Source: Clytia hemisphaerica (lineage: Eukaryota). From it: a DNA stretch of 64,000 nt. The notes beneath the pieces were generated by a model. That model made no database searches, was not told where the DNA came from, and saw only the letters and a list, made by a program, of their open reading frames with translations. The translations under genes and the position numbers were made by a program. Within the stretch, counting starts at the first letter, position 1, and the number at the start of each line of letters is the position of its first letter. Below, piece after piece: positions 1 through 64,000 of this stretch. Location of the stretch: contig NW_027103286.1 in the NCBI RefSeq assembly GCF_902728285.1, forward strand, positions 3,292,497-3,356,496, written 5' to 3'.

Positions 1-139
1 ATTTTGAAATATGAAGATCTGTTGAGTTTTTATGGGTGTTTTTTGCACTGCATTGTTTCTTTGTTGAATCAGGACAAAGACAGACAAATAGGGTAAGGGT
101 ATTTTATTTATTTACTTTGGAAAAGGATTATTCTCCCTA

Positions 140-690
140 TTATGACAACTAGTCCGTTAGTCACGAAAATGTAAAATGCACACACAAAGAAAAGATTGAC
201 CATTTAACATATATCTATGGGTAAAATGGGTAAATATAGTCACAATAGCTTAAATAAGAACAAAATACATGGTTTTTTTAGCGAGTGCCGTCTATTATAC
301 TCTCCGAACTCTGAATTTTAAATCTATTTCGTGACTAACGGACAATTGCCATGTTTACTAACAGAAAACAACTTTTAGTTAAAAAATACTTCATTTTTGG
401 TAAGTTTAGCCTCAATTTGTTTGCAATAAGGTGTTAGAAACCAACCATTTTCAAAAAGTGATCTTATGAAAATTTCATCTCAGGTAGAATGAGTTTCGTG
501 ACTAACGGACACTTTTTGATGAGCCTCTTGTGAGCTACCCACTCAACCTTTAGGGCTAAAATTTTGCACTTATTTTATGGTCATAGTACTTCTGTTTTTA
601 AGACAAAAATAAAATAAACATGCAGCTTCCCTTGCCTTTCATTGGAACTTTTCTTCTTATCAGTGTGACTAACGGACAGTCGGGTAGGCA
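140..690. repeat. Cluster of four copies of the motif GTGACTAACGGACA (at about 155 inverted, 325, 497, 666); the first two form a ~200 bp inverted pair (MITE-like)
   Basis: Direct reading: actagtccgttagtcacgaaa at 148-170 is the reverse complement of the motif, followed by three forward copies. Confidence 0.4.
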
Positions 691-2329
691 TGCATAACAA
701 TCAGAAAAAAACAAATAGGAGTTAAGCAAAGGAGATTTTGATTATTGATATGTTTTCTATAATGGTTATCAGTACTCTATCACAGATTTATGTACTGATA
801 CAATCATATTTGGATAAAAAAAGTTTCTGGCAAAGTTCTTGGTTTTTTCAAGCAATTTTGCATTTTTTTGTATTAAAGGCTTCACCCCAGCACAGAAGCG
901 TGAAAAATCAACTTTAAAGAAAGATTTTCTGGATTCTCACACTTCAACATATTTATATTCAAGAGAAAATGAAAACTTGTGTTATTTCTGAATTTGAAAT
1001 TTTGACCTAGATGTTAATTTTCTCATGGAATTCATGATATGCTTATTAAAATCAAGGTACTTCCACTAACTGCTTGACATCTTGACTTGGTGGGGGAATC
1101 TGGGGAATGTCAGGGGGACACAACAACTAGGCTGCCGAGGTATCTCTGGCTTAGTTTTTGTTTTTTATGCTTGATTTTCAATACTGTATATCATAATTTT
1201 TTTTATTGGATTTTTTAATTATTCAACATGACATTGTGATTATAGGAAAAGGTCTGATGTTGGAGATTTTATCATCATTATAGTGCAAAAATGAACTTTA
1301 TGTTGCAAGAGTCAGCATTTTTAATAGGTTGCTGGTCAACATATGTACCGTGAAATTGGGTAACTTGGATCAGTGGAGGCTAACGCAACATGCATAGTCC
1401 TCAATTGAATGACCTGGCTGGTATGGATATTAAAATGCAAAGTTAAATCTAATCAAATTCTCCTTATCATGAAAGTGATGGTATGCATAATTATGTTTAA
1501 ATATCATTATTAGATTTGAGATTACATGTCCAGCAGCCATCAGCAGTTAGTCACACTAGCGTCCCACCAAAATGTGTATCGAAGATTAATGTTGCAAAAG
1601 CGCTTTATCGTTTACTTCACTAGCAACCAAAAGAATGCGCCGCAAAACTTTTAAAGGGATTTATGAAAAAATGAATAGGCGATATTTTATGAAATTAATG
1701 TTTTTTTTTTAATATGAGAAATTACCTAAATTTTGAGCCCTAGATGAAAAAGTTTGACCCAAGCCAACCTCAAAAACAAATTTGAAGAACAACTTCCCAA
1801 GAAAAAGATCAACGAAGGAGAAGACACCCGCACCTATCCGCGTACCGACAGTATTTTCGGAAACTTTGCCAGACTTCAAGCACTGACCCATTTACATGTG
1901 CAAAGTTATTTTTACTTTAGTGCGTGCAAGGCCTAACGAATCAAAGCACTATCTCGGGAATTGAAATTTGCTGCTTTGGTTGGTGGTCAGGCATTTTATG
2001 GCTATGCAAATTTCCCTCCACTGATGCAAGTTACCCGACTTCACGGTACTATTGAGTTAGACTTGCCAACTTGAGATGTTCATTTTGATGTAGGATAAAA
2101 ATTTGGAACCTAATTTTATCAGAAATCTTAACTCGATTTTTCAATTTTCCAAAATCGAAAATTGGTTAATTTTTTTCTGAAAATAAAAAAATTGGGCATT
2201 TTTACCAGAAAATTAGTGAAATATTTTTTGGGACATAAGCAGACATAAGGGGAAATTTTTTCCAAATATATAATAGAAAACCGTAGAAAATTTTCCAAAT
2301 TATATCAGAATAATTCTCCTTTACATGAC

Positions 2330-2660
2330 ATGAACCCCCCCAGCCCGCAGGGGGGGGGGCTACAACCAAAATCTTCCTGAAAAAGGCTGGGGGCTGGATT
2401 TTTTTTTAATTTCAGGGGGTACCTATGATCTCTGGGGGTATCTAACTTTTATGCGGTAAGGTCTGGGGGCTTGGGAACTATATTTTATCTTGCTTTTATC
2501 TAACTATCATTATTCTTTTTAATTGCAAAAATATACAATTTTTTCATTTCTTGACATATACTCAAGTCACAGGGGGTACCAATCACAGGGGGTACCTACT
2601 AACGTCTGTCGTTTGGGGGTACCTAAAATTCAGGGGGTACCTATTTTCTTAGGGGGTACC
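2330..2660. repeat. Short-repeat cluster built on GGGGGTACC / CAGGGGGTACCTA motifs, about 8 copies, plus a C6/G10 palindrome at 2336-2360
   Basis: Repeated cagggggtacc strings visible at 2410, 2573, 2585, 2612, 2631, 2647. Confidence 0.4.
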
Positions 2661-2719
2661 TAAACCCCTGGTCCATGCCATGCTTTAGGCGAACATGATG
2701 GTTAATTGGGTAACTAATT

Positions 2720-2945
2720 ACATAAGAACATCAAAATTTTTGAAGCCTTTGAGTGTTCTTAACTTTTCGGGTCTTAAAAAATGTTCTCATTTTCTTCATT
2801 TTGTGACCTTTTTTACTCATTTTCCTTAAAAAATCGAGTGTTTTTGAGTCCACAAAAGTACAAAATGTTCTTCACTTGCTCTTAGCATTTTGGCCATCAA
2901 AGGCTTATGTTCTTATATAATTTGTTTTTATATAAAAAAACTTGT
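2720..2945 (+). repeat. Dispersed ~230 bp SINE/MITE-like family A (core ..aaatgttctta..ttttggccat...cttatgttcttatata..ttcttataaaaaa)
   Basis: Clear homology to 24640-24900, 25270-25330 plus 25545-25700, and inverted copy 38280-38520. Confidence 0.55.
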
Positions 2946-4617
2946 ACTCCACACTCCAGTGGATGCAAGTAAAACAAGCGGGAAATTAGATATTATCTAT
3001 AAAAAAGTTTTGTTCAAATTGCCTTGCTAACATTCTCCCGAATTAGCATGCGATAACACTGCCTGCCCAACGTCCTATAAAGTATTAGCTCTAGAATTAG
3101 GGTTCTATTTCCATAATACAGAGTAGATAATTTCCGGCCTGAATGGATGGAGTAGTTTAATATGCAGAATATGTGTCAAACTAGGACTATTACAGTAGGG
3201 AAACATTTCCAAAAATTGAAATCAGGGTAACAGAGATTCTGGGGAAACTTTTTCTCTTCATTTCAAAATGGCTTACACACTCGGATGGAAATCACTGTTG
3301 ACAACTTTGATTTGAATTTTTCAAATGCTTTGTTCATTTTCTCGCCAGAATCGCTTTAAAATCATAATTTCATGACAAATTTACAACTCGTCTTCTTTGC
3401 TCAAACTAAAATAACTCCTCTTGAACACATTATTATATATCTTAGCTGGAAAGACTCAACTTTTTGAACACTGAAAACTAGAAATTTCCATAAACGTCTG
3501 TCATTTCATTTGTGAGATGTATCCTGATGGGGAGACATGTAAAGACGATAATTTGTCAGATTGTGACCAAACAAAGGAAATTATGAAAATTATTCTAGGC
3601 AAGAATTTTCTTATTTTCACCAAATTTGCACAGCTTTTATCAGGGTGTCTACGGGCCCTTGAATACCTTGAAAATGAACCACCCAACCTTAAAAACCTTG
3701 AAAACTATCAATTTTCTGGAAAAACCTTGAAAACCTTGAAAAATCGTTAAAAACCTTAAAAAGCACTTCTTCCTATTCATCCTTTTTATCATACAATATT
3801 TTCAATAGGGCAGTGGCTGAGTCTTTTTTTTCTCTAGAATTGTGAATTGAGGTATCTCCATCCCTCTACTGGCCTTTCAATGAACTAGGTTTTTTCATTT
3901 CTTTCCTTTTTAGCAAAAATATCCTACGTCTCCATAAAATTGCCTTTTGTGATTGATGGGTTGAAGCCATTGCATAAAGGAGGCCAGACTGAAATTTCTA
4001 TAGGATTTCCTAAGGGGGTATCTCAATTTTCAAATGTATTTCCTAAGGGGGTTACCACCTAGGTGTTCTCTCAATGTATCACAAGATTTCCAGCACAACT
4101 ACATAACCAAAGACAAATGGAATTTCTAATGCACTAATTTTGCACTAATTTTTTGCCTGACCAGTTTTTCTTTTCACCCTGTACTGTATGGCTGATATGT
4201 CTAAAAGATGTAAAAGCTATTTTTATATCTATTTGCCTTGGAATATTTCTTTTTCACGATGTCTGCTAGTAGTAAGATACAAAACTATCTGTCAACTGAA
4301 TATCAAAAAACCTTGAAAAAGGCCAAAATTTTTGCCAAAAAACCTTGAAAAACCACTTAAAAATGACCAAAAAAACCTTGAAAACCTTGAAAATCCCGAA
4401 AAAAAATCCGTAGACACTCTGATTATCAACACAAAAAACTGTTGCAGACAGGACAAAAGCTTGCAGACTAAGCAGGATTGTCTTATAATAAAGGTGTTTT
4501 GCTCAACTGATCAACTGATCTTTTAATGGAAATTGTATTTGATGCAGCATTTTGCAGATCTGGCTGTAAATTGAGCAAGATTTTTGAATCGCTATATTCA
4601 ATTAATTTTTGATTCAG

Positions 4618-4696
4618 AAAAAGCTGGAGTGAAGAAAAAGCGTTCAAAAGTTGATGTCTCATCTGACCTTGGCGAGAATGAGGAGAGTGATCAAAG
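4618..4696 (+). CDS. Zinc-finger gene A, small basic/acidic exon (KAGVKKKRSKVDVSSDLGENEESDQ); upstream first exon not found
   Basis: Acceptor gattcag at 4611-4617, donor AG|GTATGT at 4697; codon phase matches the next exon. Confidence 0.4.
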
Positions 4697-4892
4697 GTAT
4701 GTCTTTAAGTCTCTTAAGTATGTTATAATCATGGATACGTGAAATAACACTTTTCATATTATACAAAAGCTCTACCTAATGTGTTGAGCAATATGACAAC
4801 ATTATGTTTTTTTTAATTATACTATAATAAATTACAAATTTAAATTCTAATGAAAGATTCCAAAATTATTTTTATTTTGTTTATTTTCTTAG

Positions 4893-5195
4893 TGTCAATA
4901 CTGGAGAGGGGGAGGAAGTTGAACTTCAAGTGGAAAAAGGATCTGATGGCAAATTCCATTGCCCCATGTGTTCAAATGTATATCGAAAAAGAAAGATACT
5001 CAAAACTCATTTGATGAAAGTTCATTCTATTAATGCGAAATTCACAAACTTTTTTCGGATATGTACTTATCCTGGATGCAACCTATCATTTTGGAAGAAA
5101 CAAGAATTTTGTGATCATCTCAGAGATGCACACAATGAGGATATTGATGAGATTGATGTTTTTACTGAAGAAATTCATGCTTCCAGTAATCAATA
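4893..5195 (+). CDS. Zinc-finger gene A exon: C2H2 pair module (HCPMCSNVYRKRKILKTHLMKVH ... CTYPGCNLSFWKKQEFCDHLRDAH)
   Basis: Acceptor ttttcttag at 4892; GTAAGT donor at 5196 overlaps the TAG that ends ORF 4930..5196; splices in frame to 5383. Confidence 0.55.
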
Positions 5196-5382
5196 GTAAG
5201 TTATTATTCCTAAAGTTAAGCTTGACATATAAAAGTTGACGAACTTTGAATTATTAAAAACTAAACTAAGAAATTAGAAGATTTGATATCAGAAATAATA
5301 TTCATTTCGTAAGGTAATGAAATAAAAAGATCATCAATAGAAAAGAGTTTTGTTAAGTACTAAATCAATATTTTCGTTTTAG

Positions 5383-6424
5383 TATAAATGGGATGCCAGT
5401 TGAAGTTGACATCGAAAAAGGAGCAGATGATCGATTTCATTGTCCAATGTGTACTTGTAGCTACACCAAACGAACCAGGCTGCGACTACATCTCAACAAA
5501 TTTCACGGGCTTTTATTAAGTGACAATCATTTTTCGCAAGCATGTAATTTTCCTGGTTGTAAGGAAAAGTTTTTCAAGAAAAACCTTATGATTGAGCACC
5601 AAAAGAATGCTCATAATATTGAATTTGATGAAAGGAACTTTCAATTCCAATCATTGGAAGAGTTTTACAATTGGAAAGAGCATGAAGAATCATCTAACTA
5701 CTTCTACTTTAAAAAATCTGACAATAAAGACAAAAATTCGTTTTTGTATTTTGTTTGCCATTACAGTAGTAGACGTGATTTACGCAAAGACCAACCCGTA
5801 TGTCCTGCCCTCATCAAAGTGGCAAAGAATGGAAGCAATTTCGATGTTTATTATATAGCCAATCACAATCATATGGTTAGCCTGGGAGACATGTCTCACC
5901 AGAGAGTCAAGTTTGCAAAGATTGACTATGATCGATGGTTAGTTCAATCTATGAATCTCCATGACACAATATACTCTGTTAAAAAGATGAAGGATAAGTG
6001 TAGCTGTGAGGAAGAAAAAATCGGAGAAGATGGTCTTTGCAGTCATATCTATATTTGTGATTGCCCAAGTGAACTCTCTATTTGTAGACATGTTGGAAAA
6101 ATCATTGTAAAGCGTTCGAAAAAACAGAAAATAGTCAACGAGGAAATAGCTCGTCAAGAAATTTTACAAGTGTCCCAACATATGATCACTTCTGAAGAAA
6201 GGGAAGAAGCAAGTACTGTTCAGAATCAAGAAGAGCTTTTAATGAAACAACAATTTGTCGCATTATTAGATCATATGAAATCGTACACTGACTGTCCAGC
6301 ATTCACCAAAGACAAAGTAGAAGCAATGATTCATAAACTAAACACTCTGAAACAAGAAATGGACGGAGAACTCTCTATTGCATATCCTTGCCCTGTTTTT
6401 TGGCCATCTTCGACGGTAGAATAA
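5383..6424 (+). CDS. Zinc-finger gene A terminal exon: second C2H2 pair, FLYWCH/WRKY-GCM1-type finger (FLYFVCHYSS...CPALIKV...ANHNH) and Cys-rich tail
   Basis: ORF 5393..6424, acceptor cgttttag at 5382 in phase with the previous exon; FLYWCH-like motif read directly; paralogous to 8112..9127. Confidence 0.6.
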
Positions 6425-7009
6425 TTTTTCTGAATTTTATGGTCATGAAATGTTAAACTATGATACTTTGAATAAAACCAGTTGGATTATGATTTTTTAT
6501 ATTATTTTTAAGATTTTAATTTTGTTAAACTAAGATATATTATAATATTTAGATAGCCTTATTATTGTGCTTTCGATAGTTTTAATGAGAGTTCTAAACG
6601 CAAGAAGTTTAACTATATGACGAATTCTTCTATTCTTTATTTTCCTTGGAATTTTTGCAATTGATTTGTTAATTTCCACGAAGGAAGTATATTGAATTTT
6701 TCCAGGGCGTATTTTATTAAATTGTTGAGAGAATGGTCTGAACATTGCCTTTGCATTGTAAGAAAATTTTCAAAGAATATTTAGCTTTTAAGATTTATTC
6801 GGAAATACTAAACCCAATTACAGTTTCAAGTTTCTTAAAATCCAAAGTTTGACTTATTTTGGTTGTATGAAGTTTGATTGTTCTTACCTGTATTGCACCA
6901 TCATCTCTGAGAGAATTTAATCAAATAAAATCTACATCAACCACTGAGTAAGGTTTTTGTCGGTTGGAATTTTTTCCAGCAAAAATTATACATTTTGTTT
7001 TTGATTCAG

Positions 7010-7103
7010 AGGAGGAAATTGCTGAAGAAGAACAAGATATCATTGTTATCATGGAAATAGAAAATGAAGAATTACAAACCAAAGAAAATGCTGAATCAGC
7101 AAA
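7010..7103 (+). CDS. Zinc-finger gene B, acidic exon (EEIAEEEQDIIVIMEIENEELQTKENAESA); phase 2 to 2, compatible with the exon at 8112
   Basis: Acceptor ttgattcag at 7009, donor AA|GTAAGA at 7104; paralogous in position to 4618..4696. Confidence 0.4.
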
Positions 7104-7236
7104 GTAAGAACTTATCATTTCATTTTTAGAAATAAAGAAATGCATGTATATTGTACGATGGCTCTGAAAGCGGTTTTATTCTCTTTTTCAAAATTTCTCC
7201 GTTCCTTTTAATGAAAAGGAGAAGTGAAATATGAAA

Positions 7237-7340
7237 GGTGAACTTTTTTCTCCTTTTAACACAAAAGGTGAACTTTTTTCTCCTTTTAACACAAAAAGGT
7301 GAACTTTTTTCTCCTTTTAACACAAAAGGTGAATTTTTTT
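7237..7340. repeat. Tandem ~30 bp repeat (aaaaggtgaacttttttctccttttaacac), 4 copies, in the intron of zinc-finger gene B
   Basis: Direct reading. Confidence 0.8.
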
Positions 7341-7736
7341 CACTTCACCTTTTGACAAAATGGAAATAGGAATTCTAAGGGAATGCACACGTGTGTGGAC
7401 AATCATTCGTGTTAAATATGTACAGTACTAGCTAATAGCCAGGCCATGACTTGATGATAACCTTTATTAGATTTCCCAGAAACAAAACGAGGGGGGAAAA
7501 ATGAAGTAAAGCCGAATGATAGAAGTGAATCTCCTATGTAGAATTTGAAGCAAATTGTTTTCTACATAAGTTGCGCGGCCCGCATGGTTTTTGTATACAA
7601 ACGCCAGATTAAAGATGGTCCGAAGACAACGGGAAATATTAAACTTTTCCTCATCAACTCACGATTAAGGTTCAGGTTAAAATCATGAAATTCAAGGTTA
7701 AAATGCATGACGACTAGTCTAAAAATCCAAATCCAG

Positions 7737-7935
7737 GCGATAAAAAAATTCACCTTTTGACAAAAGGTGAAAAAAATTCTCCTTTTGACAAAAGGTGAAA
7801 ATAATTCTCCTTTTGACAAAAGGTGAAAAAAGTTCTCCTTTTGACAAAAGGTGAAAATAATTCTCCTTTTGACAAAAGGTGAAAAAAGTTCTCCTTTTGA
7901 CAAAAGGTGAAAGAAATTCTCCTTTTGAAATTCAC
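7737..7935. repeat. Tandem ~33 bp repeat (ttctccttttgacaaaaggtgaaaaaaa, with palindromic core caccttttgacaaaaggtga), 6 copies, related to the 7237 array
   Basis: Direct reading; creates the spurious minus-strand ORFs 7562..7954 and 7750..8058. Confidence 0.8.
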
Positions 7936-8111
7936 TTCTCCTTTTGTTAAACAATAGAACCTATTGTTTGTTTTAAAAGGAAAAGAGAATTTGAAATGGA
8001 GAGGAAATTCTCCCTCAGAGCCATCGTAATATTGTCCCGATTTTCTTTCTTTTATCATCCTAGCTTAATAATGTTGCACAATCTCTCTAAGCTAATAAAT
8101 TTTCTCTTTAG

Positions 8112-9127
8112 TACGGAAAATGGAGAGAGTACGATCAATGTGGAGCAAGGAGTTGACAACAAGTACCATTGTTCACAATGCCCCAAAATGTATACAAGAA
8201 ACCATAGGCTGAAACTTCATGTTCAGCAAGCACATGGGTTGCCAAGCACCAAAGATCGTCACAAACAAGCTTGCGATGAACCTGGTTGTCAACATACATT
8301 TTATAAGAGGAAGGATCTGGTTCAACATCAAAAGATTGCTCATAAAATTGAGTTTGATGAAAGAAACTTTCAATTTGATACCATGGAAGATTTTTATCAT
8401 TGGAAAGAACAGGAGGAAATTTCGAATCATGTTTATTTTACTAAACAAGGTAGCAAAAAGAAGGGAACAACCACCTACCTTTTCTGTCAATTTGATGGCC
8501 ATATTCACTCGCACAAAAAGAAAGGAGAGCCTCACCGAAAGACTGATCGCAGACAGACTTACGGCGTACTAAAAACAGGGTTGATATGTCCAGCTAGAAT
8601 AATAGTTACAGAGAAAGCCACTACTGTCGAGGTTGAATATATTGCAACACACAATCATGACGTGAAGCTTGAAGATACGAAACATCAGTCCCTTAAAATC
8701 GGCAAAAATGTGAGCAATGAATGGTTTGTGCATTCTTTGAACTTGCCAGGAGTTTCTTATACAGTCAAAAAGATTGTCGACGATTGTCTTTGCGAAGAAG
8801 AAAGAACGGAGAACGACCTGTAGCCATTTGTACACATGCAACTGCTCATGCCCGCTCCCTATTTGCAAACATGTGTTCAAAGTTAATTTCTCTTATAAAA
8901 GACCTAAAAGGAAGTCGAAAAAGCAATCGCAAATTGTCGAGGACAACTTTCAAGAAGAAGAAGATCTTATAGATTACGATACAAAAGAGCAATATTTGAA
9001 TATGTTGGAACATTTCAAGAAATACGCGGAGAATCCCTCTTTTACGGATGAAATGATGGAACTGCTAACTCAAGAATTGAATGAAATAAGACTTAAAACT
9101 GAAGCGCTGCTTTCTACTTCCACCTAA
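8112..9127 (+). pseudogene. Zinc-finger gene B module exon (C2H2 pair + FLYWCH-type finger + Cys-rich tail); the reading frame breaks at about 8818-8822 (probable 2-bp deletion, ctgt[gc]agcc); possibly a pseudogene, a truncated protein or a sequence error
   Basis: ORF 7996..8823 (frame 1) continues as ORF 8774..9127 (frame 2); by alignment to gene A (EDGLCSHIYICDC vs ENDL*/TTCSHLYTCNC) the shift sits at CTGTAGCC. Confidence 0.5.
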
Positions 9128-9608
9128 AATTTCTTTGTCAAAATATTTTGTTGACCAGTGTTGACATAAAATTAGTTATTTTTCCATTTTGCTTTGTATA
9201 TTTCGCATTTTACTATTTTTGTTTCTCGATATCCTATAATAGTAATTGGATCATGTTTGTTTTTGTCTATTCAAGTTAGCTGGTTTGACCATCATCTTGT
9301 GGTTGGGAAAACCTGAGAGGTCAGCTTCTGCATCGAAAACCTGGGAAGTTTGTTAGTTTTTGAAATACTCTTTCAAAAGAGGGATTAAGGAATTTATAAT
9401 AACACAATAGCTCTTGATAAGGAGGTTTGTTTTCAAAGTAACGTCTTGTCGGCAGCTTTTCATCATGTGTTTATTGAAATTGAGTACTGATTAAAGATTT
9501 CAGTTTACTTTAGCTTCACAAACATCAGGTTGTCACTTCTATGCAGGCCTTTACTAACCAGTCAATAGAATTTTAAATAAAAAAAATGATTGTTTTATTT
9601 ATTAACAG

Positions 9609-9662
9609 AGCGGAAACGATCAAAGAGTCGTGAAAAGAAACTTGACAAATTTGGAAGAGATG
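9609..9662 (+). CDS. SNRNP27: SNRNP27-like (U4/U6.U5 tri-snRNP 27 kDa) internal exon, RS-like (RKRSKSREKKLDKFGRD); the ATG exon upstream was not located
   Basis: Acceptor ttaacag at 9608, donor G|GTAAGA at 9663; phase-consistent with the next exon. Confidence 0.5.
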
Positions 9663-10121
9663 GTAAGAAAATTATCCCTGCTCTACTTTGCTTATTTTCA
9701 GGTCAACTGAACACACTGAATTAAACATTTCGAAATCTTTGAGTATGAGAGCTAAGCTAAATTGGTATGCTTCTTAGTGGGTTAAAGATGGAAGCCAGTA
9801 TCAAGTGTCGTTAATGATGGTGGAAAGTTAATCCCCAAGTAGACTTAGAATTATTCTTTTAAAAAGCAGTAAATTTTAGTCTTTTTACCATCACGAATCA
9901 GAACCAAGCTAATGATGACACTTGATGCTGTAAAAGGGAACATTTTACTTTATTTGCTCAACCAAACGTGGGATTATTTGGCAAACTTAATTATGGAATT
10001 GTTGTCATTATTATTAGCTGCTTAATTTGAATGGAATTTGAATGGACTTAAGAACAGACTTAGGAACAGTGAAAAATGCTTTTTGTCACTCGTAGTCTGA
10101 GCTTTTTTTCTTGATTTATAG

Positions 10122-10314
10122 TGAGCAGTCGACCATCGGATCGTTACGGAGGCAGTGCAAGTGGAGGAAGCACTCGTTACGAACCCACTTCTTCATCGAC
10201 TTCCATATCTTCCTCATCGAGACGAAGGGAGGAATCGAGTCGTGAACATCGAGAATATCGAAGAGAGGACGAAAAACGTCCTTCTGATCGATACAGTAAT
10301 AATTATAATCAACA
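10122..10314 (+). CDS. SNRNP27: SNRNP27-like exon, RS/RD/RE-rich (SSRPSDRYGGSASGG...RRREESSREHREYRREDEKRPSDRY)
   Basis: Acceptor tttatag at 10121, donor CA|GTAAGT at 10315; ORF 10121..10318. Confidence 0.6.
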
Positions 10315-10491
10315 GTAAGTGATTGTATGTTTGTGTTCTTTCTTAAAGTCTGTGAATCTCTGTTACTTCAGTCTTTTTTCTGTAGATTTATCTTTTCGTT
10401 CATGCTACTATTTTGCTGTCCTAGTTCTAGCTCTTTCATTTAAAAATGGTGGAAAGCTTAGCGAGTAACTATACAACAATTTTACTTTCAG

Positions 10492-10727
10492 ACCGCCACC
10501 CCCTCCTCCGCCAACACAAGATTATTACAGCGGCGGCGGCGCTGGAGGTGGTGGATATCCGCCACAAAACACTAACAGTTCTCGTGGCGGAGGGAATAAC
10601 CAATCATACAATAATTCACGTGGTGGAGGGTACAATGAATACGGTGGAGGTTACCAAGACAACCATGGAGGAGGCGCAGGCGCACAAAATGCATATTACC
10701 AAGAACAACAGCCTGAAGAAAGCCAAG
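10492..10727 (+). CDS. SNRNP27: SNRNP27-like exon, polyPro then Gly/Tyr/Asn-rich low complexity (PPPPPPPTQDYYSGGGAGGGGYPPQ...)
   Basis: Acceptor tttactttcag, donor AAG|GTATTA; phase 2 in, phase 1 out. Confidence 0.55.
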
Positions 10728-11276
10728 GTATTAATATTCTTGTTTAATTACAGTGATTATATTCTTCTGATATTTCACCTTAATCTATCTCTGGGTACCG
10801 GTTGTTATACTTCGCCTTTAGAATACGATCCTTATTTTACCATTAGTTAGATTTTTGAACGCATTTTTTGTCTAATAGAAGTTCCTCCTGTGTTTGAAAT
10901 TTTGACAAATCTCAGTTAGTACTACTTAATAAAACTTGACTTCAAATTCTCGTGACGACAATTCACAGTCAGATTGAAGTTTATACCTACTGATCATATA
11001 ATAGTCAAGCTGTGTAAAGGATAAACCATCTAGAGTGATTTATACCAATACGCTGTAGAAAAATGCCAGATAACAAACATTTTATCGAACAAGAAAAAAT
11101 TAGTGTTCTGCTTTTTAAAAAACGATTTTGAATTCCGAGGACTTTGAACACTTGATTTAAATATGCACATTACGAGACTCTTACGTAAATGAAGCTCTGT
11201 ATATTCCTCGACCACTCAACATATTATGTTGCTATGAAATTTTTTGGAAACTCTAATCTCCAAATTTTCTTTTCAG

Positions 11277-11347
11277 AAGAAGAAGTTGACGAAGAGACGC
11301 GTAAGATGCAACAATTGATGGGCATCGGTGGATTCGAAACGACCAAG
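11277..11347 (+). CDS. SNRNP27: SNRNP27-like exon (EEEVDEETRKMQQLMGIGGFETTK), the conserved MMKLMGF..F.STK block of the C-terminal domain
   Basis: Acceptor ttttcttttcag, donor AAG|GTACCT; matches the human SNRNP27 C-terminal region from memory. Confidence 0.7.
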
Positions 11348-11625
11348 GTACCTTTTTTCCTTCGTTCCCAACAAGATTGGTGACCTTCTTTTTCGTCTTA
11401 TGGAAAGGGTAACTCTGAGTGGATTGATATTATTTGTAAATGATGTTATTGATAGCAAGCGCGGGAAAAATTAGCCGGCTTACAGCCGTTATTGGGTGTA
11501 TAGAGAAACATTAACGAGCTCCATCACTGAGCTCACGGGGCTGTTTTCAATTTTATCCTGCTCCCAAATTATTCCTTGTGTATACGATAGGATCGTCTTC
11601 ATCTTAACAATTTTCTTTTGTTTAG

Positions 11626-11687
11626 AACAAGAAAGTATCAGACAATGTTGGTGGATACGCGAAAATCAATAGAACACAAAAATATAG
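11626..11687 (+). CDS. SNRNP27: SNRNP27-like exon (NKKVSDNVGGYAKINRTQKY)
   Basis: Acceptor tttgtttag, donor AG|GTGAGT. Confidence 0.65.
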
Positions 11688-11938
11688 GTGAGTTTTCATT
11701 CATGTGGTTTGCATGAATGAAATCAACAGCCTAAATTCAAAATTAACTGGTTTTATATAAACTAATTTCAGAAGCTGTTCTAATCGACAAATTTCTTTTG
11801 TAAAAAGGGGAGGTTTGTAAAATCGTGCGAACTTTTTAGTCAAAGCACTTGCTATACATAGGGAGAGGTTAGAATGGCGTAGTATTAGTAACTAACCGTC
11901 CGATCGATTGCATCATCTAAATTTCTTTTTTGTTTCAG

Positions 11939-11993
11939 ACAATACATGAATCGGAGGGGAGGCTTCAATCGACCCTTGGATTGGGTTCAATAA
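11939..11993 (+). CDS. SNRNP27: SNRNP27-like terminal exon (RQYMNRRGGFNRPLDWVQ*), diagnostic C-terminal motif RQYMNRKGGFNRPLD
   Basis: Acceptor ttttttgtttcag at 11938; stop TAA 11991-11993. Confidence 0.75.
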
Positions 11994-12950
11994 AGAGGAG
12001 AAAAGACTGTTTCGTTTATTTCGTGGAATTCATTTACGCGTAAAGTTTTTCCACTGAGCTTCAACTTCTCAATGACGATAGGAGAGGGTCAAGAAAATGT
12101 TGCAACGAGAATTTGCGTTCAAAGATGTTACGATAAAAAAGTGAACTCCTTTCTAGAAAGATGACAAAAAAAATTATACCAGCATTGGGTTTGTGTACAG
12201 CGTATACAGTTAAATGAACAATAAATGGATATAACCGCTTATAACGGAAAGATGTTTTAAATAAAGATACGTAAATCGGAAGAATTATAAATTTTTTCAT
12301 TTTAATACAATATTTACAACGAGCCATACATTTGACACAAATGCTACTGCTTACAAAAGATTTTTTTACAAAAAAGCACCCCCTTCTCTCAGACCCGGTA
12401 GGATTTTTCTAGCCAGTGGGGATAAAAATAACGAATTGAATCTCGATGAGGATTGGCATTCCAATTGTTTTTATGGCTGGGGATTTCAACTCTTTTGTTT
12501 TCAAGTCAGAAAATTCAGTGGGGATGGAAAAAATAGTAAATATTTTGCAGTGAGGATTGGTTTATTTGATTATTTTCAACGGGGACAAAAATTGGAGGGA
12601 AATTTTCCACCGGGGATGATATTCTGGCCGACTTTCCAGTGGGATGCAATCCCAGTAGGTCTGTGAGAAGGGGGTGTCAAAAATATACTCCTAAGATAGA
12701 AATGTACATTAGGCCAGATTTCTAGATTCTAGATTTGCGGATGTCAAGAATAAAGAGACATGAAGAGCTTTAACCCAAATAATGGTTTTCCCATGTTAAA
12801 TAGCAGAAAACTTATTTCCAGCTCCGATACGAGAAACATTTACTTTATATAACAACTTTTACATAGTAAAACTTTTACATAGTAAAAAAAAGCAACTACC
12901 ACACTACTTATTTACATTTCACACTCTAGTATTTTCATTTTTAGTTTTGC

Positions 12951-14081
12951 TCATTCTTCACAACTCGATAGCGTGTAATGTTTCAATGTCTTCAATTTCA
13001 GAATTTCACTTACAGTATTTCGTGATAATTTACACCGCACATGGATACTCTCCAAACTCTCACATTCCTTAACAACGCGCAATACGGCATCGTCAAGTTC
13101 GGCATTTGGTGATGACGTCACTTCTAAAACACGCAAAGTTTGTTTGTAGATCATGGAGGCGAGATTTATATGTTCGTTGACTGTGGCTTGAAAGTATAGC
13201 TTTAAGCTGGATACGGGCACTTCCGGTAACATAATACGGAAGGTGGATTGTAGCGGATAAGTTGGATCGAAATGTAGCTCGATTCGTAGATCAGGGATGG
13301 CTTGACGTATCGAATTCCAATCGTCGCCACTCAAACATTTAAAGAATTTATCCGCGCGTTTAAAAGTGAGCGAAAGGAATTTCAATTTGGTTGTTTCGGA
13401 GATCTGTTTCAGAGCTTCTCCTTCAAAGCACGAGTATGGGATATGTAAAGTGTTCAGGTTAGATGCTTTCGAAACGAATTTAGCGATACACTTAGCAGAG
13501 ATCCGACCCATAAGGATTTTGTTTTGGATGTTCAATTGTTCTAAGCTATCTGCGTGGTTTTGAGTAATGATGTTTAGCAAGTCATCATCAAACGCTACTG
13601 GGAACTTCGATAGGTCGATTTGTTTCAACGGTTGTTTGAAAGATGGATGAAGGAAAAAATTCTTCAATGTGCCCAGTAAGAGGTGCCCAGAATAAAATAA
13701 AGGATTCTCTTCACAAAATTCGAGCGTGAAATTTTCCAGTCTCAGAGTTGGCTGTCCAACTAAAGCTTCCAAAAAGGCACAAGTATTCGTTCGGTTATTC
13801 TTAGCGCTCTGATGACATTTGATGTGTAGGTTTTTGAAGTATTTCCCATAATGCTTTGCGACAAGTTCTAATTTAGCATCTCTTTCTTCTTTGAAAATCA
13901 CAATGACGTCATTCCACAGGTGTCCCACACAAAGCGAGCGGTACCAACGCCGACATGCGGACGCTGCTTGATAGCGGTCAACCAAATCTAAACCGGTTAA
14001 AATTTCAACGCAAATTTCTTCCGGAAGTAATTGCCAATCGTGTTGCATGCTTGATAGATTGTACATTTTTAAAGTTTTCAA
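12951..14081 (-). CDS. Intronless F-box protein with an LRR-like C-terminus (376 aa; F-box = LPEEICVEILTGLDLVDRYQAASACRRWYRSL)
   Basis: Uninterrupted 1131-nt ORF; F-box consensus (LP.EI...IL..L...DL.....VCK.W) near the N-terminus; regularly spaced leucines later. Confidence 0.65.
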   Translation of the reverse strand: MKTLKMYNLSSMQHDWQLLPEEICVEILTGLDLVDRYQAASACRRWYRSLCVGHLWNDVIVIFKEERDAKLELVAKHYGKYFKNLHIKCHQSAKNNRTNTCAFLEALVGQPTLRLENFTLEFCEENPLFYSGHLLLGTLKNFFLHPSFKQPLKQIDLSKFPVAFDDDLLNIITQNHADSLEQLNIQNKILMGRISAKCIAKFVSKASNLNTLHIPYSCFEGEALKQISETTKLKFLSLTFKRADKFFKCLSGDDWNSIRQAIPDLRIELHFDPTYPLQSTFRIMLPEVPVSSLKLYFQATVNEHINLASMIYKQTLRVLEVTSSPNAELDDAVLRVVKECESLESIHVRCKLSRNTVSEILKLKTLKHYTLSSCEE

Positions 14082-15482
14082 ATGTTATTGAGTTGTATAA
14101 GTAATTTACGTTTTTTGTTATCTTAATCTATTTTGCTGGTTCTCTCTCAACTCATGACTGTCACATGTTTCTTCTTTAAATTCAAATCAAAGTTAATCGC
14201 CTTAAGTCGTCATTTGATTTCTCAAATTGAGCTGTGTTTTGATCTTATGTTTTTAGCAGTCAATAAGGCTATAATTGTATCCATGTCACCATGTCAAACA
14301 AAATATAGTATCTACAATAATCCTAAATATATTCCCATCTCAATGGAAACCTTTCTTCCTATAGAAAATCAAAAATAGGAAAATTCTTTTTCTTGTTCAT
14401 TTATTAAATATTTTATGTTTTGATACTTTCGTATATGACGTCATAATGCTCATAACTGAGTTATTGCAAATGATAACTTTATATAAAAAGTTTGACTAAA
14501 GTTATTCTTCCAAACATTTGATATAAATATCTCCGTAGGCTGGGAGCGTAGGTGATTAAAATGCGGTCAACTGCTGTGCAACACTTGAGTCCAATTCAAA
14601 GTATATCTCTTTTTCTCTGCCTGGAACAATTTGCGTCGTTTATGACTTAGTCACATAGATGGGATTCATGTAGGCGTTTTTCTTTTCGCTCGGCGAGGCA
14701 AGGAAAAGTCATGAAATATATGTGTTGCTATAAAATCTACAGTACGATTATCGAAAATTCTAAAATTTGACGGTGACTTTTGACACCAGCCTGAAATAGA
14801 CCCTGTTTTAATTTAATACATTTTTGTCAGATACTAGCTATCTTATTGGACCAAAGTTCCGTATGAAATGACACTTTCTTGCAAAATTATGTACAAAATT
14901 TTGAACTTCTTGAGTAGAATCATGGTAGAATGGTTTTCTAACATCTTCCACTCTCTAGCAGAGAGCACACCCAATGGCTAAATTGGAGGTAAAAATCTTT
15001 ATTTGAGTCAGGGTTGTACAATATATATTACATAGTGTACAAAATATACTTTCGAACTCTACTTTTTCTGAGTGTTTTTCTGCTGTTTCTTTAAAGTTCT
15101 TACTTCAATTCCCTCTATTCTTTCTTGGTAAGCCTCCATATAATCTCAGTTTTCATTTCTAAGGCTTGACCACGCGTAATAATTAGAATAAAATTGATTA
15201 GGCAAAATTAAGGGTGAGGTTTTATTTTTACATAAGTGTTCCCGTTTCATATCAGACACATATTTCATATCAGGACAGTGTCTCCCTTTTGTTATATTAT
15301 ATTGATGTAAGCCCTTTCTGACCAATCTTGCTCCACATCCGTATCAATTCAATGTGAACAAGCCACATGCTAAATGGACCTACCTAACAATGAGAAACAG
15401 ATAAAAATAGAAAAATTGCCAAAGAGTAAGAAAATGCAATGAGGATAGCTTGAAAAGATAGAACAGAGATGAACATTATATA

Positions 15483-15919
15483 CCGTAAATCACCGATTAA
15501 GCGCCCGGGCGCTTATTTAATTTTTCAGGCTCTGAGAGGGGCGCTTATTCAAGCGGGGCACTTATTCAAGCGGGGCGCTTATTTTTTTATTTCAGAAATT
15601 CGTATATCAACAAATTCGGAATCTGCTTAAATTAAAGGATGAATAAAAGAAAAATCCAATAAGAAACAGAAAAAAAAGAAAGCTAAAAGACCTTGATTTT
15701 TATTTTTGTTCCAATTTTTTTCGACTGTTAATCATCTGAACTGAAGAGAAATTCTTATCCCGGAAATTAGCCTAGGCCACCAATTCGAATAAGCGCCCCT
15801 CCCTGGAGGGGGGGGGTGCTTATTCGAGCGGGGCGCTTATAAAATTATTTTAACTAAATGGGGGCGCTTATTCGAGCGGGGCGCTAATTCAAGCGGGGCG
15901 CTTAATCGGTGATTTACGG
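15483..15919. mobile_element. MITE (~437 bp) with a 23-bp perfect TIR (ccgtaaatcaccgattaagcgc / gcgcttaatcggtgatttacgg) flanked by TA..TA (Tc1/mariner-like target duplication); internal GGGGCGCTTATTCAAGC repeats
   Basis: TIRs read directly at 15483-15505 and 15897-15919; TA dinucleotides at 15481-82 and 15920-21. Confidence 0.7.
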
Positions 15920-17094
15920 TATAAGTCATAGCCAGTTTTTGTTGACTAAAGAATTCATGCCAGGCAAGGACTTGAACAGAGATAGTCGGCCGGAAAAAAA
16001 TGTTTTTCGAAAATCGGGCTCCGTCACATTTTAGGTATTGTCATTTTGCATCAGTGTGCAAAATTTCATTAAAAAAATATAAAGTACAGCTCGAGAAATT
16101 CAAGAAATACTCTCTTACCGGCAAAAATAAGTTGTTCCGGCGATTTTATTGAAAATTGAAACATGCTTGATGGTGGGCATTGCTATTAATAATGTTTTTG
16201 AATGAAAAAACAACCAATTATAAGGAAAAAGTCCAATGAAAATCCAAAAAACGGTGATTTCCGGCATATTAAAATCGGACTCGGCCATATTTTGGGCATT
16301 GCCATTTTGCATCATTGTGCCAAAAATCAGAAAAAGCTAATGAGCCAATCCTGAGAAAACATGGTAACAGACGGACGAACGAACGGACGGACATCGGTTT
16401 TGTGAATCAAAATTGACGAGTAAGCAAACGATATCACTCTTATTTATTAACAAAACCTTTAATTACGATTTTTTGCTAAACACAGTGTACGCGTTATTAA
16501 AAAATTTACGGTACGTAAGTCCAGATGACGGCATATTTCCTAACGTTTCGCCCGAAGCCGGTTCTGCGGAACAAGCTGTATTATAGACGATTTTTGAATT
16601 ATTTAAAGTGGCGATTGACCTGTGACAAAGATTGGGGGTCAACAAGAGATACAAGTTATTACTTAGCTTTAATTTTGAATTCAATTTTATATTACAATTC
16701 AACGAAACACGTTACATATGACATCAAATCTTTATCAAAATACATATATTAAATTAAAATTTTCTAACCCTCAAATCAATCAATTCGCAAAAGTGCAAAT
16801 GTGAAAAAGAACTGAACAAATCAGCAGTGGTGCTAAAGGTCATGTTTTAAAAGGTCAAACCATTATAAAATCCTTGAAAAACAAATAGGCAAGTTCAGTT
16901 ACAAAATATTTATAGAAAAAGTGCAAAATTATACAAAGTACAAAACAAAATAATTTAAATCGTTACAGTTAGACATAACACCATCGTGATATAATCTTCT
17001 CGAATCAGAAATGCTCGAATCAGAAATGCTCGATCCTAAAATTCCGAAAAGCAAGATAGTAACTCAAAGCTTCAAGAAATTCGATTGTTTGTTA

Positions 17095-17406
17095 CCTTAA
17101 GGGAAGAAATTTTGGCGGGAATTTAATTTGGCGGATCAAGGAAAAAGCTAATTTTGGCGGATCAGGGAAAAAGCTAATTTTGGCGGGAATCTAATTAGGC
17201 AGATGACGGATTTTTAGATCAAAAATCAGGGTGAAAACATTGAAATGGTATTCTTTTAGGGGGTAAATTATGAAAAATCGGACATAAAATGAAGAAAATT
17301 AAATTTGGCGGGAATGTAATTTGGCGGTTGGCTGAAAAAATTAAATCTGGCGGGAACTTAATTTGGCGTATTTCAGACAAAGCCGCCAAAATTTCTTCCC
17401 TTAAGG
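17095..17406. mobile_element. MITE (~312 bp): TIR ccttaagggaagaaattttggcgg, internal tandem aatttggcgg(g/a)a units, TA flanks
   Basis: TIRs at 17095-17118 and 17383-17406; TA at 17093-94 and 17407-08. Confidence 0.65.
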
Positions 17407-17757
17407 TATGTATTTGGCTCTGATTAGAATCCGTAATCGGGATAAGTGATCAATACAGTTTTTTGTCTCAGAGGGAAATAGACTTTAAACAACAAATTCA
17501 GGAAGATTCCTCGAATTTTGTTGAATTAAGAGACATAAGAGGCTCGTTGAGACGGAAAGCTATCTAAGACGGAAGAACTTTGTGTACTGTGGGATAAACG
17601 AAAACAAAGGAAGAGTCATCAACAGCAACAACATCAACATTCGATTTCAAGAAGGGGTATTTTGCTCAAGTAAAAAAAAACACAACTTGCTGCATCGAAA
17701 TTGTTAGAAATCTTTCAGCACACGACTTACCTCATTCACTAAGCTCATTCAGTAGGT

Positions 17758-17871
17758 TTAATGTCCACCGAGAGGCGTGATTGCACCATTTGGAGCTTGG
17801 TAAAGGTTGACTGGTGTCTTGCCATCTGTGATCAATGTCGCACGAATTCCCAATGCACCCAATAAACCAAC
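17758..17871 (-). CDS. MVP: MVP exon 26, terminal (VGLLGALGIRATLITDGKTPVNLYQAPNGAITPLGGH*)
   Basis: Acceptor ctatttag; stop TAA (minus) at 17758-17760; matches [26 protein letters not shown]. Confidence 0.8.
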   Translation of the reverse strand, partial: VGLLGALGIRATLITDGKTPVNLYQAPNGAITPLGGH

Positions 17872-18130
17872 CTAAATAGTGTGAATGGTAAAAGTAATAA
17901 GTGGTGAATGGCTAAAATATTGGGATTCAGTGTTTGTTTCTACCGTAGAGTCGAACGACTGTAAACACACAGCAAAAACAATATTGGAAATAATCCTAGC
18001 ATCGAATGCATGGTTTAGCACTGCTATAAACTGTCAACAATTTCCTTTTATAGAAATAATTCCATCTTTGAACAGCCTAACTGTCCATTACCCCTGATAC
18101 CCTGCATAACCTTCTCATTACTGAACTTAC

Positions 18131-18211
18131 CTTAGCCTTTGGACCAGCGAGGGCGATATTTGTAATGGTGTCTTGACCAATGGCGTTGATTAAATCTGCT
18201 GATTTCTTCAA
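18131..18211 (-). CDS. MVP: MVP exon 25 (LKKSADLINAIGQDTITNIALAGPKAK)
   Basis: Acceptor ccctccag, donor AAG|GTAAGT; matches AIGPSTIRDLAVAGPEMQVK. Confidence 0.75.
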
Positions 18212-18342
18212 CTGGAGGGAAAAAAGATTTTTGAAAAATTAAAAGAAGGTTCTAACGGGATTATAAATATTTCTTACCAAAAAATTAGTCATTAGATTCA
18301 ATTTAAAAGCTAACTTTTTCGAGATAACGATTGAAGACCTAC

Positions 18343-18423
18343 CTCAATATCAGCCATTTGCTTGGCTTTTTTGATTTCCAGCCCGTTGACTGTCTTCATG
18401 TATTCGATCTCAGCTTTTCGTTG
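18343..18423 (-). CDS. MVP: MVP exon 24 (QRKAEIEYMKTVNGLEIKKAKQMADIE)
   Basis: Acceptor ttttcag, donor GAG|GTAGGT. Confidence 0.65.
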
Positions 18424-18866
18424 CTGAAAATGAAGCGGATTTGTTACTATAAGCGTCTGTTTTGCGGTAGTTGGCTATCAAACTTGACAGCCGTCCAGGA
18501 GATCCATGTTCGATTCCAACTCTTAGCTAAGATTCACTTGGCAAGTGAAAATATCTTCGCCCAGACTAACGCAGTCTGTACATAGACCCGATATCTACGG
18601 CTAATTTCAAAGTTCATTGTAGTATTTACTACGAAACGATAAACGTGAGATACACTCTAGTACAGAGTAGGGCTAACCAATGGCACGTGGGTAGCCAGAA
18701 ACACAAGAAGTCTCCTGGTGACTGTGTCGCGTATCGATACACTGATAATATAATGCATGATTTAAAAAACTTGATTCAAATACTGCATTTAGCGTAAAAC
18801 CAGACAGGATCAGGCTTTAAAGACGATAAACTGATGTTCTTTAAAGAAGGGACGTGTTTCACAAAC

Positions 18867-18931
18867 CTGCTCGAGAATTTCCATTTTGGAGTTTTCTTCG
18901 ATTTCCAACGCCTTTGCTTTTAAATTAGCAG
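18867..18931 (-). CDS. MVP: MVP exon 23 (AANLKAKALEIEENSKMEILEQ)
   Basis: Acceptor attttag, donor CAG|GTTTGT. Confidence 0.6.
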
Positions 18932-19063
18932 CTAAAATATAGATATAATTATGGCGATGAATGATGCTGTTAATACTAAATTGAATCAAACAAAAACTTT
19001 TTTAAACAAAATCCAGCCATTCAGGCGGTATAAAATAGTATGCCAAAGCAAAACTTTTCTAAC

Positions 19064-19109
19064 CTTCAATAGCCATGTGTCCTTCGATCAAAGTCTTTTC
19101 GGCTTGAGC
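19064..19109 (-). CDS. MVP: MVP exon 22 (AQAEKTLIEGHMAIE)
   Basis: Acceptor cttttag, donor G|GTTAGA. Confidence 0.6.
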
Positions 19110-19365
19110 CTAAAAGTGTGAACAGGTAAAGATTATGATGAACAGTGATAAAAAAGGCCCTTTGTGGCCCTATTTTGGCCTCAAATAAAGAATGCGGATG
19201 CTCAGATGGCGGGAGGGTCAAAGAGCTGACTAAAAGAAGCCTCTTGTAACACGCTGTTCATCCCAAATTTGAAATGCATTTCTTTTTGATAATAGCTCGT
19301 CATAAAAAAAGAAACCTTTTACAAGTTTTATTATTAAATTTTGTGTAAACAACAAAACTCCTTAC

Positions 19366-19455
19366 CTCGGCTTCCGCTTTGGCTTGACCAGAAGATTCCA
19401 CAGCGGCTGTTTCTGCACGTAATTCATAGAGGTTCATACGTGCTGATTCTGCCGC
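19366..19455 (-). CDS. MVP: MVP exon 21 (AAESARMNLYELRAETAAVESSGQAKAEAE), cap-helix coiled coil
   Basis: Acceptor cttacag, donor GAG|GTAAGG; matches LSMAVESTGTAKAEAE. Confidence 0.75.
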
Positions 19456-19603
19456 CTGTAAGAAATGGAAGAAACATAGGAGTTAAATACGACGCACTAC
19501 CATTCAAAGTCTCAAAATGAGCAATAAAAAAAATAGAGCCGCTATTTCTAGAAGGTGATGTCTTAGAAATATCTCAATAAGAAAATAAATCTTTTAAGCG
19601 AAC

Positions 19604-19694
19604 CTTTTCATTTTGTAGCTTATTCTTCTCCAAATTTCCTTTGGCAGTTTGTTCGTGTCTGCGAGCTTCGTGCGATGCTGCGCGCTCAATCGAT
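19604..19694 (-). CDS. MVP: MVP exon 20 (QSIERAASHEARRHEQTAKGNLEKNKLQNEK)
   Basis: Acceptor ctttag, donor AAG|GTTCGC (weak). Confidence 0.65.
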
Positions 19695-20048
19695 CTAAAG
19701 AACAACGGAAATAAAATGTATGTATGGTCTTTTGAGATCTAAGTTAAAAAATCACATCTAAAGGAAAAGCCGAAATAGAGTGAGCAGATTCGTTCACAAA
19801 TAATTTCATTCGAGTTACTGTGTAGACGATGTTATCGTTACAGTGATAGTAAAGGCGGTAAAATATGGCAGTATGGCGTTATGGCGCTATACGGGAAAAA
19901 ATCGGCGGGAGAGTTTCGAAGAAACAGAATGGCAACTCTACCGACCATAAACTCTTTTCGGCAAAAAAACCCGTTTGCGAATTTTCTTCGGCTTTGGGTT
20001 TTTTTCTTAGATAGTGATTCGTCTTAGACTATAACATAGTCTACTTAC

Positions 20049-20149
20049 TGTGTTGAGATTTCGATGGCCATTTGCACGGATTTCAACAAACTGTCTCTCA
20101 TTTGTGTATCCACTGGTTCGATGCTTTGAACATCAATGTTTGTCACTGT
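20049..20149 (-). CDS. MVP: MVP exon 19 ([33 protein letters not shown])
   Basis: Acceptor tttgcag, donor CA|GTAAGT; matches [32 protein letters not shown]. Confidence 0.8.
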
Positions 20150-20901
20150 CTGCAAAAAAGAAATGTGATTTGTTATCCCTTTTCTATTTAAAATACGATT
20201 GAAGTAAAGTCAACTTTTGTAGACTAGAGTCTACTTTTGGCTGAAATTTGCTTTTTGATAATTTTTTATGACGCTGAGTCCAGTGAAGTAGACTAGGAGC
20301 ATTTGACGAGGTTGCCATTTTGAAAGAAAAAAATGGTTAAAATCTAAATAACAAAAAAGATACTTGAAGTTGAAAAATATAATTAAGAATGAAAAAGAAA
20401 CATCAATAACAGATTTCGAATCCCTTATATTCAAATAAAAACATTGCTTCATTCTTTTTTTACATGGCAAAAACAACGAAAATCTGGCGGACTGTATAAG
20501 CAAAAGCATATAACCATATACTACCGGACCACTTGATCGCGCCATCCAGTCTATAAAAAAACTTTAAGTGGACCCCGGACTACAACTTTTGGGACAACCA
20601 GCAATCCCAAGCGCTTTGGAAATACACAAAGCGGGTGCTCTCAACAAAAAAGACAGGCCAGAAAATTTCGGAACAATTTTCGGAGAGAGCATAACACTTA
20701 AGTAAGATGGGCCCTTTTCTATTACGTAAAAGTGTTTATCTCTCTGTGTAGAAGAGCTTGTACCAAGATAGCCTGTACCAGACGGTGACAAAGATATGCC
20801 GTTCTTCGTGGACTTGGCAGATTTCTAAGAAAGTGTAAAACCACCCGCGACACTCGAGATGGAATAATGACACGATAAATCGCAGCGTTGCGTCAACTTA
20901 C

Positions 20902-21044
20902 CATGTTGTTTTCAGAGAAAAGGAGAGCATTTCGGACATTATCTTCTTCATCGACACCGAAGACTGCTTCTTTCACGATTCGTGTGGAATAACGATGAAA
21001 CTCATCGAATGTTGTGCGTGCTACTCGACCACGAATTCGACTCG
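20902..21044 (-). CDS. MVP: MVP exon 18 (ASRIRGRVARTTFDEFHRYSTRIVKEAVFGVDEEDNVRNALLFSENNM)
   Basis: Acceptor ttttcag, donor ATG|GTAAGT; matches [31 protein letters not shown]. Confidence 0.8.
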
Positions 21045-21074
21045 CTGAAAAATGAAGAAAAAAATATATAATAT

Positions 21075-21195
21075 ACAGTTGATTCTCTAGAACTCGAATC
21101 TCTGTTACTTGAATGTCTCCTTAACTCGAACAAGTTTTCTTGTCCCTTCAATAAACAATGCCTTGTAAACCAGTGGTCTCCATTACTCGGAAATT
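21075..21195. repeat. Copy of the dispersed TAACTCGAA/TCGAGTTA SINE-like family (homologous to 56075-56145, 38015-38135, 43500-43900)
   Basis: Shared block ccttaactcgaacaa.tt...cccttca.t.aacaatgcctt.taaacc. Confidence 0.45.
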
Positions 21196-22076
21196 CCATC
21201 ACTCAAACAATTTCAAGCTCCCTGAGACACTGTACAATATTTATCCTCCGTCTTTTAGCGAGTGAGATTTCTAATGACCTTGCCACAAATAACCCTTCAA
21301 TCAGTACAGGCTTCCCTAAAGAGAAAAATCCTTTATTTATTGTGATAAGGGTGGCAGACTTACAACTTTAACGCCGGTTGCCACCCACCAAAAGAAATTA
21401 TTTTTACACTATATATCCGCTCTTTAAAATTACCAATAAAATCTGTACGCGCTAAATATGGAATCATTGCCACAAGAGATCACAAAGCCGAAAAGTCGAG
21501 GACAGTAAAAGTTCTGATTTACCACTGTCCTCAGTCAGTCAGGATTTAGACAAATCAAAAGCTAGCCGTCTCCAGCACAGAAAAACGAATAAGAGAGATT
21601 ATGTATCGGAGATATTCTACGGCTACGGTTGCGGGGCTACCCATACGGGTCGTCACCAAAGGTGACATGTCGTTGTCTACTTTGCTCTGTACGGGAAAAA
21701 CACCAAAACACCGTACAAGCAAAGTCGACATAATGCCGTGCGTTAAATATCGAACTTGCTTTCACCCGCCATTACTTGCCTTACTCGCTATTTCCCTCAC
21801 CACTCTAACCGTAGCCGTAGAGAATTCCAGATACATAATCTCGCTATAATCTCGCCAGTGACGCCAAATAGAACGAAACCAAGTATCTATTTGACGTCAA
21901 AAAAAACGTTCAGAAAGAAAAGATTAAACTGCTACAGTCTGGGAACATCGTCGCCATCACGCTCCATGGCTGTAAACACACCACAACATCGCACACAAAT
22001 TTCAGTGTAGAGTTAACATCATACTTTACTTTCTTTTTTAATTTCGCGGCTCAGTGAATTTTATTAGTTACTTGTC

Positions 22077-22088
22077 ATGGACACCACT
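22077..22088 (+). CDS. Nested gene N exon 1 (ATG GAC ACC ACT then GTAAGT); antisense inside the 10.8 kb MVP intron
   Basis: ATG followed 12 nt later by a consensus donor; in phase with the next exon. Confidence 0.35.
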
Positions 22089-22228
22089 GTAAGTTATATT
22101 TGCTTGAAACTTTTTATACTTCTGTCGTAAAAGAAAACACGAGGAATAAGGTTATGATAGATTTGACTGGAATTTATATAATATTGTGTCACTGACTACT
22201 GCTAAATCGCCTCCCTTTTTTTGTACAG

Positions 22229-22533
22229 ACCAATGCAAGCCAACGTCGTGTTGACAAGGACGACCCAAATGGGAAACGCATCGTTTCCGTCGCCGGAGTT
22301 TACATCAAGAGTCAGATGGCTCCACAGGCGGTCGAGTACACGTCTGATGACGACACAACGTTCACCGAACATATCCCAAAAACTGTTGAGACAGTAAAAA
22401 CAGATCCTAGTTGTGAAACAATTGCAAATACCAATCTTGCAAGCGTGGAAGAAGTCACAAACAACACCGCTCATGCAGAGACAGTCGTATCTAAACATAC
22501 TGAAATTGTTGCTGATACAAATAGTAATGATAG
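22229..22533 (+). CDS. Gene N exon 2 (TNASQRRVDKDDPNGKRIVSVAGVYIKSQMAPQAVEYTSDDDTTFTEHIPK...), acidic and S/T-rich
   Basis: Acceptor ttgtacag, donor AG|GTAAGA; ORF 22316..22537. Confidence 0.45.
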
Positions 22534-22780
22534 GTAAGAGTTCCATTCCGACATTTTATTCCAAACATAGATAGAATCCTGACTGGTAATCCAATCACTC
22601 TATACGTTTCATGGTTTGGCCCAAACGTAAAACTTGACTCCCGTATAGGAATATACACGAAATATCTATAGAGGCCTAAGATTTGCAAAGCCATTTCGGG
22701 TCTAAAGGTCGCCGACTGTTCTAATTTTGGTAGCCTGTACTTGTTTTTAACAATTCACTTCTTCTTTTTTCACATGGTAG

Positions 22781-22808
22781 GAACTTAGATGCTGATACTT
22801 CAAAGACA
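22781..22808 (+). CDS. Gene N exon 3 (RNLDADTSKT)
   Basis: Acceptor cacatggtag, donor ACA|GTAAGT. Confidence 0.35.
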
Positions 22809-22847
22809 GTAAGTAAGAAATCAAAGTTTCTTACATATTTTACAAAG

Positions 22848-23077
22848 ATCATGCTGCGTCCAAATAATTGGACACCACTCGTAATATTTGTCATGGCCTT
22901 GGAGTTGGCCACTATTGTTATATCAAGATTTCTTACATATCTTACAAAGATAATGCGGCGTCCAAATAATTGGACACCACTCGTAATGTTTGTTATGGCA
23001 TTGGAGTTGGCCACTATTGTTATGGTGGCCCAATTGGGCACCATTGCTGTCATGAACTTGTCTTCCACCGTGAGCAG
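22848..23077 (+). CDS. Gene N exon 4: two tandem 90-nt copies encoding hydrophobic segments (RPNNWTPLVIFVMALELATIVI x2); the duplicated unit includes the acceptor site
   Basis: ORF 22851..23081; acceptor ttttacaaag at 22847, repeated at 22957-22967; donor AG|GTAGGT. Confidence 0.45.
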
Positions 23078-23841
23078 GTAGGTGAATATGCGAAAAACAT
23101 TCTACAACTGTTGAGACATGATATTTAAACTACCTAAATTTGAGTTCTGATGTCTGATGTCTATTAAAGGGACATAACAGTACTTGCGAAATTTGTAAAC
23201 AAACTGTATGCAGCGGATACAAAATCAAAACAAATGTCACATGTCAAAATAAAAAATCAAACCAAATATGGCTAATTCTGATTGCTCGATTGTTTTACAA
23301 GTTTGTTTTGGACACGTGATTTCAATTGTTCTCTTAAATGACACGGGGTTCGCGCAATGTTTACATTTTACTACTTTTATGTCCCTAAGACATTAGGTTT
23401 GAGCTACCTACTACCTACTAAATTTGCATTTTCCAGAGTTCTGATGTCAGGTGGTGTTTTAACAGATGTGACATTTGATACATTTCTGTTTGCATGCTGG
23501 CTGACAAGATCAACTCGCAAAAACATTTGTGACTGTCAAAAATTTGACGATTATTTGAATTTAAATGCTAAGAACTTAATATTTTTATTTTTAAAAATTT
23601 CAGAACATTTAGGGCTATTAAGACAGAGTTCTGATGTCAGGTGGCGTTTTAACAGATGTGACATTTCGTTCATTTCTGTTTGCATGCTGGCTGACAAGAT
23701 TAACTCGCAAAATACTTGACCACTAACTCACGAAAACATTTGTGACACAAAACTAAAGTTTCAGGCCAAAGAAAGGTCGATTTTCTCCTCAGGAATGATC
23801 CTTTAAAAGGAACTTAACTGTGATTTCTTCTTTTCTTATAG

Positions 23842-23907
23842 CTTTGTATTTCAACCAGAACCGAGCTGGTTAGAAAGCATTTTATATCGAGCTGCAACGC
23901 ATTGTGG
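23842..23907 (+). CDS. Gene N exon 5 (SFVFQPEPSWLESILYRAATHC)
   Basis: Acceptor ttttcttatag, donor GG|GTAAGT. Confidence 0.4.
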
Positions 23908-24055
23908 GTAAGTATTCATAACATCTTCCGAGCATAAGAAAACAAACAAAACTTTATTTTTGTTTTTTTCTCCTGTTTGTACCAGGGAAATGGTTTTACT
24001 GTGTTTTTAAAAACATTTTAAACGTTCATAATTTTCTTATTATTATTATTTTCAG

Positions 24056-24134
24056 ATTGGCGCCCCAGCCACCACCCTCGATGATTTCACAAATAGCCGA
24101 TTACGTTACTGGGATCGCTGGCATCAGCCAGTGA
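24056..24134 (+). CDS. Gene N terminal exon (GLAPQPPPSMISQIADYVTGIAGISQ*)
   Basis: Acceptor ttattttcag; stop TGA 24132-24134. Confidence 0.4.
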
Positions 24135-24610
24135 GCATCCTCAAACGTACACCATTAAGTATACGCATCAAATATTCAAAATGTCAAAAAAATAGTTTCA
24201 AACTTGTGTAAAAAGAAACATTTAGGCCTCAAAGCTCATTTTTGAGGGTATCGCTCGACAGGTTAAGGTTAAACGTTCTATGTCTAGTAAGGTGATAAGC
24301 TTTAATAGCGTAAACTTGAGTAAGACATAAGCCCTCAATGTCCTTCAAAAATTTTGAATATTTCGGTTTGAAGAAAAAAAGAGAGTAGGAGTGAATACCA
24401 TTGAATTCTTTTTCCGCCCTTAAACTCTTAGTACCACCAAAAAGCCCTCACTTTTTGAACTGGAATATTTAGAAATGATTTCCAACAAACTGATAACAAG
24501 TCTATCATTGATACAACAACATAGAACGCTTAACGTTAACCTTTCGAGGCTAGATCTTTGGAAGTGAGCTTTGACAAGTCTAAAACAAAAACAAAACAAA
24601 AATTGAGCTC
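24130..24610. repeat. Dispersed ~450 bp repeat family B (aaac.tttaggcctcaaagc..atttt.ga.ggt...ctttgacaagtctaaa); second copy at 31270-31730
   Basis: Extended collinear similarity between the two copies, read directly. Confidence 0.55.
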
Positions 24611-24639
24611 TCCGATTCATGACTCGCTACCTTTAAGAA

Positions 24640-24900
24640 CTTGTCCAACGTACACGTTTCTTATAAGAATATCCAAAAGTCTTCGGATGTTCTTAACCTT
24701 TTGAGTTTCATATAAGCCTAAAATGTTCTTAACATGTTCTAATTTTCACCATTTTGTGAGTATTTTAGTCCATTTTCTTAAGAAATTAGGTGTTTTAGAG
24801 ACTGCGAAGCCTTAAAATGTTCTTAAATTGCAGCTAATATTTTGGCCATAATAGCCTTACGTTCTTATATAGTTTGTTCTTATAAAAAACGCATATTTAT
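24640..24900 (+). repeat. Family A SINE/MITE-like copy
   Basis: Homology to 2720-2945. Confidence 0.5.
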
Positions 24901-25269
24901 GTGTCTTTTCGAATTCTTATCACTACAACCTGTTTTAGCTTGAGAGAATTCTACCTGGGGCTGTTCCATTTAACACATACATGGGGATGGACGAACCTTT
25001 TCAAGCTAAAAAAGATTCTCGAGAATGCGCCGATATCCCCTGGAAAAAAGGAAAATTTTGCTAAAAAACCATAGGAAAAAAAACCCTTGGAAAAATTCTC
25101 CTTTTGTCTCAAATTGGGGGGTGGACGAAGTAAAACCAGTCTTTTACACCCTGGAATGTATTTTAGAGTAACTTTAACCCCCTGAAAATTAGGTTGAGTC
25201 CCTTGAAATTACAAAAAATTTCCCTGACCCTTTGGATGAGTACACGTTTTTTTTATGAGGACATTCAAA

Positions 25270-25700
25270 AATTTGAAGCCTTTGGATGTTCTTACCATTT
25301 TCAGTTTTAAACCTAAGAACGTTCTTAGAGAGGCTCTATCTTACAATTCCTGCATTACTAAAAATAGACAAAAAGAACGACAAATTTCATATTTTGCCAT
25401 CCACAACCCCAACTGAAAGTGACTGTACCACCCCTTTCATTTGTTTTTGTTTATCACGGGAAATAACTACTTGTGGTCTAAAAGAACGACAAATTACGCA
25501 TGCGTGTTATTAATGCAGGAATTGTCAGTCGAACCCACTGTTACAATGTTTTTATTTTCACCGTTTTTGAGCATTTTTTGTTCATTTTCTTAAAAAGTTG
25601 GTTGTTTTTCAGTCCACAACGCCGTAAAATGTTCTTAGCTTCTTCTTAATATTTTGGTCATCGAATCCTTATGCTCTTATATAGTTTGTTCTTATAAAAA
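25270..25700 (+). repeat. Family A copy or copies (25270-25330 and 25545-25700), possibly interrupted
   Basis: Homology to 2720-2945, including the ttcttataaaaaaacgtgt terminus. Confidence 0.45.
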
Positions 25701-28099
25701 AACGTGTAATGAAACTTGCATTTCACACTTGGAAATGGGAAAAACGGGTAGACGATACTTCGTCATCCAAATATAAATTGGAATACCCAACACACTTCTA
25801 TAAGACTAAAATCTGCGGACAACCGAAATGCAGGCCAAATTTTTGCGGAACGACCATTTAGAGGGCGCGAAGCGCCCGAATAGGGAGTGTTGCATCCTTT
25901 CCTAGATCTGCTTGTGGCGTAAAAAAATCTGCACGAATTTTCGAAAATTAGAATTTTTTTTCCCGCTTCTTCCAGATGTCTGGGCCAAGGATTTTTTCTG
26001 CGTTTTATTTTTCAAAACAACAAAGATGGCTAGAAGACCAACGAGGACTTAAGTCAACAAAATTCTTCAGTTTTTGATATGTACATGCATTACTTTTGGA
26101 CCCTTTTTTCGCATTGAAATAATTTCTTGCTCAGAACTTCTTTCATTTTTTGTGAACATTTTGTTGGGTTTAGTCGAGCCGGTACTTTACAGAACGACTC
26201 TATTCTATCACGCTCAGACAAAATCAATTTCCTTCTGTAAGATTGAGTCAGTTATGATTAATTTACAGAACGATTAATACTCAAAAAACTATTTGACGTC
26301 AGATCAACATTCTGACGTCAAAAAGCTATGGTTACTATTGGAGATTCCAGAAATGCACACATTGCAAGGAGCGAACAAGCTAGAACAGCACCACACTTAC
26401 CAACTTACAACACGGAACAGACGTATTCTACAATCACGGAATAACACCTAACTATCAACATAAACCATACCCCAGTAACCGGTTAGGAATAAGCAAGCAA
26501 CACACCAAACACTGTACAGAAATTTGCAATCATGTTTTCTTACTTTTCATTCAAAACGGTTGAGGTATGTATTGTTCTCATTTTGTCGAACGATTCCGTC
26601 TATACAGCACCTGACCCCGAGAATGTAGGTGAAATTTGAATCAGACCTGTGAGATGTAGATTTGCATTTAAAAAAATATTGAATGTTTTAAACGAAATTT
26701 TGAACTCCCAAAATCCTTTCCCAGAGGTTAGTTTCATTACTTTTGATAGATAGGCTAATTTTTTTGGTCCTTGAAGTTGACTCCTATTTTCGTTATAACC
26801 CCCAGAATGTAGGTTTGGTTTTATGGCTTTAAATCTAGTAATAGTAAAATGTTGATATTTTTTTCGATTGAATTAATTATAACAGGAAATTTTAGAAATA
26901 TTTTATGCCAAAACAATATTCTAAAGAGCTTTTGTTATTCTGAAAATTGGATTTTTTCGCTTTTTAACCCCCAAATGTAGGTGAAAAGATTCGGTTGCTG
27001 AGAGCAAAATTTCAGTATTCATCGGAAATTTTTGTTCTGTATGTGAAATTCATACTTTAGAAATATACTCTGACAAAAAATTAACAAAGGTATTAATTTT
27101 ATCGTGCTACAAATGATGAAAAGTAAAAGAAAGGACGAAAAGAAGAGACAAGAAAGTTGTTTTTATTTTGTAGGTTGAAGATTCTGTGTTAAAATATGTG
27201 AATAATGTAACAACACCCCTGCCTCATAGAACTTTTCCCACATCGGGTCAAAAAATTTCTACTAAATTCCCAATGGGGATAGAAATTCTATTGTTCCAAA
27301 CTTAGGCAAATTTTCTGATTGGGCTGGGGTCCCAGCGGGTCTGGGACACGTTGTAAAAGCTTAAAATGCCAACATTAATCATCTCTCAGGTAATACTTTC
27401 ATGTTATGAAAGTACAACAAAAAAGTTTTATATAATTTGACAGACTTTTTATGTCGGGTTAAGAAGGCTCCCAAATTGTAGGTCAACTAACCCCAATAGG
27501 TAGGTCAAACATTTTCGTTAAAATATCTAACTTAGAACAATAAATATTGAAATGGACTATTTTCCACATTTTCTTAGTTCATTAGGAATAAGAAAATACC
27601 CTATCGTCATAACTTAATTCCAATAGATTTCGATTTAGAGAGGATTTATTTAAAAAATGTCTCAATTCGAGTAGTATCCAATCAACTTCGATTTAGATTT
27701 TCGCCTGAAAAAATCAATTCAAGTTAAAATTTTATGTCTAGAAATAATCAGTAATATGTAACAGTATGCTCTGAAACAACTTTTTATGAAGTTGAACTAT
27801 CGTTAGGGCTACCATGCTAAAAAATGAGAAACCTACATTCTCGGGGTTTACTACATTCTCGGGGTCAGGTGTTGTACCTTCATAATTCATACACACAGTA
27901 ATGTTATTCCAATACTTTTCAAAAATCTGATAAGAAATTATCTGACTCAAAAAATCATTTTAAAAATATAGGTAAAAAACGATTTAGCATGATACAAGCT
28001 TGTCGGGCGCCCTAAAATTACTTATACGGTGTTTTCTCGCTTATTTCGTAGGATAAACTCATTAGCCAAGAGCTGATCACTGAAAATAGTGAAAAACGA

Positions 28100-28563
28100 A
28101 TGAAAGAAGATGAAAGTAATTCGACATTGACAGCTAGTGGTAGCACATATACAAACAATTTAACTTTGAATGAAAGTGGAACCTCGAGAACGGGTAGCAC
28201 TTATTCGAGACATGAATGCTCGAAGGAGAATGTTATCTCAGGAACGGGGAGCAGATATTCACGTCATGAACGATCGAAGGAGACAGTTATCTCAAGAACC
28301 GGTAGCAGTTATGCAAGCCGTGGACATTTACAAGAGAGTGTTACCTCGAGAACCGCCAGCACCTATTCACGCCATGAACACCCGGAAGGTGTAGCCTCAA
28401 GAACGGGGAGCCCCTTTTCAAGTCACGATAGATTGAAGGAGAACGTTATCTCAAGAACAAATAGTGCCAATCCAAATGTCTCAGTTGTTGAGAGGAATGG
28501 GGAAGACGCCCTTGTGTCAGGGTCCAATGAGAGAGTGAATGGAAGTCAGATACTCTTTCATAG
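28100..28563 (+). CDS. Nested gene P exon 1: ATG, then ~17-aa Ser/Thr/Arg-rich tandem repeats (SRTGSxYSRHExSKExVI x5)
   Basis: ORF 28100..28585 with a periodic protein repeat; donor AG|GTATAT at 28564. Confidence 0.45.
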
Positions 28564-29087
28564 GTATATTATCTCTTCTTTTTGATATCCGATAACAGGT
28601 GTCTTTTATTGAGTCATCATTAACACATATTTCCAGAATCTATCTATCTATCTGTCTAGAAGATAACTTTATATATTTTCCGTCCTGTTTATTAGCAAAG
28701 ACACTAACGGATATCTTGCTTTAAGGGTTTTATTTTTACATATGTTTTCCCGTTTCATATCAGACATGTATTTAATACCAGGACAGTGTTTGCCTACTGT
28801 TATATTGTGCAAAAAATAGGTAAAAAATGTTTTTCTTTTCCTCTTTCTTTCTGATTAATCTTGCTCCACGTCCGTGTCAATTCAATATCAAAAAGCTTGT
28901 AAGTTAAAATTGATGAGTAAGCGAACGATATCACTCTTATTCAAAAACAAAACCTTTAATTAGCCAAATTATATGAGTAAAAATGTTAAACACCAAGAGA
29001 CGTTAGACTAGAGATACGATAGCGGTTGCTGAGAGGTAGTTGTTTATAGCATATTGCTTTTCTTGACTTAAATTCACTTTGTTACAG

Positions 29088-29246
29088 CCCAAAGAGCCAC
29101 AAAAACAAACAATTCACCGAAGCGATTACAAGTTTGACCGATACTGTTCTGGCTGCTGTGTTCATCTCCATATGGTTATTTGGAATGATTTTCTTGGTGT
29201 GCACACTGCTGTGCTGCACAAACCAAGCCATTGCTTCTTTCAACGG
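29088..29246 (+). CDS. Gene P exon 2 with a predicted TM helix (LTDTVLAAVFISIWLFGMIFLVCTLLCC)
   Basis: Acceptor tttgttacag, donor GG|GTAAGA; phase-consistent. Confidence 0.45.
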
Positions 29247-29506
29247 GTAAGAAGTTCTCTGAACTCAATTTTAACTGTCTACTGAAGGTTATAATGACGA
29301 GGTCTTTAAAAGAAGGAACCCTTTAAAATGTCCAAGGGCGTGAAAGGTTATAAATTGTTTTAAAATTTAACCACTCAGGCAAAAATCATGTCACTACTTC
29401 ATCCAAATTGACCAGAGAAAACTCTTGGAAAATCTTAAAAATTAATCAATTACGCTCGACTTGTTCATTTATTTCTAAGTACAATTTCTTGTATTCTTCA
29501 TTTCAG

Positions 29507-29554
29507 AGTGATTATCGCCAAAGATGGCCTTCCTACTAAAATTTATCATTACAT
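29507..29554 (+). CDS. Gene P exon 3 (GVIIAKDGLPTKIYHY)
   Basis: Acceptor tcatttcag, donor AT|GTGAGT. Confidence 0.35.
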
Positions 29555-29698
29555 GTGAGTCAACATTACTTTCGCTTTACACAAAAACAGCTCTCGAATC
29601 AACTTTCTATGCGTCTGAATGTCTGGGTTTCAAAGATCAAGAGTCCTTTCCCTAAAAGAATTGGTTACACAAAAGAACATCCAAATCTTCCTTCCTAA

Positions 29699-30361
29699 CA
29701 ACTCGGGTAAATTAATGCGTGTCCAAATTTTCGTTAATCTTTCGGACCCATCATCACCCCTCCTAACATAATAAATTATACCTTTAAAGAAGCGCATTAC
29801 GATGTAGAACATGAAAATCGGTGTTACTTAAATTTAGGTTTTGCCAATTTTGCGAAAGACCGCAAAAACCAAAAAATGCTGACGTCAGCAAAACTTCTTT
29901 TTTAAATAACTCCAGTTTGGCTAATGGTATGAATATGAAATTTGGACGAAAGTTGCACATCATTAAACGGATCATTTTGAAAAAAAAATTTTCGAAATTT
30001 TGCTGATGTCTGCACTTTATTACAAATTTTCGTAAATTGCTGATTTCTGCTGACGTCAGCAAAATTTGAAAAAAAAATTATGCAAAAATGTTTTTATTAA
30101 TGATATGCAACTTTCGTCCAATTTTCATGTTTATACCATTAGCCAAACTGGAGTTATTTAAAAAACAAGTCTTGCTGACGTTAGCATTTTTTGGTTTTTG
30201 CGGTTTTTCGTAAAATTGGCAAAACCTAAATCTAAGTAACACCGATTTTCATGTTCTACATCGTAATGCGCTTCTTTAAAGGTATAATTTATTATGCTAG
30301 GAGGGGTGATGATGGGTCCGAAAGATTAACGAAAATTTGGACACGCATTAATTTACCCGAG
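29699..30361. mobile_element. Foldback element: ~275 bp near-perfect inverted arms around a ~110 bp centre; arms carry GCTGACGTCAGCA (CRE-like palindrome) three times; lies in intron 3 of gene P
   Basis: 29699-29975 is the reverse complement of 30090-30361, read directly (caactcgggtaaattaatgcgtgtcc ... ggacacgcattaatttacccgag). Confidence 0.75.
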
Positions 30362-30664
30362 AATTATAACCAATATTTATTTAAGATTCTAACATTCGCT
30401 TTTCACTGAACAGCTCCACTTAGCACTTCCAGAACTTGGACAGTAGTCAAATCAATTTTTTTTTGAAACGGAAAAAAGATTTTACACAGCAAAGTAGAAT
30501 CTATTCTTGAGATTTTAGCGAATTATAATATATTTTGAGACGGAAAAGTCTTTTTGTAAGCTTCCCTGAGACAGAATAACTTTTGACACTGTAAAGACCT
30601 TAAACAGAGAAATTCACAAAAATCTTCCTTCTTGACAACAACTATCATCAATGGTTCATTTTAG

Positions 30665-30736
30665 GTATGGAAAACCCGAACCAACATGGTCGGAATACGT
30701 GTCATTGAATGTTCATTTGATGTTGGAACACATCAA
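30665..30736 (+). CDS. Gene P exon 4 (MYGKPEPTWSEYVSLNVHLMLEHI)
   Basis: Acceptor ttcattttag, donor AA|GTAAGT. Confidence 0.35.
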
Positions 30737-31095
30737 GTAAGTAAACACCTTCTTTCGTGAGGTATCTAGGTGAATCTCTTAGTCTTAGATCGGAAATAAA
30801 ACCACTTATTTCCCATCTGAAGCGTGTAACCAACGCAGGGTTGAAAGTAAAATGTATCCCTAGATTTTCTAAAACATGCCGTGTGAAAGAAAAAAAAATT
30901 AAAACGCTATATTCAATTTTTCGCTGTTTTTCATTCTAAATATGGCGCAAATCTTCAAGATTCACTTTTTCTTGCTTGACAAAGGTTAAAGATTGATCTA
31001 GCCATTTGAGCTTTAAACTCGATGGTATTGATTGTACTGTTTGTTGTCTTAGCGTTTGAGCGATTACTTAAACAAATATTTTATCTATTTAACAG

Positions 31096-31201
31096 ATCTG
31101 TATGTTTTAAAACACCACCACCGCCTCCCACGTTGTCCGCCCGTGTGGCCCGCTATTTCCAAGACCTGCTGGACCAGGCTTATGGAATTACCTCAGCATA
31201 G
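31096..31201 (+). CDS. Gene P terminal exon (KSVCFKTPPPPPTLSARVARYFQDLLDQAYGITSA*)
   Basis: Acceptor tatttaacag; stop TAG 31199-31201. Confidence 0.4.
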
Positions 31202-31269
31202 TCTTTAACAGACTACAAATCACTCAAAAAAATAATAAAATGTAAAATATAAAAAAAGTTTATAATGTC

Positions 31270-31730
31270 ATTAAAAAAGAAACTGTTTAGGCCTCAAAGC
31301 TTATTTTCGAAGGTTGAGCACAACAGTTTAAGGTTCTCAATGTTTTAAGGTGAAACTTCTTTTTCGCGCGACAATTTAGCATCAAAAAAGGAAAATAGCC
31401 CTCACATTCCTTGAGCGCCGAAAAAAAACAAATTAGCTTCTTTTTTATTTGGAAATCGACTTTTCTACCATTTTGAGATATTTTAGTTTGAAGAAGTGTG
31501 AAAAATTGAACACAATCAAATCCTTTCTCACTCTCTACAACATCAATAAAGCCCTCATTTTTCTAACTGGAATGTTTCGAATTGCAGTTTAGTTCATTTA
31601 CAAAGGAAAATAGAATCAGTTTTACCACCTTAACTAATAGAAGTTTCCCTTAAACATCTGAACGTTAAACTTTTGTGCTCAACACTCGAAAGTGAGCTTT
31701 GACAAGTCTAAACAAAAAATAGGAAAAGAT
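31270..31730. repeat. Family B dispersed repeat, second copy
   Basis: Homology to 24130-24610. Confidence 0.55.
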
Positions 31731-31809
31731 AAACTAATATCATTTCAATTCGATTTCTCCTCCCAAACCCGGTTACTATCTAAAGTTAAATAGAATAATT
31801 TTTACATAC

Positions 31810-31888
31810 CGATGTTTCGACAGGCGAATCCAATGTAATCTGGTACGGAAAACAATTTGGTTTCTGATGCAAAATTGCCATTTTCGTA
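31810..31888 (-). CDS. MVP: MVP exon 17 (YENGNFASETKLFSVPDYIGFACRNI); its 3' splice site is the seed of the adjacent minisatellite
   Basis: Acceptor ctttcag, donor G|GTATGT; matches ETAKLFSVPDFVGDACKAIA. Confidence 0.8.
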
Positions 31889-33497
31889 CTGAAAGAAAAG
31901 AGAAAGAGGTCAATTATTTGTATGAAATTGCCATTTTCATACTGAAAGAAAAGAGAAAGAGGTCAGTTATTTGTATGAAATTGCCATTTTCATACTGAAA
32001 GAAAAGAGAAAGAGGTCAGTTATTTGTATGAAATTGCCCATTTTCGTACTGAAAGAAAAGAGAAAGAAGGTCAGTTTATTTGTATGAAATTGCCATTTTC
32101 GTACTGAAAGAAAAGAGAAAGAGGTCAGTTATTTGTATGAAATTGCCATTTTCGTACTGAAAGAAAGAGAAAGAGGTCAATTATTTGTATGAATTGCCAT
32201 TTTCATACTGAAAGAAAAGAGAAAGAGGTCAGTTATTTGTATGAAATTGCCATTTTCGTACTGAAAGAAAAGAGAAAGAGGTCAGTTATTTGTATGAAAT
32301 TGCCATTTTCGTACTGAAAGAAAAGAGAAAGAGGTCAATTATTTGTATGAAATTGCCATTTTCGTACTGAAAGAAAGAGAAAGAGGTCAGTTATTGTATG
32401 AAATTGCCATTTTCGTACTGAACAAAAGAGAAAGAGGTCAATTATTGTATGAAATTGCCATTTTCATACTGAAAGAAAAGAGAAAGAGGTCAGTTATTTG
32501 TATGAAATTGCCATTTTCGTACTGAAAGAAAAGAGAAAGAGGTCAATTATTTGTATGAAATTGCCATTTTCATACTGAAAGAAAAGAGAAAGAGGTCAGT
32601 TATTTGTATGAAATTGCCATTTTCATACTGAAAGAAAGAGAAAGAGGTCAGTTATTTGTATGAAATTGCCATTTTCGTACTGAAAGAAAAGAGAAAGAGG
32701 TCAGTTATTTGTATGAAATTGCCATTTTCATACTGAAAGAAAAGAGAAAGAGGTCAGTTTTTGTATGAAATTGCCATTTTCGTACTGAAAGAAAAGAGAA
32801 AGAGGTCAGTTATTTGTATGAAATTGCCATTTTCGTACTGAAAGAAGAGAAAAGAGGTCAGTTATTTGTATGACATTGCCATTTTCATACTGAAAGAAAA
32901 GAGAAAGAGGTCAGTTATTTGTATGAAATTGCCATTTTCGTACTGAAAGAAAAGAGAAAGAGGTCAGTTATTTGTATGAAATTGCCATTTTCATACTGAA
33001 AGAAAAGAGAAAGAGGTCAGTTATTTGTATGAAATTGCCATTTTCGTACTGAAAGAAAAGAGAAAGAGGTCAGTTATTTGTATGAAATTGCCATTTTCGT
33101 ACTGAAAGAAAAGAGAAAGAGGTCAGTTATTTGTATAGAAATTGCCATTTCGTACTGAAAGAAAAGAGAAGAGGTCAATTATTTGTATGAAATTGCCATT
33201 TTCATACTGAAGAAAAGAGAAAGAGGTCAGTTTATTTGTATGAAATTGCCATTTTCGTACTGAAAGAAAGAGAAAGAGGTCAGTTTATTGTATGAAATTG
33301 CCATTTTCGTACTGAAAGAAAGAGAAAGAGGTCAGTATTTGTATGAAATTGCCATTTTCGTACTGAAAGAAAAGAGAAAGAGGTCAGTTATTTGTATGAA
33401 ATTGCCATTTTCATACTGAAAGAAAAGAGAAAGAGGTCAGTTATTTGTATGAAATTGCCATTTTCATACTGGAAGAAAAGAGAAAGAGGTCAGTTAT
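31861..33497. repeat. Minisatellite, about 30 copies of a ~52 bp unit (gaaattgccattttcgtactgaaagaaaagagaaagaggtcagttatttgtat); on the minus strand each unit is a polypyrimidine tract + CAG + the first 17 nt of MVP exon 17
   Basis: Periodicity read directly; the first unit overlaps the real exon 17 acceptor at 31888-31890. Confidence 0.9.
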
Positions 33498-33664
33498 TCT
33501 ATTTAGTCGGACACTTATATCAAGAATCAGAGCTTTGGTCTGGCCATTTTTTTGTCTGAGCTTCGGGCTGTTCTCGTATCAGCTTATATAAAGAACACGA
33601 CTTTGGTTCTCTTCGGCGAAGTAAAATTTTGGAAATAAGTTAATCGGGTAGTATAAGTACATAC

Positions 33665-33724
33665 ATCAAATTTATTGTTGGCAGCATATTTGATCTTCAA
33701 TCGTGCATGATCAAGTGTCTCCAC
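33665..33724 (-). CDS. MVP: MVP exon 16 (VETLDHARLKIKYAANNKFD)
   Basis: Acceptor caacag, donor GAT|GTATGT. Confidence 0.7.
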
Positions 33725-33871
33725 CTGTTGGGAATTGAAACAAAAGAATTTAAAGGTGAGTAACTATTAAACCCCAAAACAAGGAAGCTTGTTTACAACA
33801 ATGTAAACAATGTAGATAAGATAATTTGGGCAAGCGCTCCTCAGAGCTTTATCTAGCAACATCTGTTTTAC

Positions 33872-33951
33872 CTCAATGATGTCAGTGATATAGTCAGGAC
33901 CAAGCATGATTGCTAAAGATTTCAATGCGTTCTCTTTTTTTGGTTTGCCAG
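33872..33951 (-). CDS. MVP: MVP exon 15 (AGKPKKENALKSLAIMLGPDYITDIIE)
   Basis: Acceptor cttacag, donor GAG|GTAAAA; matches [20 protein letters not shown]. Confidence 0.75.
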
Positions 33952-34120
33952 CTGTAAGATATAAAGACAAAGAAATTATCATTATCTGATTTGACCTTTT
34001 GAAAAAGAGAAACCTTTTGTGAGTACGATAAACTTATACATGAAAGCAATGCGGTCGGGATTTTTTTTGTGGGCATATAAAAGTATTTAGGAAAGACAAG
34101 GGACAGAAGATAAAACCTAC

Positions 34121-34166
34121 CACTCAAACTCAAAACGTTGAATTCTTCTGAGGGCTCGAGCACAAC
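34121..34166 (-). CDS. MVP: MVP exon 14 (VVLEPSEEFNVLSLS)
   Basis: Acceptor aatttcag, donor G|GTAGGT. Confidence 0.65.
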
Positions 34167-34358
34167 CTGAAATTAGACAGGAACATAACAGCGTAATAAG
34201 TTAAAATGAGAAGTAAAAATTCTCATATTTATAATGGGAAGTTCATTGTAATGAATTAATCGTCAAGTTAACGAGTCAACGAAAGTTACGATAGATCTTT
34301 AAAAAATAAAGACGACTTTAATGATGATAAAGTATCCACAAATTGAAACACTCCTTAC

Positions 34359-34463
34359 CAAGTTTGGGCCAAAGACAACTCGACTGTCTTGTTTTCGATG
34401 GTCATATACTTGAACAGCTGAATTGGGTGGAACACGATAGGTGACAGTTCGTGTCTTGTCACG
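34359..34463 (-). CDS. MVP: MVP exon 13 ([35 protein letters not shown])
   Basis: Acceptor tttttcag, donor TTG|GTAAGG; matches [35 protein letters not shown]. Confidence 0.8.
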
Positions 34464-34653
34464 CTGAAAAAAACGAATCGGAGAATTAAGGAACTCATTG
34501 TCGTTTTTCTTTCTTGGCGATAGACATATTTAAGGGGTATGAATCTTTATTAACTTACATCTTAAAACATTTAGAAGAAAAAACCGCAAATTAATGAGTA
34601 ATAGGTAGAAATACAAAATGTTCCTTTCTGGATGAACGATAACGTGAACAAAC

Positions 34654-34738
34654 CTTTCCAGAAGCATAAGCATTGTCGACTGAAGATTCAAAGTAAGCCA
34701 TTTTTCGAATGTCTCCATCACCCCAGCATCCACCGTTC
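34654..34738 (-). CDS. MVP: MVP exon 12 (MNGGCWGDGDIRKMAYFESSVDNAYASGK), a variable linker region
   Basis: Acceptor ttttcag, donor AAG|GTTTGT; phase-consistent but weakly conserved. Confidence 0.55.
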
Positions 34739-34909
34739 CTGAAAATGAAAGCAAGGAATAATTATTAATAAGTTTAAGTGCAATAAAAAAGCAAGCAGAA
34801 ATTTGTGTTTCAAAAGTTATGGCCCTTTTAAGTACTACTGGTATCTTGACCCCTCTACTACAGTTTAGTCATAGTTGGCAGAGAACGTGTTAAAAATGAA
34901 ATTGCTTAC

Positions 34910-35004
34910 ATTAACATCTTTTCCACGATAGGTGATAACTCTTTCTTCCATAAGACTTCGAATTGGTTCAGTAAGCATGCTTGAGGTCCCATTACCGTAC
35001 GAAC
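34910..35004 (-). CDS. MVP: MVP exon 11 (VRTVMGPQACLLNQFEVLWKKELSPIVEKML)
   Basis: Acceptor ctccag, donor AT|GTAAGC; matches [30 protein letters not shown]. Confidence 0.75.
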
Positions 35005-35167
35005 CTGGAGATAAAGAAAATGATATTCTGGTGACTTGTGTCGTGCTGTGGCAAAGAAGAAGATATACTGATCTGATCTGATGACTTATCGTTGCACGGC
35101 TAGTTTTACAAGCTCAAGAAATTCGGTTTATCTGCAAGTTTTTGAGAAGTTCCCAAGGGTTCTTACC

Positions 35168-35228
35168 TCTCCAGTCTTTTCATTTTGAACGTAAATTCCT
35201 TCATTCTTTCCAAGTGCAATAGGTTTTC
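35168..35228 (-). CDS. MVP: MVP exon 10 (RKPIALGKNEGIYVQNEKTGE)
   Basis: Acceptor aaaacag, donor GAG|GTAAGA; matches ENEGIYVQDVKTGK. Confidence 0.75.
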
Positions 35229-35502
35229 TGTTTTAAACAAAATGAGCAAAGAATATCAATTTAACGTATCTACTACCACTTGCTTAGACAATGTTTTTAA
35301 ACAAAAGAAAGAACGACTTTCACTCCCTCCCTCAACGCGCGGGCATAAATTTGATGAAAAGTTTATTCTGCTTTATCAGCATAAGGGGAGCACCTGCTTT
35401 GTATAACATAAAAACTATATCTTTAAAATTTCCCAGTTGAAAAAAAGTATTTGGAAGCAAGCAAAACAGTTGGCTTAAAATAAATATTGAAAGGATTTCT
35501 AC

Positions 35503-35593
35503 CTGAGATTCTTTACTTCCACTTCGACAGGCGGTGTGTATACAACCGGCCCTTTGATCATCCAAACATCTCCAGGCTTTCGTTGGATGGGTT
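35503..35593 (-). CDS. MVP: MVP exon 9 ([30 protein letters not shown])
   Basis: Acceptor attttag, donor AG|GTAGAA; matches [23 protein letters not shown]. Confidence 0.7.
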
Positions 35594-35891
35594 CTAAAAT
35601 ACAAAATACGAAGTTCTCCTTTACCATGAAAATTGAAGAGTTCCTTTTTCACTAGAGCCACTATTTTTACTTTTTACAGCCATTTTAAAAAGCGTAGTGA
35701 AAAATGACAAAAACAGCCTTTCCTGTGGAAACTAACCAATTGGAAAATACACATACATTAACAAAACTTATCATCTCGAAAGAAGGGGATTTTGGAACAA
35801 TTGGTATCATTGGTGATTTTCATCACATAATGCGTCTTTTGAAAATCTTATTCTTCGTCAAACAAAGAAAAAAGACATCTGCTTTACAGAC

Positions 35892-35993
35892 CTTCACCAA
35901 AGTTGTCAACAAATTCATCGACAGCAGAGAGGATGAGGGCTTGATCATCTTGTAATAAGAAAATGTTTTGGATCCCTCCACTCAATGTCTCTC
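35892..35993 (-). CDS. MVP: MVP exon 8 (GETLSGGIQNIFLLQDDQALILSAVDEFVDNFGE)
   Basis: Acceptor ttacag, donor G|GTCTGT (weak); phase checked. Confidence 0.7.
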
Positions 35994-36166
35994 CTGTAAA
36001 AAGGAAAAAAGTAAAGAAGTTATAGTGAATAGCTGCAAATAATAACTTATACGATAAGAGACATAGGTTTGAAGGAAATTCATATTCAGCAAACATTATG
36101 GTGCGAATCTGTAGACAAATATTGCACAGTAAAATTTCCAGTTCTTCTAGAGGGTTGAACACATAC

Positions 36167-36308
36167 CAGGTTTTAAGAAGAAAGAGAGGGGTCCTTTTCG
36201 GAGTTCTTTCTTGCCACGTTGTTGTTTTCCTTCGCTGTCATAGGGATCAAGAACAATACAGAATTGATCTTTCGATAAAACTGTTATGGCAACTCTTCTC
36301 ACCAATTT
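36167..36308 (-). CDS. MVP: MVP exon 7 ([47 protein letters not shown])
   Basis: Acceptor tctttag, donor G|GTATGT; matches PITTLGPHNYCVILDP...KSFFLQPG. Confidence 0.75.
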
Positions 36309-36482
36309 CTAAAGATATGAGTGCATTTGTGTAAGAATTATAATTCAGTGCTAAAATGTCCTATGGCTTGTTATCTGTGGTTGCATCTGTATGTTTCCGA
36401 ACATATAAATTTCACATTCAAAGACTCTCCTGATTGAAGAAGATCAATATTTAAAAGCTATAAAGAAGATGAAGGGAAATAC

Positions 36483-36549
36483 CTCTCCACATTCTGGTAT
36501 ATAAGTACAACTATCACTGGACGTGACCAACCATTCTTCACCGGCAAGT
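36483..36549 (-). CDS. MVP: MVP exon 6 (RLAGEEWLVTSSDSCTYIPECGE)
   Basis: Acceptor gatttcag, donor GAG|GTATTT. Confidence 0.75.
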
Positions 36550-37008
36550 CTGAAATCAAAAGTGAGGTGGTGGTTTAGTGAAAAGTAAAAACACATCCAA
36601 AGGCTTTTAACGAAGTCAACCGGGTGGTATCCCCCAGTAATCCCTCCTTTTTTGAAGCGTTTTTGCACTATTTGAAAAGTGAATTTTAACTCCAAAACCA
36701 CTAAACAAAATTTAAAAAGTTAGCCTTCAAAATTTAAGATAGAATATCCTCATCTAATATAAGTATTTTCAGGGTCGTTCAACAATCTATTCTTTCTCAA
36801 GAAGGTAACCAACGTCCGAAGTTTTTTTTGGACCGGCCGGTATTTGTTTGAATTACAGAGAGATTCGAGTTATGGAAAGTATTTAATACTGTTTTATCCT
36901 TATAAAGGGGATTAAGAAAAAGATTGAACTATAGAAAGGTTCCAATGCTCGAATTAGAGAGAGTCAACAGTAGTTTGCTTTCACATTAAAACTTAAAATT
37001 GAGCTCAC

Positions 37009-37159
37009 CTTTTCTTGCCCAGACCATCAGTCAAGTTTCTTTCCGCAGTCATATATAAACCATTATTCTGTGTCAAAACATAGCTTTGAACAACAGACAT
37101 AATTTCCTCGTATACTCCAGGAAGGTAAGCTCCAAGTTTTCGAACCATCCATTCTTCTC
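37009..37159 (-). CDS. MVP: MVP exon 5 (GEEWMVRKLGAYLPGVYEEIMSVVQSYVLTQNNGLYMTAERNLTDGLGKK)
   Basis: Acceptor tattacag, donor AG|GTGAGC; 151 nt; phase checked. Confidence 0.8.
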
Positions 37160-37389
37160 CTGTAATACAAACCAAAAAAGATCTTTAAAAGTCGAAAAGA
37201 TCAAAGTTGGACCTTGTTTACCAATTGACCATGCCGCTTATGTTTGATTTTGTTCAATCTATATCCTCATATTGCTACTAACATCACGTTGGTTATGCCT
37301 GGTTATGCTATTGCAAATTGTTCATATCCCTTCAAATCCAAAATGAAATGAGTTCATTAAATTCTAGCAAATCATTTGAACATGCTTAC

Positions 37390-37650
37390 CTGTTACTCTG
37401 TGGTTTCCATTTTTATCAACCAAATCAATTTTAGCTTTCAAGTGTAAAGCTGAATTCTTAAGGATAATGGTAGGGCTAACTTCTCCAATTCGTTTGCATT
37501 CGGGTTTTGGGTAAAATGTGCAAGGGCCTTCGATTTGCCACCTGTCACCGGCAACACGAATCGTTCCATTGTCATCAAAGTCTGCAAGGGCTTCTAACTT
37601 CAACGCTTTTCCAGCTGGGATCACTGGAAGTTTGTTGATGCCTTTCTCAA
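37390..37650 (-). CDS. MVP: MVP exon 4 (VEKGINKLPVIPAGKALKLEALADFDDNGTIRVAGDRWQIEGPCTFYPKPE...NGNHRVTG)
   Basis: Acceptor cttttttttag, donor ACAG|GTAAGC; overlaps ORF 37364..37624; 8.8 kb intron upstream. Confidence 0.8.
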
Positions 37651-38014
37651 CTAAAAAAAAGAAAATTAAATATCAAATTATTTAGCCTGTACCAAACTCT
37701 TCTTCACAGGAAAAAAAACCACGTGGTACACCGACAAGATTATTTATTAAAAGAGCAAAAAATCGACCAGTAGGGATAGGACTGGCTATAGCAAACTAGG
37801 AGTTTTGACTATCTTCATATTATTGTTAGAGGGACCGATCGGACAATATATCTAACTATCAATATAAGTTTGTATGGTAATTGTTTCTGTTATCAAACTT
37901 TCCTGGGGTAAAGAGGGATGAAAAATATGTATTTTAAGCTAATGTTTTGATTTTTTTTAAATTTTTTGTATAAAACTAATTACAAAATTATCAAGTTTAG
38001 CTTAAGATAATACA

Positions 38015-38135
38015 TTGGAGTCTCCATAACTCTCCATTGCAAATTTGTTCAAGTTTATGAGACATAGTTAAATGAAGGGACCATGAAACTTGTTTGAGTT
38101 AAGGAGACGTATTCGAGTTATGAATTTATCAAAAT
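38015..38135. repeat. TAACTCGAA/TCGAGTTA SINE-like family copy
   Basis: ggagtctccataactc...tttgagttaaggagacgtattcgagttatg. Confidence 0.4.
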
Positions 38136-38279
38136 TACAAAAGTTATCTTCATTAATACAGTGAAAACCCAGCCACACTACCTTGGCAATTAATTCGAAA
38201 ATTAGGGAAGGAACATTTTTCTCGACATGTTTCGGACTCGAGGTAAATTTGTAAAATTAATGAATAAAATTAATATGCA

Positions 38280-38520
38280 TTACACACTTTTTTCTTTTAT
38301 AAGAACAATTCTGTAAGAACAACGATGCTCAAAATCCCAAAAAAATTTAAATTAAGAACAAATCTGAGCCTGGAATTACTCATTTCAAGCAATTTAGGGG
38401 TCAAAGTATTCTAAATTGCTTTAATTTCACCCTATAGATAAGAACAGGATAAAAACAATTTGAGGCTCAAAGTGGTAAAAAATAAGAACAGCCAAGCCTC
38501 GTCAAAAATTCACTAGTTCT
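38280..38520 (-). repeat. Family A copy, inverted orientation
   Basis: tttataagaacaa...taagaaca is the reverse complement of the family A terminus. Confidence 0.45.
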
Positions 38521-38778
38521 AATAAAAAAAAGGTGTACTAAAAGCAGCTAAAAGAGCCATTGATCATTCATTGCCTAATAACGTATGAAACTTTTTGAGG
38601 AGTAAATATATTTCTAAATATTGGACGGCAAAGTTTGGAATCTGAACGTTTCAATACGAATCAACACGAGCCTCATCCAAAATTTACTAGTTTGCATCTA
38701 AGCTAAGCAGTCTTATTTGCAATTTGAAGATTTTAAACCTCCCATCTTGTTATTGCGAAGTTTTTATTTTTTTAACTA

Positions 38779-38914
38779 CCTTATCGGCCCTTTTTACGCC
38801 GGCCCTTATTAGCGTTATTTTTGGGCTCATGGCGTAATAAGGGCCGTTGTTAAAAAGGCCGGCGTAGAAAGAACCGGCGTTAAATTAAGGTCGGCGTAAA
38901 AAGGGCCGATAAGG
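38779..38914. mobile_element. Small MITE (~136 bp): TIR ccttatcggccctttttacgccg, TA flanks
   Basis: TIRs at 38779-38801 and 38892-38914; TA at 38777-78 and 38915-16. Confidence 0.65.
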
Positions 38915-39218
38915 TAATCTTATTAAATTGACCTTTCACGACCTCCACTTTACGTTATTATTAGACTCGAGGCTTGAAAAATGAATTGAAACGAAAAACT
39001 AAAAAGCTCAAAAATAAGATAAGAATGACAGTCAAAACTAAACTAAACGGATCCGTTGGTTTTCCAACGGTTCCGGTGACTGGTCAGAAGACAACATGAG
39101 AGCGACTGTATTCACTTCATTGTAATACATAAGGGCAATATTCATAAACTATATAATGCCAATATATAAAAATGATTGCATAAAAATATACCATAAATCT
39201 ATTTTTTTGGGCAAATCT

Positions 39219-42200
39219 TCATTTATGATATTCGAGCTTAGCTTTACTGTTTAAGTAATTGATAAAAAATTGAATTTTTCTCTCGTCACTGCCAGAGTTC
39301 ATCCCGACTGTTTTTTCGGCTTCGGCGAATGGCCAATCCACCTCGACTTGTAAAGAATTCACGGTTCTGATGAAGCCGACGCAATCTTTATTGTTTAGTT
39401 CAATGACCAAACCTTGGGAGCCTATCATGACGTCAGGGATTTTCAACTTGAGCGAGAAAAACTTCATGAAAAACTTGATTTGCTGTTCGTAATATAAGGG
39501 AATTGTAGAATCCAATGGTACACTTTGAATCTCAACTACAGTAAATGGTAATGGACAGAGAGGTTTGGTTTTTGATTGATGAAAGAACTTTAAAAACCAT
39601 TTACATTCCGGTACGTCCATATCGATAATCAGTGACTCGAGTCCGACCATTTTATCCGGGATTTTGAGGACTGATGTCACTTTTCCAGAGGAATCAGTTT
39701 TAACAATATTAGTACTGGTAAAAGATGCCTCCATGTCACGTATGTCTTGAGAAGTCAAATGACTACAAATCTCAAACTTTTGGAACGGGTCTTCATCTAA
39801 CTTCAATGATGTGGCGGTGACAAGTTTAAGGAACCCCATGCATTCTTTATGGTGTTTGTTAATGAGCAACGTGTCACCACCCTTCATACAATCCGGTACT
39901 TTTAAAGTCGTGATATTGTTCTTTTCAAGCAAGTAAACAACTTCCTCAATATAATCAAGCTGTATATCAGACTTTACCTCAGCTGTTTTATCAAACGAAC
40001 TATCAACAATAACAAAATTTCGATCAACACCAATCAGAGCGATTAGGTTTTTGAACTCTGGGGTGTCCATATCAATAATCAAAGTATTTTGTCCAATCAA
40101 ACAATTTGGTCTTTTGAGTTTGAGGTTCATATCATTTATGAAGCTTGCTACTTTAATTGGTTCACCTTCCATAAGCAGTCGCTGGATACTTGCTGTAGAA
40201 TATGGACATTCAACTTGATAATTTGAATAATAAATGAAGTTAATTAACTCTCTGCAAGCATCTATAGCTGTGTTGATGATTATAGAGTCAGTATCTACCA
40301 TAGATCTAGGAAGTTCAAGTTTGAGATTCGAAGATTCAATAATGTATTTGATCTGTTCTATATTCTTTTGATTTATTTGACTGTGGATTTCGATCGATGT
40401 CATTGGATAAACTGGTTTCAATTGCAGATCATAAGCAACGTTTATATGATGTCTACACTCTGGAAAATTCGTATTGATAATAATCGAGTCAGTACTAACC
40501 ATACAGCTAGGAATGTCGAGTTTTAAATTCGAGGCTTTGATAATATATTGTATTTTTCTCATATCTGTACGATTGATTTGACTGTGAATTTCGATCGAAG
40601 TTGCAGGATAAACTGGTTGTAATTGCAGATCATAAGCAATGTTTATATGATATCTACATTCGGGGGAATTCGTGTTGATAATTAAAACATCAGAGCCGAT
40701 CATACAATCGGGGACTTTTAATTTCAAATTCAAACGTTTGATAATAGACGGTAATTTATCTTTGATGAATTGTTCATCCTCAGGCTTTAAAAATGCTTCG
40801 CCTGCAGAAAATGGATATTTGACGTAAGAATATGGACAATCCACCGACGCCCTAGTTCTATGGACAATTTTCATAAATTGGATACATTCAGTGTTCCTAG
40901 TGTTAACGACTAAAGCATTAGTGCTTTTCATCACGCGTGGAAGTCTTAATACGAGATTCAGATGTTGAACAAGAAAACTCACGAGGTCGAAGTCAAAATT
41001 AACCTCAAAGGTGATGTCAGCTTTGGCAAAGAGATGATCTTTTGATGTTAACTTCGAATCTCTCAAAAACTTAACCCACTGTTTACATTCTGGTATTGCA
41101 GTATTAATGATGAGACTATCCACGCCCTGCATACATCTAGGTATTTTAAGCTTGAGATTCAAATGTTCGACAAGGAAAACGACATTCCTCAAATCAATTC
41201 CACGAAGATCACATTTGATCTCCACTGTAGAAAATGGGCATTCTACGCGCATGCGTCCTTCATAGAGCGTCGTCATGAATTCTTGGCATTCTGGGATTTC
41301 AGAATTAACGATCAGGCTGTCCGGTCCAAACATACAATCTGGTATTTCAACAACACTATTCTTTACCAGGTACCTTTCAAATCTCCAGGATCTGAAGGGC
41401 TGTACAAATCTTCCATACATGGATGACCTACTCCGATGTAAATCAGATAGCCGTCTGAAGAATTTAATGAAAACGTCGTTCTCGTTCAAAAGTCGACCGA
41501 TACCGAACATAACAGGTGCACAACTTGAAAGCTCGCGGTTTCTTAAATATGGAGAGATTCCTTTAGTAACGTACAAATGAAGTCCTGTCAGGAATTCCTG
41601 AAGAACTAAGTGCTTGTACTGGTAAATCGGTTCTCGCATTTCACCACGATTGTATTTGACGATAAGACCCGTTTGCTCAAGATGTACGGGACATTTCAAT
41701 TGACGAACCTCCTCTTCAGAAAACAATACCTGGTTTTTCATATAAGTTTTTACCGATAAAGTCATCAATGAATAAATACAATCGATCACATTAGCATCGT
41801 CAAGCATTTCAAGCAAGTTGTCATAGCCTTTATTACATAAACCTTGTAAATGTTTCCTCAAAAAGACAAGGCATGCATACATGTTAAGTTCAGTGTAAGT
41901 ATTTAACGGTTTCGTTATGAGATCCTCGCTGTACACGTTACAGATGACCCAAGCAAACACGGGAACGGTAGACATGACTTTCAAATTATGCGATGACCTA
42001 ATGATCTCCTTCACTCGAATGGCTTTTTCAGTGTTCTCGTTAAAGAATTTATCGATGTATTGTTCGACTTCCTCCTCTTTGAAACCGCAAACCTCAACTG
42101 TTTTTATTTTGATCACCTTTCTGCTGGAAATTTTTAACTCCAGAATCTCTTTCTTTACAAAGTCACACGCTTTTGGTCTCCCAGATGCAATACATTTGTG

Positions 42201-42869
42201 GCCTTTCAAAATAGAACCTTGTGTGTTGATAAGATCGAAGACGATTTGAAAAGGAGTCAGACTTTTGACTTTCATCTTGGATTTATTCTTGGAGCGATCG
42301 TAAACACCTTGTAATTCGTCGAGCCCGTCAATGATTACCAGAATTTTATCCGCAACTGGTTCGAGATCTCTCAATGTGATCTTTTCGAAAATGTCAGGGT
42401 ATTTGATTTTAAATAGATCATCAATTGATTCCAGCTTGTCGTAGATTTGATTGATTTCACGGCATGAAAAGAAGAAGACAAACTCCATCGGGAAATCTAA
42501 TCCAAGTTGACGTTTGGCCCATTTCTGGGTATACATTTCAAGCATGGTTGTTTTTCCCATGCCACCCACAGCACGAACAAAAACTGCTTCATCCTCCTTC
42601 TGGAACAAGTCATGGAGTTCTATACTTTCTTTCTGTAAAAGCCTTTGTTCCATCAGCGCCTTACGGTCCGAATTATTGATCTCTTTTTCAACCTCGGTTG
42701 CTTTGAGGACCGCTAGTTCAGTGTATAAGTTTTCATCGTATTGGTAATTGACTTGATTCTTGTCTCCCATCAAAGGCTCGTGAACGAGTGACGTAATCAC
42801 TTCCTTAGCGTATTGACATCGTAATTTTAACGATGCTGATTGGATATCTAAAAAAAAGAATTTTGACAT
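39219..42869 (-). CDS. Intronless NACHT-family NTPase (NLR-like), 1216 aa: short N-terminal region, Walker A VGGMGKTT, Walker B ILVIIDGLDEL, then about 11 copies of a ~90-aa repeat with core NLKL.IPDCM.G.D.LIINT..PEC..F; nested in MVP intron 3, same strand
   Basis: Single 3651-nt ORF, the longest in the window; P-loop and DGLDE motifs read directly; the repeat period is visible in protein and DNA (40260-40700 holds two near-identical units). Confidence 0.85.
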   Translation of the reverse strand: MSKFFFLDIQSASLKLRCQYAKEVITSLVHEPLMGDKNQVNYQYDENLYTELAVLKATEVEKEINNSDRKALMEQRLLQKESIELHDLFQKEDEAVFVRAVGGMGKTTMLEMYTQKWAKRQLGLDFPMEFVFFFSCREINQIYDKLESIDDLFKIKYPDIFEKITLRDLEPVADKILVIIDGLDELQGVYDRSKNKSKMKVKSLTPFQIVFDLINTQGSILKGHKCIASGRPKACDFVKKEILELKISSRKVIKIKTVEVCGFKEEEVEQYIDKFFNENTEKAIRVKEIIRSSHNLKVMSTVPVFAWVICNVYSEDLITKPLNTYTELNMYACLVFLRKHLQGLCNKGYDNLLEMLDDANVIDCIYSLMTLSVKTYMKNQVLFSEEEVRQLKCPVHLEQTGLIVKYNRGEMREPIYQYKHLVLQEFLTGLHLYVTKGISPYLRNRELSSCAPVMFGIGRLLNENDVFIKFFRRLSDLHRSRSSMYGRFVQPFRSWRFERYLVKNSVVEIPDCMFGPDSLIVNSEIPECQEFMTTLYEGRMRVECPFSTVEIKCDLRGIDLRNVVFLVEHLNLKLKIPRCMQGVDSLIINTAIPECKQWVKFLRDSKLTSKDHLFAKADITFEVNFDFDLVSFLVQHLNLVLRLPRVMKSTNALVVNTRNTECIQFMKIVHRTRASVDCPYSYVKYPFSAGEAFLKPEDEQFIKDKLPSIIKRLNLKLKVPDCMIGSDVLIINTNSPECRYHINIAYDLQLQPVYPATSIEIHSQINRTDMRKIQYIIKASNLKLDIPSCMVSTDSIIINTNFPECRHHINVAYDLQLKPVYPMTSIEIHSQINQKNIEQIKYIIESSNLKLELPRSMVDTDSIIINTAIDACRELINFIYYSNYQVECPYSTASIQRLLMEGEPIKVASFINDMNLKLKRPNCLIGQNTLIIDMDTPEFKNLIALIGVDRNFVIVDSSFDKTAEVKSDIQLDYIEEVVYLLEKNNITTLKVPDCMKGGDTLLINKHHKECMGFLKLVTATSLKLDEDPFQKFEICSHLTSQDIRDMEASFTSTNIVKTDSSGKVTSVLKIPDKMVGLESLIIDMDVPECKWFLKFFHQSKTKPLCPLPFTVVEIQSVPLDSTIPLYYEQQIKFFMKFFSLKLKIPDVMIGSQGLVIELNNKDCVGFIRTVNSLQVEVDWPFAEAEKTVGMNSGSDERKIQFFINYLNSKAKLEYHK

Positions 42870-42924
42870 GAATGCTACTGAATCTCTGTCGTCTCAGTAT
42901 TTGAAGTTTTTTAGAGAATACAGT

Positions 42925-43090
42925 TGGGTCTCTCTAATTCGATCTTTAAGGGGGAAAGAATTTTCTTCGAATTGGAGAAAGATTCGAGCTACAGAAAATA
43001 TTTTGGATGACTCAACAGCTGAGGAGACCAATGTTTTAGCTCGAATTACAGACATTCGAATGACAGTGGTTCGAATTAGACAGAGTTGAC
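42925..43090. repeat. TCGAATTA/TCGAGCTA SINE-like fragment immediately 5' of the NACHT ORF
   Basis: ctctaattcgatc...gattcgagctacag...ctcgaattacagacattcgaatgacagtggttcgaattagac. Confidence 0.4.
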
Positions 43091-43253
43091 TGTAAGAAGA
43101 TTTACATCGATTAATCTAAAAGTGTGTGATTCAGATGGTTGCTTATAATGTTTAAACAAATTCAAAAGTACACAAATATAAATATTTTTATTACATGAAA
43201 AGTGTCTTCAAAAAGGAATTTTTGAATAGAAATTTCCTTAAAGTACGCTCATG

Positions 43254-43454
43254 CTAACCTTCAGTAACAAGTGTATTCTGCTTGATATTATTGATAATAT
43301 CCACTCCATTTAACCTTTCCAACTCCAATTCTAACCGTGACCATTCGACTGTTTTGAGTTGATCCGTTAGATTTTCATCTTCATTCGACGATAAACCAAG
43401 TCGTAAAAGTAATTGATTTTTCTCTTCCCCAATCTTGTTGGATATAATTTCCAA
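43254..43454 (-). other. 66-aa ORF between the HEPN and NACHT genes (…LLLRLGLSSNEDENLTDQLKTVEWSRLELELERLNGVDIINNIKQ…); could be an upstream coding exon or uORF of the NACHT gene, or noise
   Basis: ORF track; possible donor GAAG|GTTAGC at its 3' end and acceptor ttcagtag just upstream of the NACHT ATG. Confidence 0.2.
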
Positions 43455-43499
43455 AACTTCTGTGGTGCAATATATTCCAGGTTCTTAAAAAACAAAATT

Positions 43500-43920
43500 A
43501 AATTCTCTTAAAAAAGACTCCATGACATAGTACGGTGGAGTCTCCATGACTCGAACACGCACGGGGAACACAAATTTGTTCGAGTTAAGGAAATTTCGAG
43601 TTATATAAGGAGTAAGGTATATGAGGAATTGTTAACTGAAAGGACGAAAAAACTTGTTCGAGTTAATGAGACATTCGAGTTATAGAGGTTCGAGTTAAAG
43701 AGACACTGCTGTATTACTCGTTCGAGAAAGCCGGAATAGAAAGCCGGAGAAGAAAGTGTAAGAAGAGAGAGTAAGTGGGTGTTGATTTAGGGTGACTAAA
43801 AATCTATACAGTGCTCCGGTCAACACGCACGCGGAACACAAATTCATTCGAGGTAAAAGAAGACATTTTAGTCTTAGATTTTCGAGTTAAAGAGACTCCA
43901 CTGAATTATGGTGTTAATCT
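43500..43920. repeat. Two inverted copies of the TCGAGTTA SINE-like family (43500-43720 and 43780-43900), between the HEPN and NACHT genes
   Basis: tctccatgactcgaacacgcacggggaacacaaatttgttcgagttaagga... and cggaacacaaattcattcgaggtaaaag...ttttcgagttaaagagactcc. Confidence 0.5.
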
Positions 43921-43948
43921 GGACAAAAAACTATGAAAATCTTATTAA

Positions 43949-44941
43949 TTAAAATATATGGTGAAAAATACCTTTAAGTGTGGGTAAATTGTCTTTAATA
44001 AATTCATGTTCTTCTTTCAGACGCTCGACAAGGTGATAAAGATTTAAGATGCATTCTTTATTTTCTTGGTGAAAATCTTTGTGGTTCGCCAAGATGGTTG
44101 CATAATCATCCAATCTATCGCTGTGATCTTCAAGCACAATGTCGTGATCTACAAGGGTAGTATCGTGATCTGCAAGGGTAGTGTTGTGATCGCCAAGGGT
44201 AGTGCCATGTTCGTTCAAAGTAGTGTCATGTAAATTTAGGTTTTTATCTAGATTCGAAATTTCTTGGTTCTGAGTCACCATGTCTTTCTTTAATTGAATA
44301 TTATCCGCTCCAACGTGGGAAAGTTCGTTCAATATCTTTTTCGAGAAAAAGGATAAAGATTGAACTACGAGATTATTTGTGACATCAAGTGGTCTGTTTT
44401 TCAATGCGTTGAAATTATAAGTTGTGAGTCCTAAACCTATGACGATATTTTCCCCTTCACTCCATCTCAAGTTGAATTCAACCGAATCAATACTTTTGCC
44501 GTCAGCATGTAAAAGACGATTTCTCCAATCGCGTGCAAGAAGGACAAACGCTGCAGGACTGACGTCGGTTGGATCTAAAGCCTTTTTCCAACCCTTTTTA
44601 GGAGGTGGTAATGTAGTAAAATTGATAATCAAAACAATGATTAGAGTTATGTCAAACGTTTGACTGTCTGTTTGATTTGAGTTTGGGGGAAGTAAAGTAT
44701 CTACTTGGCTTTTCTTTAAAACGCCTTTCTTTGCTAACTGGTTTATTGTACTTTGTTGCTTTCGAAGTTCAATGTTAAGGGCTGTTGAGTTTCTCGGTAA
44801 GCCAACATAATTGGGATCGTTGTAATCATTATGTAAGAGAGCAAGTAGTGCGCCTTTTAGAGGCTCGTGAAGCAGAGTAGCTAATCTAAGCCAATTCTCT
44901 ATCTCTTGAATGGCCTGAGCTACAGTAACGTAGGATGACAT
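43949..44941 (-). CDS. Intronless DZIP3-type HEPN domain protein (330 aa): N-terminal HEPN (FDITLIIVLIINFTTLPPPKKGWKKALDPTDVSPAAFVLLARDWRNRLLHA, Rx4H) and C-terminal 8-aa repeats (DHDTTLVDH...), coiled-coil-like
   Basis: Single ORF; the HEPN_DZIP3 signature (FD..L..L.RN......PP..GW...P...D.S..A.I.R.K..RN...H) read directly. Confidence 0.7.
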   Translation of the reverse strand: MSSYVTVAQAIQEIENWLRLATLLHEPLKGALLALLHNDYNDPNYVGLPRNSTALNIELRKQQSTINQLAKKGVLKKSQVDTLLPPNSNQTDSQTFDITLIIVLIINFTTLPPPKKGWKKALDPTDVSPAAFVLLARDWRNRLLHADGKSIDSVEFNLRWSEGENIVIGLGLTTYNFNALKNRPLDVTNNLVVQSLSFFSKKILNELSHVGADNIQLKKDMVTQNQEISNLDKNLNLHDTTLNEHGTTLGDHNTTLADHDTTLVDHDIVLEDHSDRLDDYATILANHKDFHQENKECILNLYHLVERLKEEHEFIKDNLPTLKGIFHHIF

Positions 44942-46437
44942 CTTTCTTAATTCTTTGACAAAATCATTCTCCTCGTTTTATCTCATTATTTCAACCAAAA
45001 AATCTCTAAAGTGAAAGTTCGAAAAATAACTTCAAGCATGGCAAAAACAAAAATGACAAATTAACACATCTTCACCGAATACAAAAAATATATTTTCCTG
45101 ATATTTCCCGATTTTTTTTCCATTCTGAATAAAATGAAGGAAAAAACAATCCTTCCCTAATAAACGAAAGTTTGCAAAAAATATCAAGCTTGTAAACACA
45201 AAAAGTCACATGCCAAAATTTGACACACACAAAATTCTCTTTCTCTTTATAAAGCACACATCTCAGATTCGATTAAAAACGCAATTAGTCAGCAATACAA
45301 ACAAAAAATCTGATCTGAACCATAGAGGTATAAAGAAAACAGGAGTTGAATGTGTTGGTAATTGGTCGTTAAAGTCTTTTGATTTCTTTTATAAAATGTA
45401 TCAAAAGAAATTCTAAGCTCGCCCGATGAAATAAGACTTTTTAGTAGAACTCAAGTTTGCTCTGAACATTCTAATAATCAGTATTGAAGATTCTAGCCTT
45501 TTAATATACGAAAATTAGATAAAACTTCGTCCACGAAACAAATTTATGTTCCATTTCGCTATCCGTTCAATTTTGTTTTGAAAAGATATTTTCTCAAGCC
45601 AGAAAATGAAAAGTTCTTTATAAGCACACACGATTTCAGACTCGATTTGTAGACATAAAGTCGCTGGAGAATTTTGGAGGAAAGTATCAAGCAATAGAGT
45701 TCACCTGAAAGAAACCATTGATCGAAAAATCTTATCATTTGATGAAGGATTGCCAAGTTTACAGGCCTTTTTTTAGTCCAAATATTTTCTTACACTGATG
45801 TCAGAAACAATGAATCTCGTCTCATCTAATTTCTAAAGCTTAAATGAGCCAATAAGATTTAACCTATGGATAAAAGAGCTCATTAAAAATGCACGATATA
45901 TGAGATTATGAGCATGTATACATCGTAACTTTTTTAATCGTAGGGCGAGCTTGGTTACAATAGCATACTTCTCCTGTCTTTCTTTATACCTCCATGTCTG
46001 AACCCACTGTGCTGTGCTGTCACCGTTTGAATACCAAACAACAATTGAACAAAGAAATTTGAATTTAGCTTTGATAGACTAAAGAGACTTGAATTAGGCA
46101 GGAGGGGGTCTCAGAAATTTATATATAGGGGGTTTGGCCTTTAGGGGGGGTTGATTATAGAGAGGGGGTTTGAACCACCCAGGAAACTGTGTGAGTGATG
46201 ATAATAGACATGTTTTAAGGTACGTCATTTGTCTGATATTTTTGGAATGTAGAAAACTTTCAGACGATTCTTTTGGAGAGTTAAATTTTAATTTATCCCA
46301 AATTACCCTCAAAGTCATACGATTACTAACACTAATAAATGCGATTTTCATGTTTCTAAAAAAGTGCCCTTCCATAAGGCACCACAAGGATTAGGATAAA
46401 AATTTAATCGATCATTACAAGTGATAAAATCACTCAC

Positions 46438-46547
46438 CTCCTCCAGCAAGGATTTCACCTGGGTACAAAGAAAACGGTTCTTGATGGAGCCGAATTTCTT
46501 CAAGTCCAACTTTCAAACTAGCTTGCTCTCCATATTTTACAGGTAAT
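46438..46547 (-). CDS. MVP: MVP exon 3 (KLPVKYGEQASLKVGLEEIRLHQEPFSLYPGEILAGG)
   Basis: Acceptor ttttctag, donor G|GTGAGT; matches LAQDPFPLYPGEVL. Confidence 0.75.
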
Positions 46548-46853
46548 CTAGAAAATTGTAAAAGCAGTTTTAAGTCATCCTATTTCTGACCAATAAGTAA
46601 TTCTTGAAGGGGTTAATCGGCAAGTATTTTCCAGGTACCAATTTTTTAATTTCATCAAACAGAAAATTTTCTCTATAAAAAATAACAATACGGCGATTCT
46701 TGAGGATAAGGTATTCTCATTTTTGACTGGGTACCCCCAGTAGGGACCTGGAAGCCATGCACCATTTAGTTGGTTCAATCAGGCATAATGGTTGTGGCTG
46801 ACAACCTTTTGGAATGACCTAATAAGTGATGGACAAGGAACAAGGAGACTTAC

Positions 46854-46987
46854 TTTGCAGGGTTAGAAATTTTACAATAGTGTCCAGGAGGGATGATGAC
46901 AAATCTTTCTGGTCCATGTGTAATTTTTTGATTTTCTTGCAGAATGACACTCTTTGGCCCTTTTTCCACATAGGTGATGTTAGAATT
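46854..46987 (-). CDS. MVP: MVP exon 2 (NSNITYVEKGPKSVILQENQKITHGPERFVIIPPGHYCKISNPA)
   Basis: Acceptor tttag, donor AA|GTAAGT; length 134 = phase 0 in, 2 out. Confidence 0.75.
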
Positions 46988-47236
46988 CTAAATGGAAAAA
47001 CATTTCTAGGGCTTAATCAAAATTAAAGGTTTTAATTTTCTTGGTTCTCTAATTCACAGGGTTTCCCTTTTTTGAAAATAGAAAATAAGTATTGACAAAA
47101 ATTGAGGTTCCACAAAGAGCAATTTTGAAAATTGATGATTTGATTGATAAGTAGTAGTAGCACGGGGAGGCTGGAAAGATAACAAGGAGATTCAAAAAAG
47201 TGTTAAGAAGAAGTATTTAGTTGTAAACATTCTTAC

Positions 47237-47293
47237 CAAATCCAGAACATGAGCATACTCCAATGGTCTCAACCTCAAAATTGTGCTTGACAT
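47237..47293 (-). CDS. MVP: MVP exon 1 (ATG; MSSTILRLRPLEYAHVLDL)
   Basis: ATG at 47291-47293 (minus); donor TTG|GTAAGA; matches human [21 protein letters not shown]. Confidence 0.7.
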
Positions 47294-49199
47294 TTTTTAT
47301 TACTAGCCCTATAGATATACAAAAAATTACAATACCAGCATATCAGCTAGATGTTTAGGATTATGATTTCAAATAGATTTTTTTCAAGATATAGACAATG
47401 TAATAATGGTTGAAACAATGTACTCTCTACACATTTTCAATCTATTAGATAATTCTCCTTGAGAATATCTTCATTGTACAGCTTTTTAACACAGCACAAA
47501 AGGTGAGAAATGTCACCATACTATCAAAAGACAGAGCTAAATAATGATATTGTAATTAAAAAATAACCAAAAATTAAAAGCATAACCAGGCATAACCAAC
47601 GTGATGTTAGTAGCAATATGAGGATATAGGTTGATTAATGAACAGTATGAACAGTGATTATTGTAATTCATGGCATTAAAGATAAAATGCCAGCAACACT
47701 TGAACCTTATCTAACACAATATTGACATAATTGAATAAACTACTCGAATGGAAAAAAATTTTTCAGGGGTTAAATTTTGTGGATTTTGCGGATTTGTCAT
47801 CCACAAAGTTAAGTCCCTAAAGGACTAATCCTGTTGGATAATGAGGGGGTATTATCTGGGTATATTTAGAGTTACAAAAATGAATATGTAATTTGGGTCA
47901 TTTTGGGTCAGTTGATTAGGTCCTCAGCAGTGTGACTTCTTTATTGATGAAACGAAACTGAAATAAATGTACAGACTGTTTCAAACATCTCGGAATTATA
48001 TGTCAACTTCGCTGGTCTGGTCAAATCGCCTGTATGGACAACAGTCAAACTGCCAAACCACTTTTTCATGGGCGGCATACCAATTGGTTGTCCATGCCTG
48101 AGGTACAAAAATAACATCAAAGCTCTTCTCAAGACTGGTGGCATCCTTTATTCGTGGAAAGAGTCAGTTTTAGATCGACCTGATTGCAGGCGAAATGTGT
48201 AGTCTGTATTGTCTCAATTTCAAAGGTGAATAACACAGTAAAATTTTAAATTTTGAAGTAGAGCTTTATAAAGTCATGTGAGCGACAGTGTATATATGTG
48301 AAAAACTGAATGTGAAATGTGTGGAAGTGTGAAAGAAGAAAAGAAAAAAGAAAAAGATAGAATATTATTTTGTCTAGTTCTATTGTATTTTAACTGTATT
48401 TTGCTTGAATATCAAGTTTAGGGCGTACATAATCTATTTCTAGTTTTTCTTTCCCGAGAGAAGAAAATTTGGTGGATGGAAAGGCAAAAAGGTCTATTGA
48501 CAGATTGAATTTGAAGGATCTTCTGTCAAGACTTAAACTAGTATATCAAGATAATGGGATTTCAAGTTTGGGCTGATTCTTTTTTCGTTTTCAGTGGTTT
48601 CAGTTTCGATTTCAAGCCAATATCTTTACAAAGAGGTGTTTGCCTATAGTTACAGGGGTTTGTGCAAAAAACCAAAGTTTTCCAAATCCTTTTTTTCGAT
48701 TAAAAACCAATAAAAATGAAACTTAAAGTCTATTCACGATAAGTGTGCACTCTTTTTTCTTTTACCTATAACTTTTGAAGGAATTCGTCAATCTTTATAA
48801 ATTTGGTGTCATTGGAAAGATATTAGTGAGTGGAACAATTTGAAATAAAAAAATGAAGATCTTGTAGAAAAGTGCTATAACTATCATTTTCAATGAAGTG
48901 AAACCTTGATCATCGAACGTCATCACTGTGAAAAAATTTCTCAAAAATAATCATTCAGTCAAAAGATATCAAACAAAGTTATAAGCTAATTAACGTCTAA
49001 AAACGCTGTTTTTTGCTGTTTTCTGCTGTTTTTTGGGGTCAATCACTTCATTAACTTTGTATCATAAACTTTGTATTGAATAAATATTTTAGTGAAATTT
49101 CTTCACAGTGATGACCTCCAAAGATCAAAGAATCACTCAAGTGAAAATGAAAGTTATAGCACTTTTCTACAAGATCTTCATTTTTTCTTCTTCATTTTC

Positions 49200-49420
49200 A
49201 TCTTCATTTTTAGAATTTTTTTGTGAAAAAAATTTGAGTTAGCTAACTCGAAAACTTTTTGCGAAAAATAAAATTAGGGTTAATTCTAACTCGAAAATCC
49301 TTTTTTGAAAATGAAATATCGACTTACAGTGGAGTGATGTCATAATTTCCAATTTTATGACGTCATAATATAGCTAACTCGAAAATTGCTAACTCAAAGT
49401 TTTCTAAGTCGAAGATTCCG
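49200..49420. repeat. TAACTCGAAAA family repeat cluster (gagttagctaactcgaaaac...taactcgaaaatcc...tagctaactcgaaaattgctaactcaaag)
   Basis: Direct reading. Confidence 0.45.
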
Positions 49421-49971
49421 GGCCTCATAAAAAATCCGATATTATTCTGTCACAATTTTATTTCTTTGAATTACTTAGCTAAAAGGAGAGCCTGGATATC
49501 CAGGCTGTAAACTATTTCACAGTCTAGTTTTTGATATTTCATGTTCTGGTATACAGCCTGGTCTCCATAGAGCAATTTGCATTCTCCGATCAGAATGCAG
49601 TCCGCTTGCTTGCGCTCACTTTGCTAAAGCCGTAAGGACCAATCTACATGGCGCAGAGTAATTCTGAAACAAAAATAAGATAACCCTCTACTTGCTAGTG
49701 AACATACAGCTTTCTGTGAGTTTATTTCTAAGAAAACATGGTTGGTCATGGTTGCACATGCAAACCTGTTTAATATGGGCTTTGGTGTAATCTTTGAATG
49801 TTTTAAATAGCTTTAGATTTTGTAAGGCTCCTTTTCATTAACTTTTGTTTGGTTGCCCTGGGTTGGCTAGGAGAGTTTTGGAAACATGGGTTTGCACTTT
49901 CATTCTCTAGGGAGTTTTTAGTGCAGATTTCAATATAAACCCCTCACAGGACAGGGATTACACCAATTACA

Positions 49972-50213
49972 TACTGTGAGTGGTCCTAAATCCGACAGCC
50001 CTGCCTAATTCCGATGGGGTCTTTCAAAGATACAAACTAAAATAAAAACAAACCTTTCACTGTGACGCAACGAGGATACCAAAGTGTCAACTAAACTGAG
50101 AGATTTTTAATACATTGAACCCATTAAAATCAAATAACATTTGTTAACGTATAACAGTTATTTGGGGGGTCAGAATTAGGCAGGGCTGTCGGATTTAGGA
50201 CCACTCATGGTAT
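49972..50213. mobile_element. MITE (~240 bp) with a ~35-bp TIR (gagtggtcctaaatccgacagccctgcctaattc)
   Basis: Left TIR 49977-50010; the reverse complement at 50172-50207. Confidence 0.65.
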
Positions 50214-51039
50214 ACGTCAATGTGTTGTGTCAACTTGTCAGCATTTCTGTTGCAAAGGGATAAAAGGAGGTAAGACTAGCTTAGTTTCTATTCCTGATAT
50301 AGGAGTTATAAGTCTAGATTGTCTATGTGGCGTTTTTTTGCAAACTATAAAAAACTGCTTAAGTGCTAACTTAAGTACTTGCGTGCACAATTGTGTAAAA
50401 AGTCCAAAATATACATTTCCTGTAAATTTTGTATTAACAACAAAGAAGCGAGGAGTTTAGGGCTTGCTTATAAAATAAGAAATAACCGGCACAAAGACAG
50501 AAATAATACCCTTAGTCTTCTCTCGCTCTCTCTCTCTCCAACTCCAACGCAACCAAACTGTAACTATTGGGAACACCCTTTCACTATATATATACTGCCT
50601 GCGTTTAAATGGTTAAAAAGCCATTCCAGAAACACATTAAACTGTTAAAGAAACAGTAGAAACCATCAAACCACCATCAGAATTCTTGTTTGGAAGGATC
50701 ATCCCACTAGAAAGATTTCAAGAAGTCAATTAAATCCAATCAATATGACACAGCATCAAAAAACAAGGAGAACTGAACAACACAAGTTTTTAAAAAAGCT
50801 AGCTAGCTATCCAACAAACAAATATGGCTGTATGGTGCAATGTTAAGCAAACTGAGCAAATTTCACCATCAAAATAAAAAATAGTAAGAAGATATGCTTT
50901 ATAAGCAATTCCTTAGCGAGATTCCTTACCATTGACGTCAACAAGAAACCAAAACGATAAAATAGAAATATGCAAAATTGAAAGGAAACTGCAAAAGAGG
51001 CTCTTTCCCTTTCAGTCTTTTCCAGTGATTTGTTGTGAA

Positions 51040-51340
51040 TTTTTATGCTGAGGGGGCGTTTTTTTTGCAAAGCGAGCGTCACTTGGAGGGCGTTATTTGA
51101 TATTCCGTTTGGCGCCTTGGGGCGACCGCCCGCAAAAGTCGCATTCTTTCCATTATTCAAACCACCACCAAAATCTCTACCCAGGCAAAGAAAAAGTGAA
51201 GCCACTGTCTCCCATCCAGATTGTCTGGCACCCAGATGGTGAAATTTTCATCCGACACGCTAAAGCTCTGATGTCTGAAAACTGAAGGTCGGGAAAATTT
51301 TCAAACATCTGGAAGGTTTACTACAATACATTACGGAAAT
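51040..51340 (-). ncRNA. Possible 5S-rRNA-derived SINE or 5S pseudogene: minus-strand segments resemble the 5S internal control region (CCCGAcCTtcaGT..AGCTttAGCgtGTCGG...TCTGGATGGGAGAC)
   Basis: Eyeball alignment to the 5S box A/box C regions, including an exact GGATGGGAGAC 11-mer; locally GC-rich. Confidence 0.25.
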
Positions 51341-52363
51341 TTGCGAGACCGCGTCAAGAATTTTTGCAGCGCGAGAGGTCTGGTAACCCATCCCTCCTCG
51401 TTTACGGGGATTGGCGGGTCCAACCGAAATATTTTTAACTTTACAAACAAGGGCTGTTGAACCCGACTGGGAATGCAACACATAAAAGGCCGACTATCAT
51501 TAAATTCCTCTCCCCGATGGGAAATTGGCCCTTTAGTAGACATAGAGCTTGAGCGCCAATCCGCCATTGAAATATCAGATAACTATCCAGGACGCGCCTA
51601 GAACACTATTGTAGCGGTTCCTTTGTTTTTGAGGACTGCAATTTTTTAAATCTAGGGATAGATTTTACTCAACCTCGTCCCCGTGTATTTACGTTACTGA
51701 TCGACGCCAGAGAATTACCACCGTAATACCAGCCTTAATTATGCTTACTGATACAATCAGTGCCATAATATTTTGGCACTTTTGGCTAATTTACCATTTT
51801 TCGAAATTTGAAGTTCGAGCGAGAATGTCAATTTCAGGCCTTCAACTTGATTTCATCGATAATTTTGATCTGGGAGGGATTTATTGGTTTCTAGGCTATA
51901 TTTCAAGCCCTAATCTGGACCATTTTTGAACTTTTAGTCTTAAGTCTAGCGTTAAAGCTCAGAGTTAAAACTCTACCCTTCCAACCTACTTTAGAGCGCT
52001 TACAAATCGATTGTGGTTTCAACACTTCCCGGTGGATTTCCCTTTTGTGCCAAGTATTTTATCCCCAATTGTAGCGCCAGATAACACCCTGACATTGTCT
52101 GTTTTTTGAACGCAAAAAGATCCTTTGCTACTTTCCATCATGGAAGGATAAGGTGCCTTCCTCATCATTTGTGTGTTGCGTGATATAGCCCATTCAAAAT
52201 TAATTTATAGAATCACCGATTTAACGAATTTCTTCTTATCCTTGTCTTTCGCATAAAGAATAAAATATTTGAATACTTTGGCGGAGCATCAACATGTACC
52301 CGCTCATCAGTGAAATGGTTTCTGCATAAACTGAAAGGAATACCTCCCCTTATCAGAGTACTA

Positions 52364-52609
52364 CAGGGTGTCCCTAATTAAAGTATCGAGTTTGAACATG
52401 CGATTGTGTAGAAAAGTTTGTGTGTGTTATCGCTAAAATATAAGAACGTTCTCCATCACACAGGCTTATTACAAAAGGTAGTTACAACGTATAAATTAAT
52501 CGTAATGACAAAGAAAAAAGAGGGAGAGCTTAAAACTTTGTGAACACGCACATAAAACTTTCTACTCATAGTTGTGTTTCGACTCGATACTTTAATTTGA
52601 GACACCCTG
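52364..52609. mobile_element. MITE (~245 bp) with TIR cagggtgtccctaattaaagtatcgagt (CAGGGTG terminus, hAT-like?)
   Basis: TIRs at 52364-52391 and 52582-52609. Confidence 0.55.
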
Positions 52610-53709
52610 TACAATAAACCTCTAATTCAAAGGGTCGTAAACGCTTTGACAATTGCTTTGGGAGTCGGTAATATTATCCTATCAATTTTCTTTGTTTCAA
52701 CTTATCAATTTCTGCCAGACAGTCTCAGTAAGCACCCGTGATTTCTGTTAATAAATATGTTTCACTTTTCTTTCAAGGTTCTGAAAACAGGCACCCTCTC
52801 TCACACACAATATGCTTTATTCACGCACGGCATTCAAAAGTAAATTTTTGGTACAAGAACTTGGACCAGTTGCAATGGAAGATGATTTTGTTCTTTGATG
52901 AACAGACTCTCAATCAGATGTTATATAGAATGTATTGTGCACACACCACTTTTTAGAGATGATTTGGAGGGCGTTTGATCTGATACCTTGCACAAACACT
53001 TGATCTGTGGGAACTACCGTTTTCAGTATTAGTCCTGGAGCTGGGGGAGGTCAACTATGACAGTCGTAGAGGCACGTGCAAACATATATCATCATGTAGC
53101 ACTATGCCTGAAGTTTCCGAATTTACTCGTATGCCGTCCGAAATTTTCTTGTAGATGTCTATTTTACGGACCGGAATGCAATATATAAATATATTCTTTG
53201 GTAAGTGCCAAGATATTGGTGAAATTGTTCTTTACGGAGGTTTCCTTTTCCAATTTCTTTTTCTCCTTTTACTATGACACCAAAATATCGTGACAAATTC
53301 TGCAAATTTGGTGCAAATTTAATCAACGTCATTATCAGTTGATCAAATATCATCGAAATAAAATCATATCACAAATTTTAAACAATTATCACAAATATAT
53401 GTACAAACAAAATAATAAAACATTGCTTTTGAAATTGCAAACTCTATTTTCAGAATTGCACACGGCTCGTTGTGGAAAATTTCGTCCAACTATTTGAATA
53501 TATTGCAAAATTTGAATTACAAGAAGACCAGGTCAGAGGAACTAAGGGGGTGAGTAAATACTCAATTTGGCTCTCTACCATAAGAGTACAAACCTCCTGA
53601 CTGTCAATGTTAAGCCATTGCACAACTTTAGATTCATGGACCTTATAAAAGCTCACTAGATTTTGCTTCGGACCAAACATCTTCTACTTTCTGAAGTACA
53701 GCAAACAAA

Positions 53710-53788
53710 ATGGCCTCATCCAAAACATTCATCTTTTTGCTGGTTGGCTTGGTATGCAGCGTGGCAGCATGGAACTCCAATATGGAAA
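53710..53788 (+). CDS. Astacin-like metalloprotease exon 1: signal peptide (MASSKTFIFLLVGLVCSVAAWNSNME)
   Basis: ATG at 53710, hydrophobic core, donor A|GTAAGA. Confidence 0.6.
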
Positions 53789-54319
53789 GTAAGAGATTTT
53801 CTGTGAATCATCATCATCATCATAATCATTATGCCAATGGAAAAAGTTTGAAAACAATTTACACCACAGGTATCTCCAGTAGCGTGGTACCCCCTAGGTG
53901 GGCAACTCTCCCCCTCCCTCAAGCGGCAAATTTTTTGGCAGCGCCGAATGACAAGCCTCTAGTTACTTATTTGAGCACCCCTTTGCTCTTTCCACCTTAG
54001 AATTAGCAATTCTAAGCCAAAAAAAAGGAAAAAAATACTTATAATTTTCATTCACGCTTCCCTCCCTCCTTATTTTTACAAACATATCTTATTTTCAAAA
54101 AGAGCGCCGAAATCCCTACTTTTGAGAATTGCCTCCCCGTTTGCCCCAATTTTGGTCGACCCACCATGCTACTGCATATCTCCTACAATATCTTTGATCT
54201 GTAAACATGAGATAGGGAGGTACACGAGATAGAATTTTAGTCTTAATAGAGAGATAAATGGTGCAGAACTGTTCAGTCTGACCGTCGGTCCGACATGGGT
54301 ATTTATTTTTGTGTTTCAG

Positions 54320-54478
54320 AGGAAGACCTCTTTGAAGGTGATATTATCCTGAATGATTTTCAGAAGAAAGCTTTGAGATCACCACTTGGCTATGGCCTCA
54401 CATCCAAGAAAGGTTTCAATAAACATTGGCCCAAAGGAGTTCCAATTGCGTATGAAATGTCAGCTGAGTTTGCTAGAG
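54320..54478 (+). CDS. Astacin exon 2: pro/N-terminal region (KEDLFEGDIILNDFQKKALRSPLGYGL...KHWPKGVPIAYEMSAEFAR)
   Basis: Acceptor tgtttcag, donor G|GTGAGT; ORF 54295..54522. Confidence 0.7.
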
Positions 54479-54813
54479 GTGAGTCAAAAAACCTTTACCT
54501 GGGTTTCACCAATTATCCTTGACCCTTCTTATCAATTTTCTGAGTATCAAGTTAATACTGTAAATATAACTCAGCTGTTACCAGTGTCTCTCTTGTTTTA
54601 ATTGTTGTTTTTTTGTTTTATTTATTTGTCGATTACTTAAACCTAGTATTGGCTGCTGAGCAAAAATATCTCCTCTAAGAGAAAATTTCCAGAAAAGATT
54701 AAATAATAGTTATCGCACGGTACCGATTACAATATGGGATATATTTTTCAAGTTCAGATTTTTCGTCATATATTCGAGGAAAATATAGAAAACACTACAA
54801 TTATACTTTTTAG

Positions 54814-54934
54814 ATGCTTCGAAGAAAGCAAAGATTGAGGCAGCATTCAGAGATTATGAACAAAAGACATGCTTGAGATTCGTACCGAGGACTAACCAAC
54901 AACAATTCATGCATTTCAGAAGACAAGGACAGGG
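54814..54934 (+). CDS. Astacin exon 3 (DASKKAKIEAAFRDYEQKTCLRFVPRTNQQQFMHFRRQGQ)
   Basis: Acceptor tatactttttag, donor GG|GTAACA; the conserved astacin block ..A...#...TC#.F..R. Confidence 0.7.
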
Positions 54935-55721
54935 GTAACACTTTTTCTGAACAGCTTTTGATAAACAAACTAAGAAATAGGTAGTCTTTGAAAAAGCAAT
55001 AACAAACACTTATTACTCTACATAGTCCTTTCACCCGAGTGGGGGCAGCTGAGCAAAATGACCGACAGGTTTGCGTGGACTCTAAGGGTACCTTTTCAAA
55101 GATGTTTAAAATGAACTGTAAGGGTTGGAAAAACTAGAGATGCACTGTAAGGGTAGAAATTTCAGAAAGTTCTTGAAAAACCTAGATATTTTGCCCATTT
55201 TTTGCACGAAATGAATTGAAAATTTGAAAATCTGGGGGGACATGCACTGTAAAGGTATGATTTTCACCAATTTTTGCTGCACTGTAACGGTGCAATTTTA
55301 AAAGCCAATTTTTGGCCCGCACATACCGTCAGTCCGCAAACCCAGTGCCCCTCCCCCGCGTCCTTTCACCATATGTTGATGGATACTTGTCCAGGGGGCG
55401 GGGAGGCAGTCGGCCAAAACTCACCAATGGGTATGTTTTTCAAGATAGCAGAAATTCACTGTAAGGGTGGACTTTTGATAGATGCACAGCAAACCTAGGA
55501 AAAATTGCAAATTTTTGCCTGAAAATTCTGATTTTTTTGCTGTAAAAGAGTAAAAATGTCACACTGTAGGGTGCGATTCTAAAAGCCATTTTTCGCCGCA
55601 CATAACGTAGGTTGGTAAACCTGTGACTGTTTTTGACTTTGAGTTAGGTATTGGTGTACCAGCAATTGGTAAAACAAAAACAATTTGACAAACGACTAAT
55701 AAATGAACATTGTCTTTTCAG

Positions 55722-55897
55722 TTGTTACACATCAGTGGGTATGCAGTATCGTGGCAATTTCATCAATCTAGGAGTCGGTTGTTTCACACACGGCGTTTTG
55801 ATTCACGAAATCATGCATGGTCTTGGGGTTTGGCACGAGCAAAGCAGAGGTGATCGAGACCAACATATCAAGATTAATTACCATAACATGAAATGCT
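55722..55897 (+). CDS. Astacin exon 4 with the zinc site HEIMHGLGVWHEQSRGDRDQHIKINYHNM (HExxHxxGxxHExxRxDRD)
   Basis: Acceptor tgtcttttcag, donor T|GTAAGT; motif read directly. Confidence 0.85.
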
Positions 55898-56034
55898 GTA
55901 AGTTTTAAACTACTCAAACTAGAGTCTACTGGTGACGCCCAAAACTGTCATTCGTATAATTCAGTACACCCCTGTGTCACATACCCGCTGGGTATTTCAA
56001 TAGAAAGTTTCATCCTCATTGAGAAAAAATCTTT

Positions 56035-56235
56035 CACCAGGGTGTCCCGCTTAATTTTTGTTAATTTGAACCTCTTTATAACTCGAATTTCTCCTAAAAT
56101 CGAACAAATTGCTGGTCCCTTCAGTTAACAATGCCTTATAAACCTTACTCTATATCTCGAAATTTATTTAACTCGAACAGATATCCGTTCTACGTGCATG
56201 TTCGAGTTATGGAGATTCTATTGTACTTTGACTGA
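56035..56235. repeat. TAACTCGAA SINE-like family copy in astacin intron 4
   Basis: Homology to 21075-21195. Confidence 0.45.
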
Positions 56236-56628
56236 CTAGAGTGTAGTGCTGATTGTCATAACTGGCACTCGGGCTATATACTACGTGGTCAGAATGAGAG
56301 TCAAAACCACTTCTTTTTTCATTCATGTTTCACGAGATAAAGGACAGAATTTTTCAGAAGAATGAAAACCATTTGTTTTCCTGGGCTAAACAATTGGTTA
56401 TCTTTCAAAATACCGAAATCACTAGCGTCAGCAGTTTTTAATGAACATTTTTCCCATGAGGCCAAACAGTTTGGTTCTTCAATATATTTTGCTGTATTTG
56501 GTGACATGCTAAAAGAAATGTAGTGTTAGAAATAGTTGGTAATATCTTGCTACAACCAACAAAAATATTCAAATAAAATATACACTTCTATAAGGAAATA
56601 ATCTGAGAATATCGTCTCAATATTTCAG

Positions 56629-56841
56629 GTAAAAGTCAATTTACAGAGCGAGGCTACACCATCGACAGCCTTGGGTTTCCATACGATTTGAAAAGCGTGA
56701 TGCATTATGGGCCCTGGGCTTTCTCGAACGGAAATGGTCCAACCATTGAACCCCTGAATAAAATGGAAAGAATTTATAACAACGGACAATTTTCAGATAT
56801 TGATATTCAACAATTAAATGCAATGTACTGCGGTGGACCAC
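56629..56841 (+). CDS. Astacin exon 5 with the Met-turn (SVMHYGPWAFS) and the domain end (...NAMYCGGP)
   Basis: Acceptor tatttcag, donor C|GTAAGT. Confidence 0.8.
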
Positions 56842-57129
56842 GTAAGTAATTTCTTTTGATATGAAAGCCAAACTCATTACAATCACGTCAAAACAAACAA
56901 TAATCCTATACCGGATTTTTGATTTAGGGGGCCGGTAATAACCGAATATACCTTTTAAGTCACTTTGAAGCTGAAAGAGTTATGAACACTTTCCATTCTG
57001 TTATGAAAAAGTTTAAACCATTGAAATTGACCTTGGTCTAGAGCTCTAGACGTATCACTGTCTTAGTACACTTCTTACAAAGGATAAAGAACATGAGTGG
57101 CCATATCAAGGTATCTTTCTCCCTCCTAG

Positions 57130-57548
57130 ATGGATCAGGCACCACAACGACCAAAGCACCAGTCACTTCTGCGCCACGTGGCAAGCTCTTTAAACAAGTC
57201 AGCAGCAACAAATGTCTTGGTCATGATCACAACGATAACCTCATCTTCACCAGTCGTTGTCAAACACGCTTTGAAGCAATGGAAGGAAAATTATTCCAGT
57301 CTAATGCACCAGGAGCTAAATGCGCCGAAGCTTTGAGCAACAACAGTGAATCTGGGATTCGTTTCAGAGCTAATTGCGATCAAGGCTTCAGAAAAGTTCA
57401 AAAAGGCAGATATTTTGTCCTTCAACACAAACAAACTGGCAAATGTATTCATCCTAACCGAGGATCATCCAACCCTTCTGATGGAACCAAAGCTGTTATT
57501 TACCATGATTGCAATTCTGGCTCACGTATTCAGTTCAGAGAAGAATAG
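57130..57548 (+). CDS. Astacin terminal exon: Thr-rich linker + ~125-aa Cys-containing C-terminal domain (possible beta-trefoil/lectin-like; not ShK)
   Basis: Acceptor ctccctcctag; ORF through stop TAG 57546-57548. Confidence 0.65.
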
Positions 57549-57983
57549 TTTGACCACTACAGTAATAACCGATGTATTAAATTATAGAGACATTTTTAAG
57601 TGAAAGATAGATTACTACCACCATAAAGTTAAGGGTTTTGTTTTTTTATGCGGTTTATAGCAATACTCTTTTAGAGGTCAGCCCCCTTTTTTCAACGACG
57701 AAGATAAAAACATCTTGAGATATTTACACTAAATTCGGTTTCTGGGTGAACAAGGTCAATCTTTTGTGGTAATGACCAAATAGTTTTAAATCAATTATTT
57801 AGAAAGCTGATCAAAAATCAACAGAACTGCGCCTTTTAACGTACAATTTTTGTAAATTCTTAGTATCTCAATATTTAGATAAATTAAGTAATTATGTGTG
57901 AAGCAAACAAATAAGTAAACTCTGGAAATAAAAAGTGCGAATAATTATATGCAGTAAGGTGGCATGTTAAGAAAATCATGTGT

Positions 57984-58436
57984 TCATTCGATTGGTATGT
58001 TTTCCATCTCAACATCACCATTCGCTTTTCTTTCTGTGTCGTCATCTTGGTGTTCTGGCGGTGCCTCGGTCTCTATTTCTGGCTTTGCAGGTGACGTCAC
58101 TTGAGGTGAAGGGTCCTCGTTGGTTAGCCTCGGTATTACAATACCTTCATCATTGTTATTCACATAATGAGCCCTGGGTAACCCTTCATTATCTAAGTTA
58201 CCTCTTTTACGAAGCATTTCTCTCAAGTGATGTCCGTTCTTAGCTAACCTCCAATTCAACAGGACAACTGCAACGATGAATCCAACCATAAGGGCGAAGA
58301 AGACGAAAAAAATGAGGATCCCAATTTCTTCTTTCTTCACTGAAGTAACAGGCTCCTCGAAATCACACCTGGCTTGTTCAAAGTCGATGAAATCTTTGGC
58401 GAAGTACCCTTCATGTGTCTCCCCATCGTCAGACAC
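57984..58436 (-). CDS. Probable terminal exon of a minus-strand gene: single-pass TM protein (ILIFFVFFALMVGFIVAVVLL) with an acidic C-terminal tail; upstream exons not identified
   Basis: ORF of 150 aa preceded on the minus strand by the acceptor tttctttag. Confidence 0.35.
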   Translation of the reverse strand: MSDDGETHEGYFAKDFIDFEQARCDFEEPVTSVKKEEIGILIFFVFFALMVGFIVAVVLLNWRLAKNGHHLREMLRKRGNLDNEGLPRAHYVNNNDEGIVIPRLTNEDPSPQVTSPAKPEIETEAPPEHQDDDTERKANGDVEMENIPIE

Positions 58437-58789
58437 TAAAGAAAAAGAAAAAGTTTTTCAAATCATTGAATTTGAAATTAAACTAAAGAATCATAAAGAT
58501 ATTATTTTCTGATTCATGACTCTCTTTAATTCGACGTTCTATAATTCAATACCCTCCTTTATTCGATGATATCGAAAGTCAACATTAACGAGAAACTCTC
58601 ATAAACGACGTTCTACCAATTGATGAAAATCCAATGTTTGTTTATGTTTATGTTTCTTTTCTTTAAAGTTGATGTAATAGTCTGGGAGCAGAATTCAATA
58701 TGTCGAGTTATAGACGACTTTGCTTAACCCAGAAGGTGAATGGGGTTGTTATACAAGTAGTGAGATAGTGACAGAGCTGGCACATTTTT

Positions 58790-58925
58790 AACACCTCCAG
58801 CAATGCCAAAAGTGAGTGACACTACAGAAAGTGAGTGACACTACAGAAAGTGAGTGACACTACAGAAAGTGAGTGACACTACAGAAATTGAGTACACGAC
58901 AGGACGTGATTGACACCTTACAGAA
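58790..58925. repeat. Tandem 19-bp repeat (gtgagtgacactacagaaa), about 6 copies
   Basis: Direct reading. Confidence 0.85.
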
Positions 58926-59551
58926 AGTGAGTGTCACCACAGAATAAGTTTCCAGTGGTAAATAATTTTCTAGTTATCTATAAAAGCATTAAAGTCATTT
59001 TCCCTTTCGGAAACACCCGAAAACACCGGAATTTTACCAATGAGTGTTACTAAAATTGAAACACATGGGTCAAATTCAACACCTCCAGCACTACCTAAAG
59101 AATAAGTTCCAAGTGGTAAATGATTTTCTGGTTATCTATTAAAGCACTGAGCTTCTTAGTCTAATTATTCATAAATCATAAAAACTGAGTACATTGTTGA
59201 CAATAACACCATCACCATGTGAAAGATTTTATATATAGGTAATTTTATCAGTAACAGGAAACATATGCGAGATAGCAACAATTCTTATTAAAGAAAATAA
59301 CCAAGCTTATTTCTAATTGTAAAAGATGAATTTGGAAACGTTCGTTTTTTGAAAGTCTTCAAGGCATTTGATTGAAAATTCTTTAAGCGTTTATTAAGCT
59401 TGTACATTTTTTGAGGTAAGCAACACTGCTGCACATGTAAAAATCGAGTCAGGTATAAACAAGTCGAGGTTGATGAATTAAGCAAATCAAAGTGAAATTC
59501 TCAAATTGGAAGAACAAAAGAACATTAAATTTTGATGTTGAAAACTACTTT

Positions 59552-61613
59552 AATAAAGACAAGGAGGAATTTTTTATCATAATTCAACGACCCAACATTT
59601 GAAGTCCAAAGAAAATTCGTGAAGGAGGCTCAGAGGAGTACCCAGAGTCAATTAAATTACCACTATTGTCTAGCCACTGGAAACAGGTGTTCATAGAAGA
59701 TGGTTTTTCGAACTTCACGAAAGTTGTTAATGAACGGGAATCAAACGATATATTTGCAATAGTACGCTGGATGGATGGAGAAATTGAGTATATAAAGTTG
59801 GAACTCTTAGCCGATGATCGATGGATTAAAAATCTAAGATTACAAAAATTTTAGATTGTTGAATAGGGAATGAATGAAATAGTTTATTTGAGAAGAAAAA
59901 CAACAACAATGGTAGCAAAATTCAACGTGGATACACCAAATAAAAGATGTGTAAACGAATGTATTTAAGTTATTACTATAATCCAAAAACCCTATGTAAC
60001 ACTACTTTGAGCTAAAATCGTAGAGGCAATAAAAAGAACTAAGAAAACAAAAATATTTATTGCTTGATGGTAATATATTTCTAGCTTATAAAAACAATGT
60101 TATCATTTACAAGGATCAAATCTCATTCTTTCATTGCATCATTTGGAATTTGTCGATTAATTAGAAAGCGACGTTTTTCAACAGCAAAATCTAATGCTTC
60201 TTCAAAATCCATATCTTCCTCATCTCTAACCCTTTGTAAAGTTTCCATCACAGATTTATGTGTTTTATCCTTTTCATTGCTCGAAGAAAAAGGATTTTAT
60301 ATTTATAAATCTCATGAATTGATAAGTCAGTCTCTTGACATTCGTTCAACATGCTCTCCCAAATATTAAATGTTTCTTTAACACCTTGAGATTCTTCACT
60401 ATCACTGGACATGGGCTCGCTGTCTGTAAAGTCTTCATCAGACTCTTCATCTTCTTCTTCAGATTCTTCAGGGTGAGCCTTTGCAACATGTCGATTATAA
60501 TTGCTTTTATTGGAAAAAGTCTTTTCGCAAATGTCGCATTCATACATCGTGTTTCTCCCGCCGGTTTTAAACTTATTTGAAGAAGTAGCATCCTTACTTA
60601 CGAATTTATATGCAAAACACAAGAGTAATCCGATATCGGGTTTCTCTTTAGGAGCCTGGTTTCTCTCTAAGATCTTTGTTTCTTCCAGATTACCTCCTAG
60701 TCTTTATTGGTCCACGTTCGTTTCTTGGTCCGGGACTAGCTTGAGAAATCTAGTCTTACTTGATCCTCTTTTGGGACTCCAGTAGTTCTTTACCTAGTCC
60801 TTGTTAGTCCCTTTTTGAGACCAACCAATTATTATTGGTGGCTGCAAAAAGTAATCCCTTTTTGTGTCGACATAGTCCCTTTTAGACTTCTATTAGGACT
60901 ACCCGACTACCTTCCTGTTTCGGACTACTTAGTTTTGATAAACCTTTTTCGGAATTAGCTAAATCCTGTTTTGGATACCCAATTTAAGCTTCATGAGTAT
61001 CTAATCCTCTTTTGTATCTACATAGTCCTAGCTTAATTATCCTTAGGATTAACGGGACTACCTAATCCTTCTTTAGAACTAACCAATCCTTATTGGGATT
61101 GCCAAATCCCTCTTTGGGATCAACTAATCCTCATTTGAGATTACCTGATCCCTCTTTAGGATCAACTAATCCTCATTTAGGATTACCTAATCCCTCTTTG
61201 GGATCAGCTAATCCTCATTTAGCATTCCCTAATCCTTCTCTGGGATCAACTAATCCTCATTAGGGATTACCTAATCCCTCTTTGGGATTACCTAGTCCCT
61301 CTTTGGGACCAACTAATCCTCGTTTAGGGACTAGCTTGAGAAATCTAGTCTTACATGATCCTCTTTTGGGACTATGTAGTTCTTCACCTAGTCCTTGTTA
61401 GTCCCTTTTTTGAGACCAACCAATCGGAACTGCGTGATTCTAGTTAATCCCTCTTTTAGGATTACTTAATCACTAGTTGGATCCTTTCTTCCAATTCATA
61501 TCAAAGACTCATGGTATGTTGTTGTTGTTGTTTCCTTTTTCTTTTCTTTTCTTTTTTTTTTTTTACGCGTTTTTTGTTTGGTGTGGGATTTTATTATTTT
61601 GTTAGTTACACTC
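59552..61613. repeat. Left arm of a giant inverted duplication (at least 2.06 kb per arm; the right arm is cut by the window end, so the true extent is unknown)
   Basis: 59552-61613 is the reverse complement of 61938-64000, read directly; the ORF pairs are identical apart from one homopolymer indel. Confidence 0.9.
60960..61340. repeat. Array of ~25-bp units rich in TAATCC/GGATTA (ggattacctaatccctctttgggatcaactaatcctcattta), bounded by ~100-bp direct repeats (60730-60830 and 61320-61430); mirrored at 62205-62600
   Basis: Direct reading; more than 25 TAATCC hexamers per arm. Confidence 0.8.
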
Positions 61614-61660
61614 AGTAAAAGTCGTAACGACTGCTAAGAAATTAAACTATGATTTAAACA

Positions 61661-61948
61661 ATGGATGTAAAGCTAAAGCATCCTTTTAGTATACTCGTTA
61701 GCTGTTTAAGAGGTGCAGAGAAATCTGTTTTTGCTCAAAATCTTATCAAATACAAAGATGATGTTTTCGATAAAGAGTTTGATAGAATAGTATGGTTGAT
61801 CACCAAGCATCAGGAAGATGCTTATCAATTACTTGAAACGTTAAAGTTGATCGGATTTATATTTATCCCTAAATTTGACCTTCACTGCACTTCTGACGGG
61901 GCCCGGGGCGTAAGCCCCGCCTTTGGCGGGACTTACGAGTGTAACTAA
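61661..61948 (+). other. 95-aa ORF occupying the unique 324-bp spacer between the arms (MDVKLKHPFSILVSCLRGAEKSVFAQNLIKYKDD...); ends in a GC-rich hairpin (gtaagccccgcc...ggcgggacttac) at the spacer/arm junction
   Basis: ORF track and direct reading; no confident homology. Confidence 0.25.
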
Positions 61949-62927
61949 CAAAATAATAAAATCCCACACCAAACAAAAAACGCGTAAAAAAAAAAAAAGA
62001 AAAGAAAAGAAAAAGGAAACAACAACAACAACATACCATGAGTCTTTGATATGAATTGGAAGAAAGGATCCAACTAGTGATTAAGTAATCCTAAAAGAGG
62101 GATTAACTAGAATCACGCAGTTCCGATTGGTTGGTCTCAAAAAAGGGACTAACAAGGACTAGGTGAAGAACTACATAGTCCCAAAAGAGGATCATGTAAG
62201 ACTAGATTTCTCAAGCTAGTCCCCAAACGAGGATTAGTTGGTCCCAAAGAGGGACTAGGTAATCCCAAAGAGGGATTAGGTAATCCCTAATGAGGATTAG
62301 TTGATCCCAGAGAAGGATTAGGGAATCCTAAATGAGGATTAGTTGATCCCAAAGAGGGATTAGGTAATCCTAAATGAGGATTAGTTGATCCTAAAGAGGG
62401 ATCAGGTAATCTCAAATGAGGATTAGTTGATCCCAAAGAGGGATTAGGCAATCCCAATAAGGATTGGTTAGTTCCAAAGAAGGATTAGGTAGTCCCGTTA
62501 ATCCTAAGGATAATTAAGCTAGGACTATGTAGATACAAAAGAGGATTAGATACTCATGAAGCTTAAATTGGGTATCCAAAACAGGATTTAGCTAATTCCG
62601 AAAAAGGTTTATCAAAACTAAGTAGTCCGAAACAGGAAGGTAGTCGGGTAGTCCTAATAGAAGTCTAAAAGGGACTATGTCGACACAAAAAGGGATTACT
62701 TTTTGCAGCCACCAATAATAATTGGTTGGTCTCAAAAAGGGACTAACAAGGACTAGGTAAAGAACTACTGGAGTCCCAAAAGAGGATCAAGTAAGACTAG
62801 ATTTCTCAAGCTAGTCCCGGACCAAGAAACGAACGTGGACCAATAAAGACTAGGAGGTAATCTGGAAGAAACAAAGATCTTAGAGAGAAACCAGGCTCCT
62901 AAAGAGAAACCCGATATCGGATTACTC

Positions 62928-63428
62928 TTGTGTTTTGCATATAAATTCGTAAGTAAGGATGCTACTTCTTCAAATAAGTTTAAAACCGGCGGGAGAAACA
63001 CGATGTATGAATGCGACATTTGCGAAAAGACTTTTTCCAATAAAAGCAATTATAATCGACATGTTGCAAAGGCTCACCCTGAAGAATCTGAAGAAGAAGA
63101 TGAAGAGTCTGATGAAGACTTTACAGACAGCGAGCCCATGTCCAGTGATAGTGAAGAATCTCAAGGTGTTAAAGAAACATTTAATATTTGGGAGAGCATG
63201 TTGAACGAATGTCAAGAGACTGACTTATCAATTCATGAGATTTATAAATATAAAATCCTTTTTCTTCGAGCAATGAAAAAGGATAAAACACATAAATCTG
63301 TGATGGAAACTTTACAAAGGGTTAGAGATGAGGAAGATATGGATTTTGAAGAAGCATTAGATTTTGCTGTTGAAAAACGTCGCTTTCTAATTAATCGACA
63401 AATTCCAAATGATGCAATGAAAGAATGA
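62928..63428 (+). CDS. Arm-encoded 166-aa protein: single C2H2 finger (YECDICEKTFSNKSNYNRHVAKAH) + poly-acidic Ser/Glu stretch; mirrored copy 60248..60622 (-) is truncated by a 1-nt homopolymer difference (a4 vs a5 at ~60268/63283)
   Basis: ORF pair from the track; C2H2 consensus read directly. Confidence 0.45.
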   Translation: MCFAYKFVSKDATSSNKFKTGGRNTMYECDICEKTFSNKSNYNRHVAKAHPEESEEEDEESDEDFTDSEPMSSDSEESQGVKETFNIWESMLNECQETDLSIHEIYKYKILFLRAMKKDKTHKSVMETLQRVRDEEDMDFEEALDFAVEKRRFLINRQIPNDAMKE

Positions 63429-63696
63429 GATTTGATCCTTGTAAATGATAACATTGTTTTTATAAGCTAGAAATATATTACCATCAAGCAATAAATATTT
63501 TTGTTTTCTTAGTTCTTTTTATTGCCTCTACGATTTTAGCTCAAAGTAGTGTTACATAGGGTTTTTGGATTATAGTAATAACTTAAATACATTCGTTTAC
63601 ACATCTTTTATTTGGTGTATCCACGTTGAATTTTGCTACCATTGTTGTTGTTTTTCTTCTCAAATAAACTATTTCATTCATTCCCTATTCAACAAT

Positions 63697-63885
63697 CTAA
63701 AATTTTTGTAATCTTAGATTTTTAATCCATCGATCATCGGCTAAGAGTTCCAACTTTATATACTCAATTTCTCCATCCATCCAGCGTACTATTGCAAATA
63801 TATCGTTTGATTCCCGTTCATTAACAACTTTCGTGAAGTTCGAAAAACCATCTTCTATGAACACCTGTTTCCAGTGGCTAGACAA
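63697..63885 (-). CDS. Arm-encoded 62-aa ORF (MSSHWKQVFIEDGFSNFTKVVNERESNDIFAIVRWMDGEIEYIKLELLADDRWIKNLRLQKF); identical mirrored copy 59666..59854 (+)
   Basis: ORF pair; possibly an exon or a small domain protein. Confidence 0.3.
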   Translation of the reverse strand: MSSHWKQVFIEDGFSNFTKVVNERESNDIFAIVRWMDGEIEYIKLELLADDRWIKNLRLQKF

Positions 63886-64000
63886 TAGTGGTAATTTAAT
63901 TGACTCTGGGTACTCCTCTGAGCCTCCTTCACGAATTTTCTTTGGACTTCAAATGTTGGGTCGTTGAATTATGATAAAAAATTCCTCCTTGTCTTTATTA

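Follow-up and report, generated by a model that had tools for sequence, protein, structure and literature searches.

Maverick/Polinton elements have terminal inverted repeats at their ends, with a target-site duplication of 6 bp on either side. Long inverted repeats containing short tandem repeats are found in Drosophila Foldback (FB) elements and in Tetrahymena Tlr1, and the arms of FB consist almost wholly of tandem repeats that reach the termini. The palindromes of primate sex chromosomes have kilobase arms that are more than 99% identical around a unique spacer; because gene conversion from arm to arm is able to maintain such identity, low divergence need not mean youth. Daniell reportedly described, in 1976, incomplete adenovirus particles with left-end inverted duplications. 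Copy-back and snap-back genomes repeat one of their ends as an inverted duplicate beyond a turn-around point, so that a highly symmetric palindrome arises whose short centre is non-complementary (PMC13506859). The tandem arrays of baculoviruses known as hrs serve as replication origins and enhancers (PMC4535591), and Tlr1 is Polinton-related (PMC4028283).

Here we describe a palindrome at the end of a 64,000-nucleotide stretch of Clytia hemisphaerica DNA (the window), which we read, with confidence slightly above even, as a genuine defective, non-autonomous Maverick/Polinton-derived element with very long inverted repeats almost back to back. Elements of this kind are known, but its structure is an unusual variant. 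The inverted repeat consists of the following parts.

59551..61613, no strand: left arm, whose outer limit is set by the window end and not by biology
61614..61936, no strand: unique spacer of 323 bp, whose sole internal symmetry is a terminal hairpin
61937..64000, no strand: right arm, which runs off the window end, so that the outer ends and the full arm length lie beyond 64000

Comparison of the left arm with the reverse complement of 61937-64000 over 2064 nt gave an arm-to-arm identity of 99.7% for the part visible in the window (at least 2.06 kb). The earlier note had described a giant perfect palindrome with arms of at least 2 kb, a 324-bp spacer, and a single difference between the arms, an A-homopolymer that truncates one ORF copy. 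The inverted repeat and the frameshifting homopolymer indel (near 60270, in the left copy) are both present, but the palindrome is not perfect, since five substitutions accompany the indel (left-arm positions 61075, 61104, 61207, 61223, and 61326), and the spacer is one base shorter than had been counted. All five substitutions fall within or adjoin a tandem array, and in at least four of the six differences the derived state is in the left arm, raising the possibility that they reflect polishing rather than evolution. The arms are at least 2.06 kb long and probably reach at least 2.85 kb. No further copy of the element was found within the window, and there was no evidence of gene conversion between the window arms. 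Compared with large genomic palindromes such as those of primate sex chromosomes, this one is far smaller and consists of mobile-element sequence.

The near-identity of the arms and the position of the right arm at the window end would also be expected of an assembly or library artefact, in which a foldback or template-switch chimera (produced, for instance, by whole-genome amplification, or present as a chimeric long read where a contig ends) gave two arms where only one is real. Of the six differences, one concerns homopolymer length and the other five lie in a tandem array, a setting prone to polishing errors, which would fit the same explanation. Simple strand-to-strand foldback reads, however, give either no spacer or an adapter-only one, whereas the spacer here is 323 bp long, asymmetric, and derived from coding sequence; a scan of the palindrome centre with a set of adapter sequences found no adapter-like sequence above shuffled controls. 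Moreover, five substitutions to one indel is not the pattern of long-read errors, which are indel-dominated, and it is the left arm, with unique flank as its anchor, that has the derived states, not the terminal right arm. We regard a chimera as unlikely.

The spacer links the palindrome to Polintons. It contains two features.

61661..61858, plus strand: 5′ remnant of a packaging-ATPase gene, approximately 66 codons, Pox_A32/Polinton-type, with a degenerate Walker A motif
61859..61936, no strand: GC-rich, non-homologous filler of approximately 78 bp, ending in a 27-nt hairpin at the right-arm junction

The 95-aa ORF previously noted in the spacer does exist, at 61661-61948, but it is not supported as a gene; it begins with the ATPase remnant and runs on into the filler. 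An exhaustive phmmer search with this ORF returned 14 matches at E ≤ 1e-3, among which P0139 has a Pox_A32 Pfam match and aligns to the ATPase of a Polinton encoding pPolB and integrase with an E value of 9e-30. The loci whose ATPase is matched by P0139, L076 and L077, also encode an rve integrase and a 1390-aa DNA_pol_B_2 protein. When the ATPases of L079 and L080 were searched against the spacer with tblastn (E values of 3e-11 and 7e-10, respectively), the homology ended at approximately 61858. In the alignment of the remnant with its relatives (alignment A2), the Walker A motif reads SCLRGAEKS instead of G-x4-GK[ST] and is dead. The remnant, which corresponds to the N-terminus of an A32/FtsK-type packaging ATPase of pPolB- and integrase-bearing Polintons, reads inward from the left arm, with a leader of 47 bp between the arm end at 61613 and the ATG at 61661. 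At the other end of the spacer, the GC-rich hairpin GTAAGCCCCGCC-TTT-GGCGGGACTTAC (61910-61936) directly abuts the right arm, as the earlier note had it, and is unique in the window. Folded as DNA, the 71-nt segment 61880-61950 gave -14.7 kcal/mol with a z score of -2.3. Microhomology at the junction was not above chance.

The element differs from a complete Maverick/Polinton in lacking pPolB, integrase, capsid, and protease, with its interior reduced to 323 bp. Neither DNA_pol_B_2 nor rve integrase was detected among the ten window ORFs scanned by Pfam (seven of them at least 120 aa long), and tblastn with all ORFs of L076, a full Polinton, gave no window match to the integrase, the Polinton capsid proteins (double and single jelly-roll) or the maturation protease. 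The one match from that search paired a 77-aa ORF within the L076 polymerase gene with 43432-43611, inside a NACHT ORF of the window, with an E value of 8e-4; this marginal, off-target match was discounted. The window arms are also far longer than the terminal inverted repeats known from Polintons and are gene-bearing.

Relatives in coral and marine metagenome contigs combine a short-palindrome array, an ATPase gene, and an acidic-domain gene, as the window does. Four of them have long inverted repeats (0.45-1.65 kb) as their boundaries, another likeness to Maverick/Polinton elements.

L018: inverted repeat of approximately 0.7 kb, 78% identity
L052: inverted repeat of 0.45 kb, 92.5% identity
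L078: inverted repeat of 1.65 kb, 90.6% identity, containing a Fic ORF
L080: inverted repeat of 0.52 kb, 90% identity

In all four, the gene that follows the left repeat on its inner side is the ATPase gene, in inward orientation, which is also the arrangement in the window. The distance from the repeat end to the conserved ATPase start is 8 bp in L080 and 47 bp in the window. Compared with the window arms, the inverted repeats of the relatives are short, reaching no more than 1.65 kb, and have diverged further, to 78-92% identity. In the coral relatives, the acidic-domain gene is a single-copy, interior gene outside the inverted repeats, and the arrays occupy the stretch from the repeat to the ATPase gene; the layout of the window is therefore not simply the family norm.

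Each arm of the palindrome carries one gene and one pseudogene.

59552..59854, plus strand: left copy of a partner-gene pseudogene, the C-terminal ~95 codons, with an in-frame stop and loss of the CxxC...HxC motif
60123..60547, minus strand: left copy of a C2H2/acidic/four-helix gene, frameshifted and split into ORFs of 124 and 42 aa
63003..63428, plus strand: right copy of the C2H2/acidic/four-helix gene, intact, 141 aa, with a Pfam zf-C2H2 match
63697..63999, minus strand: right copy of the partner-gene pseudogene, identical to the left copy

The C2H2 and acidic character of the protein first reported at 166 aa per arm holds, but that length depended on a TTG start; the homologues place the start at the ATG at 63003 (MYEC...), giving 141 aa. 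The left copy is frameshifted because the homopolymer run near 60270 is one base shorter. In the intact protein, a disordered acidic linker joins a single C2H2 finger to a conserved C-terminal domain of four helices, for which the AF2 model has a pLDDT above 90 (residues ~61-133). The domain is marked by KDxTHK...EEDMDFxEA...KRRFLI, as in small relatives bounded by terminal inverted repeats, and it matched no known fold in the libraries searched. The gene family consists of 13 proteins and 73 loci; 12 of the 13 homologues are full-length, with BLASTP identities of 48-78% (50-86% in alignment A1). A dN/dS of approximately 0.16-0.20 for the 141-aa gene against L002 and L003 indicates that the family is under purifying selection. 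In many coral contigs, the gene for the C-terminal domain lies directly 3′ of a C2H2-fused A32-like ATPase gene.

What had been listed as a 62-aa ORF in each arm is no gene but the C-terminal remnant of a partner gene of 200-256 aa, in which an in-frame stop has arisen and the Cys/His motif has been lost. The 200-aa protein of L002 matches the pseudogene in tblastn with 32% identity and an E value of 5e-10, and a profile built from four partner proteins matches it with an E value of 5e-6. As the pseudogene is identical in both arms, its decay is older than the duplication.

The remaining features of the arms are tandem arrays, to which we add an array just outside the visible left arm.

58809..58944, no strand: 19-bp tandem array of approximately seven copies, unit AAAGTGAGTGACACTACAG with the core palindrome AGTGACACT
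60732..61424, no strand: left array block, with direct repeats 60732-60829 and 61327-61424, degenerate units, and a regular 21/42-bp array at 61054-61319
62126..62818, no strand: right array block, with direct repeats 62126-62223 and 62721-62818, 21-bp units at 62231-62461, and degenerate units up to ~62720

Each arm has 11 in-phase 21-bp units built on a 14-bp quasi-palindrome, GGAyTA-NN-TArTCC; in the right array the unit is GGATTAG[G/T]T[A/G]ATCC followed by an A-rich 7-mer. The higher-order period is 42 bp. The ~25-bp unit proposed earlier does not hold, while the ~100-bp direct repeats said to bracket the array are confirmed (~98 bp, spaced 595 bp apart, ~94% identity). The regular array extends over approximately 275 bp (62222-62496 and 61054-61319), and the degenerate units occupy approximately 700 bp. 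The share of an arm taken up by arrays is ~13% for the regular part and 34% at most, on the inner side. GGAYTANNTARTCC occurs eight times in the window, always inside the two arrays, against an expectation of 0.01. The density of TAATCC/GGATTA pointed out in the earlier note is real, with 17-18 hexamers per ~800-bp array region compared with 23 in the other ~62 kb.

This enrichment, together with arms that are long inverted repeats containing tandem repeats, could suggest a foldback transposon of the Drosophila FB type or a host cis-regulatory module of TAATCC sites for K50 homeodomain proteins (Otx/Pitx/Bicoid), as had been proposed. Neither agrees with the rest of the locus, and we consider both highly improbable. 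Of the 2064 bp or more in an arm, the regular array takes up only ~275, at the inner end, whereas the arms are mainly genic, with one gene and one pseudogene in each. Every site is a quasi-palindrome of 14 bp, the phasing is a strict 21 bp, and the surroundings are a Polinton-derived cassette. In L001 the homologous array, which precedes the cassette genes, is likewise made of 21-bp units; these contain GGACTAccTAGTCC, in which both half-sites are changed together to GGACTA/TAGTCC, and the coral loci use unrelated palindromes such as TGCAGAAAATCTGCA, in units of 20, 31, or 41 bp at the array position corresponding to that in the window. Short-palindrome arrays are located upstream of cassette genes in L001, L005, L015, L029, and L078. 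The idea that the arrays are host homeodomain targets is thus not supported by the sequence comparison, and the locus is not a homeodomain-regulated host locus. The earlier suggestion of a recent inverted duplication or foldback transposon with protein-binding repeats stands in outline, as an inverted duplication of a mobile element, with a Polinton-derived cassette and an ATPase stump in place of an FB-type structure.

Under the Polinton-derived reading, the GGATTAGGTAATCC arrays may be the element's own cis-acting sites, similar to an origin, a packaging signal, or an enhancer, and a dimeric element-encoded factor is the predicted binder. With a spacing of 21 bp, or two helical turns, every site would face the same side of the DNA. 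A point against the reading is that the recognition helix of the zinc finger is identical in the window and L001, although the array half-site differs by one base. Like baculovirus hrs and iteron-type arrays, these are tandem imperfect-palindrome units near the genes of a virus-derived element; hrs differ in their ~64-bp units with a 24-bp palindrome, compared with 21 bp and 14 bp here, and have no sequence similarity to the window arrays. The 19-bp unit also occurs (18 of 19 positions identical) 3′ of the zinc-finger gene homologue in the metagenome contig L003, and on the basis of this shared sequence the 19-bp array is probably part of the same element as the palindrome. If the arm continues, its mirror would be expected at approximately 64607-64742, beyond the window. 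The core gene set of Polintons is not known to include the C2H2/acidic gene, the partner gene, or the phased palindromic arrays, and the accessory module of one-finger C2H2/four-helix protein and arrays was recognised by none of the libraries searched.

Each arm would then be an end-proximal cassette comprising, from the outside inward, a probable subterminal 19-bp array, the decayed partner gene, the zinc-finger gene, and the phased 21-bp array, and the 323-bp centre (47-bp leader, ~66 ATPase codons, ~78-bp filler) would be the sole interior left. Such a structure may have formed by a strand switch of the copy-back or snap-back kind that turned around in the ATPase gene, or by an internal deletion, accompanied by filler DNA, of an element whose inverted repeats were long and gene-carrying from before. 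These routes are closely related, and either fits the observations.

The order of events also bears on a host-level explanation, namely a recent fold-back inverted duplication inside a long-dead relic of the element by a template switch at a replication fork or hairpin-primed break repair, in which case the palindrome would say nothing on the element's own biology. The cassette had decayed before it was duplicated (identical partner pseudogenes, dead Walker A), the arms are 99.7% identical, and a GC-rich filler with a small junction hairpin is typical of template-switch repair; a single event would suffice, consisting of a break in the ATPase gene, filler synthesis, and fold-back to 61613. Yet the chance-level microhomology at the junction, the arm boundary just 5′ of the ATPase start as in the repeat of L080, and the recurrence of long inverted repeats in the element family speak for a structure of the element itself. 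We judge the host-level event improbable, and the Polinton-derived element with very long inverted repeats remains our preferred reading.

A related and rather doubtful proposal is that the locus is an integrated snap-back or copy-back, "defective-interfering-like" genome of a Polinton-like virus, in which one end was duplicated as a palindrome, the phased array (resembling an hr or a packaging signal) and the small C2H2 regulator were retained twice, and replication or packaging could be provided in trans. The geometry would fit that of copy-back genomes, an inverted duplication of one end around an internal turn-around, provided that the arms end at the element termini. Unlike those genomes, the palindrome has been integrated into a eukaryotic chromosome, and its cassette was partly decayed before the duplication.

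Our analysis removes the tempting but wrong reading of the locus in terms of developmental regulation (Otx/Pitx) and flags it for checking of assembly correctness. If the palindrome is real, Polinton-derived elements can make inverted repeats that are several kilobases long, carry genes, and enclose an almost empty core, and they have a conserved accessory module of a C2H2/four-helix protein and helically phased arrays, in which the two half-sites vary together from one relative to another. Such a module could well be studied as a candidate system of element-specific recognition between protein and DNA, acting as an origin, packaging signal, or enhancer. Should the defective-interfering-like proposal be true, the locus would be a direct footprint of Polinton-derived elements replicating as linear, strand-switch-prone viral genomes, and it would point to undescribed ATPase-plus-array satellite elements in marine invertebrates.

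A Polinton-derived cassette makes up the palindrome, at whose centre stands what is left of the first inner gene of the element. The giant inverted repeat described in the earlier note was borne out by repeat finding and global alignment, with the following layout.

59551–61613, left arm of the inverted repeat
61614–61936, spacer between the arms
61910–61936, 27-nt hairpin at the end of the spacer
61937–64000, right arm of the inverted repeat

The spacer measures 323 bp rather than 324 bp. Each arm is 2064 nt, a visible length whose outer limit on the left is imposed solely by the right arm reaching the window end, and no further copy of the arm is present elsewhere within the window. The arms had been called perfect apart from the length of one homopolymer. 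That indel (near 60270) is real, but five substitutions also separate the arms (left-arm positions 61075, 61104, 61207, 61223, and 61326), all of them within the tandem array or adjoining it. Of the six differences, at least four (the indel, 61104, 61207, and 61223) are derived in the left arm, with the right arm showing the repeat-consensus or homologue state.

Each arm carries a gene for a C2H2/acidic/four-helix protein (the zf gene), which begins at ATG 63003 and encodes 141 aa, not the 166 aa first read; as first suspected, one copy is broken by the homopolymer difference, the left copy being frameshifted. Thirteen homologues were found in ENA, JGI, and Logan assemblies, of which 12 are full-length (48–78% identity by BLASTP, 50–86% in the protein alignment) and the thirteenth is distant and partial. 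All of these proteins combine a single C2H2 finger with an acidic linker and a C-terminal domain that is strongly conserved and that AlphaFold models with confidence as a four-helix unit. The dN/dS of the gene is 0.16–0.20 against its two closest DNA relatives. When the model was compared with PDB and BFVD structures, nothing reached E ≤ 0.001; a scan of IMG/VR for the family gave no relatives, and look-ups of three exact protein sequences (zf protein, spacer ORF, and a 1216-aa NACHT ORF of the window) gave no match. A C2H2 recognition code read from the finger was unconvincing and is kept as inference. The second ORF of the arm, read earlier as a 62-aa ORF, corresponds to the C-terminal third, now decayed, of a partner gene of 200–256 aa, which is convergent to the zf gene in the relative contigs L001 and L002. 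The window copy has lost the conserved CEGC...H.C motif and contains an in-frame stop. This decay is the same in both arms and is thus older than the duplication. Pfam searches of the partner protein and most neighbouring ORFs gave no match.

The units of the array in each arm are 21 bp long and show a 42-bp higher-order periodicity, in place of the ~25-bp unit first estimated. Eleven units (62231–62461) are in perfect register, each reading GGATTAG[G/T]T[A/G]ATCC followed by an A-rich 7-mer. The 14-bp quasi-palindrome GGAYTANNTARTCC occurs eight times in the window, in the arrays only, against 0.01 expected. The direct repeats of about 100 bp noted with the array are two 98-bp copies at 595-bp spacing, which together with degenerate units complete a block of ~700 bp. 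Arrays also lie upstream of the zf gene in the closer relatives L001 and L005, and L003 has degenerate units. In L001, the 21-bp units carry GGACTAccTAGTCC where the window has GGATTAggTAATCC, so both half-sites have changed together. The position upstream of the cassette genes is conserved although the sequences in corals are wholly turned over (periods of 20, 31, or 41 bp, core TGCAGAAAATCTGCA). The strict 21-bp phasing, the quasi-palindromic core, the coordinated half-site change, and the conserved position fit putative element-specific sites for a dimeric factor, which would act in the manner of baculovirus hrs or iterons (PMC4535591). The K50-homeodomain targets proposed earlier do not fit the phasing, the core, the joint half-site change, or the turnover in corals. 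Defining features of an FB-type foldback transposon or a homeodomain module are lacking in the structure, and we regard such an origin as highly improbable.

The 95-aa ORF of the spacer stood as an ORF, and it is the relic of an ATPase N-terminus, with homology ending at ~61858. Word-indexed protein search, Pfam, and PHROGs gave no match for it. Relatives came solely from an exhaustive phmmer search, covering 1.84 billion representatives, which returned 14 matches at E ≤ 1e-3; apart from the repetitive P0135, all of these are the N-terminal ends of small ATPases and have Walker A at the aligned position. One of them, P0139, carries a Pox_A32 Pfam match and matches the ATPase of the coral loci L076/L077 with an E of 9e-30; a scan of IMG/VR with P0139 gave no relatives. 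Since L076/L077 have genes for an rve integrase and a 1390-aa DNA_pol_B_2 as well, they are full Mavericks/Polintons; a parvovirus-type phospholipase A2 domain protein (PF08398) is encoded there at 14123–14479. By tblastn, the ATPases of loci L079 and L080 match 61661–61852 (E 3e-11) and 61670–61858 (E 7e-10), respectively. Walker A of the spacer copy is dead (SCLRGAEKS). A narrow ATPase profile of the coral copies ranked the spacer ORF first at a non-significant E of 0.23, and direct BLASTP against the relative locus L029 was not significant.

The final ~78 bp of the spacer are GC-rich filler ending in the hairpin, which lies at the arm boundary, as the earlier note had it. Microhomology at the junction was not above chance and was set aside. 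A Helitron 3' hairpin was rejected as the origin of the GC hairpin because the CTAA terminus it would need falls within the duplicated arm and the next base is C, not T, and priming by fold-back at the 12-bp hairpin was rejected because the palindrome is centred elsewhere. Adapter-like sequence was not found in the spacer. The lack of an adapter, the asymmetric and coding spacer, the 5:1 ratio of substitutions to indels, and the fact that the derived states sit in the left arm, which is anchored, and not in the terminal right arm all argue against an assembly or library chimera, which we consider unlikely.

A metagenome scan for the zf family yielded 73 loci, mostly from coral-associated metagenomes, and 887 members of the ATPase family were detected, annotated proteins from Oculina and Stylophora among them. 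The order that recurs in the coral loci starts with a palindromic-unit array and an A32-like ATPase fused to C2H2, followed by an acidic protein that shares its C-terminal domain with the zf protein and then by a basic repeat protein. Four relatives have inverted repeats as their boundaries.

Inverted repeats bounding relative loci (locus, length, identity, content)
L018, ~0.7 kb, 78%, tandem repeats inside
L052, 0.45 kb, 92.5%
L078, 1.65 kb, 90.6%, Fic ORF inside
L080, 0.52 kb, 90%

The ATPase gene comes first inside the left repeat in each of these loci and is read inward. In L080, 8 bp separate the end of the repeat from the conserved ATPase start, and in the window 47 bp separate the end of the arm from the ATPase ATG. 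We somewhat favour an element-level structure, with very long gene-bearing inverted repeats and a lost interior. Either a strand switch of the copy-back or snap-back kind, with its turn-around in the ATPase gene, or an internal deletion with filler DNA in an element already bearing long repeats could have produced it. Duplication of a dead relic by host-level fold-back would need a single event and would suit the filler and hairpin, but the arm boundary would then lie beside the ATPase start by coincidence, and this reading appears improbable.

L078 (7305–20595), L018 (1149–6335), and L052 (1–2949) are small coral elements bounded by inverted repeats, with the C2H2-fused A32-like ATPase, acidic-domain, and basic repeat proteins and no polymerase or integrase in reach; a Pao-type LTR retrotransposon is inserted in L078. 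Telomere-like TTAGGG/CCCTAA short tandem repeats occur in or near the inverted repeats of some coral elements, in L012 (2502–2572), L018 (1685–1760 and 5865–5920), and L019 (3117–3174).

The element very probably reaches beyond the left end of the visible arm, to ~58769 or further, because L003 and the window share a 19-bp unit (18/19 identical, window array 58809–58944); the coding region is 78.5% identical. A ~290-bp direct duplication at 58769–59150 (58769–58812 against 59057–59100, then ~50 bp more), whose first copy holds the 19-bp array, lies between host exons (57093–58436) and the visible arm. The window is eukaryotic, with apparently metazoan gene content that includes NACHT, HEPN_DZIP3, and F-box ORFs. 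Its GC content is 32–39% across 2-kb windows and ~35% overall, and Rfam and tRNA scans gave no match. Other features of the window are as follows.

5393–6424, paralogue of the C2H2-containing ORF at 7996–8823
7234–7341 and 7742–7928, two 28–30-bp tandem arrays, unit containing the palindrome CCTTTTGACAAAAGG
7996–8823, C2H2-containing ORF continuing to ~9127, directly downstream of the second array
31872–33498, 53-bp satellite, 31 copies, 95% identity
39219–42869, minus strand, uninterrupted NACHT ORF of 1216 aa, internal 201-bp repeats at 40273–40746
43949–44941, minus strand, HEPN_DZIP3 ORF adjoining the NACHT ORF

The array followed by a zinc-finger gene at 7742–8823 repeats the order seen in the arms, with an unrelated protein family. 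The satellite accounts for a GC-skew spike of 0.30 at 32–34 kb, and the NACHT and HEPN_DZIP3 pair is of the invertebrate innate immunity style.

The accessory module (zf/four-helix protein, partner protein, and phased palindromic arrays) is not recognised by Pfam, PHROGs, PDB, or BFVD. Maverick/Polinton in the strict sense is defined in PMC5499653. Polymerase, integrase, and capsid genes were sought and are absent from the window, and for this reason its structure falls outside the strict group, being a structural variant derived from such an element. Just past the partner gene, L001 carries a Cys-rich ORF (3130–3336, MIGCSGYPHCKNS...), which may be a topoisomerase-III-type zinc finger. If it is, L001 would lie in eukaryotic chromosomal DNA, ending soon after the partner gene.
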